Source: Candidatus Collierbacteria bacterium (GTDB taxonomy: Bacteria; Patescibacteriota; Microgenomatia; UBA1400; JACPES01). Taken from it: a stretch of DNA of 64,000 bases. The notes under the pieces were generated by a model, which saw nothing but the letters and a program-made list of their open reading frames with translations, had not been told where the DNA came from and did not search any database. This document shows positions 1 to 64,000 of the stretch, piece after piece (the stretch's first letter is position 1; each line of letters begins with the position of its first letter). The DNA lies in assembly GCA_016183365.1 (NCBI GenBank), contig JACPES010000003.1:473154-537153 (forward strand), given 5' to 3'. The position numbers and the translations under genes are program-made.

Positions 1-168
1 TCAAATAGTCAGAAGCGATTCAACTTTTGTTACTAGAGTTCTTCCGCCATTTGAAGTTTCTAAAAATACTCCGGGAGGAGCTTTGCAAGAGTTGGCTGAA
101 AAGACCAGGCAAGATATGCAGAAAGCCATTGACAGCCTGCTGAATTATCGAGTGGGATTTAAAGAATA

Positions 169-858
169 TTAAACCTCGGCAAGCATGATGACTCCAAAGT
201 TACAGCTTTCTGGATCGGGGCCGAAATCCGGATCAGTTAGTTTTAACACTGTTAATCCGCATTTTTCATAAAATCTGATCTCTGGTTCTTGCCTTAGGTT
301 GTCTGCTCTTTTGAGTTGGAGATATTCTTGGGCTTTTTGTATTAACTCTGGGGTTGACAAATTGTCTGGATTGATACCTTGGGTAGTAAGACTATCTCTG
401 AATTTTGGCAGTCTGGCTCCCAGCATGAGATATTTACATCCTAAACTTTTTGCCAGTTCAAATTGTTTGGCCACTAACTGTTGTCCGTATCCTTTTCCTT
501 GGGACTCACGTTGAACACCGACCGAAACAACATATAAAGTATTTCCATCCGGTTCGTGTGTATCAATAAAGCCGTTACCGGTAATTTCATCCCAAGTTTT
601 GTGATAATCGTTGATTTTATTGGGGTCGAAATTAATTCTCATAGAAGTGGTGACTCCAACTAATTTGTCATTTTTAGACAGTCCAAATACGCCAGCAGGA
701 AACATTTTAATTCTGGCTTGGAACTTTTCTTTCGGAGCTTGCCAATCAATTGGCCAGGTATTTTTTTCTACCCGATCAATTTCTTCTATATCTGATTCTG
801 TCAATTGCGATATCACAAAACTTGCCATATTGGGAATTTCAACATGATAAAGTTTCAT
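169..858 (-). CDS. GNAT family N-acetyltransferase
   Basis: 229-aa ORF. Motif A-like VVSVGVQRESQGKGYGQQLV, the Q/RxxGxG/A acetyl-CoA site of the GNAT fold. Confidence 0.7.
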   Translation of the reverse strand: MKLYHVEIPNMASFVISQLTESDIEEIDRVEKNTWPIDWQAPKEKFQARIKMFPAGVFGLSKNDKLVGVTTSMRINFDPNKINDYHKTWDEITGNGFIDTHEPDGNTLYVVSVGVQRESQGKGYGQQLVAKQFELAKSLGCKYLMLGARLPKFRDSLTTQGINPDNLSTPELIQKAQEYLQLKRADNLRQEPEIRFYEKCGLTVLKLTDPDFGPDPESCNFGVIMLAEV

Positions 859-908
859 AGCGGATAAATTCTTTGCTGACGGTAAGAAGATAATATATCA
901 TAGGAAGT

Positions 909-2255
909 ATGAGAGTTCATTTTACCGGAATTAAGGGAGTGGGGATGACGGCTTTGGCATTAGCGTATCAGGATGCCGGGTGGGAAGTGCAGGGATCGGA
1001 TACTAAAGATTTCCAAATTACGGATGAGCCGCTTAAAGCCCGGGGAATTAAAGTATTTGAAAAATTTACCCCGCGGAATATCTGGAAATTGAAAAAAATG
1101 GTTTGGGTGCCGGCTGTCGATAAATTGATTTATACCGGAGCCCATCACGGGGCCCAAAATGTGGAAGTTAAATGGGCGGCTTCCCGGGGGGTGCCGGTTA
1201 TGAATTACGCTCAGGCCTTAGGTGAATTTTTTTCCGCCAAAAAACAAATTTGCGTTTGCGGGGTGGGGGGAAAGACCACAGTTTCGGCTATGATTGCCAC
1301 TATTCTTTATGAAACAGGTCAGGATCCATCGTGGATTGTCGGCACCAGCGCCATTTCTTCACTGCCGGCGTCCGGACACTTCGGTAAAGGGGATTGGGCT
1401 GTGATAGAAAGCGATGAATACACGGCTGATCCGGGGGCCGACAAAACTCCTAAATTTATGTATATGAATCCGAAAATTATAGTTTGCACCAATATCCGGC
1501 ATGATCATCCAGATATTTATCCGACAGAACAGGATACGATTCAGGCTTACATAAAGTTTTTTGGAAAGTTGCCAAAAAACGGAATTTTACTGGTTTCGTC
1601 TCAAGTAAAAAATATCGTTGGCGCGTCACCTGATGCCAAAGTTTATGATAACGATCCAAAACTGCAAGAATTAGTCAAGGGAATTATTCAGGTTCCCGGC
1701 GAGTATAACGTTAAAAATGCCATGGCGGCGGTATCAGTAGCTGAATCAATCGACATTCCGAGAAAAAAAGCTTTGGAAGCTTTAACAAAATATACCGGTT
1801 CAAAGCGCAGATTTGAATTGATTGCCGATATCAACGGTGTCAAGGTTTATGACGATTATGCCCATCACCCTCATGAAATAGAGAGCTTGCTTTCTGCCGG
1901 AAGGCAAAAATTTCCGGATAAAAAAATTAAATTTGTATTCCAACCGCATACTTTTTCCAGAACAAAAGCTCTGTTTGATCAATTCGCGGATAGCCTGAAA
2001 GGCGTTGACGAAGTAATTCTGGATCCGATATTTGCCTCGGCCAGAGAAGCGGTTGACACTGAAATCAGTTCTGAAATGCTGGCAAAAAGAATAAATGAAA
2101 CAGGCGGAAAAGCGGTTTTTATCGCCAACCGCCAAAAATTGGTAAAATACTTAATTAAAACCTCAAAACCGGGGGAGGTTATTTTTACCGTCGGCGCCGG
2201 CAACTTGTATGAAATTCATTCTGAACTTAAGCAAGGCTTGGGAAAAACGGATTAA
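909..2255 (+). CDS. murC: UDP-N-acetylmuramate--L-alanine ligase
   Basis: N-terminal Rossmann region HFTGIKGVGMTALALAY, P-loop GVGGKTTVSAMIA, Mur ligase middle and C domains. First gene of the dcw cluster. Confidence 0.8.
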   Translation: MRVHFTGIKGVGMTALALAYQDAGWEVQGSDTKDFQITDEPLKARGIKVFEKFTPRNIWKLKKMVWVPAVDKLIYTGAHHGAQNVEVKWAASRGVPVMNYAQALGEFFSAKKQICVCGVGGKTTVSAMIATILYETGQDPSWIVGTSAISSLPASGHFGKGDWAVIESDEYTADPGADKTPKFMYMNPKIIVCTNIRHDHPDIYPTEQDTIQAYIKFFGKLPKNGILLVSSQVKNIVGASPDAKVYDNDPKLQELVKGIIQVPGEYNVKNAMAAVSVAESIDIPRKKALEALTKYTGSKRRFELIADINGVKVYDDYAHHPHEIESLLSAGRQKFPDKKIKFVFQPHTFSRTKALFDQFADSLKGVDEVILDPIFASAREAVDTEISSEMLAKRINETGGKAVFIANRQKLVKYLIKTSKPGEVIFTVGAGNLYEIHSELKQGLGKTD

Positions 2256-3303
2256 AAGAAACGAAATTCTGGCTCCGTATACGTATTTTAGGATAGGCGG
2301 TCCGGCCGATTATTTTGTAACGGTTAAATCTTCAAAAGAGCTCAAGGAGGTTATTTTGTCGGCCGAAGCTGCAAAGGTGCCCTGGTTTATTTTGGGCGGC
2401 GGCAGCAATATTTTGGTGGGAGATTTTGGATTTAGGGGGTTAGTAATTAAGAATGACGCGGAATCAGCTAATGTTGAGGGCAAGGAATTGACGGCGGAAA
2501 GCGGAATAAAGATGTCAAAATTGGCGGCATTTTCCATTAAGAACGGATTGGCTGGTTTGGAAGTATTCATGTCGGTGCCGGGGACGTTAGGCGGAGCGGT
2601 TTTTAATAATTCTCATTTCAGGCCGGAAAAAAATGAATTTATCGGAAATTTGGTTAAAGAGGCGGAGGTACTATTGATGAATGGAGAGAACCGCCGGCTG
2701 CCATCGGCCGCTCGCATCAGCTCCACTGGGGCGGAGCCGGAATCCACCCCAGTGCGGTCTGTCGCTTCGCGTCCGGCGTGCCGGCAAGTCTTGGATTGGC
2801 ATAGGGAGATCGTTAATAGAGATTGGTTCCGGTTTGGGTATGATTATTCCCGTCTTCACGATGAAACAGGGGTGGTTTTGAACGTAAGATTCAGGTTGAA
2901 AAAATCTGACCCCGAAAAACTCAAGGCCAGATCGTTAGAATTACTCAAGCAGAGAAATAGCCGTCAGCCAATAGGTCAATTAAGCTGTGGGTGCATGTTC
3001 AAAAACCCTGACGGAATGTCTGCCGGACAATTAATTGATGATGCGGGGATGAAAGGTAAAAGAGTGGGCGGAGCCGTGGTTTCCGATAAACATGCCAATT
3101 TTATCGTTAACACCGGCGGGGCTAAAGCAGAAGAAGTGCTAAAATTGATGGATTGGGTAAAAAGAGCCGTCAAAACCAAATCCGGAATTGACTTGGAACC
3201 GGAGATATTTAGAGTGGGAGAGTTTAGTAAAGGCGATCCGAATGATCCAAATCAACATCCGAATGTTCCGAATAGAGAATTCGAATTATTCGGATGTCAT
3301 TAG
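2209..3303 (+). CDS. murB: UDP-N-acetylenolpyruvoylglucosamine reductase (carries in-frame GC-rich insert and C-terminal read-through into a repeat)
   Basis: FAD-binding N-terminus APYTYFRIGGPADYF...FILGGGSNILV and C-terminal MurB domain. True start may lie downstream of 2209, which overlaps murC by 47 nt. Confidence 0.8.
   Translation: MKFILNLSKAWEKRIKRNEILAPYTYFRIGGPADYFVTVKSSKELKEVILSAEAAKVPWFILGGGSNILVGDFGFRGLVIKNDAESANVEGKELTAESGIKMSKLAAFSIKNGLAGLEVFMSVPGTLGGAVFNNSHFRPEKNEFIGNLVKEAEVLLMNGENRRLPSAARISSTGAEPESTPVRSVASRPACRQVLDWHREIVNRDWFRFGYDYSRLHDETGVVLNVRFRLKKSDPEKLKARSLELLKQRNSRQPIGQLSCGCMFKNPDGMSAGQLIDDAGMKGKRVGGAVVSDKHANFIVNTGGAKAEEVLKLMDWVKRAVKTKSGIDLEPEIFRVGEFSKGDPNDPNQHPNVPNREFELFGCH
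2690..2815 (+). repeat. GC-rich structured insertion inside murB, translated in frame
   Basis: Composition shift to GC-rich. Nested palindromes CACTGGGGCGGAGCCGGAATCCACCCCAGTG and GCCGGC elements. Encodes NRRLPSAARISSTGAEPESTPVRSVASRPACRQVLDWH, absent from canonical MurB. Confidence 0.55.
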
Positions 3304-3317
3304 TAGATTGGGATCGC
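3233..3317 (+). repeat. CGAATG-family element (B type) with terminal inverted repeats GCGATCC...GGATCGC; murB C-terminus reads into it
   Basis: GCGATCCGAATGATCCAAATCAACATCCGAATGTTCCGAATAGAGAATTCGAATTATTCGGATGTCATTAGTAGATTGGGATCGC. Confidence 0.75.
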
Positions 3318-3324
3318 TTAAATT

Positions 3325-4581
3325 ATGTCATCATTTATTATAAATGGCGGCAAGCCTTTAATCGGCGCAATAACGGTTTCCGGTAACAAAAACGCGGTTT
3401 TGCCGGCTATGGCCGCGGCTTTATTAACCGATAAGGAAGTAATTCTGGAAAATGTGCCTCATATCAAAGATGTTGAAACTATGGGGGTACTCTTAAACGG
3501 TTTGGGGGCTAAGTTGACTGGTTTAGATACTCCGGTTATAAAAATTACGGCTAAAGATTTAAAACCTAAAGAGCCGGATGAAAAGTTAGTGGCCGATTTA
3601 AGAGCTTCAGTTTTATTGCTGGGTCCGCTTTTATCGAGGTTAGGCCGAACGGTTATCCGTCATCCCGGAGGCGATATCATCGGCCGCCGATCGATAGATG
3701 AACATTTAAAAGCTTTGGAGAAATTGGGAGTAAAAATTGAGATAGAGGGAATTTTAAATAAACTTTCCGTCAAGAAATTACACGGAGCGGATATCCATTT
3801 GACGGAAGCTTCGGTGACGGCGACGGAAAACATTATGATGGCTGCGGTTTTGGCTGAAGGCGAAACCCAAATTACCAATGCCGCCGCCGAACCTCACGTT
3901 CAATGTTTAGGGAGATTACTGAATAAAATGGGGGCCAAGATTGAAGGCGTGGGAACCAGCAGAATTAGTATTCAGGGAGTCAACAGTTTGAGGGGGTGCA
4001 GCCACAAAGTCAGAACCGATCATATCGAGGTTGGGACTTGGGCGATAATGGCGGCAGTGACCGGAGGGGAAATAAACGTTCATGGCGTGGTCAAAGAAGA
4101 TTTGCTGCCGATGAAAGCGATTTTTGAGCCGATGGGAATAGTTATAAAAGAGTTCGATTCATCCGCAAAATTTTCCAGAGGAACTTTAACGGCTTATCCG
4201 GCGGTCAAAACAAATATTTGGCCCGGATTCCCGACGGATTTGATGAGTCCGATGATAGTTTTAGCGACACAGTGCCGGGGAATGACTTTAGCCCATGACT
4301 GGATGTATGAAGGCAGGATGTTTTTTGTGGATAGATTGATTAAAATGGGGGCTAATATAATTGTGGCTGACCCGCATAGGATTATTGTTAACGGTCCGAC
4401 TCCGTTTTATCCAAGACACAGTTCTAGTCCGGATATTCGAGCCGGAGTCGCTTTAGTAATTGCCTCTTTGGCGGCAAACGGAGAGTCCGTAATTGATATG
4501 GCCGAGATCATTGACAGAGGGTATGAAAATTTGGAACAAAGATTAACAGGGTTGGGAGCCGATATCAAACGGATTTCATGA
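3325..4581 (+). CDS. murA: UDP-N-acetylglucosamine 1-carboxyvinyltransferase
   Basis: EPT-fold repeats, N-terminus IINGGKPLIGAITVSGNKNAVLPAMAAALL, 418 aa. Confidence 0.85.
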   Translation: MSSFIINGGKPLIGAITVSGNKNAVLPAMAAALLTDKEVILENVPHIKDVETMGVLLNGLGAKLTGLDTPVIKITAKDLKPKEPDEKLVADLRASVLLLGPLLSRLGRTVIRHPGGDIIGRRSIDEHLKALEKLGVKIEIEGILNKLSVKKLHGADIHLTEASVTATENIMMAAVLAEGETQITNAAAEPHVQCLGRLLNKMGAKIEGVGTSRISIQGVNSLRGCSHKVRTDHIEVGTWAIMAAVTGGEINVHGVVKEDLLPMKAIFEPMGIVIKEFDSSAKFSRGTLTAYPAVKTNIWPGFPTDLMSPMIVLATQCRGMTLAHDWMYEGRMFFVDRLIKMGANIIVADPHRIIVNGPTPFYPRHSSSPDIRAGVALVIASLAANGESVIDMAEIIDRGYENLEQRLTGLGADIKRIS

Positions 4582-4955
4582 ACTTTTTAAAATCATTGGG
4601 GTTTGCTTTAGAAGGATTGCGGGAAATGATTTGGGGGCACAAGAATTTCCGCCTCCAAATTATGATTGGTTTGCTGACGGTTGCCGCCGGGTTTGTCTTT
4701 CAGCTGAATTTTTCGGAATGGATGGCGTTGATATTAATCAGCGGGTTGGTTTTAGTAACGGAGATGGCAAATTCTGCTATTGAAGCAATGGTGGATTTGA
4801 TCACCAAAGAACGTAAGGAGGAAGCCAAAAAAGCTAAGGATATTGCCGCCGGAATGGTACTATTTGTTTCAGGATTATCAATAGTAATCGGAATATTTAT
4901 TTTCGGTCCACATCTTATGAAGCTTTTAACCATTCAGCCATTCCAACCATTTTAA
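4578..4955 (+). CDS. dgkA: diacylglycerol/undecaprenol kinase family membrane protein
   Basis: 125 aa, 3 TM helices, conserved E..ANSAIE..VD motif of prokaryotic DAGK. ATGA overlap with murA. Confidence 0.65.
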   Translation: MNFLKSLGFALEGLREMIWGHKNFRLQIMIGLLTVAAGFVFQLNFSEWMALILISGLVLVTEMANSAIEAMVDLITKERKEEAKKAKDIAAGMVLFVSGLSIVIGIFIFGPHLMKLLTIQPFQPF

Positions 4956-4967
4956 CCATTATTTTAT

Positions 4968-5999
4968 ATGTCATTGCTTTTAACCTTACTTCTCTCATCT
5001 TTTGCCGTCACCGGTCTACTGATCGTGCCATTTATTAATGTACTGTATTCACTGAAGTTTCAACGCCGGGTCCAAAAAACCCGCGACCCTTTAGACCAGC
5101 GGACGCCGATTTTTGACAGATTACACCAAAAGAAAGCCGGAACCCCGGTGGGGGGAGGATTATTGGTTATTTCTGTAGTATCCATATTATTTGCTTTGCT
5201 ATTTCCGATAATGAAACACTTCGGAGTGGTGGTAACTCAAGTTTATCCTTTGGTGGATGAATTGAATATTATTTTTTTCACTTTTATTTCATTCGGATTG
5301 CTGGGGTTGTATGACGATTTGATGAAATTTTTCGACATTGAAAACACCGGATTTTTTGGGTTAAGGTTCAGGTGGAAATTTTTGATTCAAATAATTCTGG
5401 CGTTTATAGTCGCGTCGCTATTGTATTTCAATCTAAAAATAGATATTTTCTATATCCCGTTTATAGGCGTTTTTCGCATCGGGTGGTTATTTATCCCTTT
5501 GGCCGCTTTTGTGATCACCGCTTTTGCCAACGCCTATAACGTGACCGACGGTTTGGACGGATTGGCTTCAGGATTATTAATGATTGCCCTTTTTGCCTTG
5601 TGGTATTTGTCCTCGGCCATTCTGGATACCACATTATCAATGTTTTTAGTTCTGTGGATCGGCAGTCTGATAGCCTTTTTATATTTCAACGTTTTTCCGG
5701 CCAGGATAATGTTGGGAGACGTGGGCGCGTTATCTTTTGGGGCCACTTTGGCCGTAGTGGGGTTGCTGCTGGGAAAAGTGATGGCTATCGTGGTTGTCGG
5801 CGGAATTTTTGTACTTGAAGTAACTTCGTCATTGGGACAATTATTGTCAAAAAAATTCTTGCGAAAAAAACTTTTTCCTGTAGCTCCGGTTCACCTATGG
5901 TTGCAATTATTGAAATGGGAGGAGCCTAAAATAGTAATGCGGGCCTGGTTGGCCGGAATTATTTTGGCGCTTTTCGGAGTCTGGTTGGCGGTGATTTGA
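4968..5999 (+). CDS. mraY: phospho-N-acetylmuramoyl-pentapeptide transferase
   Basis: Polytopic membrane protein with NAYNVTDGLDGLASGL, the MraY/WecA signature. Confidence 0.85.
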   Translation: MSLLLTLLLSSFAVTGLLIVPFINVLYSLKFQRRVQKTRDPLDQRTPIFDRLHQKKAGTPVGGGLLVISVVSILFALLFPIMKHFGVVVTQVYPLVDELNIIFFTFISFGLLGLYDDLMKFFDIENTGFFGLRFRWKFLIQIILAFIVASLLYFNLKIDIFYIPFIGVFRIGWLFIPLAAFVITAFANAYNVTDGLDGLASGLLMIALFALWYLSSAILDTTLSMFLVLWIGSLIAFLYFNVFPARIMLGDVGALSFGATLAVVGLLLGKVMAIVVVGGIFVLEVTSSLGQLLSKKFLRKKLFPVAPVHLWLQLLKWEEPKIVMRAWLAGIILALFGVWLAVI

Positions 6000-6018
6000 A
6001 AAGGACGAAGGATAAAGG

Positions 6019-6711
6019 ATGAAGGACGAAGGAAAAACCAAAATCGGGGTATTTGACAGCGGAGCAGGGGGAAGGCTTATTGCTGACAAGCTGAGAGCAT
6101 TAAAAAATGTAAACGTTATTTATCTTTCAGATCCGGAATATTTCCCCTATGGAACTAAGACGGAGGAAATTATTCAAGATAGGTTGTTGCATTTTGCTAA
6201 ACAATTCAAATTAAAGGGATGCCGGATAGTGGTTATTGCCTGTAATTCCGCCGCCACCAACGGAATCGCTAGTTTAAGAAAAAAATTTTCGGAAATGATT
6301 TTTGTCGGGATTGAGCCGCCGATTAAACCAATTGCCGGAATTACAAAAACAGGAAAAGTCGCGATAATTGGGACTTCGGCGACGATAACTAGTAAGCGAA
6401 GACAAAATCTTCAGGCTCTCTTCGCCAAAAAAATCAAACTCTATAATATTTCATGTCCTGGTTTAGCCGAATATATCGAAGAGCTTGTGAGGAAAGATAT
6501 AAAATGTAGTACAACATTTTATAATAATAAACAGGCAGAGTGGTTAGTCAGAAAATTTCTCGATAAACCAATCGCAGAAGGCGTTGATGTCGTCGGCATA
6601 GCTTGTACCCACTATCCGTATCTTTTCCCTCTGATGCAAGGGCTTTATCCTAAGGTAAAATTTTATGATCCGGCAGATGCCGTAGTTTTGCAAGTCAAAA
6701 GGATGCTATGA
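6019..6711 (+). CDS. murI: glutamate racemase (short form)
   Basis: IGVFDSGAGG and ACNSAAT motifs of Asp/Glu racemases. 230 aa. Start sits inside an AGGACGAAGGA direct repeat. Confidence 0.65.
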   Translation: MKDEGKTKIGVFDSGAGGRLIADKLRALKNVNVIYLSDPEYFPYGTKTEEIIQDRLLHFAKQFKLKGCRIVVIACNSAATNGIASLRKKFSEMIFVGIEPPIKPIAGITKTGKVAIIGTSATITSKRRQNLQALFAKKIKLYNISCPGLAEYIEELVRKDIKCSTTFYNNKQAEWLVRKFLDKPIAEGVDVVGIACTHYPYLFPLMQGLYPKVKFYDPADAVVLQVKRML

Positions 6712-6766
6712 AGTCACGAGTTTTACGTTTCTTGCTCGCTGGCGGCAGCTAGTTTACTTCGCAAAT

Positions 6767-8341
6767 TTGCCAACTTCGCAAAAAGTAAAGCGCGAAACTC
6801 ATGTTGTATATAATGAGGATATGACTCCGTGGAAGAGGTTTTGTCGGGATTGGAAAGGAAAAAGGGTTTTAATTATGGGACTGGGACTTCAGGGCAGAGG
6901 AATTGGGGATGCAAAGTTGTTTTGCGAGGCTGGTTCACATGTAACTGTGACTGATTTAAAAAGTGAATCTCAACTTCAACTTGCGCTTGAACAATTAAAT
7001 GGTCTGTCGATTAGATTTGTGCTCGGGAAACATGAAGAGGAAGATTTTTGGACACACGACATGGTGCTCCAGAATCCTGACGTGCCGTCCAACTCTCCGT
7101 TTTTAGAAGTAGCCAAAAAAGCCGGAATACCGGTTAAAATGGACTCATCTCTTTTTGCCGTCTACTATCCGCTGCCGATAATCGGGATTACCGGGACGCG
7201 GGGGAAGACGACCACTACGATGATGATTTATGAGGTTTTGAAAAAATTATACAAAGGTAGCGTGTATTTGGGAGGGAATATACCGGATAAGGCGACGCTG
7301 GAGTTATTAAAAGAAATTAAAGAGCCTCAGAAGTATGCTTCCTTTGGCTCGTGGTCTACGTCCACGCACCCAAAGAGCGCAACTTTGGGGTTCGGGCGTA
7401 CCGGCGATTTTTTCCGGAGAAAAAAATCGGGTCCGTCCGAAAAAGGCATTGTGGTGTTGGAGTTATCCAGTTGGGAATTACAGGGTTGGCGCGATGAAAA
7501 AATTTCGCCCAATATTTCGGTGTTTACCAATTTCTATCAGGACCATTTGAATCGTTATGCGTCAATGGACGAGTATTTTCAGGATAAATTGGCGATTCTT
7601 CGATATCAGAAAAAAACTGACTGGGCAATTCTAAACGCCGACAATCCATGGACCAAAAAGGCAGCAACGGAAATAAATTCGCGTATCAAATGGTTTTCTT
7701 CCAAAGATTTGCCACAGGAGGCTTTACTTCATGTTCCGGGTGAACACAATCGCGCAAATGCGGCAGCTGCATTGGCAGTAGTTTCTGTGATTGGCGTGGG
7801 GGGAAAAGAAGGATTAGAAATATTGAAAAGATTTAGAGGTGTACCGTTCCGATTGGAAACGATCGCAACGATTGACGGAGTTGAATATATAAACGACACC
7901 ACTTCGACTACTCCGGCGGCCGGAATCGCGGCTCTGCGGGCGATGACAAAACCGGTGGTATTAATTACCGGTGGCTCGAGCAAAAAATTGGATTTAAAAC
8001 CGTTGGCGGAAGAGATCGTTGAAAGTTATAGGAAACACCGGGTTAAGCGGGTGGTTTTGTTAAGGGGAGAAGGGACGGATGAACTAATTGTTTATCTGAA
8101 GGCTTGTGAAGTTTCGTCCTGCAGAGCTGGATCCCGTTCCGCGGGACAAACTTCATACGGGAAACTGATTAACGGGGTTTATGGCGATTTTAAAGTTGCC
8201 GTAACCAGGGCCAGAGATTTGGCAATTTCAGGAGACGCGGTGTTATTGTCGCCGGGTTGCGCCAGCTTTTCCATGTTTAAAAACGAGTTTGACAGAGGCG
8301 AACAATTTAACCAAATCATCCGTAAATGGCAAAAAAAATAA
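6767..8341 (+). CDS. murD: UDP-N-acetylmuramoylalanine--D-glutamate ligase with a ~37-aa in-frame repeat-element insertion
   Basis: KRVLIMGLGLQGRG N-terminus, P-loop GITGTRGKTTTTMMI, Mur ligase C domain. Real start may be the ATG near 6821. Element A copy at ~7335-7447. Confidence 0.8.
   Translation: MPTSQKVKRETHVVYNEDMTPWKRFCRDWKGKRVLIMGLGLQGRGIGDAKLFCEAGSHVTVTDLKSESQLQLALEQLNGLSIRFVLGKHEEEDFWTHDMVLQNPDVPSNSPFLEVAKKAGIPVKMDSSLFAVYYPLPIIGITGTRGKTTTTMMIYEVLKKLYKGSVYLGGNIPDKATLELLKEIKEPQKYASFGSWSTSTHPKSATLGFGRTGDFFRRKKSGPSEKGIVVLELSSWELQGWRDEKISPNISVFTNFYQDHLNRYASMDEYFQDKLAILRYQKKTDWAILNADNPWTKKAATEINSRIKWFSSKDLPQEALLHVPGEHNRANAAAALAVVSVIGVGGKEGLEILKRFRGVPFRLETIATIDGVEYINDTTSTTPAAGIAALRAMTKPVVLITGGSSKKLDLKPLAEEIVESYRKHRVKRVVLLRGEGTDELIVYLKACEVSSCRAGSRSAGQTSYGKLINGVYGDFKVAVTRARDLAISGDAVLLSPGCASFSMFKNEFDRGEQFNQIIRKWQKK
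7335..7447 (+). repeat. Element A copy 1 (two-hairpin ~110-bp repeat), in frame inside murD
   Basis: GGCTCGTGGTCTACGTCCACGC...GGTTCGGGCGTACCGGCGATTTTTTCCGGAGAAAAAAATCGGGTCCGTCCGAAAA. Translated as FGSWSTSTHPKSATLGFGRTGDFFRRKKSGPSEKG. Confidence 0.8.
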
Positions 8342-9420
8342 CTCAAGTCAACCGGGAAAGGGTCAGAAGTTTACAGATTTTAGTTTTACTTTTTTTACTG
8401 TTAGGATTGGGAATGATAATGGTTTACGACTCTTCGGTAGCCGAGGCTCAAAGATTATTCGGTGATAAATTCTATTTTGTTAAACGCCATTTAATTTGGG
8501 TGACGTTGGGAATTGGCTTGATGACTGTGGTTTCTAAAATTCCGACTTCATTTATTAAAAAGTTCAGCCCGCACCTATTTGGTTTAAGCGCGGTATTACT
8601 GGCGGGGGTTTTAATTCCCGGGTTGGGGTCGGCGGCCCAGGGCGCTCGCCGCTGGTTTTACTTAGGAAAATCAATTTATTTTCAACCGTCTGAATTGGTT
8701 AAATTGTCCACGGTACTTTATTTCGCGGTGTGGTTAAAAAATAAACAACGGCTTTCTCACCCCTTGATTTTATTGGGAGTTATAATTTTTTTATTAATCC
8801 TTCAGCCTGATTTCGGGACGGCCATAATTATAACCGCCACCGGTTTTTTGATGATGTTTGTTTCCGGTCTGCCCTATAAAACTATTTTTACTTTAGTTCT
8901 GATTTGCACGCTGGCAGGATTGGGCTTATCCGTCAGTTCGTCCTATAGGCTAGAGAGAATAAAAACTTTTTTAGATCCCACCAAAGATCCTTACGGAAGT
9001 TCCTACCATATTAATCAGGCGTTAATTGCTTTTGGATCTGGAGGATGGTGGGGGTTGGGGTTGGGCAGATCCCGCCAAAAATTCGAATATTTGCCGGAAG
9101 CGTCTACAGATTCAATATTCGCGGTGGCCGGGGAAGAGTTGGGATTGGTAGGAGTAACGGTAATAATCTTAATTTTTATATTGTTGTACTGGCAGTTTTT
9201 TAGAGTGGCATTGAGGGAGAATGACGGCTACCGCAGGTTATTGGCTGTGGGTTTAAGCGGCTGGTTGTCTATTCAAACTTTGGTAAACTTAGGATCATTG
9301 ACGGCTTTAATGCCGATGACCGGCGTCCCATTGCCATTTATTTCATATGGAGGTTCAAGCTTAATAATTCAAATGCTGACATTGGGGATATTGCTTAGAA
9401 TAAACTTAACCCAGAAATGA
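8326..9420 (+). CDS. ftsW: SEDS family peptidoglycan glycosyltransferase FtsW
   Basis: 10-TM SEDS protein (QPDFGTAIII, ALMPMTGVPLPFISYGGSS) between murD and murG. Confidence 0.75.
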   Translation: MAKKITQVNRERVRSLQILVLLFLLLGLGMIMVYDSSVAEAQRLFGDKFYFVKRHLIWVTLGIGLMTVVSKIPTSFIKKFSPHLFGLSAVLLAGVLIPGLGSAAQGARRWFYLGKSIYFQPSELVKLSTVLYFAVWLKNKQRLSHPLILLGVIIFLLILQPDFGTAIIITATGFLMMFVSGLPYKTIFTLVLICTLAGLGLSVSSSYRLERIKTFLDPTKDPYGSSYHINQALIAFGSGGWWGLGLGRSRQKFEYLPEASTDSIFAVAGEELGLVGVTVIILIFILLYWQFFRVALRENDGYRRLLAVGLSGWLSIQTLVNLGSLTALMPMTGVPLPFISYGGSSLIIQMLTLGILLRINLTQK

Positions 9421-10526
9421 AGAACAAAAAACAAAGAACAAAAAACAAAGAACAAAAAACGTTTCTTCTGACCGGAACGCATATCACTCCGGCGGTGGCT
9501 TTAACGCAGGAAATATTTTCCCGTTTCCCGGGGGTCAGGGTAGTTTATATCGGCCGGAAAAAAAATAAGAACGGAGAGAAGTCGGTGGAAAAAGAGGAGA
9601 TAACCAGAATAGGGGCTGAATTTATCCCAATTTCGTTTGCCAAACTTAACCGATTTATATCCATTTCAATTTTAACGGAGTTTCTTAAAATTCCCGGCGG
9701 GTTGATCCGGGGCTTAACCTTGGTTAAGCGAATAAAACCTGATGTAGTGGTGTCTTTTGGAGGTTATACGTCTATTCCGATTATTCTCGCCGCTAAAATA
9801 TCAGGCGTCCCGATTATTGTCCATGAGCAAACTTTAGTCTGGGGGCTGGCCAATAGAATAGCCAGGGGGCTGGCCGATTATTCCGCCATTTCCTGGGCTA
9901 AAACCGCTGATAAAAAGTCAGTTTTAACCGGAAATCCCATACCCGAGGAAATTATTTTGGCCAAAAATAAAAAAATCCAACCAAACATTTTATTTATTAC
10001 CGGCGGCAGTCAGGGATCTCAAACGATTAATCGTTTAGTTGAACCGATATTACCAGTTTTGACCAAATATTTTTTTGTTTATCATCAAACCGGAAGTTTA
10101 GATTCCCACTCCGCCAGCTGGCGGAGTGGAATGACGGAATCGCGGAAAATGAAAAATTACGTTTCTGCGGAGTGGTTTCCGACTCCAATCGTCGCCGAAA
10201 TTTTCCAAAAATCAAAGATTGTGGTCAGTCGGTCAGGAGCTAATACAATTACTTATCTATCCTATTTTGGAATTCCTTCAATATTAATCCCCTTGCCGAT
10301 TTCCGGCGGAGGAGAACAATCGGTCAATGCTAATTTGTTAGCCGAAACCGGTTTGGCCACAGTATTAAATCAGGACGGCTTAACCTCCGAAAAATTATTG
10401 GAGGAGATTCTACGGATTAATAAAAATTATGATAGGATTTGGAAATCGGGAGCTGAAAATGCCGGGCGGCTGATTATTTCCGACTCGGCCGCAAAATTAC
10501 TGGATCTGGTTGCCAAAGTCCTATGA
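9417..10526 (+). CDS. murG: undecaprenyldiphospho-muramoylpentapeptide beta-N-acetylglucosaminyltransferase
   Basis: LLTGTHITPAVAL (GGTGGH-like) and ITGGSQGSQTIN motifs. N-terminus encoded by an AACAAAGAACAAAAAAC microsatellite (KQRTKNKEQK). Confidence 0.8.
   Translation: MKNKKQRTKNKEQKTFLLTGTHITPAVALTQEIFSRFPGVRVVYIGRKKNKNGEKSVEKEEITRIGAEFIPISFAKLNRFISISILTEFLKIPGGLIRGLTLVKRIKPDVVVSFGGYTSIPIILAAKISGVPIIVHEQTLVWGLANRIARGLADYSAISWAKTADKKSVLTGNPIPEEIILAKNKKIQPNILFITGGSQGSQTINRLVEPILPVLTKYFFVYHQTGSLDSHSASWRSGMTESRKMKNYVSAEWFPTPIVAEIFQKSKIVVSRSGANTITYLSYFGIPSILIPLPISGGGEQSVNANLLAETGLATVLNQDGLTSEKLLEEILRINKNYDRIWKSGAENAGRLIISDSAAKLLDLVAKVL
9421..9455 (+). repeat. in-frame microsatellite (AACAAAGAACAAAAAAC)n at the murG N-terminus
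   Basis: Direct tandem copies visible. Confidence 0.7.
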
Positions 10527-11212
10527 TTAAAGTAGTTAAGTTCAGTCGTTCCCTGATTTTTGTCGGACTGGCCGGACTGATTTATTTAGGCACAAAATAT
10601 TTGACTATTCAGACAATTAAATGTCAGGTTGACGATTCGGCTTGTCCGCCGGATGTTTTTGCCGAATTATCCAGGAGTTACGGACAAAACGTCTATAAAG
10701 TCAGCCCCCCGGAACTGGAAGAAAAATTGTTGAAGGCTGATTTCAGATTAAAATCGGTCAAAGTCGGGTTGAGATTCCCCCTGACTTTGGCGGCGGAACT
10801 TAAAACCAGGATTCCGGTGGTTCAGATAGTAGCATCCAAAAATCTGTTTAAGGGATTATTAGTTGATGCGCAGGGAAGAATTGTGGCCGAAAGAGAAGTT
10901 GCAGGATTACCCCTGATAATTTGGAGTGAAATTTCTTCTTTCCTGCCCGGTCAGGATTTGCCAAGGGATTTGGTGTTAGCTATTCCAACCGTAAATGAAA
11001 TTTATTCTCTTTTTTCCCCCGACTCGGTGGAAATATTAAATGAAACGATAATTTTTTATTTGTCTGAAAAGACTAAAGTAAAATATCCGCTGGCCGGACC
11101 AGCTGATAAGTTGGTATCCTTGCAACTCTGGATGAATCAGGCTAGAATAAAGAATCAACCGGCGCCGTCAGAGATTGATTTAAGATTTAATTATCCGGTA
11201 ATTAAAAACTAA
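10523..11212 (+). CDS. ftsQ: cell division protein FtsQ/DivIB-like (POTRA)
   Basis: Single N-terminal TM helix followed by a beta-rich periplasmic domain. Conserved dcw position between murG and ftsA. Sequence is divergent. Confidence 0.5.
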   Translation: MIKVVKFSRSLIFVGLAGLIYLGTKYLTIQTIKCQVDDSACPPDVFAELSRSYGQNVYKVSPPELEEKLLKADFRLKSVKVGLRFPLTLAAELKTRIPVVQIVASKNLFKGLLVDAQGRIVAEREVAGLPLIIWSEISSFLPGQDLPRDLVLAIPTVNEIYSLFSPDSVEILNETIIFYLSEKTKVKYPLAGPADKLVSLQLWMNQARIKNQPAPSEIDLRFNYPVIKN

Positions 11213-12526
11213 TTGCCAAAAAAAGAATATATGGTGAAATCGCAGTCTTTAGTTGGGATAGACATCGGGAGCAGTAAGATTACCACTTTAATCGCTCTTC
11301 GCTCAACAGAAACTCAGAGTATAAATGTGGTTGGAGTAGCTAGTTTGCCTTCAACCGGAGTAAAAAAATCTCAAATCGTAGATATTGACGCTGCCATTAA
11401 GTCCATTACCGCTTCGGTCGAGGCTGCCGAGAGAATGGCGGGGTTATCTATTTCCAAAGCGTTTATAAATATCGGCGGGTCCCTAATTGCCAGCCGGAAC
11501 AGCACCGGGGTGGTGGCTGTATCCGAACCGGAAGGAGAAATTACTGAAAGCGACGTCCGGAGAGTGATCGACTCGGCCCGGGCGGTATCTTTGCCGGCGG
11601 CCCAGGAAGTCCTGCATGTTTTACCGCGGCAATATAAAGTTGACGGTCAGGAAGGGATTAAGGATCCGGTCAGCATGACCGGAGTCAGGTTGGAGGCCGA
11701 AGCCCATTTGGTTTTAGGATCGACCACTTCAATTAGAAATTTAACCAAGTGTGTGACCGAATTAGGGATAGGGGTTGAAGGGTTGGTTTACAGTGGTTTG
11801 GCGGCATCCGAATCGGTCTTGACAGCTACTGAAAAAGAATTGGGAGTAGTTTTGGTAGACATCGGCGGCGGAACTACTTCCATCGCCATTTGGGTTGATG
11901 GATCGTTGGCTCATTCGGCAGTTTTGCCGATTGGGGCTAAAAATATTACCAATGATTTGGCTATAGGCATGAGGTTGGGTTTGGATGTGGCAGAAGAAGT
12001 TAAAAAGCATTTAGGCGATAAACTGAAGGCGCAGGTTTCAGACAAAGAAGAAAAAGACGGAGATTTCAAAGAAGGCGATTTGGATTTAGCCAAATTCGGA
12101 GCCGAAGAGCACATCAAAGCTTCCAGGAAAACTTTGGTCGAGGGAATCATCAGGCCCAGACTCCAAGAAATATTTTCGATGGTGGGGGAGTCGATTAAGG
12201 AATCCGGGTTTGGCGGCAGAACCCCGGCCGGAATAGTGATTACCGGCGGCGGGGCTAAAACTGTCGAGGTTGATACAATTTGTAAAAGGGTATTGTCTAT
12301 GCCCACCAGAGTCGGATCTCCCCATACCCTGAATGGTTTAGTAGACGATGTTCGTCGGGAGCCTGCATACGCGGTGAGCGAGGGTTTGATTTTATACGCC
12401 TCTAAATCGAGCGCTCCGTTGTCCCGAACCGGCGGTGGCATTTCGATTGTCAGGGGAATTACGGATAAGCTGCCAAAAGGAATGTTTGGCCGGGCGATAG
12501 AGTTTGTTAAACAATTCCTTCCATAA
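11213..12526 (+). CDS. ftsA: cell division protein FtsA
   Basis: Actin-fold phosphate-1 motif VGIDIGSSKITTLIA, VLVDIGGGTTSIAIW and GIVITGGGA. TTG start at 11213, or the ATG at 11231. Confidence 0.85.
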   Translation: MPKKEYMVKSQSLVGIDIGSSKITTLIALRSTETQSINVVGVASLPSTGVKKSQIVDIDAAIKSITASVEAAERMAGLSISKAFINIGGSLIASRNSTGVVAVSEPEGEITESDVRRVIDSARAVSLPAAQEVLHVLPRQYKVDGQEGIKDPVSMTGVRLEAEAHLVLGSTTSIRNLTKCVTELGIGVEGLVYSGLAASESVLTATEKELGVVLVDIGGGTTSIAIWVDGSLAHSAVLPIGAKNITNDLAIGMRLGLDVAEEVKKHLGDKLKAQVSDKEEKDGDFKEGDLDLAKFGAEEHIKASRKTLVEGIIRPRLQEIFSMVGESIKESGFGGRTPAGIVITGGGAKTVEVDTICKRVLSMPTRVGSPHTLNGLVDDVRREPAYAVSEGLILYASKSSAPLSRTGGGISIVRGITDKLPKGMFGRAIEFVKQFLP

Positions 12527-12650
12527 GCGATACGAATGGCACGGATAAGCATACGAATGATACGAATATTTGTGTAATTCGTATACGATTCGCCAGCCCG
12601 CCTGGACTTCGTCCATGCGAAGTGGTATCGCTTTTTCGTGGATTAGCATC
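12527..12650 (+). repeat. CGAATG-family element (C type) in the ftsA-ftsZ spacer
   Basis: GCGATACGAATGGCACGGATAAGCATACGAATGATACGAATATTTGTGTAATTCGTATACGATTCGCCAGCCCGCCTGGACTTCGTCCATGCGAAGTGGTATCGC. Confidence 0.7.
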
Positions 12651-12693
12651 GCTACTGGTTTTTGGGTAAACTTCTGTTATACTGGGAGTAAAC

Positions 12694-13815
12694 ATGGGAT
12701 TGGTTAAGCCTGATATCAATACTTTTGCCAAAATTAAAGTCATCGGAGTCGGTGGCGGAGGCAGCAATGCCGTGTCTTCAATGGTGGCCTTAAAAAGCAT
12801 CAAGGGAGTGGATTTTGTGTGCATCAATACCGATGCCCAAGCGTTATTGACCTCGCAGACGCCGATCAAAATTCAAATCGGAGACAATTTAACCAAGGGT
12901 TTGGGGTCCGGCGCCAATCCCGCGGTCGGCAGGCAGGCAGCCGAGGAATCTTACGATAAAATTAAGGATTTATTGTTGGATACGGATATGGTATTTATCA
13001 CCGCCGGAATGGGTGGCGGCACCGGGACCGGCGGAGCTCCGGTTATAGCTCAGATTGCCAAAGAAGTCGGGGCCTTGACAGTAGCGGTGGTCACCAAACC
13101 GTTTATGTTTGAAGGAGCCCGCAGACGGTTGACGGCCGAAGAAGGAATTGAGGAATTAAAGAAGACCGTGGATACTCTGATCGTAATCCCTAACCAAAGA
13201 TTGATGGATGTCATCGACAAAAAGATGACCCTTTTGGAAGCGTTTAGAATCGCCGACTCCATTCTTGGCCAGGGGGTGCAGGGAATTTCCGACCTAATTA
13301 CGATTCCGGGGTTGATTAATGTCGATTTTGCCGATGTCAAAACGATTATGACCGATGCCGGTTCGGCCTTGATGGGGATTGGCAGCGGGACCGGGGAAAA
13401 CCGAGCCGCCATAGCGGCCAGGGCGGCCATCAACAGCTCTCTTTTGGAAGTTAGTCTGGAAGGGGCCAAGGGGATTCTTTACAACATTTATGGCGGTCCT
13501 ACACTATCGATGTTTGAAGTCAATGAAGCTTCTGAAATTATCGCCCAAGCCGCCGATCCGGACGCCAATATTATTTTCGGAGCAACTATTGATGAGGAAA
13601 TGGACGATCAGGTCAGAATTACGGTTATAGGCACCGGATTTGACGTCCACCAACGGACTTTACGCCAGTTTGTATCTACCCAACCTCAAAATCAGAAGTC
13701 TACCAACGGAACCGCCACGATTCAATCCGACGATCAGGATGATGTTACCGGCAACGGTGAGGTAAAAAGTGAAGATGAGTTCGATATTCCCGCCTTTTTG
13801 AGAAGAGGGCGGTAG
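12694..13815 (+). CDS. ftsZ: cell division GTPase FtsZ
   Basis: [14 protein letters not shown], tubulin signature [13 protein letters not shown], acidic C-terminal tail with conserved DIPAFLRR. Confidence 0.95.
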
Positions 13816-13875
13816 GGCGATCCCAATCTAGGAATGCATCCGAATGATCCGAATAATGTAGAATGTGCGAGTGAA
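13816..13875 (+). repeat. CGAATG-family element, partial (left half), ftsZ-downstream
   Basis: GGGCGATCCCAATCTAGGAATGCATCCGAATGATCCGAATAATGTAGAATGTGCG. Confidence 0.55.
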
Positions 13876-14274
13876 GAATTTGGTTCATGCAAAATTATCT
13901 TACGATCTTACCGGAATATTTTTTGCATTCACAACGAGTTGGGAAGATATTGTCGGGAAAAGCAATACGGCGATCGCTTAGAATTGTTATTGCGGGAAGC
14001 TAAATTTGAGTTTTCCCGCGCAGTAGACTTGTCATCATTCGGCCACTCATTAGTTAAAGGTAATCGGGCAGATTTTGTTGTGGATAATAAGATAGTTGTT
14101 GATTTGAAAACAAAGCCGGTAATTACCAAAGAAGATTATAATCAAATGCAACGTTATTTAAAAGGATCCTGGCTTGAATTGGGTTTAATTGTAAATTTCA
14201 GGAATAAGTATCTTAAACCGAAGAGAGTGCTTAATATCGAAAGGTTTCATTCGGATAATTCTGATCGCTTATGA
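13834..14274 (+). CDS. GxxExxY family protein (PD-(D/E)xK-like); N-terminal ~25 aa read from a repeat element
   Basis: C-terminal two-thirds match the GxxExxY family pattern (RADFVVDNKIVVDLKTK ... LGLIVNFRNKYLKPKRV). The 5' end overlaps a CGAATG-family repeat. Confidence 0.45.
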   Translation: MHPNDPNNVECASEEFGSCKIILRSYRNIFCIHNELGRYCREKQYGDRLELLLREAKFEFSRAVDLSSFGHSLVKGNRADFVVDNKIVVDLKTKPVITKEDYNQMQRYLKGSWLELGLIVNFRNKYLKPKRVLNIERFHSDNSDRL

Positions 14275-17200
14275 GAAAATCAGCATTAATGCCGTCACTA
14301 TTCCAGGAAATCCCTCCACATCCTGACTTTATAAAAATAGAGGAGGAATTGTTGGACCATTGGTATCGGGACGGGATTGTTAAAAAATATCTTCATAAAA
14401 ACGATAAATCTCCGACAAAGTTTTCTTTCTTGGACGGGCCGATAACCGCCAATAATCCGATGGGCGTCCATCATGGCCGGGGCCGGTCGTATAAAGATTT
14501 ATGGCAAAAATATCATACCATGAAGGGCGACAGGGGAAGATATCAAAATGGTTTTGATTGTCAGGGGCTATGGGTGGAAGTTGAAGTGGAAAAGGAATTG
14601 GGCTTCAAGAACAAAAAAGAAATATTAACTTACGGAGTGGAGAAATTTGTCCAAAAGTGTCGGGAAAGAGCCTTGAAGTTTGCCGCCGTTCAAACAGAAC
14701 AGAGCAAACGTTTAGGGATGTGGGCTGATTGGGGAAATGATTATTACACCATGTCCGACGAAAACAATTATGCCATCTGGAATTTTCTTAAAGTTTGCCA
14801 TCAGCGGGGATGGATATATAAAGGAAATGATTCGGTGCCGTGGTGTCCACGGTGCGAGACCGCGATTAGTCAACACGAAATGTTGACGGAAGACTATAAG
14901 CAGGTGACGCATAAGGCGATATATTTGGAATTGCCGATAACAAAAAACAAAAAACAAAAAACGAAAAACAAGGAAAATGAATATCTATTGATTTGGACCA
15001 CTACGCCGTGGACGATTCCGGCCAATATTGCGGTGGCGGTGGATGAGAAGCTGGAATATGCGCTGGTAAAAGGCAAAACCGGAGATAAATTTTGGATTGC
15101 CAAAGACGCTGTGGACAGAGTTTTCGGGAGTGAACACCAGGGAATAGTCAAAATCGTTAAGGGAAAAGAATTGGTGGGATTGAAATACCGCGGACCCTTT
15201 GATGATTTGCCGACGGTGAAAAAAGTAGCAGAAGAATTTCCGGATAAATTTCACACCGTTGTTCCGGCTGATCCATTAATTCTGTCGATAACCGTTACCG
15301 ACGGAACAGGATTGGTACATACAGCGGTTTCGGCCGGAAGCGAAGATTTTAAATTGGGTAAGAAGCTTGGTTTGCCGATGGTGCCGGTCATCGCGGATAA
15401 CGCTGATTATTTAGACGGATTAGGATTTTTAACCGGAAAAAATGGCAAGAAGAACCCGGCACTGATTCTGGATTATCTTGCCGAGAGAGATAAGTCAGCC
15501 GGAGAAAACTGGGTTTTTGAAATTCAGGATTATCCACACCGTTATCCGGCGTGCTGGAGGTGTAAAACCGAATTGGTATGGAAAGTGACGGATGAATGGT
15601 ATATAGCGATGGATAAGCCCCAAAAGGAATCTTACTTCGGCTCGTGGTCTACGTCCACGCAGCCGAAGAACGATCCTTCGAGGTTCGGTCGTACCAGCGA
15701 ATTTTTGCAGAGCAAAAATCCGGGTCCGTCCGAAAAATCAAAGACGCTTAGGGAGCAGATGAAAGAAGTGACGAAGCAAATCAGGTGGATACCGGGATTT
15801 GGTTTAGACAGAGAATTGGATTGGTTGAATAATATGCATGATTGGTTGATCTCTAAAAAGAATAGGTTTTGGGGATTGGCTTTGCCGATTTGGGAATGCG
15901 ATAAATGCGGATATTTTGATGTAATCGGGGGAAAAAATGAACTTCGTGAAATGGCTGTGAAAGGATTGGATAAATTTAATGGTCATTCTCCGCATAAACC
16001 ATGGATTGATGAGATAAAAATGAAATGCGATAAATGCGAGTCTATGATGTCACGGATAGAACCGGTGGGAAATCCTTGGTTGGATGCCGGAATAGTTCCG
16101 TTTTCGACACTACCCGAAGATTGGTTTCCGGCGGATTTTATTACGGAGTCTTTTCCCGGCCAGTTTAAAAATTGGTTCTATTCGTTGATAGTTATGTCAA
16201 CTGTTTTGGCCGGAAAAAATCCGTTCAAAACAGTTTTGGGATTTGAATCAGTGGTGGGTGAAGACGGCCGGCCGATGCATAAAAGCTGGGGAAACGCGAT
16301 TAATTTTAACGAAGGGGCCGGCAAAATTGGGGTAGATGTTATGCGCTGGATGTATGCCAAAGTCTCTCCTACTTTTGTTTTACCATTCGGATATAAGACA
16401 GGCGATGAAATCAGGAGAAGATTTTTGCTTATTTTATGGAACTCTTTCAGGTTTTTTGTGACCAATGCCAAGGCGGATGGGTGGAAGCCGCAACGATTTA
16501 CGATTTACGATCCTTCGACAGACTCAGGACAAGTTTTACGGTTTACGAATGTCTTGGATAGATGGATATTGGCACGATTGGATGAAACGATCGAAAAAGT
16601 TACCGATTCATTGGATGACTACCAATCGGCGCCGGCAACAGAGGCCTTGGAAAAATTTACCGAAGATTTTTCAACTTGGTATATCAGAAGATCAAGAGAT
16701 AGGGTAGGGCCAACGGCCGGAGGACAGGATAAAGAAAACTGTTATCAAGCCATGTATTCGGTTTTGACCACTTTGTGCCGGTTGTTGGCCCCGTTTATGC
16801 CGTTTATAACCGACTATATGTATATGAATTTAACCGGAGAAGAATCGGTGCATTTGGCGGAATGGCCGGAGGCAAAAAGCAAAGAGCAAAAAACAAAAAG
16901 CAACCAGGAAATTATTGATCGGATGCGGCAAGTTAGGGAAATAGTGGGGTTAGGTCACGCCCAAAGGAAACTGGCGGGAATTCCTTTGCGCCAACCATTG
17001 TCGTCTATAACCGTTTCCGGTCCTGCTATCAATCCGCCTTTTGAGCAGGAGTTTATCAGTTTGATGGCTGATGAATTAAATGTCGAAAAAGTGATTTTTG
17101 AAACCGGAAGTTCACAGGAGTTAGAAGTTAAGCTAGACACTCAATTAACTTCGGAACTCAAGGTCAAAGGAAGGGCCCGGGAGATTATCCGGACGATCCA

Positions 17201-17345
17201 AAAAATGCGCAAAGAAAAGGGTGTGGGTTTGAGTGATGAAATTTCGGTCGAATTGCCGGAGTGGCCGAAGGAATTTGAAGACCAAATTAAAAAATCCACC
17301 CTAGCTGTTAAGATTGAATTCGGAAAAAAGCCGAAATTGAAATGA
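14271..17345 (+). CDS. ileS: isoleucyl-tRNA synthetase (class I), carrying three in-frame repeat insertions
   Basis: 1024 aa. HIGH-region analogue PITANNPMGVHHGRG, KMSKS-like MHKSWGN, CWRC zinc-knuckle editing/anticodon regions. Valyl-tRNA synthetase cannot be fully excluded by eye. Confidence 0.7.
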   Translation: MRKSALMPSLFQEIPPHPDFIKIEEELLDHWYRDGIVKKYLHKNDKSPTKFSFLDGPITANNPMGVHHGRGRSYKDLWQKYHTMKGDRGRYQNGFDCQGLWVEVEVEKELGFKNKKEILTYGVEKFVQKCRERALKFAAVQTEQSKRLGMWADWGNDYYTMSDENNYAIWNFLKVCHQRGWIYKGNDSVPWCPRCETAISQHEMLTEDYKQVTHKAIYLELPITKNKKQKTKNKENEYLLIWTTTPWTIPANIAVAVDEKLEYALVKGKTGDKFWIAKDAVDRVFGSEHQGIVKIVKGKELVGLKYRGPFDDLPTVKKVAEEFPDKFHTVVPADPLILSITVTDGTGLVHTAVSAGSEDFKLGKKLGLPMVPVIADNADYLDGLGFLTGKNGKKNPALILDYLAERDKSAGENWVFEIQDYPHRYPACWRCKTELVWKVTDEWYIAMDKPQKESYFGSWSTSTQPKNDPSRFGRTSEFLQSKNPGPSEKSKTLREQMKEVTKQIRWIPGFGLDRELDWLNNMHDWLISKKNRFWGLALPIWECDKCGYFDVIGGKNELREMAVKGLDKFNGHSPHKPWIDEIKMKCDKCESMMSRIEPVGNPWLDAGIVPFSTLPEDWFPADFITESFPGQFKNWFYSLIVMSTVLAGKNPFKTVLGFESVVGEDGRPMHKSWGNAINFNEGAGKIGVDVMRWMYAKVSPTFVLPFGYKTGDEIRRRFLLILWNSFRFFVTNAKADGWKPQRFTIYDPSTDSGQVLRFTNVLDRWILARLDETIEKVTDSLDDYQSAPATEALEKFTEDFSTWYIRRSRDRVGPTAGGQDKENCYQAMYSVLTTLCRLLAPFMPFITDYMYMNLTGEESVHLAEWPEAKSKEQKTKSNQEIIDRMRQVREIVGLGHAQRKLAGIPLRQPLSSITVSGPAINPPFEQEFISLMADELNVEKVIFETGSSQELEVKLDTQLTSELKVKGRAREIIRTIQKMRKEKGVGLSDEISVELPEWPKEFEDQIKKSTLAVKIEFGKKPKLK
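14935..14978 (+). repeat. in-frame ACAAAAAAC-type microsatellite in ileS
   Basis: CAAAAAACAAAAAACAAAAAACGAAAAACAAGG, encoding KNKKQKTKNKE. Confidence 0.7.
15633..15738 (+). repeat. Element A copy 2, in frame inside ileS
   Basis: CTTCGGCTCGTGGTCTACGTCCACGCAGCCGAAG...GGTTCGGTCGTACCAGCGAATTTTTGCAGAGCAAAAATCCGGGTCCGTCCGAAAA. Translated as FGSWSTSTQPKNDPSRFGRTSEFLQSKNPGPSEKS. Confidence 0.8.
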
Positions 17346-18409
17346 AAAGTTTAGTCCTCATTCTTCTTGCCTCTTCCATGTTATTAGGTTTGGGGTTAAT
17401 GATGCTTTTGAGCATTGCTCCGGAAAAAGTTCTGCCCCAGGCTCTATTTGCGGTTTTCTCGTTATTGGCGGGTTGGGTAGTTTTTAAGTTGGGGATTAAA
17501 AACCTCTTACCTTTTGTGTGGATAGCTTATATCGGGATCTTGGTTTTATTAATTCTGACTTTGATATACGGAAAAGCCGCCAAGGGTTCTTCCAGATGGA
17601 TTAAGGTGGGTTCCTTCCAGTTCCAGGCCAGCGAGTTGGCCAAACCGATTTTGTTGTTGGCATCAATTAAATTAATAGGATCCGGCTGGCCTATCTCTTC
17701 CAAAAAACAAATCGGATTATTGGTTAAATACGGTCTGGTTTTATTCTTCCCGTTTAGCTTGATCATAGCTCAGCCGGACCTAGGCTCGGCCTTAGTGCTA
17801 ATGGCCATAGCCGCTTGGATTTTTATGGCCACTTCACCACCTAAAGGTTTGTTAATCGGGTTAGGGGTTGCAGGGTTAATTTGTTTACCGTTATCCAAGT
17901 TTGGTCTGAAAGACTATCAATTACTAAGGTTGCAGTCATTTATCAATCCGTATTCTGATCCGTTAGGATCAGGCTATCATGTAATTCAGTCGACAATTGC
18001 AGTAGGATCGGGTGAAATATTCGGCCGGGGTTTGGGTTTCGGGACTCAAGGGAAATTGCGTTTTTTGCCTGAACGTCAAACCGATTTCATTTTTGCCAAT
18101 TTGGTAGAAGAATTGGGATTGGCTGGAGGGGTAACGGTGATAGGGTTGTATTCCATCATAGTCGGGATTTGCTTTTGGGAAGCCGTTAAATCCCGTAAAC
18201 CTACAGAAAGATTGATTTTTTCCGGAATCGGGGTTTGGCTGTTTTTTCAAACTTCGGTAAATATAGCCATGAATTTGGGTATTGTGCCGGTAACAGGGGT
18301 GACTTTACCTTTGTTGTCTTATGGCGGAAGTTCATTACTGTCCTCGGCGATAACTTTGGCTTTAGCCTTTTCGGCAATGAATAATCGTGAATTGGGAAGC
18401 TGGGGTTGA
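17342..18409 (+). CDS. second SEDS family protein (RodA/FtsW paralog)
   Basis: QPDLGSALVLMAIAAWIFMA and LPLLSYGGSSLL motifs, 10 TM helices. Confidence 0.7.
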   Translation: MKSLVLILLASSMLLGLGLMMLLSIAPEKVLPQALFAVFSLLAGWVVFKLGIKNLLPFVWIAYIGILVLLILTLIYGKAAKGSSRWIKVGSFQFQASELAKPILLLASIKLIGSGWPISSKKQIGLLVKYGLVLFFPFSLIIAQPDLGSALVLMAIAAWIFMATSPPKGLLIGLGVAGLICLPLSKFGLKDYQLLRLQSFINPYSDPLGSGYHVIQSTIAVGSGEIFGRGLGFGTQGKLRFLPERQTDFIFANLVEELGLAGGVTVIGLYSIIVGICFWEAVKSRKPTERLIFSGIGVWLFFQTSVNIAMNLGIVPVTGVTLPLLSYGGSSLLSSAITLALAFSAMNNRELGSWG

Positions 18410-18440
18410 AATTTACTTGTCTTTAAGCTATATTTAACGG

Positions 18441-18761
18441 GTGAAATACGCAATAATCAAAGCCGGCGGGTCTCAATATCAGGTTTCCGAAGGTCAAGAA
18501 ATCGATATTTTTAATTTAGATAAGGAAAAAGATGAGGTTATGGTTTTCGATTCAGTGCTATTGGTAAAAGATGAGGAAAGGATATCGATTGGTCAGCCCA
18601 CAGTCAAAGGAACCAGTGTTAAAGGCAAAGTGATCGATCAAATTTTGGGAGATAAAATCAGAATCGCAACTTATAAAGCCAAATCCCGTTATCGCAAGGT
18701 AAAGGGGCATCGTGATCAATTGACCAGAGTATTGATAGAAAATATTGATGTAAAGGACTAA
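18441..18761 (+). CDS. rplU: 50S ribosomal protein L21
   Basis: [21 protein letters not shown]... canonical L21 N-terminus. Confidence 0.9.
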
Positions 18762-18762
18762 A

Positions 18763-19023
18763 ATGGCACATACAAAAGCCGGTGGAAAAACCAGACAGCA
18801 CAAGCAAAGAGCGGGGAAAAGACTGGGCGTTAAAAAATACGGCGGAGAGGAAGTAAATACCGGACAAATAATTCTCAGGCAGCGAGGAATGAGCATTCAT
18901 CCCGGAAAAAATGTCGGATACGGCCGCGATTATACTTTGTTTGCCAAAACCAAAGGTAAAGTAGAATTTTTAATCAGAAAAGGCAAATCAACGGTTTCAG
19001 TTCTTTCCGGAGGATCGGTATGA
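18763..19023 (+). CDS. rpmA: 50S ribosomal protein L27
   Basis: [12 protein letters not shown]...[11 protein letters not shown]...[16 protein letters not shown]. Confidence 0.9.
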
Positions 19024-19853
19024 TGCCGGATTACCGTCAGGTGACTGAATTGTCTATCAATCATCTTCAGCCTAATCCGCTTCAGCCGAGAGGAGCTGTT
19101 TCCGGCGATGAACTTCAAGATTTGGCGGCTTCGATCAGGGAGCATGGAATCTTAGAACCGTTGGTAGTGGCTCATACCCCGGCGGGTTATCAAATCGTGG
19201 CCGGTGAACGGCGGTGGCGGGCGGCTAAAATCGCGGGGTTGGAAACGGTCCCGGTAATAATTAAGGAAACCAGCCCGACCGGGATGTTGGAAATGGCGTT
19301 GGTAGAGAATGTCCAGCGGACCGACCTAAATCCATTAGAACGCGCCAAAGCTTTTGAAAGATTAATGAACGATTTTTCGATGAGTGTGGCTGATATTGCC
19401 AGAAGGATCAGTAAATCTTCATCTTTTGTTTCTAATACTATTCGGTTATTAATTTTGCCGGATGCCGTTAAAGACGGGTTAATCTCCGGATTGATTACTG
19501 AAGGTCACGCCAGAGCCTTGCTGGGAATTCCGGATGTTAAGGAAATGATCGAAGTGTATAAGATCTTACTGAAAGAGTCAGCTAACGTCAGGCGGGCGGA
19601 AGAATTGGCGAGAAGAGTCAAGGAAAAAATGGGTGATCACAGAGCCAGGAATCAGAATCAGCAGTTTATTGTTTCAGATCAGATCGACCTGATGGAAAAA
19701 AACCTGCTAACGGATTTAGCTAAAACCTTGACTAAGGCAAAAGTTAAATTGACCCGTTCACGGGTGGAAACTAAATTGATAATTGTTTTGAAGGGAACTC
19801 CGGAAGAAACAGAAGAGACATTGCAGAGAATAGTTAAAGGCGTTTCGGCCTAG
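19020..19853 (+). CDS. parB: ParB/Spo0J chromosome partitioning protein
   Basis: ParB box LEPLVV...[28 protein letters not shown] region, C-terminal dimerisation region. Confidence 0.8.
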
Positions 19854-20452
19854 TTGCCGATTTTAGCCGGCTGGAAAGCTATAACTCCGACCATATTAGG
19901 CGGCCAATATCTCAACCAGGCTTTGCCGACTATTGCGGATTTTGATATCGGCCCCCAATCTCGGGAGTCGCTGGAACCGGGGCGGTTGTCGCCCATAACT
20001 ATGTATTGGTCTTCGGGAATTATTTTTTCCACTCCTTCGGCCAGGAAACTGCTCCCGGAAAATCCGCCGCTGGTGCCTTTTACCAAATTTTCATAAGGTT
20101 CGATTATTTTATTTCCGTTAATAAATATCTGGCCTTTTTCAACTTTGATTCTTTCTCCGGGCATGGCTACGATCCGCTTTATAAAATCGCAGTTTAATCC
20201 GGTAGGGCAATTAGCTTGGGGCGGGGCGGTAAAAATGACCACGTCGCCTCTTTGGGGGTTGCGGAGTTTATATGTTAGTTTGTCGGTCAGTAAAAATTCT
20301 CCGTCGTGGAGGTTGGGATACATGGAATTGCCGTTTACTTGGTGTGGCTGGGTCACAAACAGATAAATTAAAATTGCTATGGCGGAACTGGACACGAAAA
20401 ATTCTATGATATCAAAAAACCCGGCTAATATTTTTTTCATCCTTAACTGCAT
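19850..20452 (-). CDS. lepB: signal peptidase I
   Basis: Box B GNSMYP (catalytic Ser), box D GDVVIF, box E VMGDNRPGSSDSRDWG. Confidence 0.85.
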   Translation of the reverse strand: MQLRMKKILAGFFDIIEFFVSSSAIAILIYLFVTQPHQVNGNSMYPNLHDGEFLLTDKLTYKLRNPQRGDVVIFTAPPQANCPTGLNCDFIKRIVAMPGERIKVEKGQIFINGNKIIEPYENLVKGTSGGFSGSSFLAEGVEKIIPEDQYIVMGDNRPGSSDSRDWGPISKSAIVGKAWLRYWPPNMVGVIAFQPAKIGN

Positions 20453-20498
20453 TATAATGAAAATTTTGAGTAATTAGCAATGGTAGAATTAGGCAGTT

Positions 20499-20571
20499 GG
20501 ACCCGTAGCGCAGTGGTAGCGCGTTCGGTTCACATCCGAAAGGTCAGAGGTTCGATCCCTCTCGGGTCCAC
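20499..20571 (+). tRNA. tRNA-Val (anticodon CAC)
   Basis: Cloverleaf folded by hand: acceptor GGACCCG/CGGGTCC, anticodon stem TTCGG/CCGAA, loop TTCACAT, T-loop TTCGATC. No encoded CCA. Confidence 0.75.
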
Positions 20572-20863
20572 AAATCGCATTATGGTTAATACTACAACCG
20601 ATCCGCAAAATAAGGTTTTTGATATCGTCAATGAAAAAGACGAAGTTAATAGATAATTCTTCATTTGCGGATGCCGATCGGCAGCGCGAAATGAAAGCTG
20701 TTTGCAGATTTGGGATAGGTAGAATACAATACTTTAGTATGAAAATAAAAATAAAGAAAATCTTAGGTACAGGTCTTTCCGGAGGGGGGAAGAAGAAATT
20801 ATATATGATAAATTTTTAGTCTTTGTTCACTATATCATAAATTCTCCAGTTAGATAATTTAAT

Positions 20864-21598
20864 TTGAATATGGAAATTTGTACCAGGGTTGCGTGTTATC
20901 TTGAAGGAAAAGGCCGGTTGGTGAGTTTTCCTCTCGTGACTTTGGCCGGATTGTCCGATGGTATCAACCCCTGCGCCATCGGGATGATGATTATGCTGCT
21001 GGGGTACTTGGTGGTTTTCCACCGCAAAGAAAAAAAGCAGTTGTTGGTTATCGGTTTGGCTTATATCCTGACGGTCTTCATAACTTATTTAGTTATAGGC
21101 CTCGGGTTTTACCGTTTTGTGTCGGAAATTAATTTATGGGCTACCAAATCGATTCTGAATAAAATATTTGGAAGTTTAATGGTGTTGGCGGGAGCAGTTC
21201 AAATAAAAGACGTATTTTGGCCTGATAGCCCGTTACATTTACGGATTCCGGTTGCGGCCAAAGAAAAATTGCAGGGGCTTATCCGAAAGGCGTCGTTTCC
21301 GGCCACAATTCTTCTGGCTTTTTTGGTGACGCTTTTGGAAACCCCTTGCTCTTTGCCGCTTTACGTTGGGACGGCTAATATTTTGTCTCAATCCGGTTTG
21401 CCCTTAATCGGAGTTGTAGCTTATTTCCTGTACTACAATTTTTTGTTTGTTTTGCCGTTGATTATCATTTTGGGATTGATTCTATTTGGCTACAATTTAA
21501 CTTCAATGAAGGAATGGGAACACAAGGCCGAGAAGTGGATGAAATTAATAATGGGGTTGTTGTTGGTTGGTATGGGTGTGTGGTTGGCAATAAGCTAA
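20864..21598 (+). CDS. CcdA/DsbD-family thiol-disulfide transmembrane protein
   Basis: Polytopic membrane protein with paired cysteine motifs GINPCA and LETPCSLPLY, typical of the DsbD_2/CcdA family. Confidence 0.5.
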   Translation: MNMEICTRVACYLEGKGRLVSFPLVTLAGLSDGINPCAIGMMIMLLGYLVVFHRKEKKQLLVIGLAYILTVFITYLVIGLGFYRFVSEINLWATKSILNKIFGSLMVLAGAVQIKDVFWPDSPLHLRIPVAAKEKLQGLIRKASFPATILLAFLVTLLETPCSLPLYVGTANILSQSGLPLIGVVAYFLYYNFLFVLPLIIILGLILFGYNLTSMKEWEHKAEKWMKLIMGLLLVGMGVWLAIS

Positions 21599-24168
21599 CG
21601 CATTATTTCCAGGGCTTCTTCGAAATAAAGCCGGGCGGAAACGTAATTAATGTAGGAAGCCGATTTCGGAGTGCCCGACATACTTGCTTCCAAAATGTCA
21701 TTTTGACCGGCTTGAGCCGCTTGAGCGGCTATGGACAAACCTCTGGTGGCGGTAGCAGCTTTTTGGTCGGTTTTGGTTTGGGCTTTGGCGGTTAAATTGG
21801 CTAAATCTGAAATTTGTCTTGAGGAATAATTTTTTGAGGCCCTGGCAAAAACTATACTGAAAGCGGATTGTAAGCTCTCAATGGAATCGGACGTCAGCCG
21901 CCTGATTTTAATCGCGTCGGCCGAGCCAAATTGTAAATCTATATCGCCGTTGTTGATGTCGCGGCGCAGCCGGTGAAGCTTGAGTATTGCCTCATGGATA
22001 AATTGTAGCGATGCAGAAGGATTGGAAATATTCTGTTTGGCTGATTGGATTATTTTTTTAATGTCTTGATTTTGGACAGACAAAAGATTTTTAGTTCTTG
22101 ATTGGCCGGAGACGGCGGAAATTTTTGCGGCAGTCTCATCGGCTAAATTGACTGCTTGGCTTAAGTAAGTTTCACCGGTTGAATCTGTAACTGGTGTCAA
22201 ATTGTTAGGGTGGGAAGGATTAAGATTGAAATTCAAAGTTTGGATGTTGTTTTTTGTAATTGCACCGGTATATGTATAAATAGTATCTCCGTTAGGATGG
22301 AATTGAAGAATGTCCAAATGGTAGGCCCCGTTTCCGGTCCCGGTCAGGGTAGCGGTAGCGGTGCCGCTGACAACATTTTCAATAATTATTAGTCCATCAT
22401 TGTCAGAATCCAAGTAATTGGTTCCGTTAAAGGTAACCGAAATGTTAACCGGAGAACGCAAAAAGAATACAGCCAGCCCATTGTTGTTTTCCAGATTATT
22501 TGAAGTGATAGCGGTGGTGGCGGATGAGCCTAACGATTGCAGAATTTGATTAATTCCGGCTGTGCTGGTGACTAAACCCAGATGGTCGGCGGTGACTTCG
22601 GGAACAGACGATGCTTGGTCGTAGCGGCCGCTTGAACGTAAGACGGTTAAGTCGCCAGCGGAGGATCTGATAAACTGCTTTGGTTTACCGTCTTCCCATA
22701 GGTCAAGAGCTTGATCTATCCAATTTCTGGGGGTTATTTTTATTGACGAAAGAGTGTCGGAAGATGAATTCTCTAATCCGGTCATTGTCGTCAATAGCGA
22801 TTTTATTGATGAAAGTCCTGCGTATTGTCCAGGCAGTTGCGGATTACGTTGCAACATTGTGGACTCTGGAATGGTTTGATTCGACTGATTTACCAGATAA
22901 TCAAAGGTGGGTAGGATTTCTTTAACGGCTTTAAAGTCGTTCCTGATTACGTCTTTGGAAGTTAGGAACAATCCGGCTCTGGCATTTAATAATATTTGCA
23001 AGGGAATTCTTTCCGCTGCCGGAAAATCCCAGATTTCTCCGCCCTCCCAAGCGCCGTAAGCCATAGCCGCTCCCTTATGCGGGGAACCGACAGTAATCAA
23101 TTTGGAAACTTTAGCGGAATTATCTTGAGCGTATTTTGAAGATATTAAACCGCCATAGCTATGGCCGACGAGCCTGACTTTGGTGCCGGCGGGCTTACCG
23201 GAAAGGACAGTACTATTTATATATATATTTAGTTGGCCTGCCAGATCGGTGATTTGCTTCCGCCAATCGTAATACCAGATAAAGACGTCGTCGTCGGGGA
23301 TATCTGGGGCGTTGATGATTGATGAGACTAATAAGTCATAGGGATCTAATGATTTGGGCAATGCGGTCCAGTTTGTCGGACAATCCGTGCCGTTGATGAT
23401 AGCGTCTTTGCACCAACTCCCCATCATTCCCGGCAGAATCACGACTGGCCCTGATGCAGGTTCGATACTCGAGACCACGACGTTGTCAAAGTAGACTTCT
23501 GTGTGTGGATCACCGCCAACACCTGCTCTTAGCGCGATTTTTCCTATGTTAAATCCCTTTTGTGCTTGTGGGATGTCTAATACTAAATTACTGTCAATGT
23601 ACACAGAAATGTGATCATTATCAGCAATCATTTTTAAGTGGTATGTATTTCCATTTGTGACTGGGTAAATTGTACTATTTCCACAAGGTGAAAAACACAC
23701 TCCTTCTAGTACTACATTCGAATTGTTAGAACCAACTTGGAAGTGCAATCCGTACCAATTGAAATTAGGTGAACCGCTATACCTGAAAGCCGTATTCTTG
23801 TCTGTACCAGAATTTGGAGGAAGTATCATATCAACTTCATAAATGTAATTGTTCCATCCACCCCAGACTGAATCTTTTGGGGTAAACTCTGTTTGACAAG
23901 GAGAGGGGCCGTAGATGTTAATTCCTATGTGCCCCGAGTCTAAAGTCCAATTCCCATTGCAACTATTTCTTGGAATTTCCCATCGAGTTAATACAGAATT
24001 TAAATCTGGGTCACTAAAATCATCTCGAAATAAGACAACAGCATAAGCATTTTTAGGATCATTTAAAAACATCACGATGAAAGTTATTGAAGTAAGGAGA
24101 ATAAATCTGAAGGTTCGCATTATGATAAGTATAATCTTAAACTTTTCATTATTTGTCAATAGTATCAT
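21595..24168 (-). CDS. secreted multidomain alpha/beta-hydrolase (lipase/esterase-like, GHSYGG nucleophile elbow) with N-terminal ConA/LamG-like lectin domain
   Basis: Signal/TM N-terminus and a beta-sandwich region with paired Cys. Hydrolase core VRLVGHSYGGLISSKYA, a GxSxG nucleophile elbow of the PGAP1/LCAT/lipase-2 type. C-terminal Ser/Thr/Asn-rich beta region and a helical tail. Confidence 0.5.
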   Translation of the reverse strand: MILLTNNEKFKIILIIMRTFRFILLTSITFIVMFLNDPKNAYAVVLFRDDFSDPDLNSVLTRWEIPRNSCNGNWTLDSGHIGINIYGPSPCQTEFTPKDSVWGGWNNYIYEVDMILPPNSGTDKNTAFRYSGSPNFNWYGLHFQVGSNNSNVVLEGVCFSPCGNSTIYPVTNGNTYHLKMIADNDHISVYIDSNLVLDIPQAQKGFNIGKIALRAGVGGDPHTEVYFDNVVVSSIEPASGPVVILPGMMGSWCKDAIINGTDCPTNWTALPKSLDPYDLLVSSIINAPDIPDDDVFIWYYDWRKQITDLAGQLNIYINSTVLSGKPAGTKVRLVGHSYGGLISSKYAQDNSAKVSKLITVGSPHKGAAMAYGAWEGGEIWDFPAAERIPLQILLNARAGLFLTSKDVIRNDFKAVKEILPTFDYLVNQSNQTIPESTMLQRNPQLPGQYAGLSSIKSLLTTMTGLENSSSDTLSSIKITPRNWIDQALDLWEDGKPKQFIRSSAGDLTVLRSSGRYDQASSVPEVTADHLGLVTSTAGINQILQSLGSSATTAITSNNLENNNGLAVFFLRSPVNISVTFNGTNYLDSDNDGLIIIENVVSGTATATLTGTGNGAYHLDILQFHPNGDTIYTYTGAITKNNIQTLNFNLNPSHPNNLTPVTDSTGETYLSQAVNLADETAAKISAVSGQSRTKNLLSVQNQDIKKIIQSAKQNISNPSASLQFIHEAILKLHRLRRDINNGDIDLQFGSADAIKIRRLTSDSIESLQSAFSIVFARASKNYSSRQISDLANLTAKAQTKTDQKAATATRGLSIAAQAAQAGQNDILEASMSGTPKSASYINYVSARLYFEEALEIMR

Positions 24169-24189
24169 TACAGATGATACAATGAAAAA

Positions 24190-24831
24190 ATGAAAAGAAA
24201 CCCCAATACAGCTGATTTTTGGGATGCTTTAGTGGAGAAAGTGGGATCAATCCTTCCCGAAGATTACATTACTAAAGATAGAATAAGGTTAATTACAAAT
24301 TTAATTCCAAATCTTAATATTAAGGTATTAGATATTGGAGTTGGATACGGTTTTTTAGAGAAAGAGCTGGTAAAATCTAATGTTTCAGTTTACGGAATAG
24401 ATATTTCTTTCAACTCTATATTTAGAGCAAAGAGTTTACATAAAGGAATCTTTATTGTTGCATCAGCTAAAGCAATCCCATTCCAAGATAATTTTTTTGA
24501 CGTTGTATGTCTTCCAGAAGTTCTAGAACATTTATATGATTTTGAGTCTACTTTTGTAATGAAGGAAATTAGTAGGATATTGAAGAAGGACGGTAGATTG
24601 ATTATTTCCGTTCCACTATACGATGAAGTTTATTTAGGTCATCCAAGCGGTCATGTGAGGATCTTTACACCAGAGAAACTTTTTAAAGAAGTAAGCGAAC
24701 ATGGATTTACAGTAATAACAGAGAAGTATTTGTTTGCTTTTAAGTCTTTATATCTTATTAAAAGTCTCATTAACAGATTGTTGAAAATTAGGCGTGCGAA
24801 TAATTTAATTATGATGGCGAGTAAACAATGA
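24190..24831 (+). CDS. class I SAM-dependent methyltransferase
   Basis: Motif I VLDIGVGYGFL, motif II VYGIDIS, motif III DVVCLPEVLEHL. Confidence 0.75.
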   Translation: MKRNPNTADFWDALVEKVGSILPEDYITKDRIRLITNLIPNLNIKVLDIGVGYGFLEKELVKSNVSVYGIDISFNSIFRAKSLHKGIFIVASAKAIPFQDNFFDVVCLPEVLEHLYDFESTFVMKEISRILKKDGRLIISVPLYDEVYLGHPSGHVRIFTPEKLFKEVSEHGFTVITEKYLFAFKSLYLIKSLINRLLKIRRANNLIMMASKQ

Positions 24832-25982
24832 ATATTTTGTTTTTGACGCCGAGAAATTCCAAGAAACATTTGGGGGGGGTGGAGGGGCATGTTAGATTGT
24901 TGACGGAGGAATTGGAGAGAAGGGGGCATGAGGTGAGGGAACTAAGTCTTAGTGATATAGAAGTTAAAGAAAATAAAGATAAAAGAAGATTAGGAAAAGT
25001 GGAGGAAAAGACAAACAAAATTAAAGCGTGGATATATTTATGGAAGAAGAGAGATTTATTTAGGTGGGCGGAAGTGGTGCATATTCATGATGTGTTTTGG
25101 TGGTTATTACCATTTTGGTTTTTAAACAGGCTTGGATTGTTAGACGGCAGTTTTAATTCGTTGAACAAAGTTGCCAAACGCGATACGAATGATACGAATA
25201 GGCATGCGAACGACGCGAATAAAGGCAAGATATACACTACTTTTCACGGGTGGGAGGGGGTTTGTCCGCCGACAAGATCGGCGATTTGGCAGAAAAAATT
25301 GGCGCAGAAGTTGAGTCGGGGGACGATTGGAGTGGGGAGATTTTTTAAGAAGTGGTATGGGGTGGAACAGAATAGAGCGGTATGGGGCGTGGTGGACCCG
25401 CGAATAAGTAAGTTGTGTAAATGCCCGACCTTGCCGCGGCAAGGTCGGGCATTTGCTTTCTTTGGGAGATTGGAGAAGGTGAATGGGGCGGAGGTAGTAG
25501 TGGAGGCAATCAGAAAAATAATAGATCATATTAAGGCCAGGCCTTTCCCGGAAAGGCCTGGCCTTTTCAGATATTTTTTTGTCGGGGATGGGAGTTACAG
25601 GCGTGAGGCGGAAAAATTTGGGAAAGTTACCGGAATGGTGAAGGATCCGGAGAAATATTTGGTAGATGCCGATGTGGTGATTACCAGCTCGTATATGTCA
25701 ATGTTAGAAGCGACAGCTAGGGGCAAGTCGGTTATCGCGGTTGCGAATAATGAGTTAAAAAAGGATTATCTAGACGGACATCCGTTAAGAAAATATATTA
25801 AGGTGGTAAAAAATGCAGATGAATTGATTAGAGTAATTAAAGGACTGTATAAAGGCCCGGCCCTGGATTCCCAGGGCCGGGCCTTAAAAGATTTGAGGTC
25901 TGCTTATCTTTGGGCGTTAAAGCAAACACCGGAAAAGTTAGCCGATGCCTATGAATCTTTATGGAAAATTCCAATTAATTAA
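24828..25982 (+). CDS. GT4-family (GT-B) glycosyltransferase containing four in-frame repeat insertions
   Basis: N-terminus ILFLTPRNSKKHLGGVEGHV and C-terminal FFVGDG..., characteristic of GT-B retaining glycosyltransferases. Confidence 0.6.
   Translation: MNILFLTPRNSKKHLGGVEGHVRLLTEELERRGHEVRELSLSDIEVKENKDKRRLGKVEEKTNKIKAWIYLWKKRDLFRWAEVVHIHDVFWWLLPFWFLNRLGLLDGSFNSLNKVAKRDTNDTNRHANDANKGKIYTTFHGWEGVCPPTRSAIWQKKLAQKLSRGTIGVGRFFKKWYGVEQNRAVWGVVDPRISKLCKCPTLPRQGRAFAFFGRLEKVNGAEVVVEAIRKIIDHIKARPFPERPGLFRYFFVGDGSYRREAEKFGKVTGMVKDPEKYLVDADVVITSSYMSMLEATARGKSVIAVANNELKKDYLDGHPLRKYIKVVKNADELIRVIKGLYKGPALDSQGRALKDLRSAYLWALKQTPEKLADAYESLWKIPIN
25165..25215 (+). repeat. CGAATG-unit tract in frame in the GT4 gene
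   Basis: GCGATACGAATGATACGAATAGGCATGCGAACGACGCGAAT, encoding RDTNDTNRHANDAN. Confidence 0.6.
25419..25454 (+). repeat. Element D: 36-nt GC-rich perfect palindrome, in frame in the GT4 gene
   Basis: AAATGCCCGACCTTGCCG|CGGCAAGGTCGGGCATTT. Confidence 0.8.
25533..25565 (+). repeat. Element D: 33-nt perfect palindrome, in frame in the GT4 gene
   Basis: AAGGCCAGGCCTTTCC-C-GGAAAGGCCTGGCCTT. Confidence 0.8.
25852..25884 (+). repeat. Element D: 33-nt perfect palindrome, in frame in the GT4 gene
   Basis: AAGGCCCGGCCCTGG-ATT-CCCAGGGCCGGGCCTT. Confidence 0.8.
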
Positions 25983-26011
25983 TTGATTAATTAATTGGAA
26001 TTTTTGTAATT

Positions 26012-26902
26012 ATGTTAATTAATAATATTTCAATTAGCGTGGTTGTTACGGTAAAAAATGATGAAGCTGGGGTAAAAAGGCTGCTTGAAGATTTGGATAA
26101 GCAAACGGTAAAGCCGGATGAGGTTATTATTGTTAGGTCAGAGGATTACGGTAATTGTACACGTGGTAGGGGCAGAAATATCGGGATCAGGATGGCGAGA
26201 AATGAATTTATCGCGGTGACTGACGCGGGGTGCAGGCCGAGGAGAGATTGGGTGGAGAGAATAACTGCTGGACTGTATAAAGGCCAGGCCTTCGAGTACA
26301 AAGGCCAGGCCTTATTTGTAGTGGCGGGATGGTATCGAGCGGTGGCAGAAACGCCTTGGCAAAAGGTTTTTTTGCCGTATTTAGTGCCGACAATCAAGAA
26401 GGATAAGAAGGAAAAGAGAGGGAAAGGTAAAACATTCTTACCGGCCAGCCGGTCGATTGCTTTTACCAAAAAAGCCTGGGAATTGGTCGGAGGCTATCCG
26501 GAAGAGCCGGTTTCCGGCGGAGAAGATTTGAAATTTGCCGATAAACTCTGCAATCATACCGGGATTAATATAATTTATTCGCCAAAAGCTGTAGTTGATT
26601 GGCCGGTACCGTCGACTTTAACGGAATTTATTAAAGATATGGTTAAACATACCAGGGGGAATTTTGAGGCCGGATATTGGCCGCATATCGTTCGAAATTT
26701 AAATGTGGTAGCAAGGTGGATGATAATGGTGATTTGGCCGTGGTTGATACCGGTGTATTTGATATGGGGGATTACCCGTCTTCATCAAAAAACGGCGAAG
26801 CGATGGCGGATTAGGGACATTGCGATTAGGGTGGTGGCCGACGCGGCGGTATTTTACGGAACGATAATCGGTATAATTGATGGGTGGGTTATAAGAAAAT
26901 AG
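26012..26902 (+). CDS. GT2-family glycosyltransferase with C-terminal TM segments
   Basis: ISVVVTVKNDEAG...VTDAGCRP (GT-A fold DxD region). Hosts one in-frame palindromic insert (KGQAFEYKGQAL). Confidence 0.6.
   Translation: MLINNISISVVVTVKNDEAGVKRLLEDLDKQTVKPDEVIIVRSEDYGNCTRGRGRNIGIRMARNEFIAVTDAGCRPRRDWVERITAGLYKGQAFEYKGQALFVVAGWYRAVAETPWQKVFLPYLVPTIKKDKKEKRGKGKTFLPASRSIAFTKKAWELVGGYPEEPVSGGEDLKFADKLCNHTGINIIYSPKAVVDWPVPSTLTEFIKDMVKHTRGNFEAGYWPHIVRNLNVVARWMIMVIWPWLIPVYLIWGITRLHQKTAKRWRIRDIAIRVVADAAVFYGTIIGIIDGWVIRK
26280..26312 (+). repeat. Element D (CGAGTACA-loop subtype), in frame in the GT2 gene
   Basis: AAGGCCAGGCCTT-CGAGTAC-AAAGGCCAGGCCTT, encoding KGQAFEYKGQAL. Confidence 0.8.
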
Positions 26903-28092
26903 CGATTACGGGCTTCGGGTGGATGACGGCTTTGCGGATTGCCGGCCGCGGAGTGACCATTGCCAAAACCGCGATTTTAGCCAGAATATTATCTCCGGTT
27001 GATTTCGGGCAATTCGGGGCGGCGGCCTTGAGCTTGTCGTTATTTGAAGTTTTGACCGAAACCGGAGTAAATCAGGCCTTAATTTATTCCTACAAAAAGA
27101 CCGAAGAATTGGTTAATTCGGCTTGGACTGTAGCCATAATCAGAGGGGCGACTATTTCGATCCTGATCGCGTTGTCAGCCTGGCCGGTATCGATATTTTT
27201 CTCCGACAACAATTTAATTAAATTAATTCTACTTCTGGCTCTGGTGCCGTTAATTAAAGGATTTATTAACCCGATGGTGGTCGTATTTGTTAAAGAACTG
27301 CAGTTTGAAAAAGAAGCCATGTTCAGATTTAGCCTGTTGATAATTGAGGGATTGACGGCCGTAATTTCTGCCGTTTTCTTAAAGTCGGCCATGGCTTTCG
27401 CCTTGGCGATGATAATAGCCGGAGCGGCAGAAGTAATTCTTTCGTTTATATATTTTAAAATCAGACCGCGGTTGTCGTTTAGTCGCCAATATTTATCTGA
27501 AATTATGAATTACGGGAAATGGATAACATTGTCGGGAATCGCTTATTGGTTTTCAGCGGAATTAGACGATTTTGTGGCCGGAAAATCTTTCGGGATGAAG
27601 ACATTGGGGATATATCAGGCGGCCTATAAAATTTCGACCCTGCCTGTCACGGAAATAGCTGGATCGGTCAATCAGGTTTCATTTCCGGTGATGTCTAAAT
27701 TAAGAGACGAGAAACAAAAGTTTTGGAAAATTTTTATGGGAAGCATCGGGGTGATCGGGGTGATCGGGGTGATCGGGGGATTGGTTTTATGGATATGGCC
27801 CAGAGAGGTGGTTTTAATTTTATTGGGAGATAAGTGGTTAGGAGCGGTGCCATTAATCAGGATTTTGGCGGTATTTGGTTTGGTCAGATCGATTGAGTCA
27901 GGGATACAACCGGTATTTTTGGCTACAGGTAGGCCAAAAGTAGCCACAATCGGAAATTTAATAAAAGTCGTTACCCTTATTTTCGGACTGTGGCTTTTGG
28001 CTCCGTTGGGAATAGAAGGAATAGCTTGGGCGGCGCTGTTGAGCGGATTGTCGGTAATTCCCTACTATTGGTGGAAATTTAGGGAGATATGA
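26884..28092 (+). CDS. Wzx-like polysaccharide flippase (MOP superfamily)
   Basis: About 12 TM helices, polysaccharide biosynthesis protein N-terminus TALRIAGRGVTIAKTAILARILSP. Contains a GVIGVIGVIG microsatellite. Confidence 0.6.
   Translation: MGYKKIAITGFGWMTALRIAGRGVTIAKTAILARILSPVDFGQFGAAALSLSLFEVLTETGVNQALIYSYKKTEELVNSAWTVAIIRGATISILIALSAWPVSIFFSDNNLIKLILLLALVPLIKGFINPMVVVFVKELQFEKEAMFRFSLLIIEGLTAVISAVFLKSAMAFALAMIIAGAAEVILSFIYFKIRPRLSFSRQYLSEIMNYGKWITLSGIAYWFSAELDDFVAGKSFGMKTLGIYQAAYKISTLPVTEIAGSVNQVSFPVMSKLRDEKQKFWKIFMGSIGVIGVIGVIGGLVLWIWPREVVLILLGDKWLGAVPLIRILAVFGLVRSIESGIQPVFLATGRPKVATIGNLIKVVTLIFGLWLLAPLGIEGIAWAALLSGLSVIPYYWWKFREI
27749..27780 (+). repeat. in-frame (GGGGTGATC)3 microsatellite in the flippase gene
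   Basis: GGGGTGATCGGGGTGATCGGGGTGATCGGGGGA, encoding GVIGVIGVIGG. Confidence 0.8.
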
Positions 28093-29957
28093 GGGTTCTA
28101 TTTTTGTCTCCGGTGCATCCGCTGTTAACTCCGGGAAATCCTTTGCCAAAGTGGCAGATGCAAATGAGTTGGGTTAGAGGTTTAGAGAAGGCAGGGGCGG
28201 AGATAAAAGTGGTCAAGTATACGCCAGGGGACGGGGTTAGGCTTAATTGGGCTGATCGGGTTTGGTGGAATTTGAGGGTGATTAGCGAGATTCAAAAAGC
28301 TAGATTGCCATGGTTCGCTAAGGGCGGGCCTAGCAATGACAGGGGAAAATTTAACTTGATTGTTTATTCGCTGGGGGCAGATGTGCTGTTGCCGCAGACG
28401 GTAAAGTTAATTAAATGGTTGACGGGAACGCCATTGGTGATTTTGTCAGGAGTATCACCTATTCTCAACGGTAATCCGCGGGAAAAGGCTACCGCGAAAT
28501 TGGTGGATTTGGCGGCGGTGAATGACGAAAATCATGCCGAAGAATGGATAAAATTAGGGGCTAAAAAAGCAGTGATTCTGCCGATTTCAGCGATGGATCC
28601 GGAATTGCATTGGAATAGAGGCAAGGAGGATCAGGGGGATAAGAAAGATATTGACGTTTTATTTGTTGGGACTTTGACGGAAGAGCGGAAAAGATTTCTA
28701 AACAATTTACGAAAATTGTTGCCGAAATCGATTAATTTATTGATTAAAGAGTTTGGGTGGGAAGAGGAATACGCTGGATTGATGAGCCGGGCCAAAATTG
28801 CGCTTAATCCGATAAGGTCGGAAATGGCGGGAGGGGCTAATTTAAGAATGTTTGAAATTCCGGCGTTTGGGGCTTTGGAATTGGCGAGTAACGGGAAAAA
28901 GGAATGGTTAATGCCGGGAAAGGAAATGCTGGTGTATAAGGATGCGGAAGAGGCGGTGGGGTTGATTGCTAAATATTTAAAAGATGATAAAAGACGGTTA
29001 GAGATGATAAATAGAGGGATGAGAAGAGTAAAAAGAGAACATACATTTAAGGAGAGAGCAGAAAAGTTGATGGAGTTTATCAAGATGGACTTTAATAGGG
29101 CCTTGCCTTCTGGTACAAAGGCCAGGCTTTTAGTTGATGTGTCAGTTTGTATTGTTAATTATAAAGCAGATAAGGAATTAGAGCGGTGTTTGGCGTCGAT
29201 TTCTCAATTTACCAAAGGAATAAATTTTGAAGTAATCGTGATTGATAATTCGTCAGACAATAGGTGGTATTCAGGTGGGAACAATCTGGCATTAGCGCGG
29301 GCAAAAGGAAGATATGTTTTATTTTTAAATCCGGATTGTTATTTAACTGAAAACGCTTTGGCAAAAATGGTTGGGTGGATGGATAAACATCCCGAGGTTG
29401 GAACTGGTGAGCCGAGGCAGGTTTATGACGATGGTGAAATCGCGCCGACAGGTTCACTTTTGCCGGTATGGTGGGTGGATTTAGTGGAATTAACCGAGTT
29501 AAGCCGGTGGTTCGGGAGCGTGGGGAGAAAGGGCAGGTTGGGTAGACTTGGTAAAATCAGTGAGGTTAGGCAAGAGAATTTAGACAGGCGGAAGAATTGG
29601 CAGACGGAGGTAGTCTCCGGGGCGGCAATGATTGTCAGAAAGAGGATTTTGGACGAGATCGGCGGTTTTGATGAGAAACTTAAACTTTATTACACTGATG
29701 TTGATTTGTGCAGGCGGATTTTGGTGGCGGATTATCAGGTTTGGCATGTGGGGGAGTTTAAACTTGGCCATTCCACCGGAAGAAGCACAGATAAAATAAA
29801 ATGGGATGATCTGTATGATATTTATGCCGGGGATGGGGGAAATTACTATTCTAAATGGGGGAAAGAGTTTGGTGGAAAAATATTATTTTGTGGGATGAAG
29901 GTGAATAAAGCAATATTAAGAATAGGGCATGCGTTGATGACAAAGAAAGTGTTATGA
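28089..29957 (+). CDS. bifunctional glycosyltransferase (CgeB-like GT N-domain plus GT2 C-domain)
   Basis: N-half resembles CgeB/Glyco_trans_1_2 (DVLFVGTL...RKRFL). C-half is GT-A (CIVNYKADKELERCLASI...VIVIDNSSDN...LFLNPDCYL). Confidence 0.55.
   Translation: MRVLFLSPVHPLLTPGNPLPKWQMQMSWVRGLEKAGAEIKVVKYTPGDGVRLNWADRVWWNLRVISEIQKARLPWFAKGGPSNDRGKFNLIVYSLGADVLLPQTVKLIKWLTGTPLVILSGVSPILNGNPREKATAKLVDLAAVNDENHAEEWIKLGAKKAVILPISAMDPELHWNRGKEDQGDKKDIDVLFVGTLTEERKRFLNNLRKLLPKSINLLIKEFGWEEEYAGLMSRAKIALNPIRSEMAGGANLRMFEIPAFGALELASNGKKEWLMPGKEMLVYKDAEEAVGLIAKYLKDDKRRLEMINRGMRRVKREHTFKERAEKLMEFIKMDFNRALPSGTKARLLVDVSVCIVNYKADKELERCLASISQFTKGINFEVIVIDNSSDNRWYSGGNNLALARAKGRYVLFLNPDCYLTENALAKMVGWMDKHPEVGTGEPRQVYDDGEIAPTGSLLPVWWVDLVELTELSRWFGSVGRKGRLGRLGKISEVRQENLDRRKNWQTEVVSGAAMIVRKRILDEIGGFDEKLKLYYTDVDLCRRILVADYQVWHVGEFKLGHSTGRSTDKIKWDDLYDIYAGDGGNYYSKWGKEFGGKILFCGMKVNKAILRIGHALMTKKVL
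29097..29130 (+). repeat. Element D (degenerate CTGGTACA-loop subtype) in the bifunctional GT gene
   Basis: GGGCCTTGCCTT-CTGGTAC-AAAGGCCAGGCTTT. Confidence 0.55.
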
Positions 29958-30712
29958 AATTGACTGCAATAGTTTTGATTGGGCAAAATGACAAGATGAA
30001 AGCTAAACAGGCAATAGATTCTTTGTCGTTTGCGGATGAAATAATTGTAGTTAAGGAAAAATTTCCGATTAATGATTTTGGCGAAGTCAGGAATAGGGCT
30101 TTGGATAGGGCTAAAGGAGAATGGGTGTTGTTTGTGGATAGTGATGAAAAAGTGACGCAACAACTCGCTAGAGAAATCAAGCGAGTTATCAAATTTTCAA
30201 GCCAAGGTTATTTTTTACAGCGACAAGATAAATTTCTTGGTAGGTGGTTGAAGCATGGGGAGACGGCCAGTGTCAAATTGTTGAGATTAGCTAAAAAAAA
30301 TGCCGGCCGATGGGTTAGGCCGGTGCATGAAGTATGGAAGGTTAAGGGCGAAACAGGGGAATTGAAGAATCCCCTATTGCATTATTCTCATGAAGCGGTC
30401 GAAGGGATGGTTGAGAAATTAGACAGATATAGCGGGATGGAGGCGGGGTATAAAAATAGACAAATGGTTAGATGGTTAGAATGGTTAAAATGGCTGAACT
30501 GTATTCGATTAATATCGTTTCCTGTAGGCAAATTCGTCCTTAACTATTTTTTTCGTCTGGGGTTTTTGGACGGGATGGAGGGATTTATCCACGCCGGAAT
30601 GATGAGCGGGCATTCGTTTTTGGTACGAGCGAAGCTCTTAAAGCGGTACGAATCTACCTGCCAGATTTCGCATGGACGAAGTCCAGATGGGCGGGCGAAT
30701 TCATCCGAATGA
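29954..30712 (+). CDS. GT2-family glycosyltransferase (LPS-core-type)
   Basis: LTAIVLIGQNDK...VLFVDSDEKV (DxD). C-terminal 18 aa read through a CGAATG-family repeat. Confidence 0.6.
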   Translation: MKLTAIVLIGQNDKMKAKQAIDSLSFADEIIVVKEKFPINDFGEVRNRALDRAKGEWVLFVDSDEKVTQQLAREIKRVIKFSSQGYFLQRQDKFLGRWLKHGETASVKLLRLAKKNAGRWVRPVHEVWKVKGETGELKNPLLHYSHEAVEGMVEKLDRYSGMEAGYKNRQMVRWLEWLKWLNCIRLISFPVGKFVLNYFFRLGFLDGMEGFIHAGMMSGHSFLVRAKLLKRYESTCQISHGRSPDGRANSSE

Positions 30713-30725
30713 TACGAATAAATAA
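30630..30725 (-). repeat. CGAATG-family element (C type) in inverted orientation, spanning the GT2 3' end and the ligase 5' end
   Basis: Reverse complement ATTCGTATCATTCGGATGAATTCGCCCGCCCATCTGGACTTCGTCCATGCGAAATCTG matches 12570-12630. Confidence 0.7.
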
Positions 30726-31914
30726 ATTGATGGGATTACTATTTTTAGTCGGGTGGGTGGCGGGGCAAATTACCAGATGGCATGGGAGTTTTCCGGTGAC
30801 GATTCTTGATATGGCGGTGGGGGGAATAGTGATTACGGGAGGGATAAAAGGAGTAAAGAGGATTAAAGGGGTAGGTTTGATATTAATAGCGTCGTGGATT
30901 TTAAGTTTGAGATTATTTTCTTTGGAGCAATCTGTTTCGGGAGGGCTTTATCTTTTAAGGTTTTTGGGGTATTTGTGGATCATTGCCAATGCTGATAAAT
31001 TGTTGGCTCCGGTTAAGAAACTGATTGTACCGGCTTTTTGGATTTTCGTGATTTTTGCTTGGATTCAATACTTGTTTTTGCCGGATACCAGATTTTTGCT
31101 TCAATACGGATGGGATGAGCATTATTATCGGATGATCGGAACGGTGCTGGATCCGAATTATTTGGGGGTGATGTTGGGGATGGTGGGGATATATTTAATA
31201 TACAAATATACAAATAGACAAATAGACAAATGGGGGAAAATATTATTGGCGTTTACTTTTGGCGGATTGGCGCTGACTTATTCTAGAGCGAGTTGGATGG
31301 CGGTTTTAGTATCTGGTATCTGGTATATGGTATATGGGTTGAGCCCCAGCACTACGCTTACTTGCTCCCGTGGTTTACATCCACGCGTCGCAAGAGCGCG
31401 AGTGCGGGGTTCGGGCGTACCAACTGATTTTTCTGGAGAAAAATCAGGGTTCGTCCGAAGGGGATTAGGGATATTGGGCATACTGGGTGTAGTTGCAATA
31501 CTCGGAATATGGTTCATGGCGCCAAAACCCGGTGGGGAAGGAATTAATTTATGGAGGACCAGTTCGATTGAGCAGAGAATTGAAAGTTGGCGGGAGGGAA
31601 TAAATGTTTGGCGGGAACATCCGTGGGTTGGAGTGGGATTTAATAACTATGCAGCGGCTAGAGATAAAGTACCAGAAGAAAGAAATCATGCTGAGAACGC
31701 GCCGAGCAGTAGCTGGATTTTGCTATTGGCGACGACGGGGATTATAGGAATGGGTTGGTTAGCGATGGTTGGATGGTTGGCAGTCAGAAATTCAAATAGA
31801 TTGCTGGTGGGGATTTTGGTGATGATCGGAATTCACTCAATTTTGAATAATACCATTTTTTATCCACCAATTTTGGGTTTATTAGCTATGATTAAGGTTG
31901 CCAACGCAGAGTAA
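30709..31914 (+). CDS. O-antigen ligase/polymerase-like (Wzy_C domain) membrane protein with in-frame Element A insertion
   Basis: Multi-TM protein with Wzy_C hallmark LALTYSRASWMAVLV and a periplasmic loop. Confidence 0.55.
   Translation: MIRINKLMGLLFLVGWVAGQITRWHGSFPVTILDMAVGGIVITGGIKGVKRIKGVGLILIASWILSLRLFSLEQSVSGGLYLLRFLGYLWIIANADKLLAPVKKLIVPAFWIFVIFAWIQYLFLPDTRFLLQYGWDEHYYRMIGTVLDPNYLGVMLGMVGIYLIYKYTNRQIDKWGKILLAFTFGGLALTYSRASWMAVLVSGIWYMVYGLSPSTTLTCSRGLHPRVARARVRGSGVPTDFSGEKSGFVRRGLGILGILGVVAILGIWFMAPKPGGEGINLWRTSSIEQRIESWREGINVWREHPWVGVGFNNYAAARDKVPEERNHAENAPSSSWILLLATTGIIGMGWLAMVGWLAVRNSNRLLVGILVMIGIHSILNNTIFYPPILGLLAMIKVANAE
31345..31462 (+). repeat. Element A copy 3 (subfamily 2), in frame inside the O-antigen-ligase-like gene
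   Basis: AGCACTACGCTTAC...CGCGAGTGCGGGGTTCGGGCGTACCAACTGATTTTTCTGGAGAAAAATCAGGGTTCGTCCGAAG. Translated as ...RVRGSGVPTDFSGEKSGFVRRG. Confidence 0.75.
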
Positions 31915-32614
31915 TTTTTTTCTCGGTTTGGTTTTCGGCTTTATCTTTGGCTAAAATCGTAATTTCATTTTCACCTTCATGGAGTTGAAATTTAGACGAA
32001 AACGAGCCATCTGATTGGACTGAAACGTATCTATTGTTGAGAATCAACGAGGTTTCAGCCTCTGTTTTGCCGTTGATTTCCACCGTTTTTTGATCCTGGC
32101 CGTGAAGAATCGATCCGTCCGACGGAGACTCTATTGTCAGCACAGGTGATTCATCATCGAGGTTAATAGTGATTGATTGGGATTCTTTGCTTTCATTTAA
32201 AGAGGTGTCGGTGTATTTAATCGAAACAAAATTGTCACCCTTGTTCAATTGAATTTTAGTTTCAAAATAACCATCCGAGTCGGATTCTGATGAACCTGTC
32301 AAACTGCCGTTAATAGTTAAAGATACTTTAGCCCTCGGACTGGCATAACCGCTGATAGCTATTTGGGCGCTATTTGTGGCAATGGGAGTTGAATTTATGA
32401 CCGGCGCGGGTAAAAGCCGTTTTTGTTCCTGGGAAACGGGCTGGTTTTTCGGAGCTAAGAAAATGGCCATTTTCACCAGCAATTCCAAACCGAATTTGAC
32501 GGAAATAAAACCAATGGCTAATATTATGATTAAAGAAAACAATATTAGCCTTGAAGTTTTTCTTCTTTCGACATCGGCTAAGCGGGAACGGGGCCTGCGT
32601 CTAGAAAATCTCAT
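31892..32614 (-). CDS. membrane-anchored protein with Ig-like (Big) beta-sandwich repeats
   Basis: Basic N-terminus, single TM helix, then repeated beta-sandwich-like segments (SGYASPRAKVSLTINGS ... VEINGKTEAETSLILNN). Confidence 0.35.
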   Translation of the reverse strand: MRFSRRRPRSRLADVERRKTSRLILFSLIIILAIGFISVKFGLELLVKMAIFLAPKNQPVSQEQKRLLPAPVINSTPIATNSAQIAISGYASPRAKVSLTINGSLTGSSESDSDGYFETKIQLNKGDNFVSIKYTDTSLNESKESQSITINLDDESPVLTIESPSDGSILHGQDQKTVEINGKTEAETSLILNNRYVSVQSDGSFSSKFQLHEGENEITILAKDKAENQTEKKITLRWQP

Positions 32615-33058
32615 ATTAATTAGTATACCAATTTGAGCGGAGAAAACCGGATTCTATCACGGTCATGCGACCTGGCGCCATATTGAATGATATGACGGAA
32701 GCCGACACAGCGTCAATGAGATTTATTAAAGATAAATAAAGCTTAACAATTGCTATTTTTTCGCGCAACAAGCTCTCCGCCCGTATTTTTCCATACTGTC
32801 AATTATTCGTGTACAGGGTTTTTGACATCATCGAATATAAAAGCAATACTTCAATTATTTAAATAATTGAAGTAATTATAGATATCTTTTAAAGTTGGTG
32901 GCAAGAACTAAGATAAGGCTACTGAATAAGGCAAATCACTTTGGAGCCCCCTGTCGGAATAGTCCCGCGAAGCCCCGTACCGACTGGTATAGGGCAAAGC
33001 GGGATATGGCTCCGCCAGAGACACACATCGGCGTTGTATTTGTTTATCGAGACACTTG

Positions 33059-33131
33059 AGCCAAGAGTGGGGATCGGACCCACGACCCCCGCTTTACGAA
33101 AGCGGTGCTCTACCAACTGAGCTATCTTGGC
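33059..33131 (-). tRNA. tRNA-Thr (anticodon CGU)
   Basis: Reverse complement folds as GCCAAGA/TCTTGGC acceptor, D-arm GCTCAGTTGGTAGAGC, anticodon loop TTCGTAA, T-loop TTCGATC. Confidence 0.8.
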
Positions 33132-33155
33132 AATTGTATTATTATAGAGCTGAAT

Positions 33156-34394
33156 ATGGTTTATTCCAATCACCGGAGATTAATTGTCGGATTATCAGCC
33201 GGAATTTTAATTATATTTGTATTCTTAAATTCTTTGTTTTTTAAACTATTGGTTAATTCCCCGCAGGTTTTCGGTTTATATCAGCCAAAGAAGGTCTTAG
33301 TTTTGCTTCAAAATAACCGCGAACTCCGTCCCACCGGCGGTTTTATGGGATCTTACACCACATTCACTTTTGATAAATTCAAAATCAAGGATTTCCGAAC
33401 ATACGATATTTACGATGCTGACGGCCATGTTTCGAACTATATAACTCCGCCAGAAGCCATCCAGACCGCTTTCCAACTTGGTTCCTGGAGGTTGAGGGAC
33501 GCTAATTGGAGTCCTGATTTCCCTCAATCGGCCAAAACCATTTTATGGTTCTTTGAGCAAGCCGGAATAGAAAACCCCGATATCTTTGCAGCTGTTAATT
33601 TATCAGCCGTCGAAAAAGTGTTTAAGATTTTATCTCACGATTTATATCTTAGCGATTACAACCTTAATGTTTCAGTCGAAACTTTATGGGATATTACCCA
33701 ACAACGCTCTCAAGCTGATTTTTTCCCCGGATCTAAGCAGAAAAAGGAGTTTATTTATGATTTGTCTAAGGAATTGATAAATGAATTTGGCAAATTGTCT
33801 GTCTTTCAAAAAATCAAATTGTTAAACACATTAACCGGTTTGTTCAAAATAAAGGACATTCAAATTTATTCCGCTAATTCTAGAATTCAGAAAACTTTTA
33901 CTGATCTAGAATGGGATGGAAGTTTAAAAAAACCGCTTTGCCCTAGTTTAATTCCATTTTGCACTCCGGAAAGGATTGAAATTGTCGAGGCCAATTTAGG
34001 ATCTAATAAATCCAATTGTTGCGTTACCCGGAAGGTAAAACTTGAAGTTGAGGAAAACGGTCAAACCATAAATCATAAGCTAAAAATCACTTTTTCTAAT
34101 CAGGATAATGACCAAAATAAAAAGTGGGGGGGTAGATATCTAGCTAATGTCAGGCTATTTGTTAATGATGAAGAGATGAAAAAATGGGTTAACATTTTGC
34201 CTGGATCGGAGCAAACCATTGATTTTGATTATCAACTAAATGCCGGTAACAGCTTTTTTTCTACGCTTTTCTTAACCATCCAAAAACAATCAGGGGTTGA
34301 TAAACTGCCAATAGATATTTTCTTCAAAAACGGTTTGGTCAACGGTCAAAGACACTTTGAAATAACTTCTGACAAGAATTTATGGTTGTTGTAA
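33156..34394 (+). CDS. DUF4012-like membrane-anchored protein
   Basis: N-terminal TM helix, then ELRPTGGFMGSYTTF, the motif I associate with DUF4012. Start moved to the ATG at 33156 because the listed ORF start overlaps tRNA-Thr. Confidence 0.45.
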   Translation: MVYSNHRRLIVGLSAGILIIFVFLNSLFFKLLVNSPQVFGLYQPKKVLVLLQNNRELRPTGGFMGSYTTFTFDKFKIKDFRTYDIYDADGHVSNYITPPEAIQTAFQLGSWRLRDANWSPDFPQSAKTILWFFEQAGIENPDIFAAVNLSAVEKVFKILSHDLYLSDYNLNVSVETLWDITQQRSQADFFPGSKQKKEFIYDLSKELINEFGKLSVFQKIKLLNTLTGLFKIKDIQIYSANSRIQKTFTDLEWDGSLKKPLCPSLIPFCTPERIEIVEANLGSNKSNCCVTRKVKLEVEENGQTINHKLKITFSNQDNDQNKKWGGRYLANVRLFVNDEEMKKWVNILPGSEQTIDFDYQLNAGNSFFSTLFLTIQKQSGVDKLPIDIFFKNGLVNGQRHFEITSDKNLWLL

Positions 34395-34413
34395 AATCAA
34401 CTGACTACAAATT

Positions 34414-34484
34414 GCGGGTGTAGTTCACTGGTAGAATGCTACCTTCCCAAGGTGGAGAAGTGGGTCCGATTCCCATCACCCGCT
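34414..34484 (+). tRNA. tRNA-Gly (anticodon CCC)
   Basis: Acceptor GCGGGTG/CACCCGC, anticodon stem CTACC/GGTGG, loop TTCCCAA, T-loop TCCGATT (slightly atypical). Confidence 0.65.
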
Positions 34485-34519
34485 CCCGAGTCTAACTCGG
34501 TTTATCCGAGGGAGATGAG

Positions 34520-34545
34520 GAGGGAAGTCTGACTTCCCCATTTTA
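34520..34545 (+). terminator. rho-independent terminator-like hairpin after tRNA-Gly
   Basis: GGGAAGTC-T-GACTTCCC stem followed by ATTTT. Confidence 0.4.
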
Positions 34546-34756
34546 CTGTATATAATTTATAAAAACGTTAGACGTTTCAATTTTTATAAAAGATCGTAAG
34601 CATTGGAATAAGTTAGTAGAAAAACTTCGGGCAGAAGGAAGTGAATCGGCGACAAAATGTCACGGTTTGAAAATGTTGGTTGTTGACGGAAAAGCGTGTA
34701 GATTGGCAATGCTATAGCATAGTCAATCTACAATAAATTAATCTAAAGATAGATAT

Positions 34757-35368
34757 TTATTTAGGCAGGGAGAGCTTTGTGCCGGAGATGAGCAGGTTTG
34801 GGTTACGGCCGATTTTGGCCTTGTTTAGTTGATAAATTTTAACCCATTGATAGCCATCTCCGTAAACATTAACAGCGATTTTCCAAAGTGAATCATTGGA
34901 TTTAACAATATATTCTGATTCAGGTTGAATTTTAGTTTCAGCCGCCGTAATTTCCACTTTTATTTCTTTACCATCCATTACGGTTTGTTTTTTGGGCATG
35001 GTATCAGGGATAATCAATTTTTGGCCTGTTTCAATTAAATTTGCATTTTTTATTTTATTGGCGGCAGAGATATCCACCCAATTATAACCCGACTTAAAAT
35101 ACTTTTCAGAGATTGACCATAATGTTTCTCCGGATTGAACTTCATGGACATTGGTTGCAGAAGTAGCGCCGTTTACCCGATTTAAGTCTTCAGTTTTTAT
35201 TTCAGAAATGTCAACATCGTTTTGAGGAAGTTGAGTTGAGGGCTTGCTCTTGAAATAATTGAATAAAAGGCTGCCGATGGTGATTACAACGGCTACTCCC
35301 ATCAAAGTGGAAATTAAAGATTCGTTGGATCTTATATTTTTAAGGAGAGATTTAATTTTTTGTTCCAT
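34757..35368 (-). CDS. LysM-domain peptidoglycan-binding protein (two LysM repeats, N-terminal TM)
   Basis: Two copies of the LysM pattern (HEVQSGETLWSISEKY...GQKLIIP and YIVKSNDSLWKIAVNVYGDG...GTKLSLP). Confidence 0.75.
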   Translation of the reverse strand: MEQKIKSLLKNIRSNESLISTLMGVAVVITIGSLLFNYFKSKPSTQLPQNDVDISEIKTEDLNRVNGATSATNVHEVQSGETLWSISEKYFKSGYNWVDISAANKIKNANLIETGQKLIIPDTMPKKQTVMDGKEIKVEITAAETKIQPESEYIVKSNDSLWKIAVNVYGDGYQWVKIYQLNKAKIGRNPNLLISGTKLSLPK

Positions 35369-35453
35369 AATGAAAGTAGGTACTTTCGCTGACGAAACTA
35401 ACTACTTTCGGATAGTAAATAATACGAAGGTAAATGTCAAGAGGGGAAATTTG

Positions 35454-35527
35454 CGGGGCCGACGGGATTCGAACCCGCGACCTCCTGCGTGACAGGCAGG
35501 CGCTCTAACCAACTGAGCTACGACCCC
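35454..35527 (-). tRNA. tRNA-Asp (anticodon GUC)
   Basis: Reverse complement GGGGTCGTAGCTCAGTTGGTTAGAGCGCCTGCCTGTCACGCAGGAGGTCGCGGGTTCGAATCCCGTCGGCCCCG. Anticodon loop CTGTCAC. Confidence 0.85.
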
Positions 35528-35571
35528 ACATTTACAGTTTATGATACCATTTTTGGGAGGAGAAGAAGCTT

Positions 35572-37374
35572 ATGGTAGCGGTTTCTAACAATCAATCTAT
35601 CGCCAAAATGCTGTTTGAGGTGGCGGCGGTTTTGGAAGTGACCGGAGGCGACCGATTCAGAATTCGGGCTTATCGGGAAGCGGCCAACTCGATCGAGACT
35701 TATCCGGTCGAAGTCCGTGATTTGTGGGAGCACAGGAATTTAGGAGATGTGGCCGGAGTAGGAAAAGCTATGGCCGGTTATTTGGATGAATTTTTTAGGA
35801 CCGGAAAGGTAAAACATTTTGATTCTATTAAAAAGAAAGTCCCGGCCGGAATGTTTCCTTTGCTTAATGTGAGTGAGATCGGGCCTAAGACGGCTTTTGT
35901 CCTTTCTAAAGAGCTGGGGTTAGTTAAGGCCCAAATTGCGATTGATAAGCTTAAAAGAGCTGCTACGGACGGTGAGATAGCCAAGATTGAAGGCTTCGGG
36001 GAAGAATCTCAAGCAAAGATTTTATCCGCTATCAAGGAAGCCGAGTCGAGAGAAAATAAGATACTTTTACCTGTGGCCCAAGAGTTGGCAGATAAAGTTA
36101 TTGGCTATCTCCAAAAACAGCCCGGGATTATTAAAGTCGAGGCTTTGGGTAGTTTGAGAAGAAAATCTGCTTTAGTCGGAGATATAGATATAGGCGTTGC
36201 CGTTTCAAACCCGAAAGCAATCGCGGAAAGTTTTATCAAATTTCCTGAATTTATCAAGATATTGGCAACCGGAGACAAAGTTTGCCGGGCGATTCACCGC
36301 ACCGGACGGCAAGTTGACTTAAAAATTGAGCCGTTGGAAAGTTTTGGTTCTATGTTGCAACATTTTACGGGGAGTAAGGAACATAATATTGCTTTGAGGG
36401 AGTACGCGCTGAAAAAAGGTTACTCGTTGTCGGAGCATGGGGTTAGAGAACAGAAAGCAGAGAACAGAGAACAGGAATCAGGAAACAAGAAACAGGGAAT
36501 AAGAAGGTTCGGAACGGAAGAAGAATTTTATAAAGCCCTCGGCATGCCGTGGATTCCGCCGGAATTGCGGGAAAATCGCGGAGAGATTGAAGTCGGCTTA
36601 TCAGGCAAACTTCCAAAGTTGCTGGAATTATTAGATATCAAAGGCGATTTTCATACCCATTCTGATTTTGATATTGAAACCAGCCATGATACCGGAGCTT
36701 CAGGTTTAATTGATCTGGTAAATACTGCTAAAAGATTGGGATACGAATACATCGCTGTATCTGATCACAATCCGTCTACTTCAAATCACAATCATAATCA
36801 AATAATAGACCTTATAAAGCGGAGAAATGATTATATTGATAAATTTATTTCATCTCATGAAATGGATGTGAAAATAAAAATATTTAAATCCCTCGAAATA
36901 GATATATCCGGCGATGGATCAATCGCTATTCCAGATTCGGCATTGGAGCTTTTGGATTTTGGCATAATTTCAATTCACAGTCAGTTTGTTGCCGACGAGA
37001 GCAAGCAAACGGCCAGAATTTTAAGAGCTCTTTCACATCCTAAAGTCAAAATACTGGGCCATCCGACTGGCAGGCAGCTCTTAAAACGGAACGGAATCAA
37101 TTGCGATTGGGATAAAATATTTGATTTTTGCTCCCAAAAAAATATTTGGTTGGAAGCTAACGGAAATCCGTTTAGAATGGATTTGCCGGATCAATTAATC
37201 CAGAAGGCAAAGAATTTTGGGGTTAAATTTACTTTGGGTACAGACAGCCATAATTTCAGTCAGATGGAGTATATGCCGTCCGGAGTTTCGTTGGCAAGAA
37301 GGGGATGGCTTGAGAAGAAAGACGTGATAAACTGTTTGGAATATAATGAAGTAAAAGAAAAGTTAAAAGGCTGA
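35572..37374 (+). CDS. polX: DNA polymerase X family with C-terminal PHP phosphoesterase domain
   Basis: HhH motifs, nucleotidyltransferase motif GSLRRKSALVGDIDIGV, PHP motif FHTHSDFD. A 20-aa Q/E/K/N-rich microsatellite insert sits between the domains. Confidence 0.8.
   Translation: MVAVSNNQSIAKMLFEVAAVLEVTGGDRFRIRAYREAANSIETYPVEVRDLWEHRNLGDVAGVGKAMAGYLDEFFRTGKVKHFDSIKKKVPAGMFPLLNVSEIGPKTAFVLSKELGLVKAQIAIDKLKRAATDGEIAKIEGFGEESQAKILSAIKEAESRENKILLPVAQELADKVIGYLQKQPGIIKVEALGSLRRKSALVGDIDIGVAVSNPKAIAESFIKFPEFIKILATGDKVCRAIHRTGRQVDLKIEPLESFGSMLQHFTGSKEHNIALREYALKKGYSLSEHGVREQKAENREQESGNKKQGIRRFGTEEEFYKALGMPWIPPELRENRGEIEVGLSGKLPKLLELLDIKGDFHTHSDFDIETSHDTGASGLIDLVNTAKRLGYEYIAVSDHNPSTSNHNHNQIIDLIKRRNDYIDKFISSHEMDVKIKIFKSLEIDISGDGSIAIPDSALELLDFGIISIHSQFVADESKQTARILRALSHPKVKILGHPTGRQLLKRNGINCDWDKIFDFCSQKNIWLEANGNPFRMDLPDQLIQKAKNFGVKFTLGTDSHNFSQMEYMPSGVSLARRGWLEKKDVINCLEYNEVKEKLKG
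36440..36500 (+). repeat. in-frame GAACAGA/GAAACAAGAAACAG purine-rich repeat tract in polX
   Basis: GAACAGAAAGCAGAGAACAGAGAACAGGAATCAGGAAACAAGAAACAGGG. Confidence 0.65.
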
Positions 37375-37420
37375 AAGGTTAAAAAGGTTGAAAAGGTTAG
37401 AAAGGTTGAAAGAGAGGCGG
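37370..37420 (+). repeat. intergenic (AAAGGTTGAAA)n tract between polX and lemA; a related copy lies at 59375-59405
   Basis: GGCTGAAAGGTTAAAAAGGTTGAAAAGGTTAGAAAGGTTGAAAGAG. Confidence 0.6.
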
Positions 37421-37430
37421 TGATAATTTT

Positions 37431-38018
37431 ATGAATTTAACAGTAATTTTAATAGCCTTAGCAGTAATAGCTTTAGGCTACATAGTTTCCACATATAATT
37501 CGTTTCAGACGATTAAAACCAGAATTAAAGCCAGCATTCAGGAGATTGGCAATCAGTTGAAAAGACAGACGGATTTAATTCCAAATCTGGAAACCAGTGT
37601 TAAGGGATACCTGAAACACGAGAAGTCGATTTTTGACAAACTGACTGATGCCCGGAAATCCGTGTCGGAAGCGGTGAAAACCGGTAATTTAAATAACGCC
37701 CAAGACGCGGCCGGAAAGCTGACCCAATTGATTCCGGCATTGCAGGTTTTGGTTGAGAGTAACCCGGAACTTAAGGCGAATACGACTGTCGCCAGTTTGA
37801 TGGATGAACTAAGGGATACTTCCGACAAAGTGATGTATTCTAGACGGACATTAATTGATTTAACGGCTGATTACAACCAAATGCTGGTGACTTTCCCCTC
37901 CAATATGGTTGGTAATTTATTCGGGATGAAGCAAGAAAAGGGCTTGGAGATGCCGGAAAGCGGAGAATTTTTGAAGGTGTCGGCAGATGAGACAAAGAGC
38001 CCGAAAGTGGAACTGTAA
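37431..38018 (+). CDS. lemA: LemA family protein
   Basis: N-terminal TM helix plus YNSFQTIKTRIKASIQEIGNQLKRQTDLIPNL, the LemA signature. Confidence 0.8.
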   Translation: MNLTVILIALAVIALGYIVSTYNSFQTIKTRIKASIQEIGNQLKRQTDLIPNLETSVKGYLKHEKSIFDKLTDARKSVSEAVKTGNLNNAQDAAGKLTQLIPALQVLVESNPELKANTTVASLMDELRDTSDKVMYSRRTLIDLTADYNQMLVTFPSNMVGNLFGMKQEKGLEMPESGEFLKVSADETKSPKVEL

Positions 38019-38020
38019 TA

Positions 38021-38107
38021 GCGATCCGAATGATTCTAATAATCATCCGAATGTTCCGAATAGAAGAAATTCGGATAATTCGAATGTCATTCGTGGATTT
38101 GGATCGC
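38021..38107 (+). repeat. CGAATG-family element (B type) in the lemA-htpX spacer
   Basis: GCGATCCGAATGATTCTAATAATCATCCGAATGTTCCGAATAGAAGAAATTCGGATAATTCGAATGTCATTCGTGGATTTGGATCGC, co-linear with the 3233-3317 copy. Confidence 0.8.
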
Positions 38108-38115
38108 GTTGATGT

Positions 38116-39072
38116 ATGACCAATGTCTATGAACAAGTTGACGCGAACAAGCGAAAAAGTGCCTTGGTAGTGGTGCTTTTTTCGATAGTAACAGCTGTGT
38201 CCGTTTATTTTATCTCCTTAGGATTAAGTTATTATTTAGGGAATTTGTCCCGCGGAGCAGGATCTGGCTTCTCCAGAGGAGGATTTGGGGTATTTGGTTT
38301 CGCATTGATAATTTCCGGTCTAGCCAGTTTTGCCGGGTATTGGTTTAGCGATAAGATTGTGTTGGGAATTTCCGGAGCCAGACCGGCTGACCGGAAACGT
38401 GACTTTCTTTTTTATACCGTGGCAGAAAACATGAGTTTGGTAGCTCAAGTTCCGATGCCGAAACTCTATGTGATCGACGATACTGCTCCAAATGCTTTTG
38501 CCACCGGCCGTGACCCCCAGCACGCGGTAATATGCGCTACTAGCGGAATTTTAGTGAAACTCAATCGAACTGAATTGGAGGGTGTGATTGCTCACGAAAT
38601 GTCGCACGTTCAAAATTACGATACCAGATTAATGTCGGTTGTTTCCGTTTTGGTCGGGACAGTAGTGCTTCTGGGAGATCTTTTTATCCGAGCCAGTTGG
38701 TGGGGGGGAAGGGGCCGGAGCGATCGTGAAGATCGGGGGACGGGAGCAGTTTTCATTGTCATCGGGCTAATTTTTGCGATTCTGTCTCCGATTGTAGCCC
38801 AGTTAATTCAGTTGGCTATCAGCCGCAAAAGGGAGCTATTGGCCGACGCGTCTGCGGTGAAACTGACCCGCCAACCAGAGGGATTGTTAAAAGCTTTGGT
38901 GAAAATTTCCGCGGATCGGGAACCTTTGGAAGCGGCCAATAAGGCAACGGCGCATTTGTATATCATGAACCCGTTGAAAAATCGGCATGACGCGGTGGGA
39001 TGGTTCGCGGGGTTGTTTAATACCCATCCTCCGTTAGCGGAGAGGGTTAAACAACTGAAAGCGATGACGTAG
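38116..39072 (+). CDS. htpX: HtpX-family M48 zinc metalloprotease
   Basis: HEMSHVQNYD (HExxH) and downstream Glu, 4 TM segments. Conserved LemA-HtpX pairing. Confidence 0.8.
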   Translation: MTNVYEQVDANKRKSALVVVLFSIVTAVSVYFISLGLSYYLGNLSRGAGSGFSRGGFGVFGFALIISGLASFAGYWFSDKIVLGISGARPADRKRDFLFYTVAENMSLVAQVPMPKLYVIDDTAPNAFATGRDPQHAVICATSGILVKLNRTELEGVIAHEMSHVQNYDTRLMSVVSVLVGTVVLLGDLFIRASWWGGRGRSDREDRGTGAVFIVIGLIFAILSPIVAQLIQLAISRKRELLADASAVKLTRQPEGLLKALVKISADREPLEAANKATAHLYIMNPLKNRHDAVGWFAGLFNTHPPLAERVKQLKAMT

Positions 39073-39106
39073 ATAGAAAAAGATGAATTGGTGATATCAT
39101 AGCTTC

Positions 39107-40744
39107 ATGGGTTCTTCGATAACAAAACAACAAGTTCAGCACGTGGCGAAACTGGCCAATCTTCAACTTTCTGAAGAAGAATTAGAGCTTTACACCAAGC
39201 AGATTAAGGATATCGTAGGTTATGTCGAGCAACTTGATAAGGTTAAAGTCGACGGAGTGAAACCGACTTATCAGACGTTAGATGGTATGGTTAATGTTTG
39301 GCGGGAAGATGAAGTCGGGATGAGTTTGAGCCAGAATGAAGCGTTGTCGCAAGCTAAAAGAATTGTGGATGGGTATTTTGTAGCCGCTCCAGCACTACGT
39401 TTGCCACTCCCCCTGATCAAATCGGGACGTCGTGGTGTCGCGAGTGCGGAATTCGGGCGTACCAGCGAATTTTTTCAGAGCAAGAATTCGGGTCTGTCCG
39501 AAAATAAATATAACGCGATTTTGACGGAGGTGGATGAAAAGGGAGCGGTTGGGCATAAGGATTTGTTTTTGACAAAGGGGGTCAGAAGCAGCGCAGGATC
39601 AAATGTCTTGCGGGAATATTTGCCGCAATATTCTTCAACCGTAGTTGAACTTTTGGAGAAAGCCGGATTTAAGACAAAATATAAGTTGAATTGCGACGCT
39701 TGGGCCCATGGCAGTAGCGGAGAAAATTCTGATTTTGGGTCGACAAAAAATCCGTGGAATGAGGAATTTACTCCCGGCGGGTCGTCCAGCGGGTCGGCCG
39801 CGGCGGTAGCCGCCGGACTGGTGGATGTCGCCACCGGCACCGATACCGGCGGGTCGATTCGGCTGCCGGCCAGTTTTTGCAACTTGGTGGGATTAAAGTC
39901 GACTTACGGGGCATTGAGCCGGTATGGAATTGTGGCGATGGCGTCGAGTTTGGATTCACCGGGAGTAATTGGGAAATCAGTTAGAGAGGTGAAGAAAGTT
40001 TTCAAAGTGATGGCGGGGAAGGATGAAAGGGATGCGACCAGTCTGGATAGTGTAAAAAGGCCCGGCCTTGTTTTAACAAGGCCGGGCATTATCAGAATTG
40101 GAATTCCAAAGGAATATTTTGATAAAGGGATTGATTTGGAAGTTAGACAAGCGGTCATGACAGCGGTTAAAATTTTGGAGAAGAACGGGTTTAAGATTCA
40201 GGAAATTTCTTTACCGAATTCAAAATACGGAATCGCGGTTTATTACTTGGTCCAAACCACCGAAGTTTCCAGCAATTTAGGCCGATACGATGGTATTCGG
40301 TATGGTTTCGGGCGAGAAAGTTTCGGGGCCGAGGCGAAGCGGCGAATTATGCTGGGGACATTTGCCTCGTCGGCCGGATATTCCGCCAAGTTTTTTGAGA
40401 AAGCCGCTAAGGTGAGAACCTTGATAATTCAGGATTTTGAAAAGGCGTTTAATTCGTCGGCTGACGGAGTGGACGTGATTTTAGGGCCGGTGTCGTCGAC
40501 ACCGCCGTTTAAATTGGGAGAAAAAGCCAATGATCCTTTAACCATGTATTTGTCGGATATTTTGACGGTGTCGGTGAATTTGGCCGGATTGCCGGCGTTG
40601 GCGTTGCCTTGCGGTTTTTCGAAACATAACTTACCGATCGGAATGCAGTTGATAGGGCCACGGTGGTCGGAAAATTTATTGTTTGACGTTGGTGAAGTTT
40701 ATCAAAGTTTGACCAAGTGGCACACCAAAAAGCCACAGGTTTAA
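39107..40744 (+). CDS. gatCA: Glu/Asp-tRNA amidotransferase subunits C and A, translationally fused through an Element A repeat copy
   Basis: Residues 1-95 are GatC (QVQHVAKLANLQLSEEELELYTKQ...). Residues ~130-545 are GatA with the amidase signature GGSSSGSAAAVAAGLVDVATGTDTGGSIRLPA. The frame is continuous across the repeat at ~39392-39505. Confidence 0.75.
   Translation: MGSSITKQQVQHVAKLANLQLSEEELELYTKQIKDIVGYVEQLDKVKVDGVKPTYQTLDGMVNVWREDEVGMSLSQNEALSQAKRIVDGYFVAAPALRLPLPLIKSGRRGVASAEFGRTSEFFQSKNSGLSENKYNAILTEVDEKGAVGHKDLFLTKGVRSSAGSNVLREYLPQYSSTVVELLEKAGFKTKYKLNCDAWAHGSSGENSDFGSTKNPWNEEFTPGGSSSGSAAAVAAGLVDVATGTDTGGSIRLPASFCNLVGLKSTYGALSRYGIVAMASSLDSPGVIGKSVREVKKVFKVMAGKDERDATSLDSVKRPGLVLTRPGIIRIGIPKEYFDKGIDLEVRQAVMTAVKILEKNGFKIQEISLPNSKYGIAVYYLVQTTEVSSNLGRYDGIRYGFGRESFGAEAKRRIMLGTFASSAGYSAKFFEKAAKVRTLIIQDFEKAFNSSADGVDVILGPVSSTPPFKLGEKANDPLTMYLSDILTVSVNLAGLPALALPCGFSKHNLPIGMQLIGPRWSENLLFDVGEVYQSLTKWHTKKPQV
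39392..39505 (+). repeat. Element A copy 4 (subfamily 2), bridging gatC and gatA in frame
   Basis: AGCACTACGTTTGCC...CGCGAGTGCGGAATTCGGGCGTACCAGCGAATTTTTTCAGAGCAAGAATTCGGGTCTGTCCGAAAA. Translated as ...AEFGRTSEFFQSKNSGLSENK. Confidence 0.8.
40057..40090 (+). repeat. Element D copy, in frame in the gatA portion
   Basis: AAGGCCCGGCCTTGTT-TT-AACAAGGCCGGGCATT. Confidence 0.75.
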
Positions 40745-40786
40745 ATTGCTAACAATGAAACAATATAACAATTCAGCAATATATTT

Positions 40787-42172
40787 ATGACCGGAAGTTT
40801 TAACTATATCCCCATCATTGGCCTAGAAATACACGTCGAGTTGAAGTCGAATTCCAAGATGTTTTGCGGATGCAGAAATGATCCGTTCGGAGCTTCAAAA
40901 CCTAATATTTATACTTGTCCTGTTTGCTTGGGATTGCCGGGAGCTCTGCCGGTACCGAATAAGAAAGCGATTGAATCAACCGTAAAATTAGGCTTAGGTT
41001 TGGGTTGTGAAATAAATAGAGAATCGCGGTTTGACCGGAAACATTATTTTTATCCCGATTTGCCGAAAGGATATCAGATTAGCCAATACGAGAGGCCATT
41101 CGCGACGAATGGAAGGTTACAGGTTACAGGTTACAGGTTAGAAAAGAAAACAGTAAGAATACGGAGGGTGCATTTGGAGGAGGATACGGGGAAATTGTTA
41201 CATCGAAAAATAAACGGCGAGGAAGTTTCATTGATTGACTTTAATCGATCGGGAGTTCCACTTGTCGAAATTGTGACTGAACCGGATATTAGGTCAGCTG
41301 AAGAAGCCAAAGAAACTGCCAAAAAAATTCACCGGATTGTCAGATCTTTGGAAGTTTCCGATGCGGATATGGAGAAGGGGTCAATGAGACTAGAGGCGAA
41401 TATTAGTATGTTTAAAGGCCTGGCCTTCGAGTACAAAGGCCAGGCCTTACCGAACTATAAGGTGGAGATCAAGAATATAAATTCATTCCGGTTTTTGGAG
41501 AGAGCGATTGAAGAAGAGATTGAGAGGCAGAGGAAAATTTTGGAATCAGGAAAAGAAGTTAAGCAGGAGACCAGAGGCTGGGATACTCAATCTATGACTT
41601 CTAAATCCCAAAGGACTAAAGAAGAAGCCGCGGATTACCGGTATTTTCCGGAACCGGATATCCCGCCGATTTCTTTGTCAGATGATTGGATATCAAAAAT
41701 CAAAACTCAAATCTCGAAACTTCCGGAAGAAATATATGAAGAATTGATTAGAGCCGGAGTGGCGGAACAAGCCGCAAGGATAATTTCGGCGAATAAAGAT
41801 TTGGCAGCAAAGGTACAAGAAAGTACAATAAAGTACAATAAAGTACAAAAAGATGAGGAATTAGAGGCAAAAGAAATCGGAAATTTTGGGAACTGGGTAC
41901 TGCATCATCAGCTGGAAGTCAGGGAAAAGCCGGCAGAGGAACTGATCTATTTATTTAAGCAAGGGAAAGAGGGGATAGTTTCCGATTCGGAGCAGCTTGA
42001 GGGATGGGTTTTGGGAGTAATCGAAGATAATCCTCGAGCGGTGGCTGATTTTAAGGCCGGAAAACAGCAGGCGATTGGATTTTTGATTGGACAAGTCCAA
42101 CGTTTGGCAGGGGGTAAGGCGGATGTCAAAAAAGTTAAAGAAATTTTGCTAGAAAAAATTACGAATAAATAA
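40787..42172 (+). CDS. gatB: Glu/Asp-tRNA amidotransferase subunit B
   Basis: IIGLEIHVELKSNSKMFCGC N-terminus, GatB/YqeY C-terminal domain. Contains three in-frame repeat inserts. Confidence 0.85.
   Translation: MTGSFNYIPIIGLEIHVELKSNSKMFCGCRNDPFGASKPNIYTCPVCLGLPGALPVPNKKAIESTVKLGLGLGCEINRESRFDRKHYFYPDLPKGYQISQYERPFATNGRLQVTGYRLEKKTVRIRRVHLEEDTGKLLHRKINGEEVSLIDFNRSGVPLVEIVTEPDIRSAEEAKETAKKIHRIVRSLEVSDADMEKGSMRLEANISMFKGLAFEYKGQALPNYKVEIKNINSFRFLERAIEEEIERQRKILESGKEVKQETRGWDTQSMTSKSQRTKEEAADYRYFPEPDIPPISLSDDWISKIKTQISKLPEEIYEELIRAGVAEQAARIISANKDLAAKVQESTIKYNKVQKDEELEAKEIGNFGNWVLHHQLEVREKPAEELIYLFKQGKEGIVSDSEQLEGWVLGVIEDNPRAVADFKAGKQQAIGFLIGQVQRLAGGKADVKKVKEILLEKITNK
41111..41140 (+). repeat. 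in-frame (AGGTTAC)4 microsatellite in gatB
   Basis: GGTTACAGGTTACAGGTTACAGGTTA, encoding LQVTGYRL. Confidence 0.8.
41414..41447 (+). repeat. Element D (CGAGTACA-loop subtype), in frame in gatB
   Basis: AAGGCCTGGCCTT-CGAGTAC-AAAGGCCAGGCCTT, encoding KGLAFEYKGQAL. Nearly identical to the copy at 26280. Confidence 0.85.
41812..41852 (+). repeat. in-frame (AAAGTACAAT)n microsatellite in gatB
   Basis: AAGGTACAAGAAAGTACAATAAAGTACAATAAAGTACAAAAAG. Confidence 0.8.
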
Positions 42173-42250
42173 AATAAAATGGTTACAATGGCTAAAAGGA
42201 CTACAATGGCTAAACTAAACCTATAACCATTCTAACCATTCTGACCATTT
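42170..42250 (+). repeat. intergenic direct-repeat tract (ACAATGGCTAAA and AACCATTCT units) between gatB and dnaE
   Basis: GGTTACAATGGCTAAAAGGACTACAATGGCTAAACTAAACCTATAACCATTCTAACCATTCTGACCATTT. Confidence 0.6.
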
Positions 42251-45200
42251 ATGTCTTTCGTCCATCTCCACGTCCATTCAGAATACTCCCTTTTAGACGG
42301 TTTGCCGAAAATCGCCAAACTGATAAAAAGAGCCAAGGAGTTAAAAATGCCGGCTTTGGCCATCACCGACCACGGGGCAATGTACGGAGCGGTCAAGTTT
42401 TATAACGCCGCGATGGAGTCGGATATCAAACCGATTATCGGGGTGGAGGCGTATATGGCCCAAAGAAGCCGGTTTGACAAGGAAGTTTCGGTGGATAAGG
42501 AATTAAGACATCAGTTGCTGCTGGCTAAAAATGAAACCGGTTATAAAAATTTAATGAAGTTGGTAACTCAAGCCAATTTGGAAGGTTTTTATTATAAGCC
42601 GCGGATTGACAGAGAATTGTTAAAAATTTATCACGAAGGGATTATTGCCACCTCCAGCTGTTTACAGGGAGAAATTCCCCGCTTGATATTAAAAAGTCAG
42701 ATGGATGAGGCTAAATCAACCCTTAAGTGGTACCTGGATGTTTTTGGCGAAAATTATTATCTGGAACTGCAAAAGCACGTCAATATTCCGGAACTGGAAA
42801 TGGTTAATTCTCAATTGATAAAGTTTTCCCGGGAATTCGGAGTGCCTTTGGTAGCTACCAACGACGTCCATTATATTAATGCCGATGATGCCGAAGCTCA
42901 AGACGCTTTATTGGCGGTAGGGACCAAAAAATTGCTGACTGACAAAGACCGGTTGACAATGATCGCTTCGCCGGATTTTTATTTAAAAACCGCAGCGGAA
43001 ATGGAAAAAATGTTTTCCGACAATCCGGAAGCTTTGAGTAATACCCTTAAAATTGCCGACAAGTGTCAGGTTAGCCTGCAATCCGGAAAATGGATTTTGC
43101 CCCGATATCCGTTAGATCGGGGGGAAACCCCCGAATTGGCTTTGGCCAGAATGACCGAAGAGGGATTAAACTCAAGATTTGGACAAGTTTCAGACCAAAT
43201 AAAGCAGAGAGTGGATTATGAATTGGGAATAATTTGCCGCAAGGGCTTTGCCACTTATTTTCTGATTGTTCAGGATTTTGTCAATTGGGCTAAAAATGAA
43301 GGAATCAGGGTAGGTCCCGGCAGGGGCAGCGTTGCCGGTTCGTTGGTGGCTTATGGATTGAGAATAACATCTATAAATCCGCTGGAACATAATATCCCGT
43401 TTGAAAGATTTATGAATCCTGACCGGCCGACCCCGCCGGACATTGATATGGATTTTGCCGATGACCGCCGGGATGAAGTTATCCATTATGTGACCCAAAA
43501 ATACGGCCAAGAAAAAGTGGCCCAGATAATCACTTTCGGGACGATGGAGGCCAGGCAGGCGGTACGGGATATCGGCCGGGTAATGAATGTGGCCTATTCA
43601 ACCTGCGATAAATTGGCTAAATTGATTCCCTTGAAATCAGGCTTAAGAGAAGCGATCAATTCCAGCCTGGAAATGCAGGAGATGGGCCGGGATCCGCAAA
43701 TCGCCAAATTATTCGGGTTGGTGGAAAAAGTGGAAGGAGTTACCCGCCACGCTTCGACTCACGCCGCCGGCGTAGTCATCGCCGATAAAGATATTACCGA
43801 ATACACCCCGGTCCAGAAAGAAACCGGCAGCGACCGGATTATGACCCAATATGATATGTACAGTTTGGATCTAAATGTTTCGGACAAAGCCATCGGGCTA
43901 TTGAAAATGGACTTTTTGGGACTAAGGAATTTGACGATTTTAGGCCGGGCGGTTGAGCTGGTAAAAGAATACGAAAAAGTTGACGTCGATTTGTCGGAAA
44001 TTCCGCTGGATGAACCGTTGGTTTATGAGCTGATATCCAGCGGGGAAACTACCGGAATATTTCAGTTGGAAAGCCAGGGAATGAGGCGGTTGGCCCGGAA
44101 TCTTAAACCGACTAAATTCAGCGATATAACCGCGATGGTGGCTTTGTTCAGGCCCGGGCCGATGGAACTGATTGACGATTTTATTGAAGGTAAAAAACAT
44201 CCGGATAAAATTAAATATTTACATCAGGCTTTAAAACCGATTTTGGCTCCGACTTACGGAGTGGCGGTTTATCAGGAGCAATGCATGCAAATCGCCAATC
44301 AGGTGGCCGGTTATTCCATGGCCGAGGCCGATAATTTACGCCGTGCCATCGGCAAAAAGAAACGTTCAATCATGCAGATTGAAAAAAAGAAATTTATTGC
44401 CGGAGCCGCAAAAAATAATTACTCTAAAGAGGTGGCAGATAAAATTTGGGGATTTATCGAAAAATTCGTCGGGTACGGTTTCAACATTCCCCATTCCGTC
44501 AGTTACGCCATGATCGCTTATCAAACGGCTTATATGAAAATTAAATATCCGGTGGAATATATGACGGCGATGCTGACGGCCGAAAGCCGGTCTATATCCG
44601 GTCCGAATAGAGATTTTAAAATGGCCCAAGGGGTAAATGAATGCCGCAGGCTGGGAATTGCGGTTTTACCTCCTGACATTAATAAATCTTTGGAAGATTT
44701 TTCCATCGATAGTTTTGCCGACAGCCTGCAGTTTAAGGCAATAAGATTCGGATTGGCGGCTATAAAAAATATTGGATCGGCGGCGGTAAATTCAATTTTG
44801 GATGAAAGGAAAAAAGGGGAATTTACCTCATTGCCGAATTTTTTGAGCCGGGCTGATTCTCAAAAAGTAAATAAAAAAGTAATTGAAAGTCTGATAAAAG
44901 TCGGAGCCTTGGATTCATTCGGTAAAAAAACTTCCCAACTGTCGGTTCTGGATGAATTGAGATTACAAATCGCGGCTAGACAAAAATTAGCAGATTCCGG
45001 ACAGGGGAGTTTGTTTGCGGATTTTGAGGGAGAGGCTAAAACAAACAGTCAATTGGCGATGCCGGATTTAGCGGAATTTCCGGCCGAAGATTTAGCGAAT
45101 TTTCAAAAAGAATTATTGGGGATTTATTTAAGCGATAATCCGATGGTTAAACTTCTGGAACCGGTTACAAATTTAATTACTGATAGAGCCATGGATTTAA

Positions 45201-45721
45201 CCGAAGAATCGACCGGGAAAATGGTGATCATGGCCGGAGTCGTTACCCGGTCGCGGACGGTTCAGACTAAGAGATCAAATCAAACCATGTGTTTTGCCAG
45301 CGTAGAAGATGAAACCGGCAGTATCGAAGCGGTGGTTTTTCCGTCTATTTATGAAAAGGTCGGCCAATGTTTTGTTAAGGACAGCGCGGTTTTAGTTTCA
45401 GGGAAAATTGATTTCAAAGAAGATAAATTGCATTTGATAGTCGATAAAGCCATAGATCTTAGGAGTAGTCCAAGTTCTGATCAATTGGCTGTTTTTTCCA
45501 AGAATATCAATTTCGGATCGGCTAAAACCATTTCAATTTCCCGGGGAACCCCAAAATCCGTTTTGTCATCTTTAGCTTCGCTTTTAAAAAGCCACTCTGG
45601 TCCGGTTAGGGTTAAAGTCCTGTTGCCAAATAGCGACGGGTCGGTAAAAACTTTGGATTTGCCGTATGGGGTGAATTGGGCGGAGGTTGAAAGGGAAGTC
45701 CAATCTCTGATAAAATCCTAA
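42251..45721 (+). CDS. dnaE: DNA polymerase III alpha subunit
   Basis: PHP N-terminus FVHLHVHSEYSLLDG, polymerase core, OB-fold C-terminus. 1156 aa. Confidence 0.9.
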   Translation: MSFVHLHVHSEYSLLDGLPKIAKLIKRAKELKMPALAITDHGAMYGAVKFYNAAMESDIKPIIGVEAYMAQRSRFDKEVSVDKELRHQLLLAKNETGYKNLMKLVTQANLEGFYYKPRIDRELLKIYHEGIIATSSCLQGEIPRLILKSQMDEAKSTLKWYLDVFGENYYLELQKHVNIPELEMVNSQLIKFSREFGVPLVATNDVHYINADDAEAQDALLAVGTKKLLTDKDRLTMIASPDFYLKTAAEMEKMFSDNPEALSNTLKIADKCQVSLQSGKWILPRYPLDRGETPELALARMTEEGLNSRFGQVSDQIKQRVDYELGIICRKGFATYFLIVQDFVNWAKNEGIRVGPGRGSVAGSLVAYGLRITSINPLEHNIPFERFMNPDRPTPPDIDMDFADDRRDEVIHYVTQKYGQEKVAQIITFGTMEARQAVRDIGRVMNVAYSTCDKLAKLIPLKSGLREAINSSLEMQEMGRDPQIAKLFGLVEKVEGVTRHASTHAAGVVIADKDITEYTPVQKETGSDRIMTQYDMYSLDLNVSDKAIGLLKMDFLGLRNLTILGRAVELVKEYEKVDVDLSEIPLDEPLVYELISSGETTGIFQLESQGMRRLARNLKPTKFSDITAMVALFRPGPMELIDDFIEGKKHPDKIKYLHQALKPILAPTYGVAVYQEQCMQIANQVAGYSMAEADNLRRAIGKKKRSIMQIEKKKFIAGAAKNNYSKEVADKIWGFIEKFVGYGFNIPHSVSYAMIAYQTAYMKIKYPVEYMTAMLTAESRSISGPNRDFKMAQGVNECRRLGIAVLPPDINKSLEDFSIDSFADSLQFKAIRFGLAAIKNIGSAAVNSILDERKKGEFTSLPNFLSRADSQKVNKKVIESLIKVGALDSFGKKTSQLSVLDELRLQIAARQKLADSGQGSLFADFEGEAKTNSQLAMPDLAEFPAEDLANFQKELLGIYLSDNPMVKLLEPVTNLITDRAMDLTEESTGKMVIMAGVVTRSRTVQTKRSNQTMCFASVEDETGSIEAVVFPSIYEKVGQCFVKDSAVLVSGKIDFKEDKLHLIVDKAIDLRSSPSSDQLAVFSKNINFGSAKTISISRGTPKSVLSSLASLLKSHSGPVRVKVLLPNSDGSVKTLDLPYGVNWAEVEREVQSLIKS

Positions 45722-45722
45722 A

Positions 45723-47441
45723 GTGCGGCAAGTAAAATATATTTTTATTTCCGGCGGAGTGCTTTCCGGGTTAGGAAAAGGAATTGCTTCAGCCTCCATC
45801 GGTTTTTTATTAAAATCCCGTGGGATAAAAGTTACTCCGGTTAAGTGCGAAAACTATCTGAATATTGACTCGGGACTGATTAATCCGATTGAGCACGGCG
45901 ACCCCTTTTTGTGCGAAGACGGAACGGAATCCGATATGGATTTAGGAACTTATGAAAGATTTTTAGACCAAAATATGGGTTGGGAAAATTTTGTGACCAT
46001 GGGTCAAATTTACCGTCAGGTGATTGAAGATGAACGGAACTATAAATATAAAGGCGAAGATGTCGAAGCCATTCCTCATGTGGTAAATGAAATAATCAGG
46101 CGGATTAAATTGGCCGGAGAAAAGACTAAAGCCGATATAGTCTTAGTGGAATTGGGCGGAACTACCGGTGAATATCAAAATGTTTTGTATTATGAAGCGG
46201 CCCGGGAAATGAAACTGGAGGATTTGCGTAATGACCATGGGCACAAGGTTATTCATATTCATGTTAGCTATTTGCCGATTCCTAAACATCTAGGCGAGCC
46301 AAAAACTAAGCCCACTCAATTGTCTATTAGGACTTTAATGGGGATGGGGATTCAGCCGGATTTTCTGATCGCCAGGTGCGAGAAAGAAATTGATGCCAGA
46401 AGAAAATATTTGTTGTCTTTAACTTGCAATTTGAGGGACGAAAATATAGTTTCCAGTCCTGACGTGTCTTCGGTTTATCAGGTACCCTTAGGTTTTAAAA
46501 AACAAAATTTAGATATCAGAATTCTTAAGGCTTTAAATCTTCAGACGGGTAAATCAAGCTTAAACGAATGGAATAAATTGGTTAATTCTATTTCTTCCCC
46601 TAAAAAACATCAGTTGAAAATCGCGATAGTTGGCAAATATTTCAAAACCGGCCGGGAATTTATGCTGGGCGATTCTTATGCCGCTTTGTTTGAGGCTTTA
46701 AAACACGCCGCCTGGGGGCAAGCGTTTGGTCTGAATCTAAAGTGGATCAGCGCGGAGGAAGTTGAAGAAAAAGACGCTAAAAAACTGTTATCAGGGGTAG
46801 ACGGCATAGTTGTTCCCATCGGATGGGGAAAACGGGGAGCGGAAGGAAAAATTTCAGCCGTTCATTATGCCCGGATTAACAAAGTACCGTTTTTAGGTTT
46901 ATGTTATGGGATGCAATTGGCTTGCGTAGAGTTTGCCCGTTATGAATTGGGGCTGAAGGATGCCAACACCTCGGAAAATGATCCGACCACTTCCAATCCG
47001 ATAATTCATGACATTCTCGAAAGAGCTGAACTTATGACCATAAAAAGCCGGGGGGTGGCGATGAGACTAGGAGGATGGGATTTTAAAGTTAAGCCAGGCA
47101 CAATTCTTGATCACATTTATTCCAAACATAATTTATACATTAATTCAAAAGACAGGGTCGGATCAGTCCGCCACCGTCATCGGTTTGAGTTTAACAACGA
47201 TTATATTCAAGATTTAGAAAAGAAAGGAATGGTGATTTCGGCTATGTCGGTAAAAGGGAATTTTGTGGACTGGGTCGAACTGCCTCAATCAATCCATCCT
47301 TTTTTTATCGGGACTCAAGGCCATCCGGAGTATTCTTCAAGGCCCTTAAAACCCCATCCGGTATTTCTGGAATTCCTCAAAGCCTGTTATAATAATCAAT
47401 TACCTTGTCATTCCCGCGAAACCGGGAAACTATTTATATAG
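45723..47441 (+). CDS. pyrG: CTP synthase
   Basis: KYIFISGGVLSGLGKGIASASIG synthetase N-terminus and GATase C domain (GLCYGMQL). 572 aa, with about a 25-aa C-terminal extension. Confidence 0.85.
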   Translation: MRQVKYIFISGGVLSGLGKGIASASIGFLLKSRGIKVTPVKCENYLNIDSGLINPIEHGDPFLCEDGTESDMDLGTYERFLDQNMGWENFVTMGQIYRQVIEDERNYKYKGEDVEAIPHVVNEIIRRIKLAGEKTKADIVLVELGGTTGEYQNVLYYEAAREMKLEDLRNDHGHKVIHIHVSYLPIPKHLGEPKTKPTQLSIRTLMGMGIQPDFLIARCEKEIDARRKYLLSLTCNLRDENIVSSPDVSSVYQVPLGFKKQNLDIRILKALNLQTGKSSLNEWNKLVNSISSPKKHQLKIAIVGKYFKTGREFMLGDSYAALFEALKHAAWGQAFGLNLKWISAEEVEEKDAKKLLSGVDGIVVPIGWGKRGAEGKISAVHYARINKVPFLGLCYGMQLACVEFARYELGLKDANTSENDPTTSNPIIHDILERAELMTIKSRGVAMRLGGWDFKVKPGTILDHIYSKHNLYINSKDRVGSVRHRHRFEFNNDYIQDLEKKGMVISAMSVKGNFVDWVELPQSIHPFFIGTQGHPEYSSRPLKPHPVFLEFLKACYNNQLPCHSRETGKLFI

Positions 47442-47516
47442 ATTACGGATTCCTCAATAGTCGGGCAGGCAAGTCCGAAATGACAGAAAAAACGACTTAT
47501 GGAATAGTTTCATTAT

Positions 47517-47969
47517 ATGTCTTTACAGACTATTGTTTGCAATACTACTGTTAATATAGGAGATAGCGTCATCATCGGACAAAGAATCCGTGAAGGCGAG
47601 AAGGATAGAATTCAAAATTTTTCCGGAGTAGTTATCGCTATAAAAGGAGAAAAAAGTGAAAGGACCTTTACGATTCGGCGAATTGCGGCCGCAGCCATCG
47701 GGGTGGAAAAAATCTTTCCGGTAGATATGCCCGGTTTGGTTTCGGTTAAAATTGTGAAACAAGCCGCGGTCAGAAGAAGCAAGTTGTATTTTTTAAGAGA
47801 AAGAATCGGTAAAGCGGCGTTGCAATTACCTGAAAAGAAAACGAAGCCCCGTACCTCGCATGGTGCGCTGGTAAAGACCGTAAAAGCCAATGAAAACAAA
47901 CAAAAACGAGCTAAAAATTTTGGGAAGCCTGGGGGAAGAGGACGCCAGAAAATATCTTCAAAAAAATAA
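47517..47969 (+). CDS. rplS: 50S ribosomal protein L19 with lysine-rich C-terminal extension
   Basis: GDSVIIGQRIREGEKDRIQNFSGVVIAIKG...RRSKLYFLR. Confidence 0.8.
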   Translation: MSLQTIVCNTTVNIGDSVIIGQRIREGEKDRIQNFSGVVIAIKGEKSERTFTIRRIAAAAIGVEKIFPVDMPGLVSVKIVKQAAVRRSKLYFLRERIGKAALQLPEKKTKPRTSHGALVKTVKANENKQKRAKNFGKPGGRGRQKISSKK

Positions 47970-48282
47970 AGGATTTAAGTTTATAGCTCGCAATTTTCGG
48001 ACTCAATGGGGAGAATTGGATTTGATTATGGAAGAAGGTAAGACTGTGGTGTTTGTGGAGGTTAAGGCCAGAGTAACTCCGTCCCTGGGTTCTCCTTTGG
48101 AATATATTGATCCTACTAAAATCCGCCATTTAAAAAAGGCTATTGATTTTTACTTAAGTCGTAAAGAGTGGGAAGACAGATCGTGTAGATTGGATGCGGT
48201 GGGACTGGTGTACGAGATTGGAACGGATGAAGGATACCTGCTTAAAGATATCGAATATGTTCAGGATTTGACCGGGTGGTAA
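47890..48282 (+). CDS. yraN: YraN family (UPF0102) endonuclease-like protein
   Basis: GELDLIMEEGKTVVFVEVKAR PD-(D/E)xK core. Overlaps the rplS 3' end, so the true start may be internal. Confidence 0.65.
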   Translation: MKTNKNELKILGSLGEEDARKYLQKNKGFKFIARNFRTQWGELDLIMEEGKTVVFVEVKARVTPSLGSPLEYIDPTKIRHLKKAIDFYLSRKEWEDRSCRLDAVGLVYEIGTDEGYLLKDIEYVQDLTGW

Positions 48283-48303
48283 AAGAAAGTGCAAAGTTCA
48301 AAG

Positions 48304-48837
48304 CTAAAGTATTGATATATTATCTCCAACTTCAATGCTCCAGGACTCGGCGTCGCCGGCTTTAAGTTCTAAAACATAGTCAACCGGACGGGGAGACGGA
48401 TAATTGATTAATTGATTGTCGGAAATTCCCGCCACCGGCGGGGGAACATTTTTTTCGATTCCGGTAATTTTTCCATTTGAAATCCAGACAATATCCAGAG
48501 GTATCAGCATATCTTTCATCCAAAAAGAGATTTGACGGGAAGGGTTAATGATGAATAACATACCGTCGGATCCGATTTCGCTCCGGCCGGAAAGTCCGAG
48601 TTGGATTTCATCAGGGATGGAAACTGTTTCCACCGAAAGCTCGTTTTCACCGATTTTTATAGAGTTAAATTTAGGGTTAGAGATAGTTTGAGCCGGAGTT
48701 TGAGCCGGGGATAAAGAAGGTGTAACGGCTAAAAATGGGGATGGAGAAATGGTGGGTTTTACCAAGAAAATCCTAGAGCTGAAAAGCAATCCGATTATGG
48801 CGGCCAATGAAAATAGAAGGAAACGGGTTTTTTTCAT
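48304..48837 (-). CDS. DUF192-domain secreted protein
   Basis: Signal peptide, then ISFWMKDMLIPLDIVWISNGKITGIE matching the DUF192/COG1430 core. Confidence 0.6.
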   Translation of the reverse strand: MKKTRFLLFSLAAIIGLLFSSRIFLVKPTISPSPFLAVTPSLSPAQTPAQTISNPKFNSIKIGENELSVETVSIPDEIQLGLSGRSEIGSDGMLFIINPSRQISFWMKDMLIPLDIVWISNGKITGIEKNVPPPVAGISDNQLINYPSPRPVDYVLELKAGDAESWSIEVGDNISIL

Positions 48838-49029
48838 ATATGCTTAACACCCGCGACTGTTTTCAGTCGCCTTCGACGACTGCTTGAAGTATAATAAATT
48901 TATGAATGGATATCTAGCAATAATCAGAGCTGCAATTTTTGAGGTATGGCTGTTTCTGTCCTAAAAGCTGCTTTGTCAACTTTAAGGCCGGGTCTTTTGG
49001 AATGATTAGAAAGGATTGAGTAAATACTT

Positions 49030-52000
49030 ATGACTCATCGATCTCAAATTAAAGTTCTCTCGTTTGCTATCGTAATATTAATTACTCTAACCACGGTGAC
49101 TTTCACCTTTGCCTTTCCAGACCAGCAATCATCAGTGCGCGGCCAAGCCGGCGACCTATGGGCGGATGTGGTTTTAGGAAAAATTGATTTCAATCAATCC
49201 GGTCCGAATCAGGTTGTCCCTTTTAAGGTCTTTAATCCCGGAGGTGTTATCGTTGACCGCACTATTCGGCCCAACCGTGTGTATGTCTGGGATGGCGGCA
49301 ACAGTAGGATTTTGGGGTACTCATCGCTTGGCGTGTGTGCTAATGACGCAGCCATTGCATGTACGGCACACTCGGATTGTGCTGGATCATCGTGCGTATT
49401 TACCCCGAACAAACCAGCAGATCTGGTTTTAGGCCAGCCGTCTGGTTATGATTATTCGGCGTGCAACAATGACAGTAATATGGAAAATTACCCAAACCGC
49501 AAGCCCGCTTCAGCAAGCACGTTGTGTTCGTTGCCACCATGGGCAAATAGTCCACTTGAAGCAGGTTCATTTGTCAGCATGGACATTGACGCAGAATCAA
49601 ATCTCTATGTACCGGATTATTACAACAATCGTGTTTTGAAATTCAATAATCCATTTGCGACAGATACAGTGGCCGATGAAGTGTGGGGACAGGATAATTT
49701 TACCGGACATAAGTGTAACAAAACGAGTGATGATTTTCACTACGGGTTTAAAGCAAATCCAACGGAAAGTTCACTCTGTCTAGGATGGAGTACGTTTGTG
49801 GGAGGCGTTGATATCGATGCCAACGGTCATATGTGGGTAGCTGATGCAGGCAATAACCGAATCGTTCGATTTCCTAAACAAGAAGACGGAACGATTGCGA
49901 AATCAGCCGATGTGGTATTTGGTCAACCAGATTTTCACACAAATCTATCTGGATTCGGGCCCAACCAAATGAACCAACCAGCGGCGGTGCGCGTCGATCC
50001 TAATACCGGCTGGGTGTATGTGGCTGATTATTATTTGGATTCTGACCCTAACTTCTCGGACAGAAACAGTCGTGTGCTCGTATTTAAACCACCATTTACC
50101 AATGGTATGAATTACTCCGCGCTGTTTGGTTCACAATTCAAGAGACCAGCCAGTATTGAGTTTGATCCAGGAGGCGAGGGCGTATGGATATCAGATTCAA
50201 GTAACTACATGGTGGAGCTCTGGGATTATGAAGGAACGACTGTCAAAAAAGTCTTGTTCAAAGATACCTATCAGCCAAATGGTCAGTGCGGTCTTTCATC
50301 AAGCGTCAGTTGCAGTAATCTAAAACCAGACGGCAGTTGTAATTACAATATGTGCGATGTGAGAGGATCATTGGGGATAGATAGTGATAACAATCTCTTT
50401 ATTACGTCTTCAATATTCAATCAGGATACATGGAGGTTTGAGGCTCCTATTCCGACCCCAGTTGCAGGAAAAGTATACGGCAATTCCTACCAATTACATT
50501 ATCCACCGGACGGGCGCAATTACCAAAGCGCAAATGGTCCTTTTTCGCCACGGGGTATAGTGATAAAAAATAATCAATTAATTCTTTCCGATGGATACAA
50601 GATCGTATTTTGGAATGATCTTACCAGCTTAACCAATGGTAAACCGGCGGATGGCTTTATCGGCGTCTCTTCATTCCAAGATCGCGACCCGTGGGCAATT
50701 CAGAGGATAGCAGCTGATGATCAAGGACACTTACTGGTTGCGCGCAAAGCTACCATTGATCTCTATCAACTTCCACTAACGAGCGGCAAGCAACCTGTAC
50801 ATAATGGCATAATTAGCTATGAAACTCCCCTACCTGTATTTGGCGGCGGAACTATAAGCTGGGGATTTGATGATTATTTTTCCGGACATGACATTGATCC
50901 AACCGGTATGTACCTGTGGCTTGCCCAACCTGGGAAAAATAGGGTCATTCGGGTGCGTAATCCCTTCACCAGTCCCGTAGTTGATGCGATCCTTGGCCAA
51001 ACCGACACGGAGGGAAGTTACTGCAACAGAATCCAAATTAACGATACCGGTGATGTTCCGCAGGGGCAGACCCCAAATACTATCTGTATGGCCGGAGCAG
51101 TCAAGCTTGATCGGGAGGGTAACGTGTGGGTATCAGACAGCAGCCTCGAGCTTGACGGTAACAAGCGAATACTTAAATTTAATGCGAACCGGTTTATGAA
51201 TCTCTCCACAGCAGTCTACGCGCCAAATGCAGATCTTGTTTCACCGCGTGTCGCTGCCTGGGAAATGGCATTTGATACTTTTAACCGAATGGCTGTAGGT
51301 TATTCCGGTATCGTTGAGGAAAACCCTTTTCCTGGACTTTATGTCAACCCAACTGAATCGCTTTCCACCACCAAAGAACCTGACGTCCGCCTCAAGGATT
51401 TCTTTTCTCACGGATATTCTTCAGCTTTTGACGACAATAACAATCTTTATATCGCCGATTTGAACCGTGGTCGGATACTTATGTATCTTGATCCTTTAAG
51501 GGATTATCCTACACCACCTCCCTCTCCCGTGACTGTAACTTTGACTGCGATTGAGGATACATTTATTACCAGTTCTTCACCAACAACTACTAAAGGCAAT
51601 GAAAAATACCTGAGGATCAACTCAAGTTCTGACAGACGCGCTTTGGTGCGGTTTGATGCTTCAGCGATTCCTACCGGTGCAACCATTCTATCTGCAACTT
51701 TCAAGCTTTACAATAAAGAGGGGTCTGCGGTCGCCGGAGCAGTCTACCGCGTCAATGGCTCGTGGAGCGAATCAACTACGTACTACAATAATGCGCCTGC
51801 CATTGGCACAAAGATCGCCGATTTCCCCAATCCGGTAACTGTTAACACTTGGAAAGAGGCAGAGGTGGCCAGCGCCGTGGATCCGGGAGGTAATGTTGAT
51901 TTTTACTTAGCGACCTCAATCACAGACGGGGCTGATTACCGATCTTCGGAAGGTGGGACGGAAAAGCCGACTCTGGCAATTGTTTACCTGAGTGATTTGT

Positions 52001-52506
52001 CTCCTTCGTCATCACCAACGTCAGGTATTTTACCAATAACTACCACACTTAACCCAGTAGCTGATACGTTTGTACGAAGTGATTCACCCAATAAGACATC
52101 GGGTGGTACTGCATCAAAACTTACCGTTGACGGATCACCGATAAAAGTGTCCTACCTTAAGTTTGATCTTTCATCGCTAGCAGGAAAAACCATTACCGAT
52201 GTCAAGCTTAAATTCCGGGTCAGCGGGTCATCGGCTCATACCCAAACAATAAAATTCGTATCCGATACTTCCTGGGGCGAAAAAACGATGACCTACAACA
52301 ATCGGCCGTCTTTATCTACGCTTCTTAATTCATTGACGAACGGAAAATCTAATATCTGGTATGAATTGCCGATTACATCACCTGAAGTGATTTCTCAAGC
52401 TGGTTTACTTTTATCTTTGGGTATTGATTCATCGGAAAACGACGATTTAGAGATTAATTCCCGCGAGTCTTCCTACCACCCGGAGTTGATAGTCACGTAC
52501 CACTAA
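49030..52506 (+). CDS. large secreted protein: Cys-rich N-region, NHL-type beta-propeller repeats, two C-terminal DNRLRE/CBM96-like beta-sandwich domains
   Basis: Signal peptide. Recurring NNR[VI]xxF/GxNRVxxV blades (NNRVLKF, NNRIVRF, NSRVLVF, KNRVIRV, NKRILKF, RGRILMY). C-terminal tandem DTF[IV].S..P....G....L...S....R.L.[RK]FD.S repeats. Confidence 0.5.
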   Translation: MTHRSQIKVLSFAIVILITLTTVTFTFAFPDQQSSVRGQAGDLWADVVLGKIDFNQSGPNQVVPFKVFNPGGVIVDRTIRPNRVYVWDGGNSRILGYSSLGVCANDAAIACTAHSDCAGSSCVFTPNKPADLVLGQPSGYDYSACNNDSNMENYPNRKPASASTLCSLPPWANSPLEAGSFVSMDIDAESNLYVPDYYNNRVLKFNNPFATDTVADEVWGQDNFTGHKCNKTSDDFHYGFKANPTESSLCLGWSTFVGGVDIDANGHMWVADAGNNRIVRFPKQEDGTIAKSADVVFGQPDFHTNLSGFGPNQMNQPAAVRVDPNTGWVYVADYYLDSDPNFSDRNSRVLVFKPPFTNGMNYSALFGSQFKRPASIEFDPGGEGVWISDSSNYMVELWDYEGTTVKKVLFKDTYQPNGQCGLSSSVSCSNLKPDGSCNYNMCDVRGSLGIDSDNNLFITSSIFNQDTWRFEAPIPTPVAGKVYGNSYQLHYPPDGRNYQSANGPFSPRGIVIKNNQLILSDGYKIVFWNDLTSLTNGKPADGFIGVSSFQDRDPWAIQRIAADDQGHLLVARKATIDLYQLPLTSGKQPVHNGIISYETPLPVFGGGTISWGFDDYFSGHDIDPTGMYLWLAQPGKNRVIRVRNPFTSPVVDAILGQTDTEGSYCNRIQINDTGDVPQGQTPNTICMAGAVKLDREGNVWVSDSSLELDGNKRILKFNANRFMNLSTAVYAPNADLVSPRVAAWEMAFDTFNRMAVGYSGIVEENPFPGLYVNPTESLSTTKEPDVRLKDFFSHGYSSAFDDNNNLYIADLNRGRILMYLDPLRDYPTPPPSPVTVTLTAIEDTFITSSSPTTTKGNEKYLRINSSSDRRALVRFDASAIPTGATILSATFKLYNKEGSAVAGAVYRVNGSWSESTTYYNNAPAIGTKIADFPNPVTVNTWKEAEVASAVDPGGNVDFYLATSITDGADYRSSEGGTEKPTLAIVYLSDLSPSSSPTSGILPITTTLNPVADTFVRSDSPNKTSGGTASKLTVDGSPIKVSYLKFDLSSLAGKTITDVKLKFRVSGSSAHTQTIKFVSDTSWGEKTMTYNNRPSLSTLLNSLTNGKSNIWYELPITSPEVISQAGLLLSLGIDSSENDDLEINSRESSYHPELIVTYH

Positions 52507-52817
52507 TTTGCAAGTCATTCTGAAAAGTTAATAATTATAATATCTTTGAAACTTTAATTTTATATATTTTCTTTATAGTATAGTTATAGATTGTCTATGG
52601 GTAAGAAGATATCCAGGCAAAGTCGTAAAAATGAAGAAGGTTAAATGATTCAAATCAATTAACCTTGGCGCATAGTTATTTAGCTTGCGAGTTTCGTGCG
52701 TCTGTGATTTTGGGTATTACGCTTCAATTATTTGCTATGATGTTTATATGGTCAAGGCTTTGCAATGGTTGGGTTTTATGCTTTTAATTCCCCTTTGATA
52801 CCCTGGATGTTTCGGAG

Positions 52818-53009
52818 TTGCAATCAGGAAATATATTCGAAGAATGGACTCAGAAGGGCGAAAAATCTTATCATTTTCCTGGCTGTATCCAATACAATAC
52901 TACTAGGATTGAAAAATATCGGAGAGAACAATGGTTTTGCACTGAGGCCGAAGCCAAAAATGCCGGGTACGTCAAATCCGATGGTTGCTTCGACAAATCG
53001 TTTAAATAA
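52818..53009 (+). CDS. small Ada-like Zn-binding domain protein
   Basis: YHFPGC......FCTEAEAKNAGYVKSDGC resembles the Ada N-terminal metal-binding motif (YHRPGC...F.S.EEA.AAGYRPC..C). Short and uncertain. Confidence 0.3.
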   Translation: MQSGNIFEEWTQKGEKSYHFPGCIQYNTTRIEKYRREQWFCTEAEAKNAGYVKSDGCFDKSFK

Positions 53010-53081
53010 CTCTCACTATTTTATCACTTCAAACTAGAGAAAAAAGATTTTTGGCGATAAACTTGGTAAAATATACTGTCT

Positions 53082-53154
53082 GGGTCCATAGCTCAGGGGT
53101 AGAGCAGCGACCTTTTAAGTCGCGTGCCGTGGGTTCGATTCCCACTGGACCCAC
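53082..53154 (+). tRNA. tRNA-Lys (anticodon UUU)
   Basis: GGGTCCA/TGGACCC acceptor, anticodon stem GCGAC/GTCGC, loop CTTTTAA, T-loop TTCGATT. Confidence 0.85.
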
Positions 53155-53160
53155 CTAAAA

Positions 53161-53232
53161 GGCTCCATCGTCTACCGGTTAGGACATCAGGTTTTCATCC
53201 TGAAAATCGGGGTTCGATTCCCCGTGGAGTCA
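53161..53232 (+). tRNA. tRNA-Glu (anticodon UUC)
   Basis: GGCTCCA/TGGAGTC acceptor, anticodon stem TCAGG/CCTGA, loop TTTTCAT, T-loop TTCGATT. Confidence 0.75.
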
Positions 53233-53567
53233 CAAAAAAAGAAATCGAAGATTCGCAAGGTGGAGCGCTCGCAACGCCCCCGCTCGTTGCGAGCTAACAA
53301 AGTGAGGTTCGAATTTTTCGAAAAACGGTCACCACTATCACAACTGATGTGCTCGAGCGTACGACTTTTGATAGAAACAGAATTACTTGCTGTCAAAGGC
53401 CTATACGCCAGCCTGTTTAAAATCCAATCCGGCGACGTCGATAAGCTCAAAGACTGGGATTTGGTGGGGTAAACTACTCCACCACCAGCGTCCCCTTCAT
53501 ATAAGGATGCGGGGTGCAGTGAAACCCATAGCTCCCCGATTTAGTTGGGGCGGCGATTTTTTTTCAT

Positions 53568-54272
53568 TTAATTCACCCCCTCATCGCCAATTAATTCTAT
53601 AGTTTTTATCAAAACCGGATCAACCGGCCCAGATCCTTCGTCTCCGGAGATGGTCGCAGCTTCCGCGATTTTATCAACAGTGTCCATTCCCTCCACGACT
53701 TTTCCAAAAATTACATAATTTTTGGGCAAAGGATAATCCTGGTGCATGATAAAAAACTGGCTGCCGTTGGTGTTTGGTCCGGCATTGGCCATAGCCACGG
53801 TGCCGCGGGTATATTCCCCTTCAAACGGTTCATCCGCAAAATTGTATCCGGGACCGCCCGAACCATTTCCTTTAGGATCCCCGCCCTGAATCATAAAACC
53901 TTTAATTACCCGGTGAAAAATAGTGCCGTTATAAAAATTACTTTGAGACAATTTAATAAAATTGGCAATAGTAACAGGGGTACTACCAAAATTGAATTTA
54001 ATAGTAATATCGCCGGCAGAAGTATGCAGAATTGCCATAGATTGTTTAGCGGCAGGAATTGTCGGAACAATTATTGTCGGGGTCGGACTTAATGTTGATT
54101 CAGCGTTCGGGATAGCCGACTGATTGGAAGTTGAATCTAGGATATTTGGAGAGGTCAGTTTGTCTGTTGGCTTGTTTGACATAAGGTTATTATTCTTATC
54201 AAATTTCAAAAATACTAAACTGACTGTAACTGCTAAGCCTACTAAAATCAAGACCAAAGAAGTTTTATTCAT
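53568..54272 (-). CDS. ppiB: cyclophilin-type peptidyl-prolyl cis-trans isomerase, membrane-anchored/secreted
   Basis: FHRVIKGFMIQGGDP...GGPGY...FADE cyclophilin core. N-terminal TM plus low-complexity linker. Confidence 0.85.
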   Translation of the reverse strand: MNKTSLVLILVGLAVTVSLVFLKFDKNNNLMSNKPTDKLTSPNILDSTSNQSAIPNAESTLSPTPTIIVPTIPAAKQSMAILHTSAGDITIKFNFGSTPVTIANFIKLSQSNFYNGTIFHRVIKGFMIQGGDPKGNGSGGPGYNFADEPFEGEYTRGTVAMANAGPNTNGSQFFIMHQDYPLPKNYVIFGKVVEGMDTVDKIAEAATISGDEGSGPVDPVLIKTIELIGDEGVN

Positions 54273-54876
54273 GGTTTTTGGGGTCCCGTCTGTCTTTTAC
54301 AAAATGGATTATGGCCGGTAAAACAGAGGCTAAAATTATAACACCGATGATTGGTAACAAGTATTTATCCGCGTTGGGAATGACAGACCCCAGAAAGTAT
54401 CCCAGCAGTGTCAAACCAAAAGACCACAATAATCCTCCGATGACATTGTAGGTTATAAACGAACCGTAATGCATATCGGCCATTCCGGCCACAATCGGAG
54501 CAAAAGTCCTGATGGCCGGCATAAACCGGGCCAATATTAATGTTTTGCCGCCGTGGCGGTCATAAAAACGTTTGGCCGCTTCCAAATGACTTTTTTGGAA
54601 GAAAAATGACTCTTTTTGTTTAACTAGCCAGCTTCCGAATTTCCTTCCGGTCCAAAACCCAATACTATCTCCGCCAATCGCACCTAATGTTATTAGGGGT
54701 AAAAGAATCCAAATATTAAAAATCTTTTGTGAGGCTAAAAATCCGGCGGTGAACAGGAGGCTGTCTCCGGGTAAGAAAAAACCGAAAAATAAGCCTGATT
54801 CGGCAAAAGCCATTCCGAAAATTCCCAAATAGCCGATGGAGGTAATTAAGGATTGAAGATCGTAGCCGAAGAGCAT
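54265..54876 (-). CDS. DedA/VTT-family membrane protein
   Basis: FLPGDSLLFTAGFLAS motif of DedA proteins. Confidence 0.75.
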   Translation of the reverse strand: MLFGYDLQSLITSIGYLGIFGMAFAESGLFFGFFLPGDSLLFTAGFLASQKIFNIWILLPLITLGAIGGDSIGFWTGRKFGSWLVKQKESFFFQKSHLEAAKRFYDRHGGKTLILARFMPAIRTFAPIVAGMADMHYGSFITYNVIGGLLWSFGLTLLGYFLGSVIPNADKYLLPIIGVIILASVLPAIIHFVKDRRDPKNHE

Positions 54877-54970
54877 AACGGATATGGTAACATATTTCTA
54901 TCATCTATTTTCTCATGGTTGCCGGGGTTGCCGTTCCGACGCATTTTGTGTATAATAAAAACTTGTAATT

Positions 54971-55357
54971 ATGCCAAGCAACCCTAAAACCTTGGTGGCG
55001 ACGACTTCAGATCCTCGCTACCAGGAACTTTTTTTTGATTGGCTTTCAGCGCGCAAACTATCCGCTAACCATGTGCGGATAGCGGTAGCCGGGTGCGTTA
55101 AAGACCGGGAAGCCATTATGAAAAGCATCCGTCAAGCCAAAAAAAGTTACGGTATTCAAAAAGTGGTATTAATCAATGCCTTGGGTGACAAAGCTTATTC
55201 CGAACGTAAATTTGCTAATCTAGACTTGGAAAAAGAAGCTCACCGCAATGACCTTAAAAATACTGCTGCGGCCATCAAAGCCGAATCCCCCGAGATGCAA
55301 GTCGAGCTTTTCTTAATTGACGGTAAACATAAATTTGAACAAATCCCTCCTCAATAA
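54971..55357 (+). CDS. hypothetical soluble protein immediately upstream of the atp operon
   Basis: 128-aa ORF with no motif I can assign. Good coding periodicity. Confidence 0.4.
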   Translation: MPSNPKTLVATTSDPRYQELFFDWLSARKLSANHVRIAVAGCVKDREAIMKSIRQAKKSYGIQKVVLINALGDKAYSERKFANLDLEKEAHRNDLKNTAAAIKAESPEMQVELFLIDGKHKFEQIPPQ

Positions 55358-55380
55358 CAGGAGGGATTTTTATTTAACAC

Positions 55381-56121
55381 ATGGCCTCTGCCATACACAT
55401 ATCGATCGCCGCTGAACCATTATTTAATCTTGGCCCTTTGGCGGTAACCAATTCTTTGGTTACCAGCTGGTTGGTAGTTTCGGCTTTAAGTTTATTGGCG
55501 ATTTATGTCGGCAGGAATTTAAAGAAAATTCCCTCGTATCTTCAAATATTAGTGGAAATTCCGGTTTCAGGGATTTATGATTTAGCCAATAATATAACCG
55601 GATCCAGGGCCAAAGTATTTTTCCCGTTCGTCTTTACCGCTTTTATTTATATAATTTTTTCCAATTGGATCGGTTTGGTTCCCGGAGTCGGAACAATATT
55701 CCTCAAAATCGGAGAACACGGGGCGGAAAAAGCCCCTTTACTGCGGGCTCCGACCGCGGATATTAATACCACTTTGGCTTTGGCTCTTTTGAGCGTCGGT
55801 TTGGTTCAATATTACGGTTTAAAGACCTTAGGCGTGGAATATGTTAAAAAGTTCTTTAACTTTAAAAACCCGATTTTGACTTTTGTCGGAATACTCGAAT
55901 TGGTCAGTGAAATCTCCAAAATTATTAGTTTCGCTTTCCGGCTTTTTGGAAACATATTTGCCGGAGAAGTATTGCTGGTGGTAACATCGTTTTTGGTCCC
56001 GTTTTTGGTGCCGGCGCCTTTTTACGGATTGGAGCTTTTTGTCGGATTTATTCAGGCCCTGGTGTTTAGTATGCTAACATTGGTATTCTTAAATCTAGCA
56101 ACAACTCATGCGGAATATTAA
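55381..56121 (+). CDS. atpB: F0F1 ATP synthase subunit a
   Basis: FAFRLFGNIFAGEVLL (conserved Arg of subunit a), 5-6 TM helices. Confidence 0.85.
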   Translation: MASAIHISIAAEPLFNLGPLAVTNSLVTSWLVVSALSLLAIYVGRNLKKIPSYLQILVEIPVSGIYDLANNITGSRAKVFFPFVFTAFIYIIFSNWIGLVPGVGTIFLKIGEHGAEKAPLLRAPTADINTTLALALLSVGLVQYYGLKTLGVEYVKKFFNFKNPILTFVGILELVSEISKIISFAFRLFGNIFAGEVLLVVTSFLVPFLVPAPFYGLELFVGFIQALVFSMLTLVFLNLATTHAEY

Positions 56122-56361
<240 letters not shown>

Positions 56362-56367
56362 AAAATT

Positions 56368-56862
56368 ATGGAAAAATTGGGTATTAACGCATATCAGCTT
56401 TTAGCCCAAGGGGTAAACTTCTTAATTTTGATGTTTATCCTGAAAAAATTTCTCTTAAAGCCATTGCTGGCTTTATTGGAGAAGAGAAAGGCGTCGATTG
56501 TAGATCTGGCTCAAACGGAAGAGGATTTGGCCAAAAGAATTAAAGATGCGCAAGCAAAAGATCAGCAGGTGTTGAAGCAGGCTAAAATTAAAGCCGACGA
56601 GATTATTAAACAGGCTCAAAATAAAGCCAGAAAAGAAACGGCGGAAATTTTAGCCGCAGCCCGGCAGGAATCAAAGAAAGTTTTGGATCAAGCGGATATA
56701 GACGCCAAATCGGAGTCCGAAAAAGCCAAAACCCGCCTACAAGTTATGGTAATTAAGGAGGCCGCGGCATTAGCCAATCGGGCTTTGTCCGAGGTTTTAT
56801 CAAAAGAAGACCAGCAGAAAATTACCGAAGTTCAAATAGCCAAACTGGTTAAAGGAAAATAA
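56368..56862 (+). CDS. atpF: F0F1 ATP synthase subunit b
   Basis: N-terminal TM helix followed by a long charged coiled coil. Confidence 0.75.
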
Positions 56863-56863
56863 T

Positions 56864-58507
56864 ATGCCTGACGCCTTAATCCGCTCCAGGGTAATAATAA
56901 GTCCCGACGAGCTTATCAAAGTTAAGAAACACTTGGGAGTAAGTTCTATTAAAAATGAGATTGACGCTTCAATCCCGGCTGGGTTTTTGGCGGAAATCGG
57001 AGATAAAATCTTCGATTTTACGATAGATATAAATCAGGCCAGCCATCGTCAAAAAGAGTATAGCATCGGCAGAATTACTCTGATCGGGGATGGTGTGGCT
57101 GAAGCGGATGGATTGTCGGAAGCTATGATGGGAGAAATTGTCGAAATTGAAGATAAAACCAGGGGTTTAGTTTTAAATTTATCCGTAAAAAGCGCCGGAA
57201 TCGTGATTTTAGGGGATAATTCTCGGATTAAGCCTGGCGATTTGGTAAAAACCACCGGCCGGCTTTTATCTATTCCGGTGGGGCAGGAAGTTTTGGGCCG
57301 GGTGATTGATCCTTTGGGCCAACCTCTGGACGGAAAACCTGAATTTTTGCCCCAAAAATTCAATCCGTTGGAAAAGATCGCTCCGGGGGTGATGGCCAGA
57401 CAATCGGTTTCAGTCCCTTTACAAACCGGAATTAAGGCGATTGACGGCATGATTCCGATCGGCCGGGGCCAAAGAGAGCTGATTATCGGCGACCGCCAAA
57501 CCGGAAAAACTTCGATTGCTTTATCCACAATTATCAATCAAAAAAATGAAGGCGTGTTTTGCGTCTACGTCGCCATAGGCCAAAAACGCTCCAATATAGC
57601 CCAATTTATCGCTGTTTTAGAAAAATTCGGGGCCATGTCTCATACGGTAGTGGTGGCGGCTTCGGCCTCTAATTCTCCAGCGATGCAGTATTTGGCCCCT
57701 TATGCCGGCTGCGCTATCGGCGAATATTTTTTAGAAAAAGGCCAGGACGCTTTGGTGATCTATGATGATTTAAGCAAACACTCGTGGGCTTACCGTCAGA
57801 TTAGTTTGCTTTTGCGACGTCCGTCAGGCCGCGAAGCCTATCCGGGAGATATCTTTTACGCCCATTCTCGGCTTTTGGAAAGGTCATGCCGCTTAAATCA
57901 AAAATCCGGCGGGGGATCATTGACCGCAATGCCTGTAATCGAAACCCAGGCCGGTGATTTATCCGCTTATATCCCGACTAACGTTATTAGCATTACCGAT
58001 GGCCAAATTTATTTGGAATCCGATTTGTTCAACTCCGGCCAAAAACCGGCCATTAACGTTGGCAATTCTGTCAGCCGGGTGGGCGGAGCGGCTCAAATCA
58101 AGGCCATAAAACAAGTTGCCGGCAGATTGAGGTTGGATTTGGCTCAATACCGCGAACTACAGGCTTTTGCCCAGTTTGCTTCCGATTTGGACGAAAGAAC
58201 CAAGAAGGACTTGAACCGAGGAGCTAAATTGACGGAGTTATTGAAACAGGACCGAGACGATCCGATGCCGGTTGAGAGGCAAGTAGTTTCAATCTGGGCC
58301 GGGACTAACGGAATTTTAGACGATTTGGATTTAGGCAAGATTAAAAATTTCGAAAATCATTTATTAGCTTATGTCGAGCGGCATAATCCGGAAATATTTG
58401 AAAAGATCGCTAAGGAAAAACTTTTGAGTCCCGAAACCATTGAAAAATTGTCCAAAATAGTCAGAGATGCCAAGCAGGTGTATATACAGGAGGAAAATGG
58501 CGACTAA
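56864..58507 (+). CDS. atpA: F0F1 ATP synthase subunit alpha with ~55-aa N-terminal extension
   Basis: P-loop [12 protein letters not shown], alpha signature. The extension [24 protein letters not shown]... precedes the normal alpha N-terminus. Confidence 0.85.
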
Positions 58508-59369
58508 CCGCGAATTAAAGCGCAGGATAAAATCAGCCGGAAATATCAGCAAAATTACCAAAGCGATGGAAGCTGTGGCTGCCAGTAAAATGAAAAAAGC
58601 TCAAGACGTAGCGACGGCCGGAGTTTCTTATGAGGCATTAATGAAAAAAATGGTTTCCAACATCATTAGATTTTCCAGCATCGTCAATCATCCCTTAATT
58701 TCTGTGACAGCCGACCGGGAACTTTTACCGTCTCTAATAATTATAATCTCTCCAGATAGAGGTTTATGCGGTTCTTTGCCGACCGGAACATTTAGAAAAG
58801 CCGAAACAGAAATTAGGCGAAAGTCTAATCAGGATAAAGTTATAGTAGTGGGAAAAAAGGCCGTAGTTTATGCCCGCCGGACCGATTGGAACATTTTAGC
58901 CAGTTTTGATTCATTGGGAGATAAGCCGGTTTTATCCGATACCTCGGCTATTGGGGCTATCGCGATTGAAGAGTATGAACAAAAGCGGGTGGGGGGAATT
59001 AGTTTGGTGTATCCTAAATTTATTTCAACCCTGAACCAAGAAGCGGTCATCGAAAACATTTTGCCGGTAAAGTTAATCTCTGAAATGCCGGAGGTCCGGA
59101 TTCTCCAGCCGAAGTACATTTTCGAGCCAACAGCCGCAGATTTATTATCTGAACTATTGCCGGCTTATGTCAGACTGTCAATTTATCAGGCGGTTTTATC
59201 CGCTAAAGCTTCCGAGCAATCCGCCAGGATGATTGCGATGAAAAATGCTTCGGATAACGCCCGAGAGATAAGAGGCCTATTGCAATTGTCATATAATCAA
59301 AACCGCCAGAAAGCTATTACCGCAGAAATCGCGGATATCGTCACGTCCAGTATGGCGGTGGTGAATTAG
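58497..59369 (+). CDS. atpG: F0F1 ATP synthase subunit gamma
   Basis: [45 protein letters not shown] 8 nt upstream of the ATG at 58497. The ORF track's 58467 start is upstream of it. Confidence 0.85.
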
Positions 59370-60818
<1,449 letters not shown>

Positions 60819-60936
60819 TACGTTAAGCTGAAAGCATTGCGGGTAGGAAAGCGGGAACCTATTTAAATAGATTCCCGATCAGGTCGGGAACGACAAGCGG
60901 ATTCCGGGTTTAAGGCCGGAAAGACAGTATTAATCC

Positions 60937-61350
60937 ATGAATCAATTACTTCATCTATCTTTAGCTACCCCTTCACGTCAAGTTTTGGATATTGAAGATG
61001 TTGAGATAGTCAACGCTCCGGCGGAAATGGGAGATGTTGGCATCCTGCCGAATCATGCTCCGTTTTTATCAAAACTGCGGGACGGAGTTATAAATTACAA
61101 GGTCGGCGGGAATAATTTTTACGTCGGGGTTAACGGGGCATTTATGGATGTGGCGGAGAATCAAGTCACCATAATTTCCGAGGCCGCGATTTTACCTGAA
61201 GACGCCGATTTAGCCAGAGCCCAGGAAGCCAAAGATAAAGCCAAAGCGGAACTGGAAAAAAAGCTGGAAGGAACGGATTTCCAAATGGTAGAAGCGGAAT
61301 TGAGACGAGCATTATTGGAATTGAAATTGCTGGAACATATTAAAAAATGA
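60937..61350 (+). CDS. atpC: F0F1 ATP synthase subunit epsilon
   Basis: N-terminal beta-sandwich plus C-terminal helical hairpin, LPNHAP motif. Confidence 0.8.
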   Translation: MNQLLHLSLATPSRQVLDIEDVEIVNAPAEMGDVGILPNHAPFLSKLRDGVINYKVGGNNFYVGVNGAFMDVAENQVTIISEAAILPEDADLARAQEAKDKAKAELEKKLEGTDFQMVEAELRRALLELKLLEHIKK

Positions 61351-61416
61351 ACAAGAATCAAGAAACAAGAAACAATGAAATTCATTGTTCTTTGCTTCCT
61401 GTTTCCTGTTTCTTAT
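61351..61416 (+). terminator. long imperfect hairpin after atpC, built from AACAAGAAACAA repeats
   Basis: AACAAGAATCAAGAAACAAGAAACAATGAA / TTCATTGTTCTTTGCTTCCTGTTTCCTGTTTCTT inverted repeat. Confidence 0.4.
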
Positions 61417-61417
61417 A

Positions 61418-61891
61418 ATGGTCATTTTAGGCATTGATCCCGGATTTGCCAGAATGGGTTGGGGAGTAATAAGCAAAACCGGAGCCAAATTTTCTTTAAT
61501 AGATTACGGTTGTTTAGAGACTCCGGTGAAAACCAGCCTTTCAAACAGGCTGGAGAAGATCTTCGACGGTCTTTCTAAGGTTTTAAAAAAAATTAAGCCC
61601 GATTTAGCCGGTATAGAAACTCTTTTTTTTAACACCAATGCTAAAACGGCTGTGTCTGTGGGGGAGGTTCGAGGGGTAATTCTATTGGCCTTGAAGAAGT
61701 ACGGAGTCAAAGTCATAGATGTGACTCCGCTTCAGGTTAAACAGTCGGTAGCTGGCTACGGCCGGGCAGAAAAAGTTCAAGTTCAAAAAATGGTGAAGAT
61801 TTTATTGTCGCTATCAGAAATTCCCAAGCCGGATGATGCCGCCGACGCCCTAGCCATAGCTCTTGCCACAGGATCAATTTATCGAGTGTAA
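61418..61891 (+). CDS. ruvC: Holliday junction resolvase RuvC
   Basis: MVILGIDPGFARMGWGVI...ADALAIAL. Start set at the ATG at 61418; the upstream ORF extension lies within the hairpin. Confidence 0.85.
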   Translation: MVILGIDPGFARMGWGVISKTGAKFSLIDYGCLETPVKTSLSNRLEKIFDGLSKVLKKIKPDLAGIETLFFNTNAKTAVSVGEVRGVILLALKKYGVKVIDVTPLQVKQSVAGYGRAEKVQVQKMVKILLSLSEIPKPDDAADALAIALATGSIYRV

Positions 61892-61938
61892 AGTATCAGA
61901 TACTTTAATGCCTTTCAGTCAATGTTATACTTGAAATC

Positions 61939-62517
61939 GTGATTGGGTATCTTAAGGGAAAGTTATTATCTAAATCCGGAAAACAAATTTTGGTAGAAAC
62001 CGGCGGAGTCGGATATGAAGTGATTTCTTCGGCCGCAATTCTGAATTCCGGATTCAGCATCGGTCAAGAAATAGAAGTATATATTTATACTCATGTTAGA
62101 GAAGATCAGTTGACTCTGTTCGGTTTTTCATCGGTTAAAGAAAAGGAGATTTTTCAACAATTGATTGCGGTTTCAGGAGTCGGATCAAAAACTGCGATGA
62201 ACATCATTTCGGCCGGCGGCCCGGAGAATGTCACTAAGGCTATTTTGGATTCCGATGTCGGCTGGTTTGCTGGGATTTCCGGTATCGGCAAGAAAACAGC
62301 TCAAAGAATTATAATTGATTTGAAAGGAAAAATCGGTGGCCAGGAATTGGATTTATCCGATGAAGGGATGAAGGCTAAAAGCGAATTGATAGCGGCTCTA
62401 AAATCAATGGGTTTTTCTCTCAAAGAAATTTCGTCCCATATCCAGACTATTGACTTTAACGCTCCGCTTTCAGACCAGATCAGAATGGCTTTGAAAAATT
62501 TAGGTAAAAATGGATAA
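61939..62517 (+). CDS. ruvA: Holliday junction branch migration protein RuvA
   Basis: MIGYLKGKL...GGVGYEV OB-fold N-terminus, HhH pair. Confidence 0.85.
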
Positions 62518-63523
62518 AAAAAATAAGAATTTTGATCAGGAATTGTTGGATTCGTCGTTAAGGCCAAAAAAGCTACGGGAATTTTTCGGCCAAAAAAAGA
62601 TTCTGGAAAATTTAGTGATTTCTTTAAACGCGGCTTTAGAGAGAAAAGAGGCTTTGGATCATATCCTTTTATATGGCCCGCCGGGGTTGGGGAAAACTAC
62701 TTTAGGCCATATTATCGCCAGCGAGATGGGGGTAAATATCCGGATTACTTCCGGTCCGGCTATTGAACGGGCGGGGGATTTGGCCAGTATTCTGACCAAT
62801 TTAGAACCCAACGATATTTTATTTATTGACGAGGTCCATCGTTTGAGCAAGGTAGTGGAGGAAACTTTATATCCGGCGATGGAGGATTTCGCTCTGGACA
62901 TTGTTTTGGGCAAAGGTCCTTCCGCCAGAACCGTTAGGCTAGATTTGCCCCGGTTTACGATCATCGGAGCCACCACTAAAGCCGGAATGTTGAGTTCACC
63001 GATGCGGGACAGATTCGGAATTATCCACCGCTTGGGGTTTTATACTTCCAAAGAATTAGAGCAGGTGGTTAAAAGGTCGTCTAAAATTTTAAATGTCAGC
63101 TTAGACCATGATAGCGCTGATGAAATTGCCCGCCGCAGCCGCGGCACCCCCAGAATCGCCAACAGGTTGCTAAAAAGAGTTAGGGACTACGCCCAGGTTA
63201 AAAATCAGGGTAAAATCGATCAATCAATAGTCAGAGGAGCTTTGGCGATGTTGGAAATTGACGAACTTGGATTGGACGAATCCGACCGCAGGATACTGAT
63301 AGCCATCATCGAAAAGCATGGGGGCGGGCCGGTGGGGTTGGAGACCATCGCCGCCACCATTCACGAAGACCTGGACACCATTTGCGATATTTACGAACCT
63401 TTTTTAATGCAGCTTGGTTTTTTGAAACGGACCCCTAGAGGTCGGAAGGCGACTAAAAAGGCTTACCAACACCTCGGCGTGCCATACCCTCAACAGAGAT
63501 CGCAACAAGAGCCACTAATTTAA
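62510..63523 (+). CDS. ruvB: Holliday junction branch migration ATPase RuvB
   Basis: [12 protein letters not shown], Walker [11 protein letters not shown], sensor motifs. Confidence 0.9.
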
Positions 63524-63538
63524 TGGAAAGGTCGTCTG

Positions 63539-64000
63539 ATGAAATTTTTACTTCGATTACTAATAATATTTATTGTTCTTGGATTTTCGTCGCCGATTGT
63601 TTCTTTTGCCAATAACGGTAATAAACTCGGAGTGCATATTTTGGAAACAGAAGAAATAGTCGAAATTTCCAAGCTTTTACCATCCGGCGGCTTTGTGACG
63701 GTCCCGATCAGGCTGGATCAATTGGACAAAAACAAATGGCAAAAGTTTTTCGACGAGGCTAATAGGCGCGGATTTATCCCGATCGTCAGACTGGCTACCA
63801 GTCATAACGGCAGTTTTTGGGAAAGACCGACCAAGTATAATATTGTCACTTTTTCTAAGTTTTTTTCCGAACTCGATTGGCACCGGGATAAACTAATAGT
63901 CATCGCTTTTAACGAGCCCAATCACGCTCCGGAATGGGGAGGAAGAGTTGATCCAACCAATTATGGCAACAGCCTGACGTTTTTAGTCAACTGGTTAGAA
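63539..64000 (+). CDS. secreted glycoside-hydrolase-like protein, 3'-truncated by the window edge
   Basis: Signal peptide MKFLLRLLIIFIVLGFSSPIVSFA, then a TIM-barrel-like region with the NEPN catalytic-acid-type motif (IAFNEPNHAPEWGG) seen in GH5-like families. Open to the window edge. Confidence 0.4.
   Translation, partial: MKFLLRLLIIFIVLGFSSPIVSFANNGNKLGVHILETEEIVEISKLLPSGGFVTVPIRLDQLDKNKWQKFFDEANRRGFIPIVRLATSHNGSFWERPTKYNIVTFSKFFSELDWHRDKLIVIAFNEPNHAPEWGGRVDPTNYGNSLTFLVNWLE

Follow-up and report, generated by a model that had tools for sequence, protein, structure and literature searches.

The fused gatCA gene

The window (the whole 64-kb stretch of DNA analysed) came from Candidatus Collierbacteria, within a group of tiny groundwater bacteria (CPR/Patescibacteria). 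On its + strand, a single ORF of 545 aa (39107..40744) encoded GatC, a 41-aa peptide of a repeat named Element A, and GatA, in this order, and its translation was an exact sequence match to MBI2310011.1 (Candidatus Collierbacteria). Both domains were recovered by Pfam in this entry of the ORF list: GatC (PF02686) at aa 21-92, over profile positions 1-65 of 66, with 69.5 bits (gathering cut-off 23), and Amidase (PF01425) at aa 151-525, over positions 55-444 of 445, with 383.6 bits. The single GatC-linker-GatA reading frame described in the first-pass annotation was thus borne out.

The GatC module (aa 1-92; 39107..39382, + strand) was delimited by Pfam and by alignment to solved GatC chains, which covered ORF aa 4-93; residues 3-91 of the 100 of S. 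aureus GatC (2DF4_C) aligned to it with an E value of 7.5e-14. Unfused GatC C-termini from three related contigs (L012, L013 and L025) served as reference for the normal end of the protein. The last four or so residues, normally xxVF or xxVI, came here from Element A as APAL, which put AL in place of a near-invariant VF; this swap could have an effect on the beta-hairpin through which GatC contacts GatB.

The GatA part (aa ~134-545; 39506..40744, + strand) began with KYNAILTEV and was a short form of the protein, as displayed by Pfam, solved chains, TIGR00132 and Foldseek. Solved GatA chains aligned from ORF aa ~147 on, beginning at their own residue 63-76, so that about 60-75 N-terminal residues were missing, and this shortened N-terminus was common to fused and unfused relatives. 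Because of the missing segment, the NCBIfam family TIGR00132 (gatA) reached 448.1 bits, under its cut-off of 481.1, with a match to profile positions 64-464 of 466; it was still the top-scoring family for this part, with a lead of more than 220 bits. The first reading of a complete GatC therefore held, while its "full" GatA did not. In a sequence search of solved chains, the best matches to this part were all GatA (E 1e-112 to 1e-101), and the top Foldseek matches to its predicted model were also GatA chains (TM 0.76-0.82, target-normalised). The catalytic triad of the amidase signature is Lys/cis-Ser/Ser; K151, S226 and S250 did not vary in either of two homologue alignments, one of 31 and one of 76 sequences.

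An independent gatA start was sought within the fused ORF. ATG was absent where unfused relatives begin gatA, and the only in-frame GTG or TTG codons lacked a properly spaced Shine-Dalgarno sequence. The in-frame GTG in GAC GGA GGT GGA was rejected as a start, GGAG being directly adjacent. We infer from these sequence features that the ORF is translated as one GatC-GatA chain. Besides the NCBI record, gatCA DNA of 100% identity, with the same 545-aa protein, was found in three independent assemblies (SRR12113424, SRR12113384 and SRR12113431). Since these agreed base for base, the fused ORF was not a sequencing error, and the faulty base within the element that had been considered at first pass was not found.

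Directly 3' of gatCA lay gatB (461 aa; 40787..42172, + strand; Pfam GatB_N and GatB_Yqey), and the order gatCA-gatB-dnaE was kept in contigs L001, L026, L012, L013 and L025. The tRNA-dependent amidotransferase would consist here of two polypeptides, GatC-GatA and GatB, instead of three. Its catalysis is predicted to be that of GatCAB, in which GatA would free ammonia from glutamine and GatB would transamidate Glu-tRNAGln and/or Asp-tRNAAsn.

Element A in the linker and in other genes

The linker held a full-length copy of Element A (39381..39507, + strand), recognised by covariance model, homology break and fold, and its in-frame peptide AAPALRLPLPLIKSGRRGVASAEFGRTSEFFQSKNSGLSEN (aa ~93-133) formed the entire inter-domain linker between GatC and GatA. 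A covariance model trained on 13 copies, the linker copy not among them, matched the latter over model positions 1-128 (84.3 bits, E 2.7e-22), which upheld the earlier view of the linker as an in-frame copy of a dispersed repeat. Nucleotide homology with the syntenic sister contig L001 stopped exactly at 39384 and 39506, and the copy folded as two hairpins (-46.4 kcal/mol, z -3.1). The element filled exactly the stretch between the end of GatC and the beginning of GatA, and the limits first given for it (39392-39505) were essentially correct. A linker copy short by about 39 nt was considered and rejected, as both the covariance-model match and a copy in gatB of contig L015 showed full length. 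In contig L002, the linker contained an additional insert nested in Element A.

Element A was a repeat of about 127 nt made of two adjacent hairpins and scattered over Collierbacteria genomes, with four copies of about 127 nt each in the window, all in + strand ORFs. Apart from the linker copy, these were found in frame in a Mur-ligase (MurD-like) ORF at 6767-8341 (copy at 7319..7446, + strand, 133.7 bits with the covariance model), in frame in a class I aminoacyl-tRNA synthetase ORF (IleRS-like) at 14271-17345 (15612..15739, + strand, 132.5 bits), and in a Wzy_C (O-antigen ligase-like) ORF at 30709-31914 (31338..31464, + strand, 136.8 bits). An orthologue of the IleRS-like copy was present in contig L014. 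The wzy copy was read in a frame different from that of other copies, and the L001 orthologue of this gene had no copy. Altogether, the window and related contigs yielded 17 non-identical copies, in host genes as unrelated as murD-like, ileS, wzy, gatCA, gatB, fmt, LCP, murC-like and glycosyltransferase genes. Some orthologous sites were empty in sister genomes, and presence varied between close relatives. When the whole window was compared with Rfam at gathering thresholds, six tRNAs were recovered and none of the repeats was matched, and a scan of viral contigs for the Element A pattern gave 0 matches. Matches in a genome collection, from two GC-rich Armatimonadota contigs and one Amycolatopsis contig, were discarded on inspection as unrelated palindromes or chance.

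A second family of smaller hairpins was also found in gatCA and gatB. A small palindromic repeat (AAAGGCCnGGCCTT-loop-AAGGCCnGGCxTT; repeat families D1/D5) lay in frame within GatA as KRPGLVLTRPGI (40046..40090, + strand), in a variable loop where the insertion was common to clusters P0002-P0004 only and where the AlphaFold model had pLDDT below 50 (aa 318-321). Another small hairpin repeat, seen from repeat and translation, was in frame in a GatB loop as ANIS-MFKGLAFEYKGQA-LPNYK (41404..41448, + strand). The same GatB loop was filled by Element A in contig L015, and Element A and the smaller family used common insertion loops. It is conceivable, if rather doubtful, that Collierbacteria carry at least two stop-poor, structured palindromic repeat families that swap at the same codons (the gatCA tether, the GatB loop and a glycosyltransferase loop) by a site-directed exchange of cassettes within ORFs, for which the fused gatCA would be a landing pad. 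If true, such repeats would settle in the loops and linkers of essential genes for translation and for the cell wall, much as RPEs (Rickettsia palindromic elements) do in Rickettsia.

Element A was open to translation to an unusual degree. Stop-free sense frames numbered 24 out of 45, against 7.5 +/- 2.3 in shuffles, and all three sense frames were usually open. In the AlphaFold model, pLDDT was below 50 for aa 98-131 and other parts were confident (pTM 0.87), which is consistent with an element-encoded peptide forming a disordered, exposed tether, though low pLDDT is not a proof of it. The 41 residues would most likely be a passive tether only. It is unlikely that this basic, flexible segment (RRG..., FGRTSEFF...K) was co-opted for a function, for instance to contact tRNA or GatB or to set the length of the tether. 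Such a role would agree with the basic (K/R-rich) character and similar order of length of the ancestral linkers, with Element A being kept open at the gatCA junction in two lineages, and with the frame shared by most in-ORF copies (..FGRT(S/G)(D/E)FF..K.SG.SE(K)) even though all sense frames are usually open. However, several unrelated enzymes and a membrane protein carried the same peptide, a different frame was used in the wzy copy, no structure was given to the peptide by AlphaFold, and relatives manage without it.

The structure of Element A was strongly conserved. It comprised 41 base pairs, with 96% of cells paired and compensatory changes in 20 of the 41, a level of pairing and compensation reached by 0 of 500 shuffles; the covariation score was 0.41, against 0.13 in shuffles and at most 0.10 in slid controls. 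MFE z-scores of the copies ranged from -2.9 to -6.2, and one conserved G-U pair could form on the sense strand only. Together, the covariation and the conserved G-U pair show structural selection beyond the need of a purely passive insert. This conservation could be explained by selection on transposing master copies.

The 20 compensatory pairs, the strand-specific G-U pair and the sense orientation of 9 of the 11 independent in-ORF copies would also be expected if Element A worked as RNA (or as single-stranded DNA), for instance as a pause or stability element of the mRNA. We regard this as improbable, because antisense in-ORF copies and intergenic copies also occur, nothing in Rfam matched at gathering thresholds, the presence or absence of copies at orthologous sites argues against a gene-specific function, and a mobilisation that recognises hairpins would equally require a conserved structure. 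For the movement of the element, the best guess would be that single strands are transposed or recombined with the help of the hairpins, along the lines put forward for REP/RPE-type repeats. Element A would persist where it has come to lie in frame within a loop or linker that tolerates it, and the gatCA tether is, in our preferred reading, such a place.

Origin of the fusion and of its tether

Fused proteins were frequent among relatives. More than 80 of the best 120 homologous protein clusters were 510-556 aa long, with GatC and Amidase domains and 51-80% identity, and the named sources of fused clusters were Collier-, Woese- and Beckwithbacteria. In a neighbour-joining (NJ) tree built on the GatA part of this one protein, and which carries no support values, the Collierbacteria core clade was monophyletic and all of its 11 clusters were fused; Element A formed the linker in just two, the one from the window and P0012 from contig L002, and other linkers were found in the remaining 9 of the 11. 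A separate monophyletic clade contained 60 fused clusters without Element A, its named members being Woese- and Beckwithbacteria. Most of the unfused short-GatA lineages were placed between the two fused clades, and the unfused group of P0019 and P0027 adjoined the fused P0011. With unfused lineages standing among fused clades, fusion or fission took place more than once. A single ancient fusion for all fused proteins was dropped, as these unfused lineages intervene. By the topology of this tree, the genes would evidently have fused at least twice in the group, or have been split repeatedly. The Element A-bearing linkers of the window and of L002 did not pair in the tree, which implies two insertions, an intervening replacement, recombination or a poorly resolved tree.

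In alignments of fused relatives, the end of GatC and the start of GatA were conserved, and the linkers that joined them were variable. Typically, a GatC end of the form GYFVxxxVF was followed by a basic, poorly conserved tether of about 20-25 aa and by the GatA start KYNAILTEV; other core-clade linkers retained the GatC tail xxVFGE, which Element A removed in the window. In contig L001 (83% nucleotide identity, syntenic), gatCA was fused through a different small hairpin repeat, and no Element A was found across its 21.6 kb. In contig L026 (MAG JACRNH01), the fused gatCA had an unrelated linker, and elsewhere in this MAG Element A was present in fmt and in an LCP gene. Unfused relatives had next to no room between the genes: in L025, gatC (ending in GVFGERSI before its stop) shared 17 nt with gatA, which starts at a GTG, and the gap was 1 nt in L013 and 30 nt in L012. 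As truly unfused relatives lacked a spacer to fill and most fused relatives lacked Element A, the element would have replaced an existing protein linker. The first-pass annotation, in which Element A fused two cistrons by occupying the spacer between them, found no support in either observation, and the comparison with sister loci that it had proposed turned against it, because close Collierbacteria relatives were fused with other linkers and the fusion would thus predate Element A.

Most probably, then, the fusion was inherited and its tether was later overwritten by a full-length Element A, whose 41 residues act only as a disordered tether. By parsimony over the single-protein NJ tree, the fusion would have come first and Element A later. 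The inter-domain tether would be under little sequence constraint, and Element A would have replaced a pre-existing hypervariable linker together with the last 4-6 or so residues of GatC. Given the dynamic fusion and fission of these genes, the older fusion might itself have been mediated by an element.

It is quite improbable that gatC and gatA were still separate in the immediate ancestor and were fused when Element A was inserted over the gatC stop and the gatA start. Nearly all other core-clade clusters were fused with non-Element A linkers and a retained GatC tail (the exception being P0012 of L002), the closest long syntenic contig, L001, was fused with no Element A in 21.6 kb, and JACRNH01 had Element A elsewhere and none in its fused gatCA. 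These observations outweigh the exact run of the element from GatC end to GatA start, the overlapping unfused genes of L025 near Collierbacteria (where, by arithmetic, both frames would become one if 3n+2 nt were inserted), the recurrence of fusion and fission in the group, and the presence of Element A at the same junction in the sister contig L002.

An artefact of assembly or sequencing, by which the true genome would have a stop or frameshift in Element A and two genes, is extremely unlikely: homopolymer runs do occur within the element and a 1-nt difference in it does split the ORF of contigs L002 and L003 (TTTTTTCA-AGA vs TTTTTTCAGAGC; gatC 152 aa, gatA 434 aa), but the window sequence was reproduced in three assemblies from different runs, fusion was the rule among relatives, and gene breakage in L002 and L003 was widespread, as is typical of an error-prone assembly. 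In these two contigs gatB, dnaE, CTP synthase and more genes were fragmented, with breakpoints that differed between both, and since many genes were split by frameshifts, the split of gatC and gatA there was probably an assembly error. P0012 (434 aa, Amidase only, 78% identical) was for this reason rejected as an unfused close relative. The preferred reading remains an inherited fusion with a replaced tether.

Comparison with known systems

Canonical GatCAB enzymes (S. aureus 2DF4/2G5H, A. aeolicus 3H0L, P. aeruginosa 4WJ3) have the same GatC, GatA and GatB modules as the window, in the usual gene order, and the modelled fold was close to that of solved GatA (TM ~0.76-0.79, target-normalised). 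They differ in having three separate subunits where the window has a single GatC-GatA chain, and the window GatA was short at its N-terminus, with repeat-derived insertions in the linker, GatA and GatB.

A laboratory-selected gatC-gatA fusion is known from Mycobacterium smegmatis, in which a 1-nt insertion removed the gatC stop; the strain is viable, its GatA is of full length and mistranslation is raised, and no natural fusion was found among the ~500 gatCAB loci surveyed in the same study (PMC7541841). The Collierbacteria fusion differs from this mutant in being natural, kept across many lineages, and built with a tether of 20-40 aa and a short GatA. Over a large block of CPR bacteria, a natural single-chain GatC-GatA is the norm, and these bacteria provide, by their short GatA N-terminus and 20-40-aa tether, a natural comparison for the mutant. 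The fusion thereby bears on the minimal tRNA-dependent amidotransferase and on how faithfully ultra-small cells translate. Our literature search returned no paper on a natural GatC-GatA fusion in CPR, and none on RPE-like elements in CPR/Patescibacteria.

As a small, structured and dispersed repeat of non-coding origin, polymorphic in presence and absence, Element A resembled MITEs, REPs and BIMEs. By inspection, the ends of its consensus were not inverted repeats of one another, as those of a MITE would be, and it differed from REPs in that its copies were mostly intragenic. Between filled and empty sites (wzy and gatCA), which were diverged and rich in indels, no target-site duplication could be identified.

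To our knowledge, palindromes that code for protein in frame have been regarded as a peculiarity of Rickettsia. According to the MITE review PMC10969869, RPEs (Ogata et al. 2000, 2002) are hairpin repeats of ~100-150 bp in several families that occur, in frame, within various unrelated housekeeping ORFs of reduced genomes, with a peptide that is read through and compatible with the fold, and with a variable presence. At the sequence level, Element A was alike in being ~127 nt long, multicopy, hairpin-forming, in frame in unrelated ORFs and variable in presence. Its host is a CPR bacterium (Collierbacteria) and not Rickettsia, it consists of two adjacent hairpins vs the one long palindrome of RPEs, and it was open in all three sense frames and shared loops with a second, smaller hairpin family. 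Element A thus behaves like an RPE in these described features, and we do not file it as a member of that class. The finding would suggest that selfish repeats have a general way of surviving where genes are dense and of remodelling the loops of proteins, and, for annotation, it warns that additional segments of CPR proteins may derive from repeats. As compared with the Rickettsia elements, Element A would represent an RPE-like phenomenon in an unrelated lineage of reduced genomes, marked by strong covariation and by an openness independent of the reading frame.

Organization of the fused gatC-gatA gene and its product

The gatC-gatA gene (39107-40744, + strand) appeared in the ORF list as a single open frame of 545 aa, followed downstream by gatB (40787-42172, Pfam). 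By Pfam, aa 21-92 form a complete GatC domain (profile positions 1-65 of 66) and aa 151-525 an Amidase domain (positions 55-444 of 445). Solved GatC chains matched aa 4-93, and solved GatA chains matched from about aa 147 through the C-terminus. The single GatC-element-GatA frame described by the first-pass annotation was thus confirmed, and a sequencing error inside the element as the cause of the open frame was ruled out by the agreement of three independent assemblies from different sequencing runs (0 mismatches over the 1638 nt of the gene). The AlphaFold model of the fusion had a pTM of 0.87, with GatA chains as top structural matches. We conclude that the amidotransferase is a predicted two-chain enzyme, GatC~GatA plus GatB. 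The protein was identical to NCBI MBI2310011.1, which comes from a MAG of Candidatus Collierbacteria; fused proteins of this type are already present in public databases, labelled GatA or GatC.

The GatA part had been taken as full length, which did not hold: relative to solved GatA chains it began about 60-75 residues further in, lacked the first 54-63 or so profile positions (Pfam Amidase, TIGR00132) and scored 448 bits against TIGR00132, below the cut-off of 481 bits. A similarly short GatA (413-419 aa) was encoded by unfused relatives (contigs L012, L013 and L025), so that the shortening is not a consequence of fusion. K151, S226 and S250, which we take to be the catalytic residues of the amidase-signature family, were invariant columns in homologue alignments.

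Element A in the tether and the distribution of the fusion

Element A, a dispersed repeat of about 127 nt that folds as a pair of adjacent hairpins (MFE z-scores -2.9 to -6.2), was found by repeat finding and alignment in four copies in the window, every one within + strand ORFs. A covariance model trained on 13 other copies, the gatC-gatA copy being purposely excluded, recovered the latter at 39381-39507 over the full model (84.3 bits, E 2.7e-22), and nucleotide homology with the syntenic contig L001 broke off at 39384 and returned at 39506. Together these showed the stretch between the two domains to be a genuine repeat copy, with essentially the coordinates first assigned to it. The encoded peptide (aa 98-131) was modelled by AlphaFold at pLDDT <50 between confident domains, as was the insert of a second, smaller hairpin repeat in GatA (aa 318-321). 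The contribution of Element A is most likely limited to a disordered tether.

The proposal that the element itself fused the two genes was not sustained, since fused relatives carried other tethers and unfused ones had no spacer for it. More than 80 of the best 120 protein clusters were 510-556 aa long and held both domains at 51-80% identity, from sources named as Collier-, Woese- and Beckwithbacteria. In alignments, the GatC end (GYFVxxxVF) and the GatA start ((D)KYNAILTEV..GHKDLF) were conserved in fused proteins, with a short, basic and poorly conserved tether in between; the Element A peptide was found in the window protein only. In L001 (83% nucleotide identity to the window) gatCA was fused through a tether that held a small palindromic repeat, not Element A (AAGGCCTGGCCTT TGACCAC AAAGGCCAGGCCTT, read as KAWPLTTKARPF), and this small repeat was also found in the tethers of P0003, P0005, P0006 and P0009. 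In MAG JACRNH01, fmt harbored Element A and an LCP-family gene held half a copy; its gatCA was fused by an unrelated tether, and Element A was absent from the surrounding 21.6 kb.

A second Element A-bearing gatC/gatA junction, in the same position and with a fuller copy plus a nested extra insert, was found in L002 and L003, near-duplicate contigs of a single assembly (ENA ERZ1286166). Here the ORF was split at the junction by a 1-nt difference beside a T-run. In these contigs gatB, dnaE, CTP synthase, polX-like and other genes were also in 2-5 pieces each, at positions differing between the two. Separate gatC and gatA genes were therefore dismissed and the split read as an assembly error; the assembly looks frameshift-prone and its gene calls, including these two, untrustworthy.

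Genuinely separate genes were encoded in L012 (2671-4260), L013 (2700-4242) and L025 (273-1806), with gatC of 99-102 aa beside the short gatA and a common gene order gatC-gatA-gatB-dnaE. The gap between gatC and gatA was 1 nt in L013 and 30 nt in L012; in L025, gatC ended in ...GVFGERSI* and overlapped by 17 nt a gatA starting GTG-KDPYNAILT, with GGAG upstream. The former intergenic spacer that the element was thought to occupy was hence not of element size in any of the three. The VFGE tail of unfused GatC also opened the fused tethers of several Collierbacteria, and was removed by Element A in the window. In a neighbor-joining tree of the GatA part (a single tree without bootstrap values), the Collierbacteria core formed one clade (11 clusters, 11/11 fused), 60 other fused clusters formed a second, and 16 of the 20 unfused short-GatA clusters were placed between the two, which argues for at least two origins of the fusion or for repeated loss. 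GatC+Amidase fusions also turned up sporadically among further clusters at 50% identity, one of them from a Eubacterium sp. MAG.

Repeat families and their insertion sites

A 22-base pattern taken from the 3' hairpin of Element A, run against public collections of genomes and metagenomes, matched only Collierbacteria-like contigs, save three unrelated GC-rich hits, and no viral contigs. GC-rich palindromes fitting the pattern occurred twice in the Armatimonadota MAG JAHWJO01 (L004 7782-7827 and L007 7-52); their surroundings were unrelated to Element A, and they may be an independent palindromic family whose stem base is similar. Across 15 aligned copies, 96% of cells were paired over 41 predicted pairs and 20 of these pairs showed compensatory double changes, the invariance of the 3' hairpin base being partly ascertainment as it was fixed by the search pattern. 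None of 500 shuffles reached the values observed, and slid controls were far lower. Stop codons were strikingly scarce in Element A: sense frames were open in 24 of 45 cases (7.5 +/- 2.3 in shuffles) and antisense frames in 15 (7.8 +/- 2.4), the copies being related and the trials not independent. Host genes were unrelated: a MurD-like ligase, an IleRS-like synthetase, a Wzy_C membrane protein (read in another frame), gatCA, gatB, fmt, an LCP gene, a MurC-like ligase and a glycosyltransferase. Two copies were antisense within long ORFs and some others intergenic. Sister genomes displayed empty orthologous sites (wzy in L001, murC in the window), and the IleRS-like copy had an orthologous copy in L014. 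That orthologue (L014 ~1315-1410 vs window 16458-16500) also had an extra segment of about 13 aa (HPSSRAEGRQTSR.. within ..SVAISGIATSSAKGG..), another lineage-specific in-frame insertion in an Element A-carrying gene.

The small hairpin repeat (palindromes of about 45-57 nt, ..GTATAAAGGCCnGGCCTT-loop-AAAGGCCnGGCCTTA) was found at 25409-25453, 25522-25566, 25841-25885, 26269-26313, 29086-29130, 40046-40090 and 41404-41448. At least five copies were in frame (twice in ORF 24828-25982, and in ORF 26012-26902, gatA and gatB), encoding motifs such as K(G/A)(Q/R/L)(A/P)F..K(G/A)(Q/R)(A/P). Orthologous copies kept the stem and varied in the loop (gatB of the window, L001 and L002).

At 3 of 5 sites that could be compared, orthologous genes carried Element A in some genomes and the small hairpin repeat in others at the same place, to the codon at two of the three. 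In GatB, the loop flanked by ANIS and LPNYK held the hairpin in the window (41404-41448), L001 and L002, and Element A in L015 (941-1064); in the glycosyltransferase ORF 26012-26902, the loop that follows ITAGL held the hairpin in the window (26269-26313) and Element A in L017 (851-977); the gatCA tether held the hairpin in L001 (~10255-10300) and others, and Element A in the window (39381-39507) and L002. Targeted exchange between the two families could account for this. However, L012, L025 and L026 (MAG JACRNH01) have still different sequences in the GatB loop, and such sites may simply be hypervariable, permissive loops.

Other short repeats were observed. A third family (..GCCCGCCTGGACTTCGTCCATGCGAA..) formed an inverted pair in the window (12588-12621 and 30667-30700) and was nested inside the junction Element A copy of L002 (9860-9905), as repeats within repeats. 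A fourth, GCGATCCGAATGATnCnAATnAnCATCCGAATGTTCCGAATAGA-like with a periodic CGAAT motif, was located at 3227-3276, 12521-12570, 25174-25223 and 38015-38064, with at least one copy (38015-38064) straddling the LemA gene end and the next spacer. A-rich periodic repeats (AACAAAAAACAAAGAACAA...) were found at 9409-9469 (where ORFs 8326-9420 and 9417-10526 meet), 14939-14971, 16871-16903, 36449-36502 and 61343-61375; Lys/Asn/Glu-rich tails and loops of relatives (e.g., the L026 GatB loop, LSEIKEKGKRKKEKGE) may be of the same kind.

Proposed mechanism and known counterparts

The covalent GatC~GatA tether is probably old, and because it is unconstrained, in-frame selfish repeats have accumulated in it. 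The conserved hairpins of Element A are best accounted for by the process that mobilises it, putatively a hairpin-recognising single-strand transposition or recombination, a step we infer from the likeness to REP/RPE-type repeats; no terminal inverted repeats were found in Element A, and the filled and empty sites compared in wzy and gatCA, diverged and rich in indels, gave no identifiable target-site duplication.

Overall, the first-pass observation stood and its interpretation was partly supported, except for the element having fused two genes. The interest shifts to a natural, lineage-wide single-chain GatC-GatA and to the presence, in a CPR bacterium, of in-frame repeats resembling RPE; the literature searched held no paper on natural GatC-GatA fusions of CPR, nor any on repeats of the RPE kind in that group. 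The Collierbacteria fusion resembles a laboratory-selected M. smegmatis GatC-GatA mutant with increased mistranslation, for which the authors found no natural fused counterpart in about 500 loci (PMC7541841). Element A behaves like the Rickettsia palindromic elements (RPE; PMC10969869). As its host is a CPR bacterium, unlike Rickettsia, and the likeness described is one of behaviour, Element A is classified as working like RPE rather than as a member of that family.
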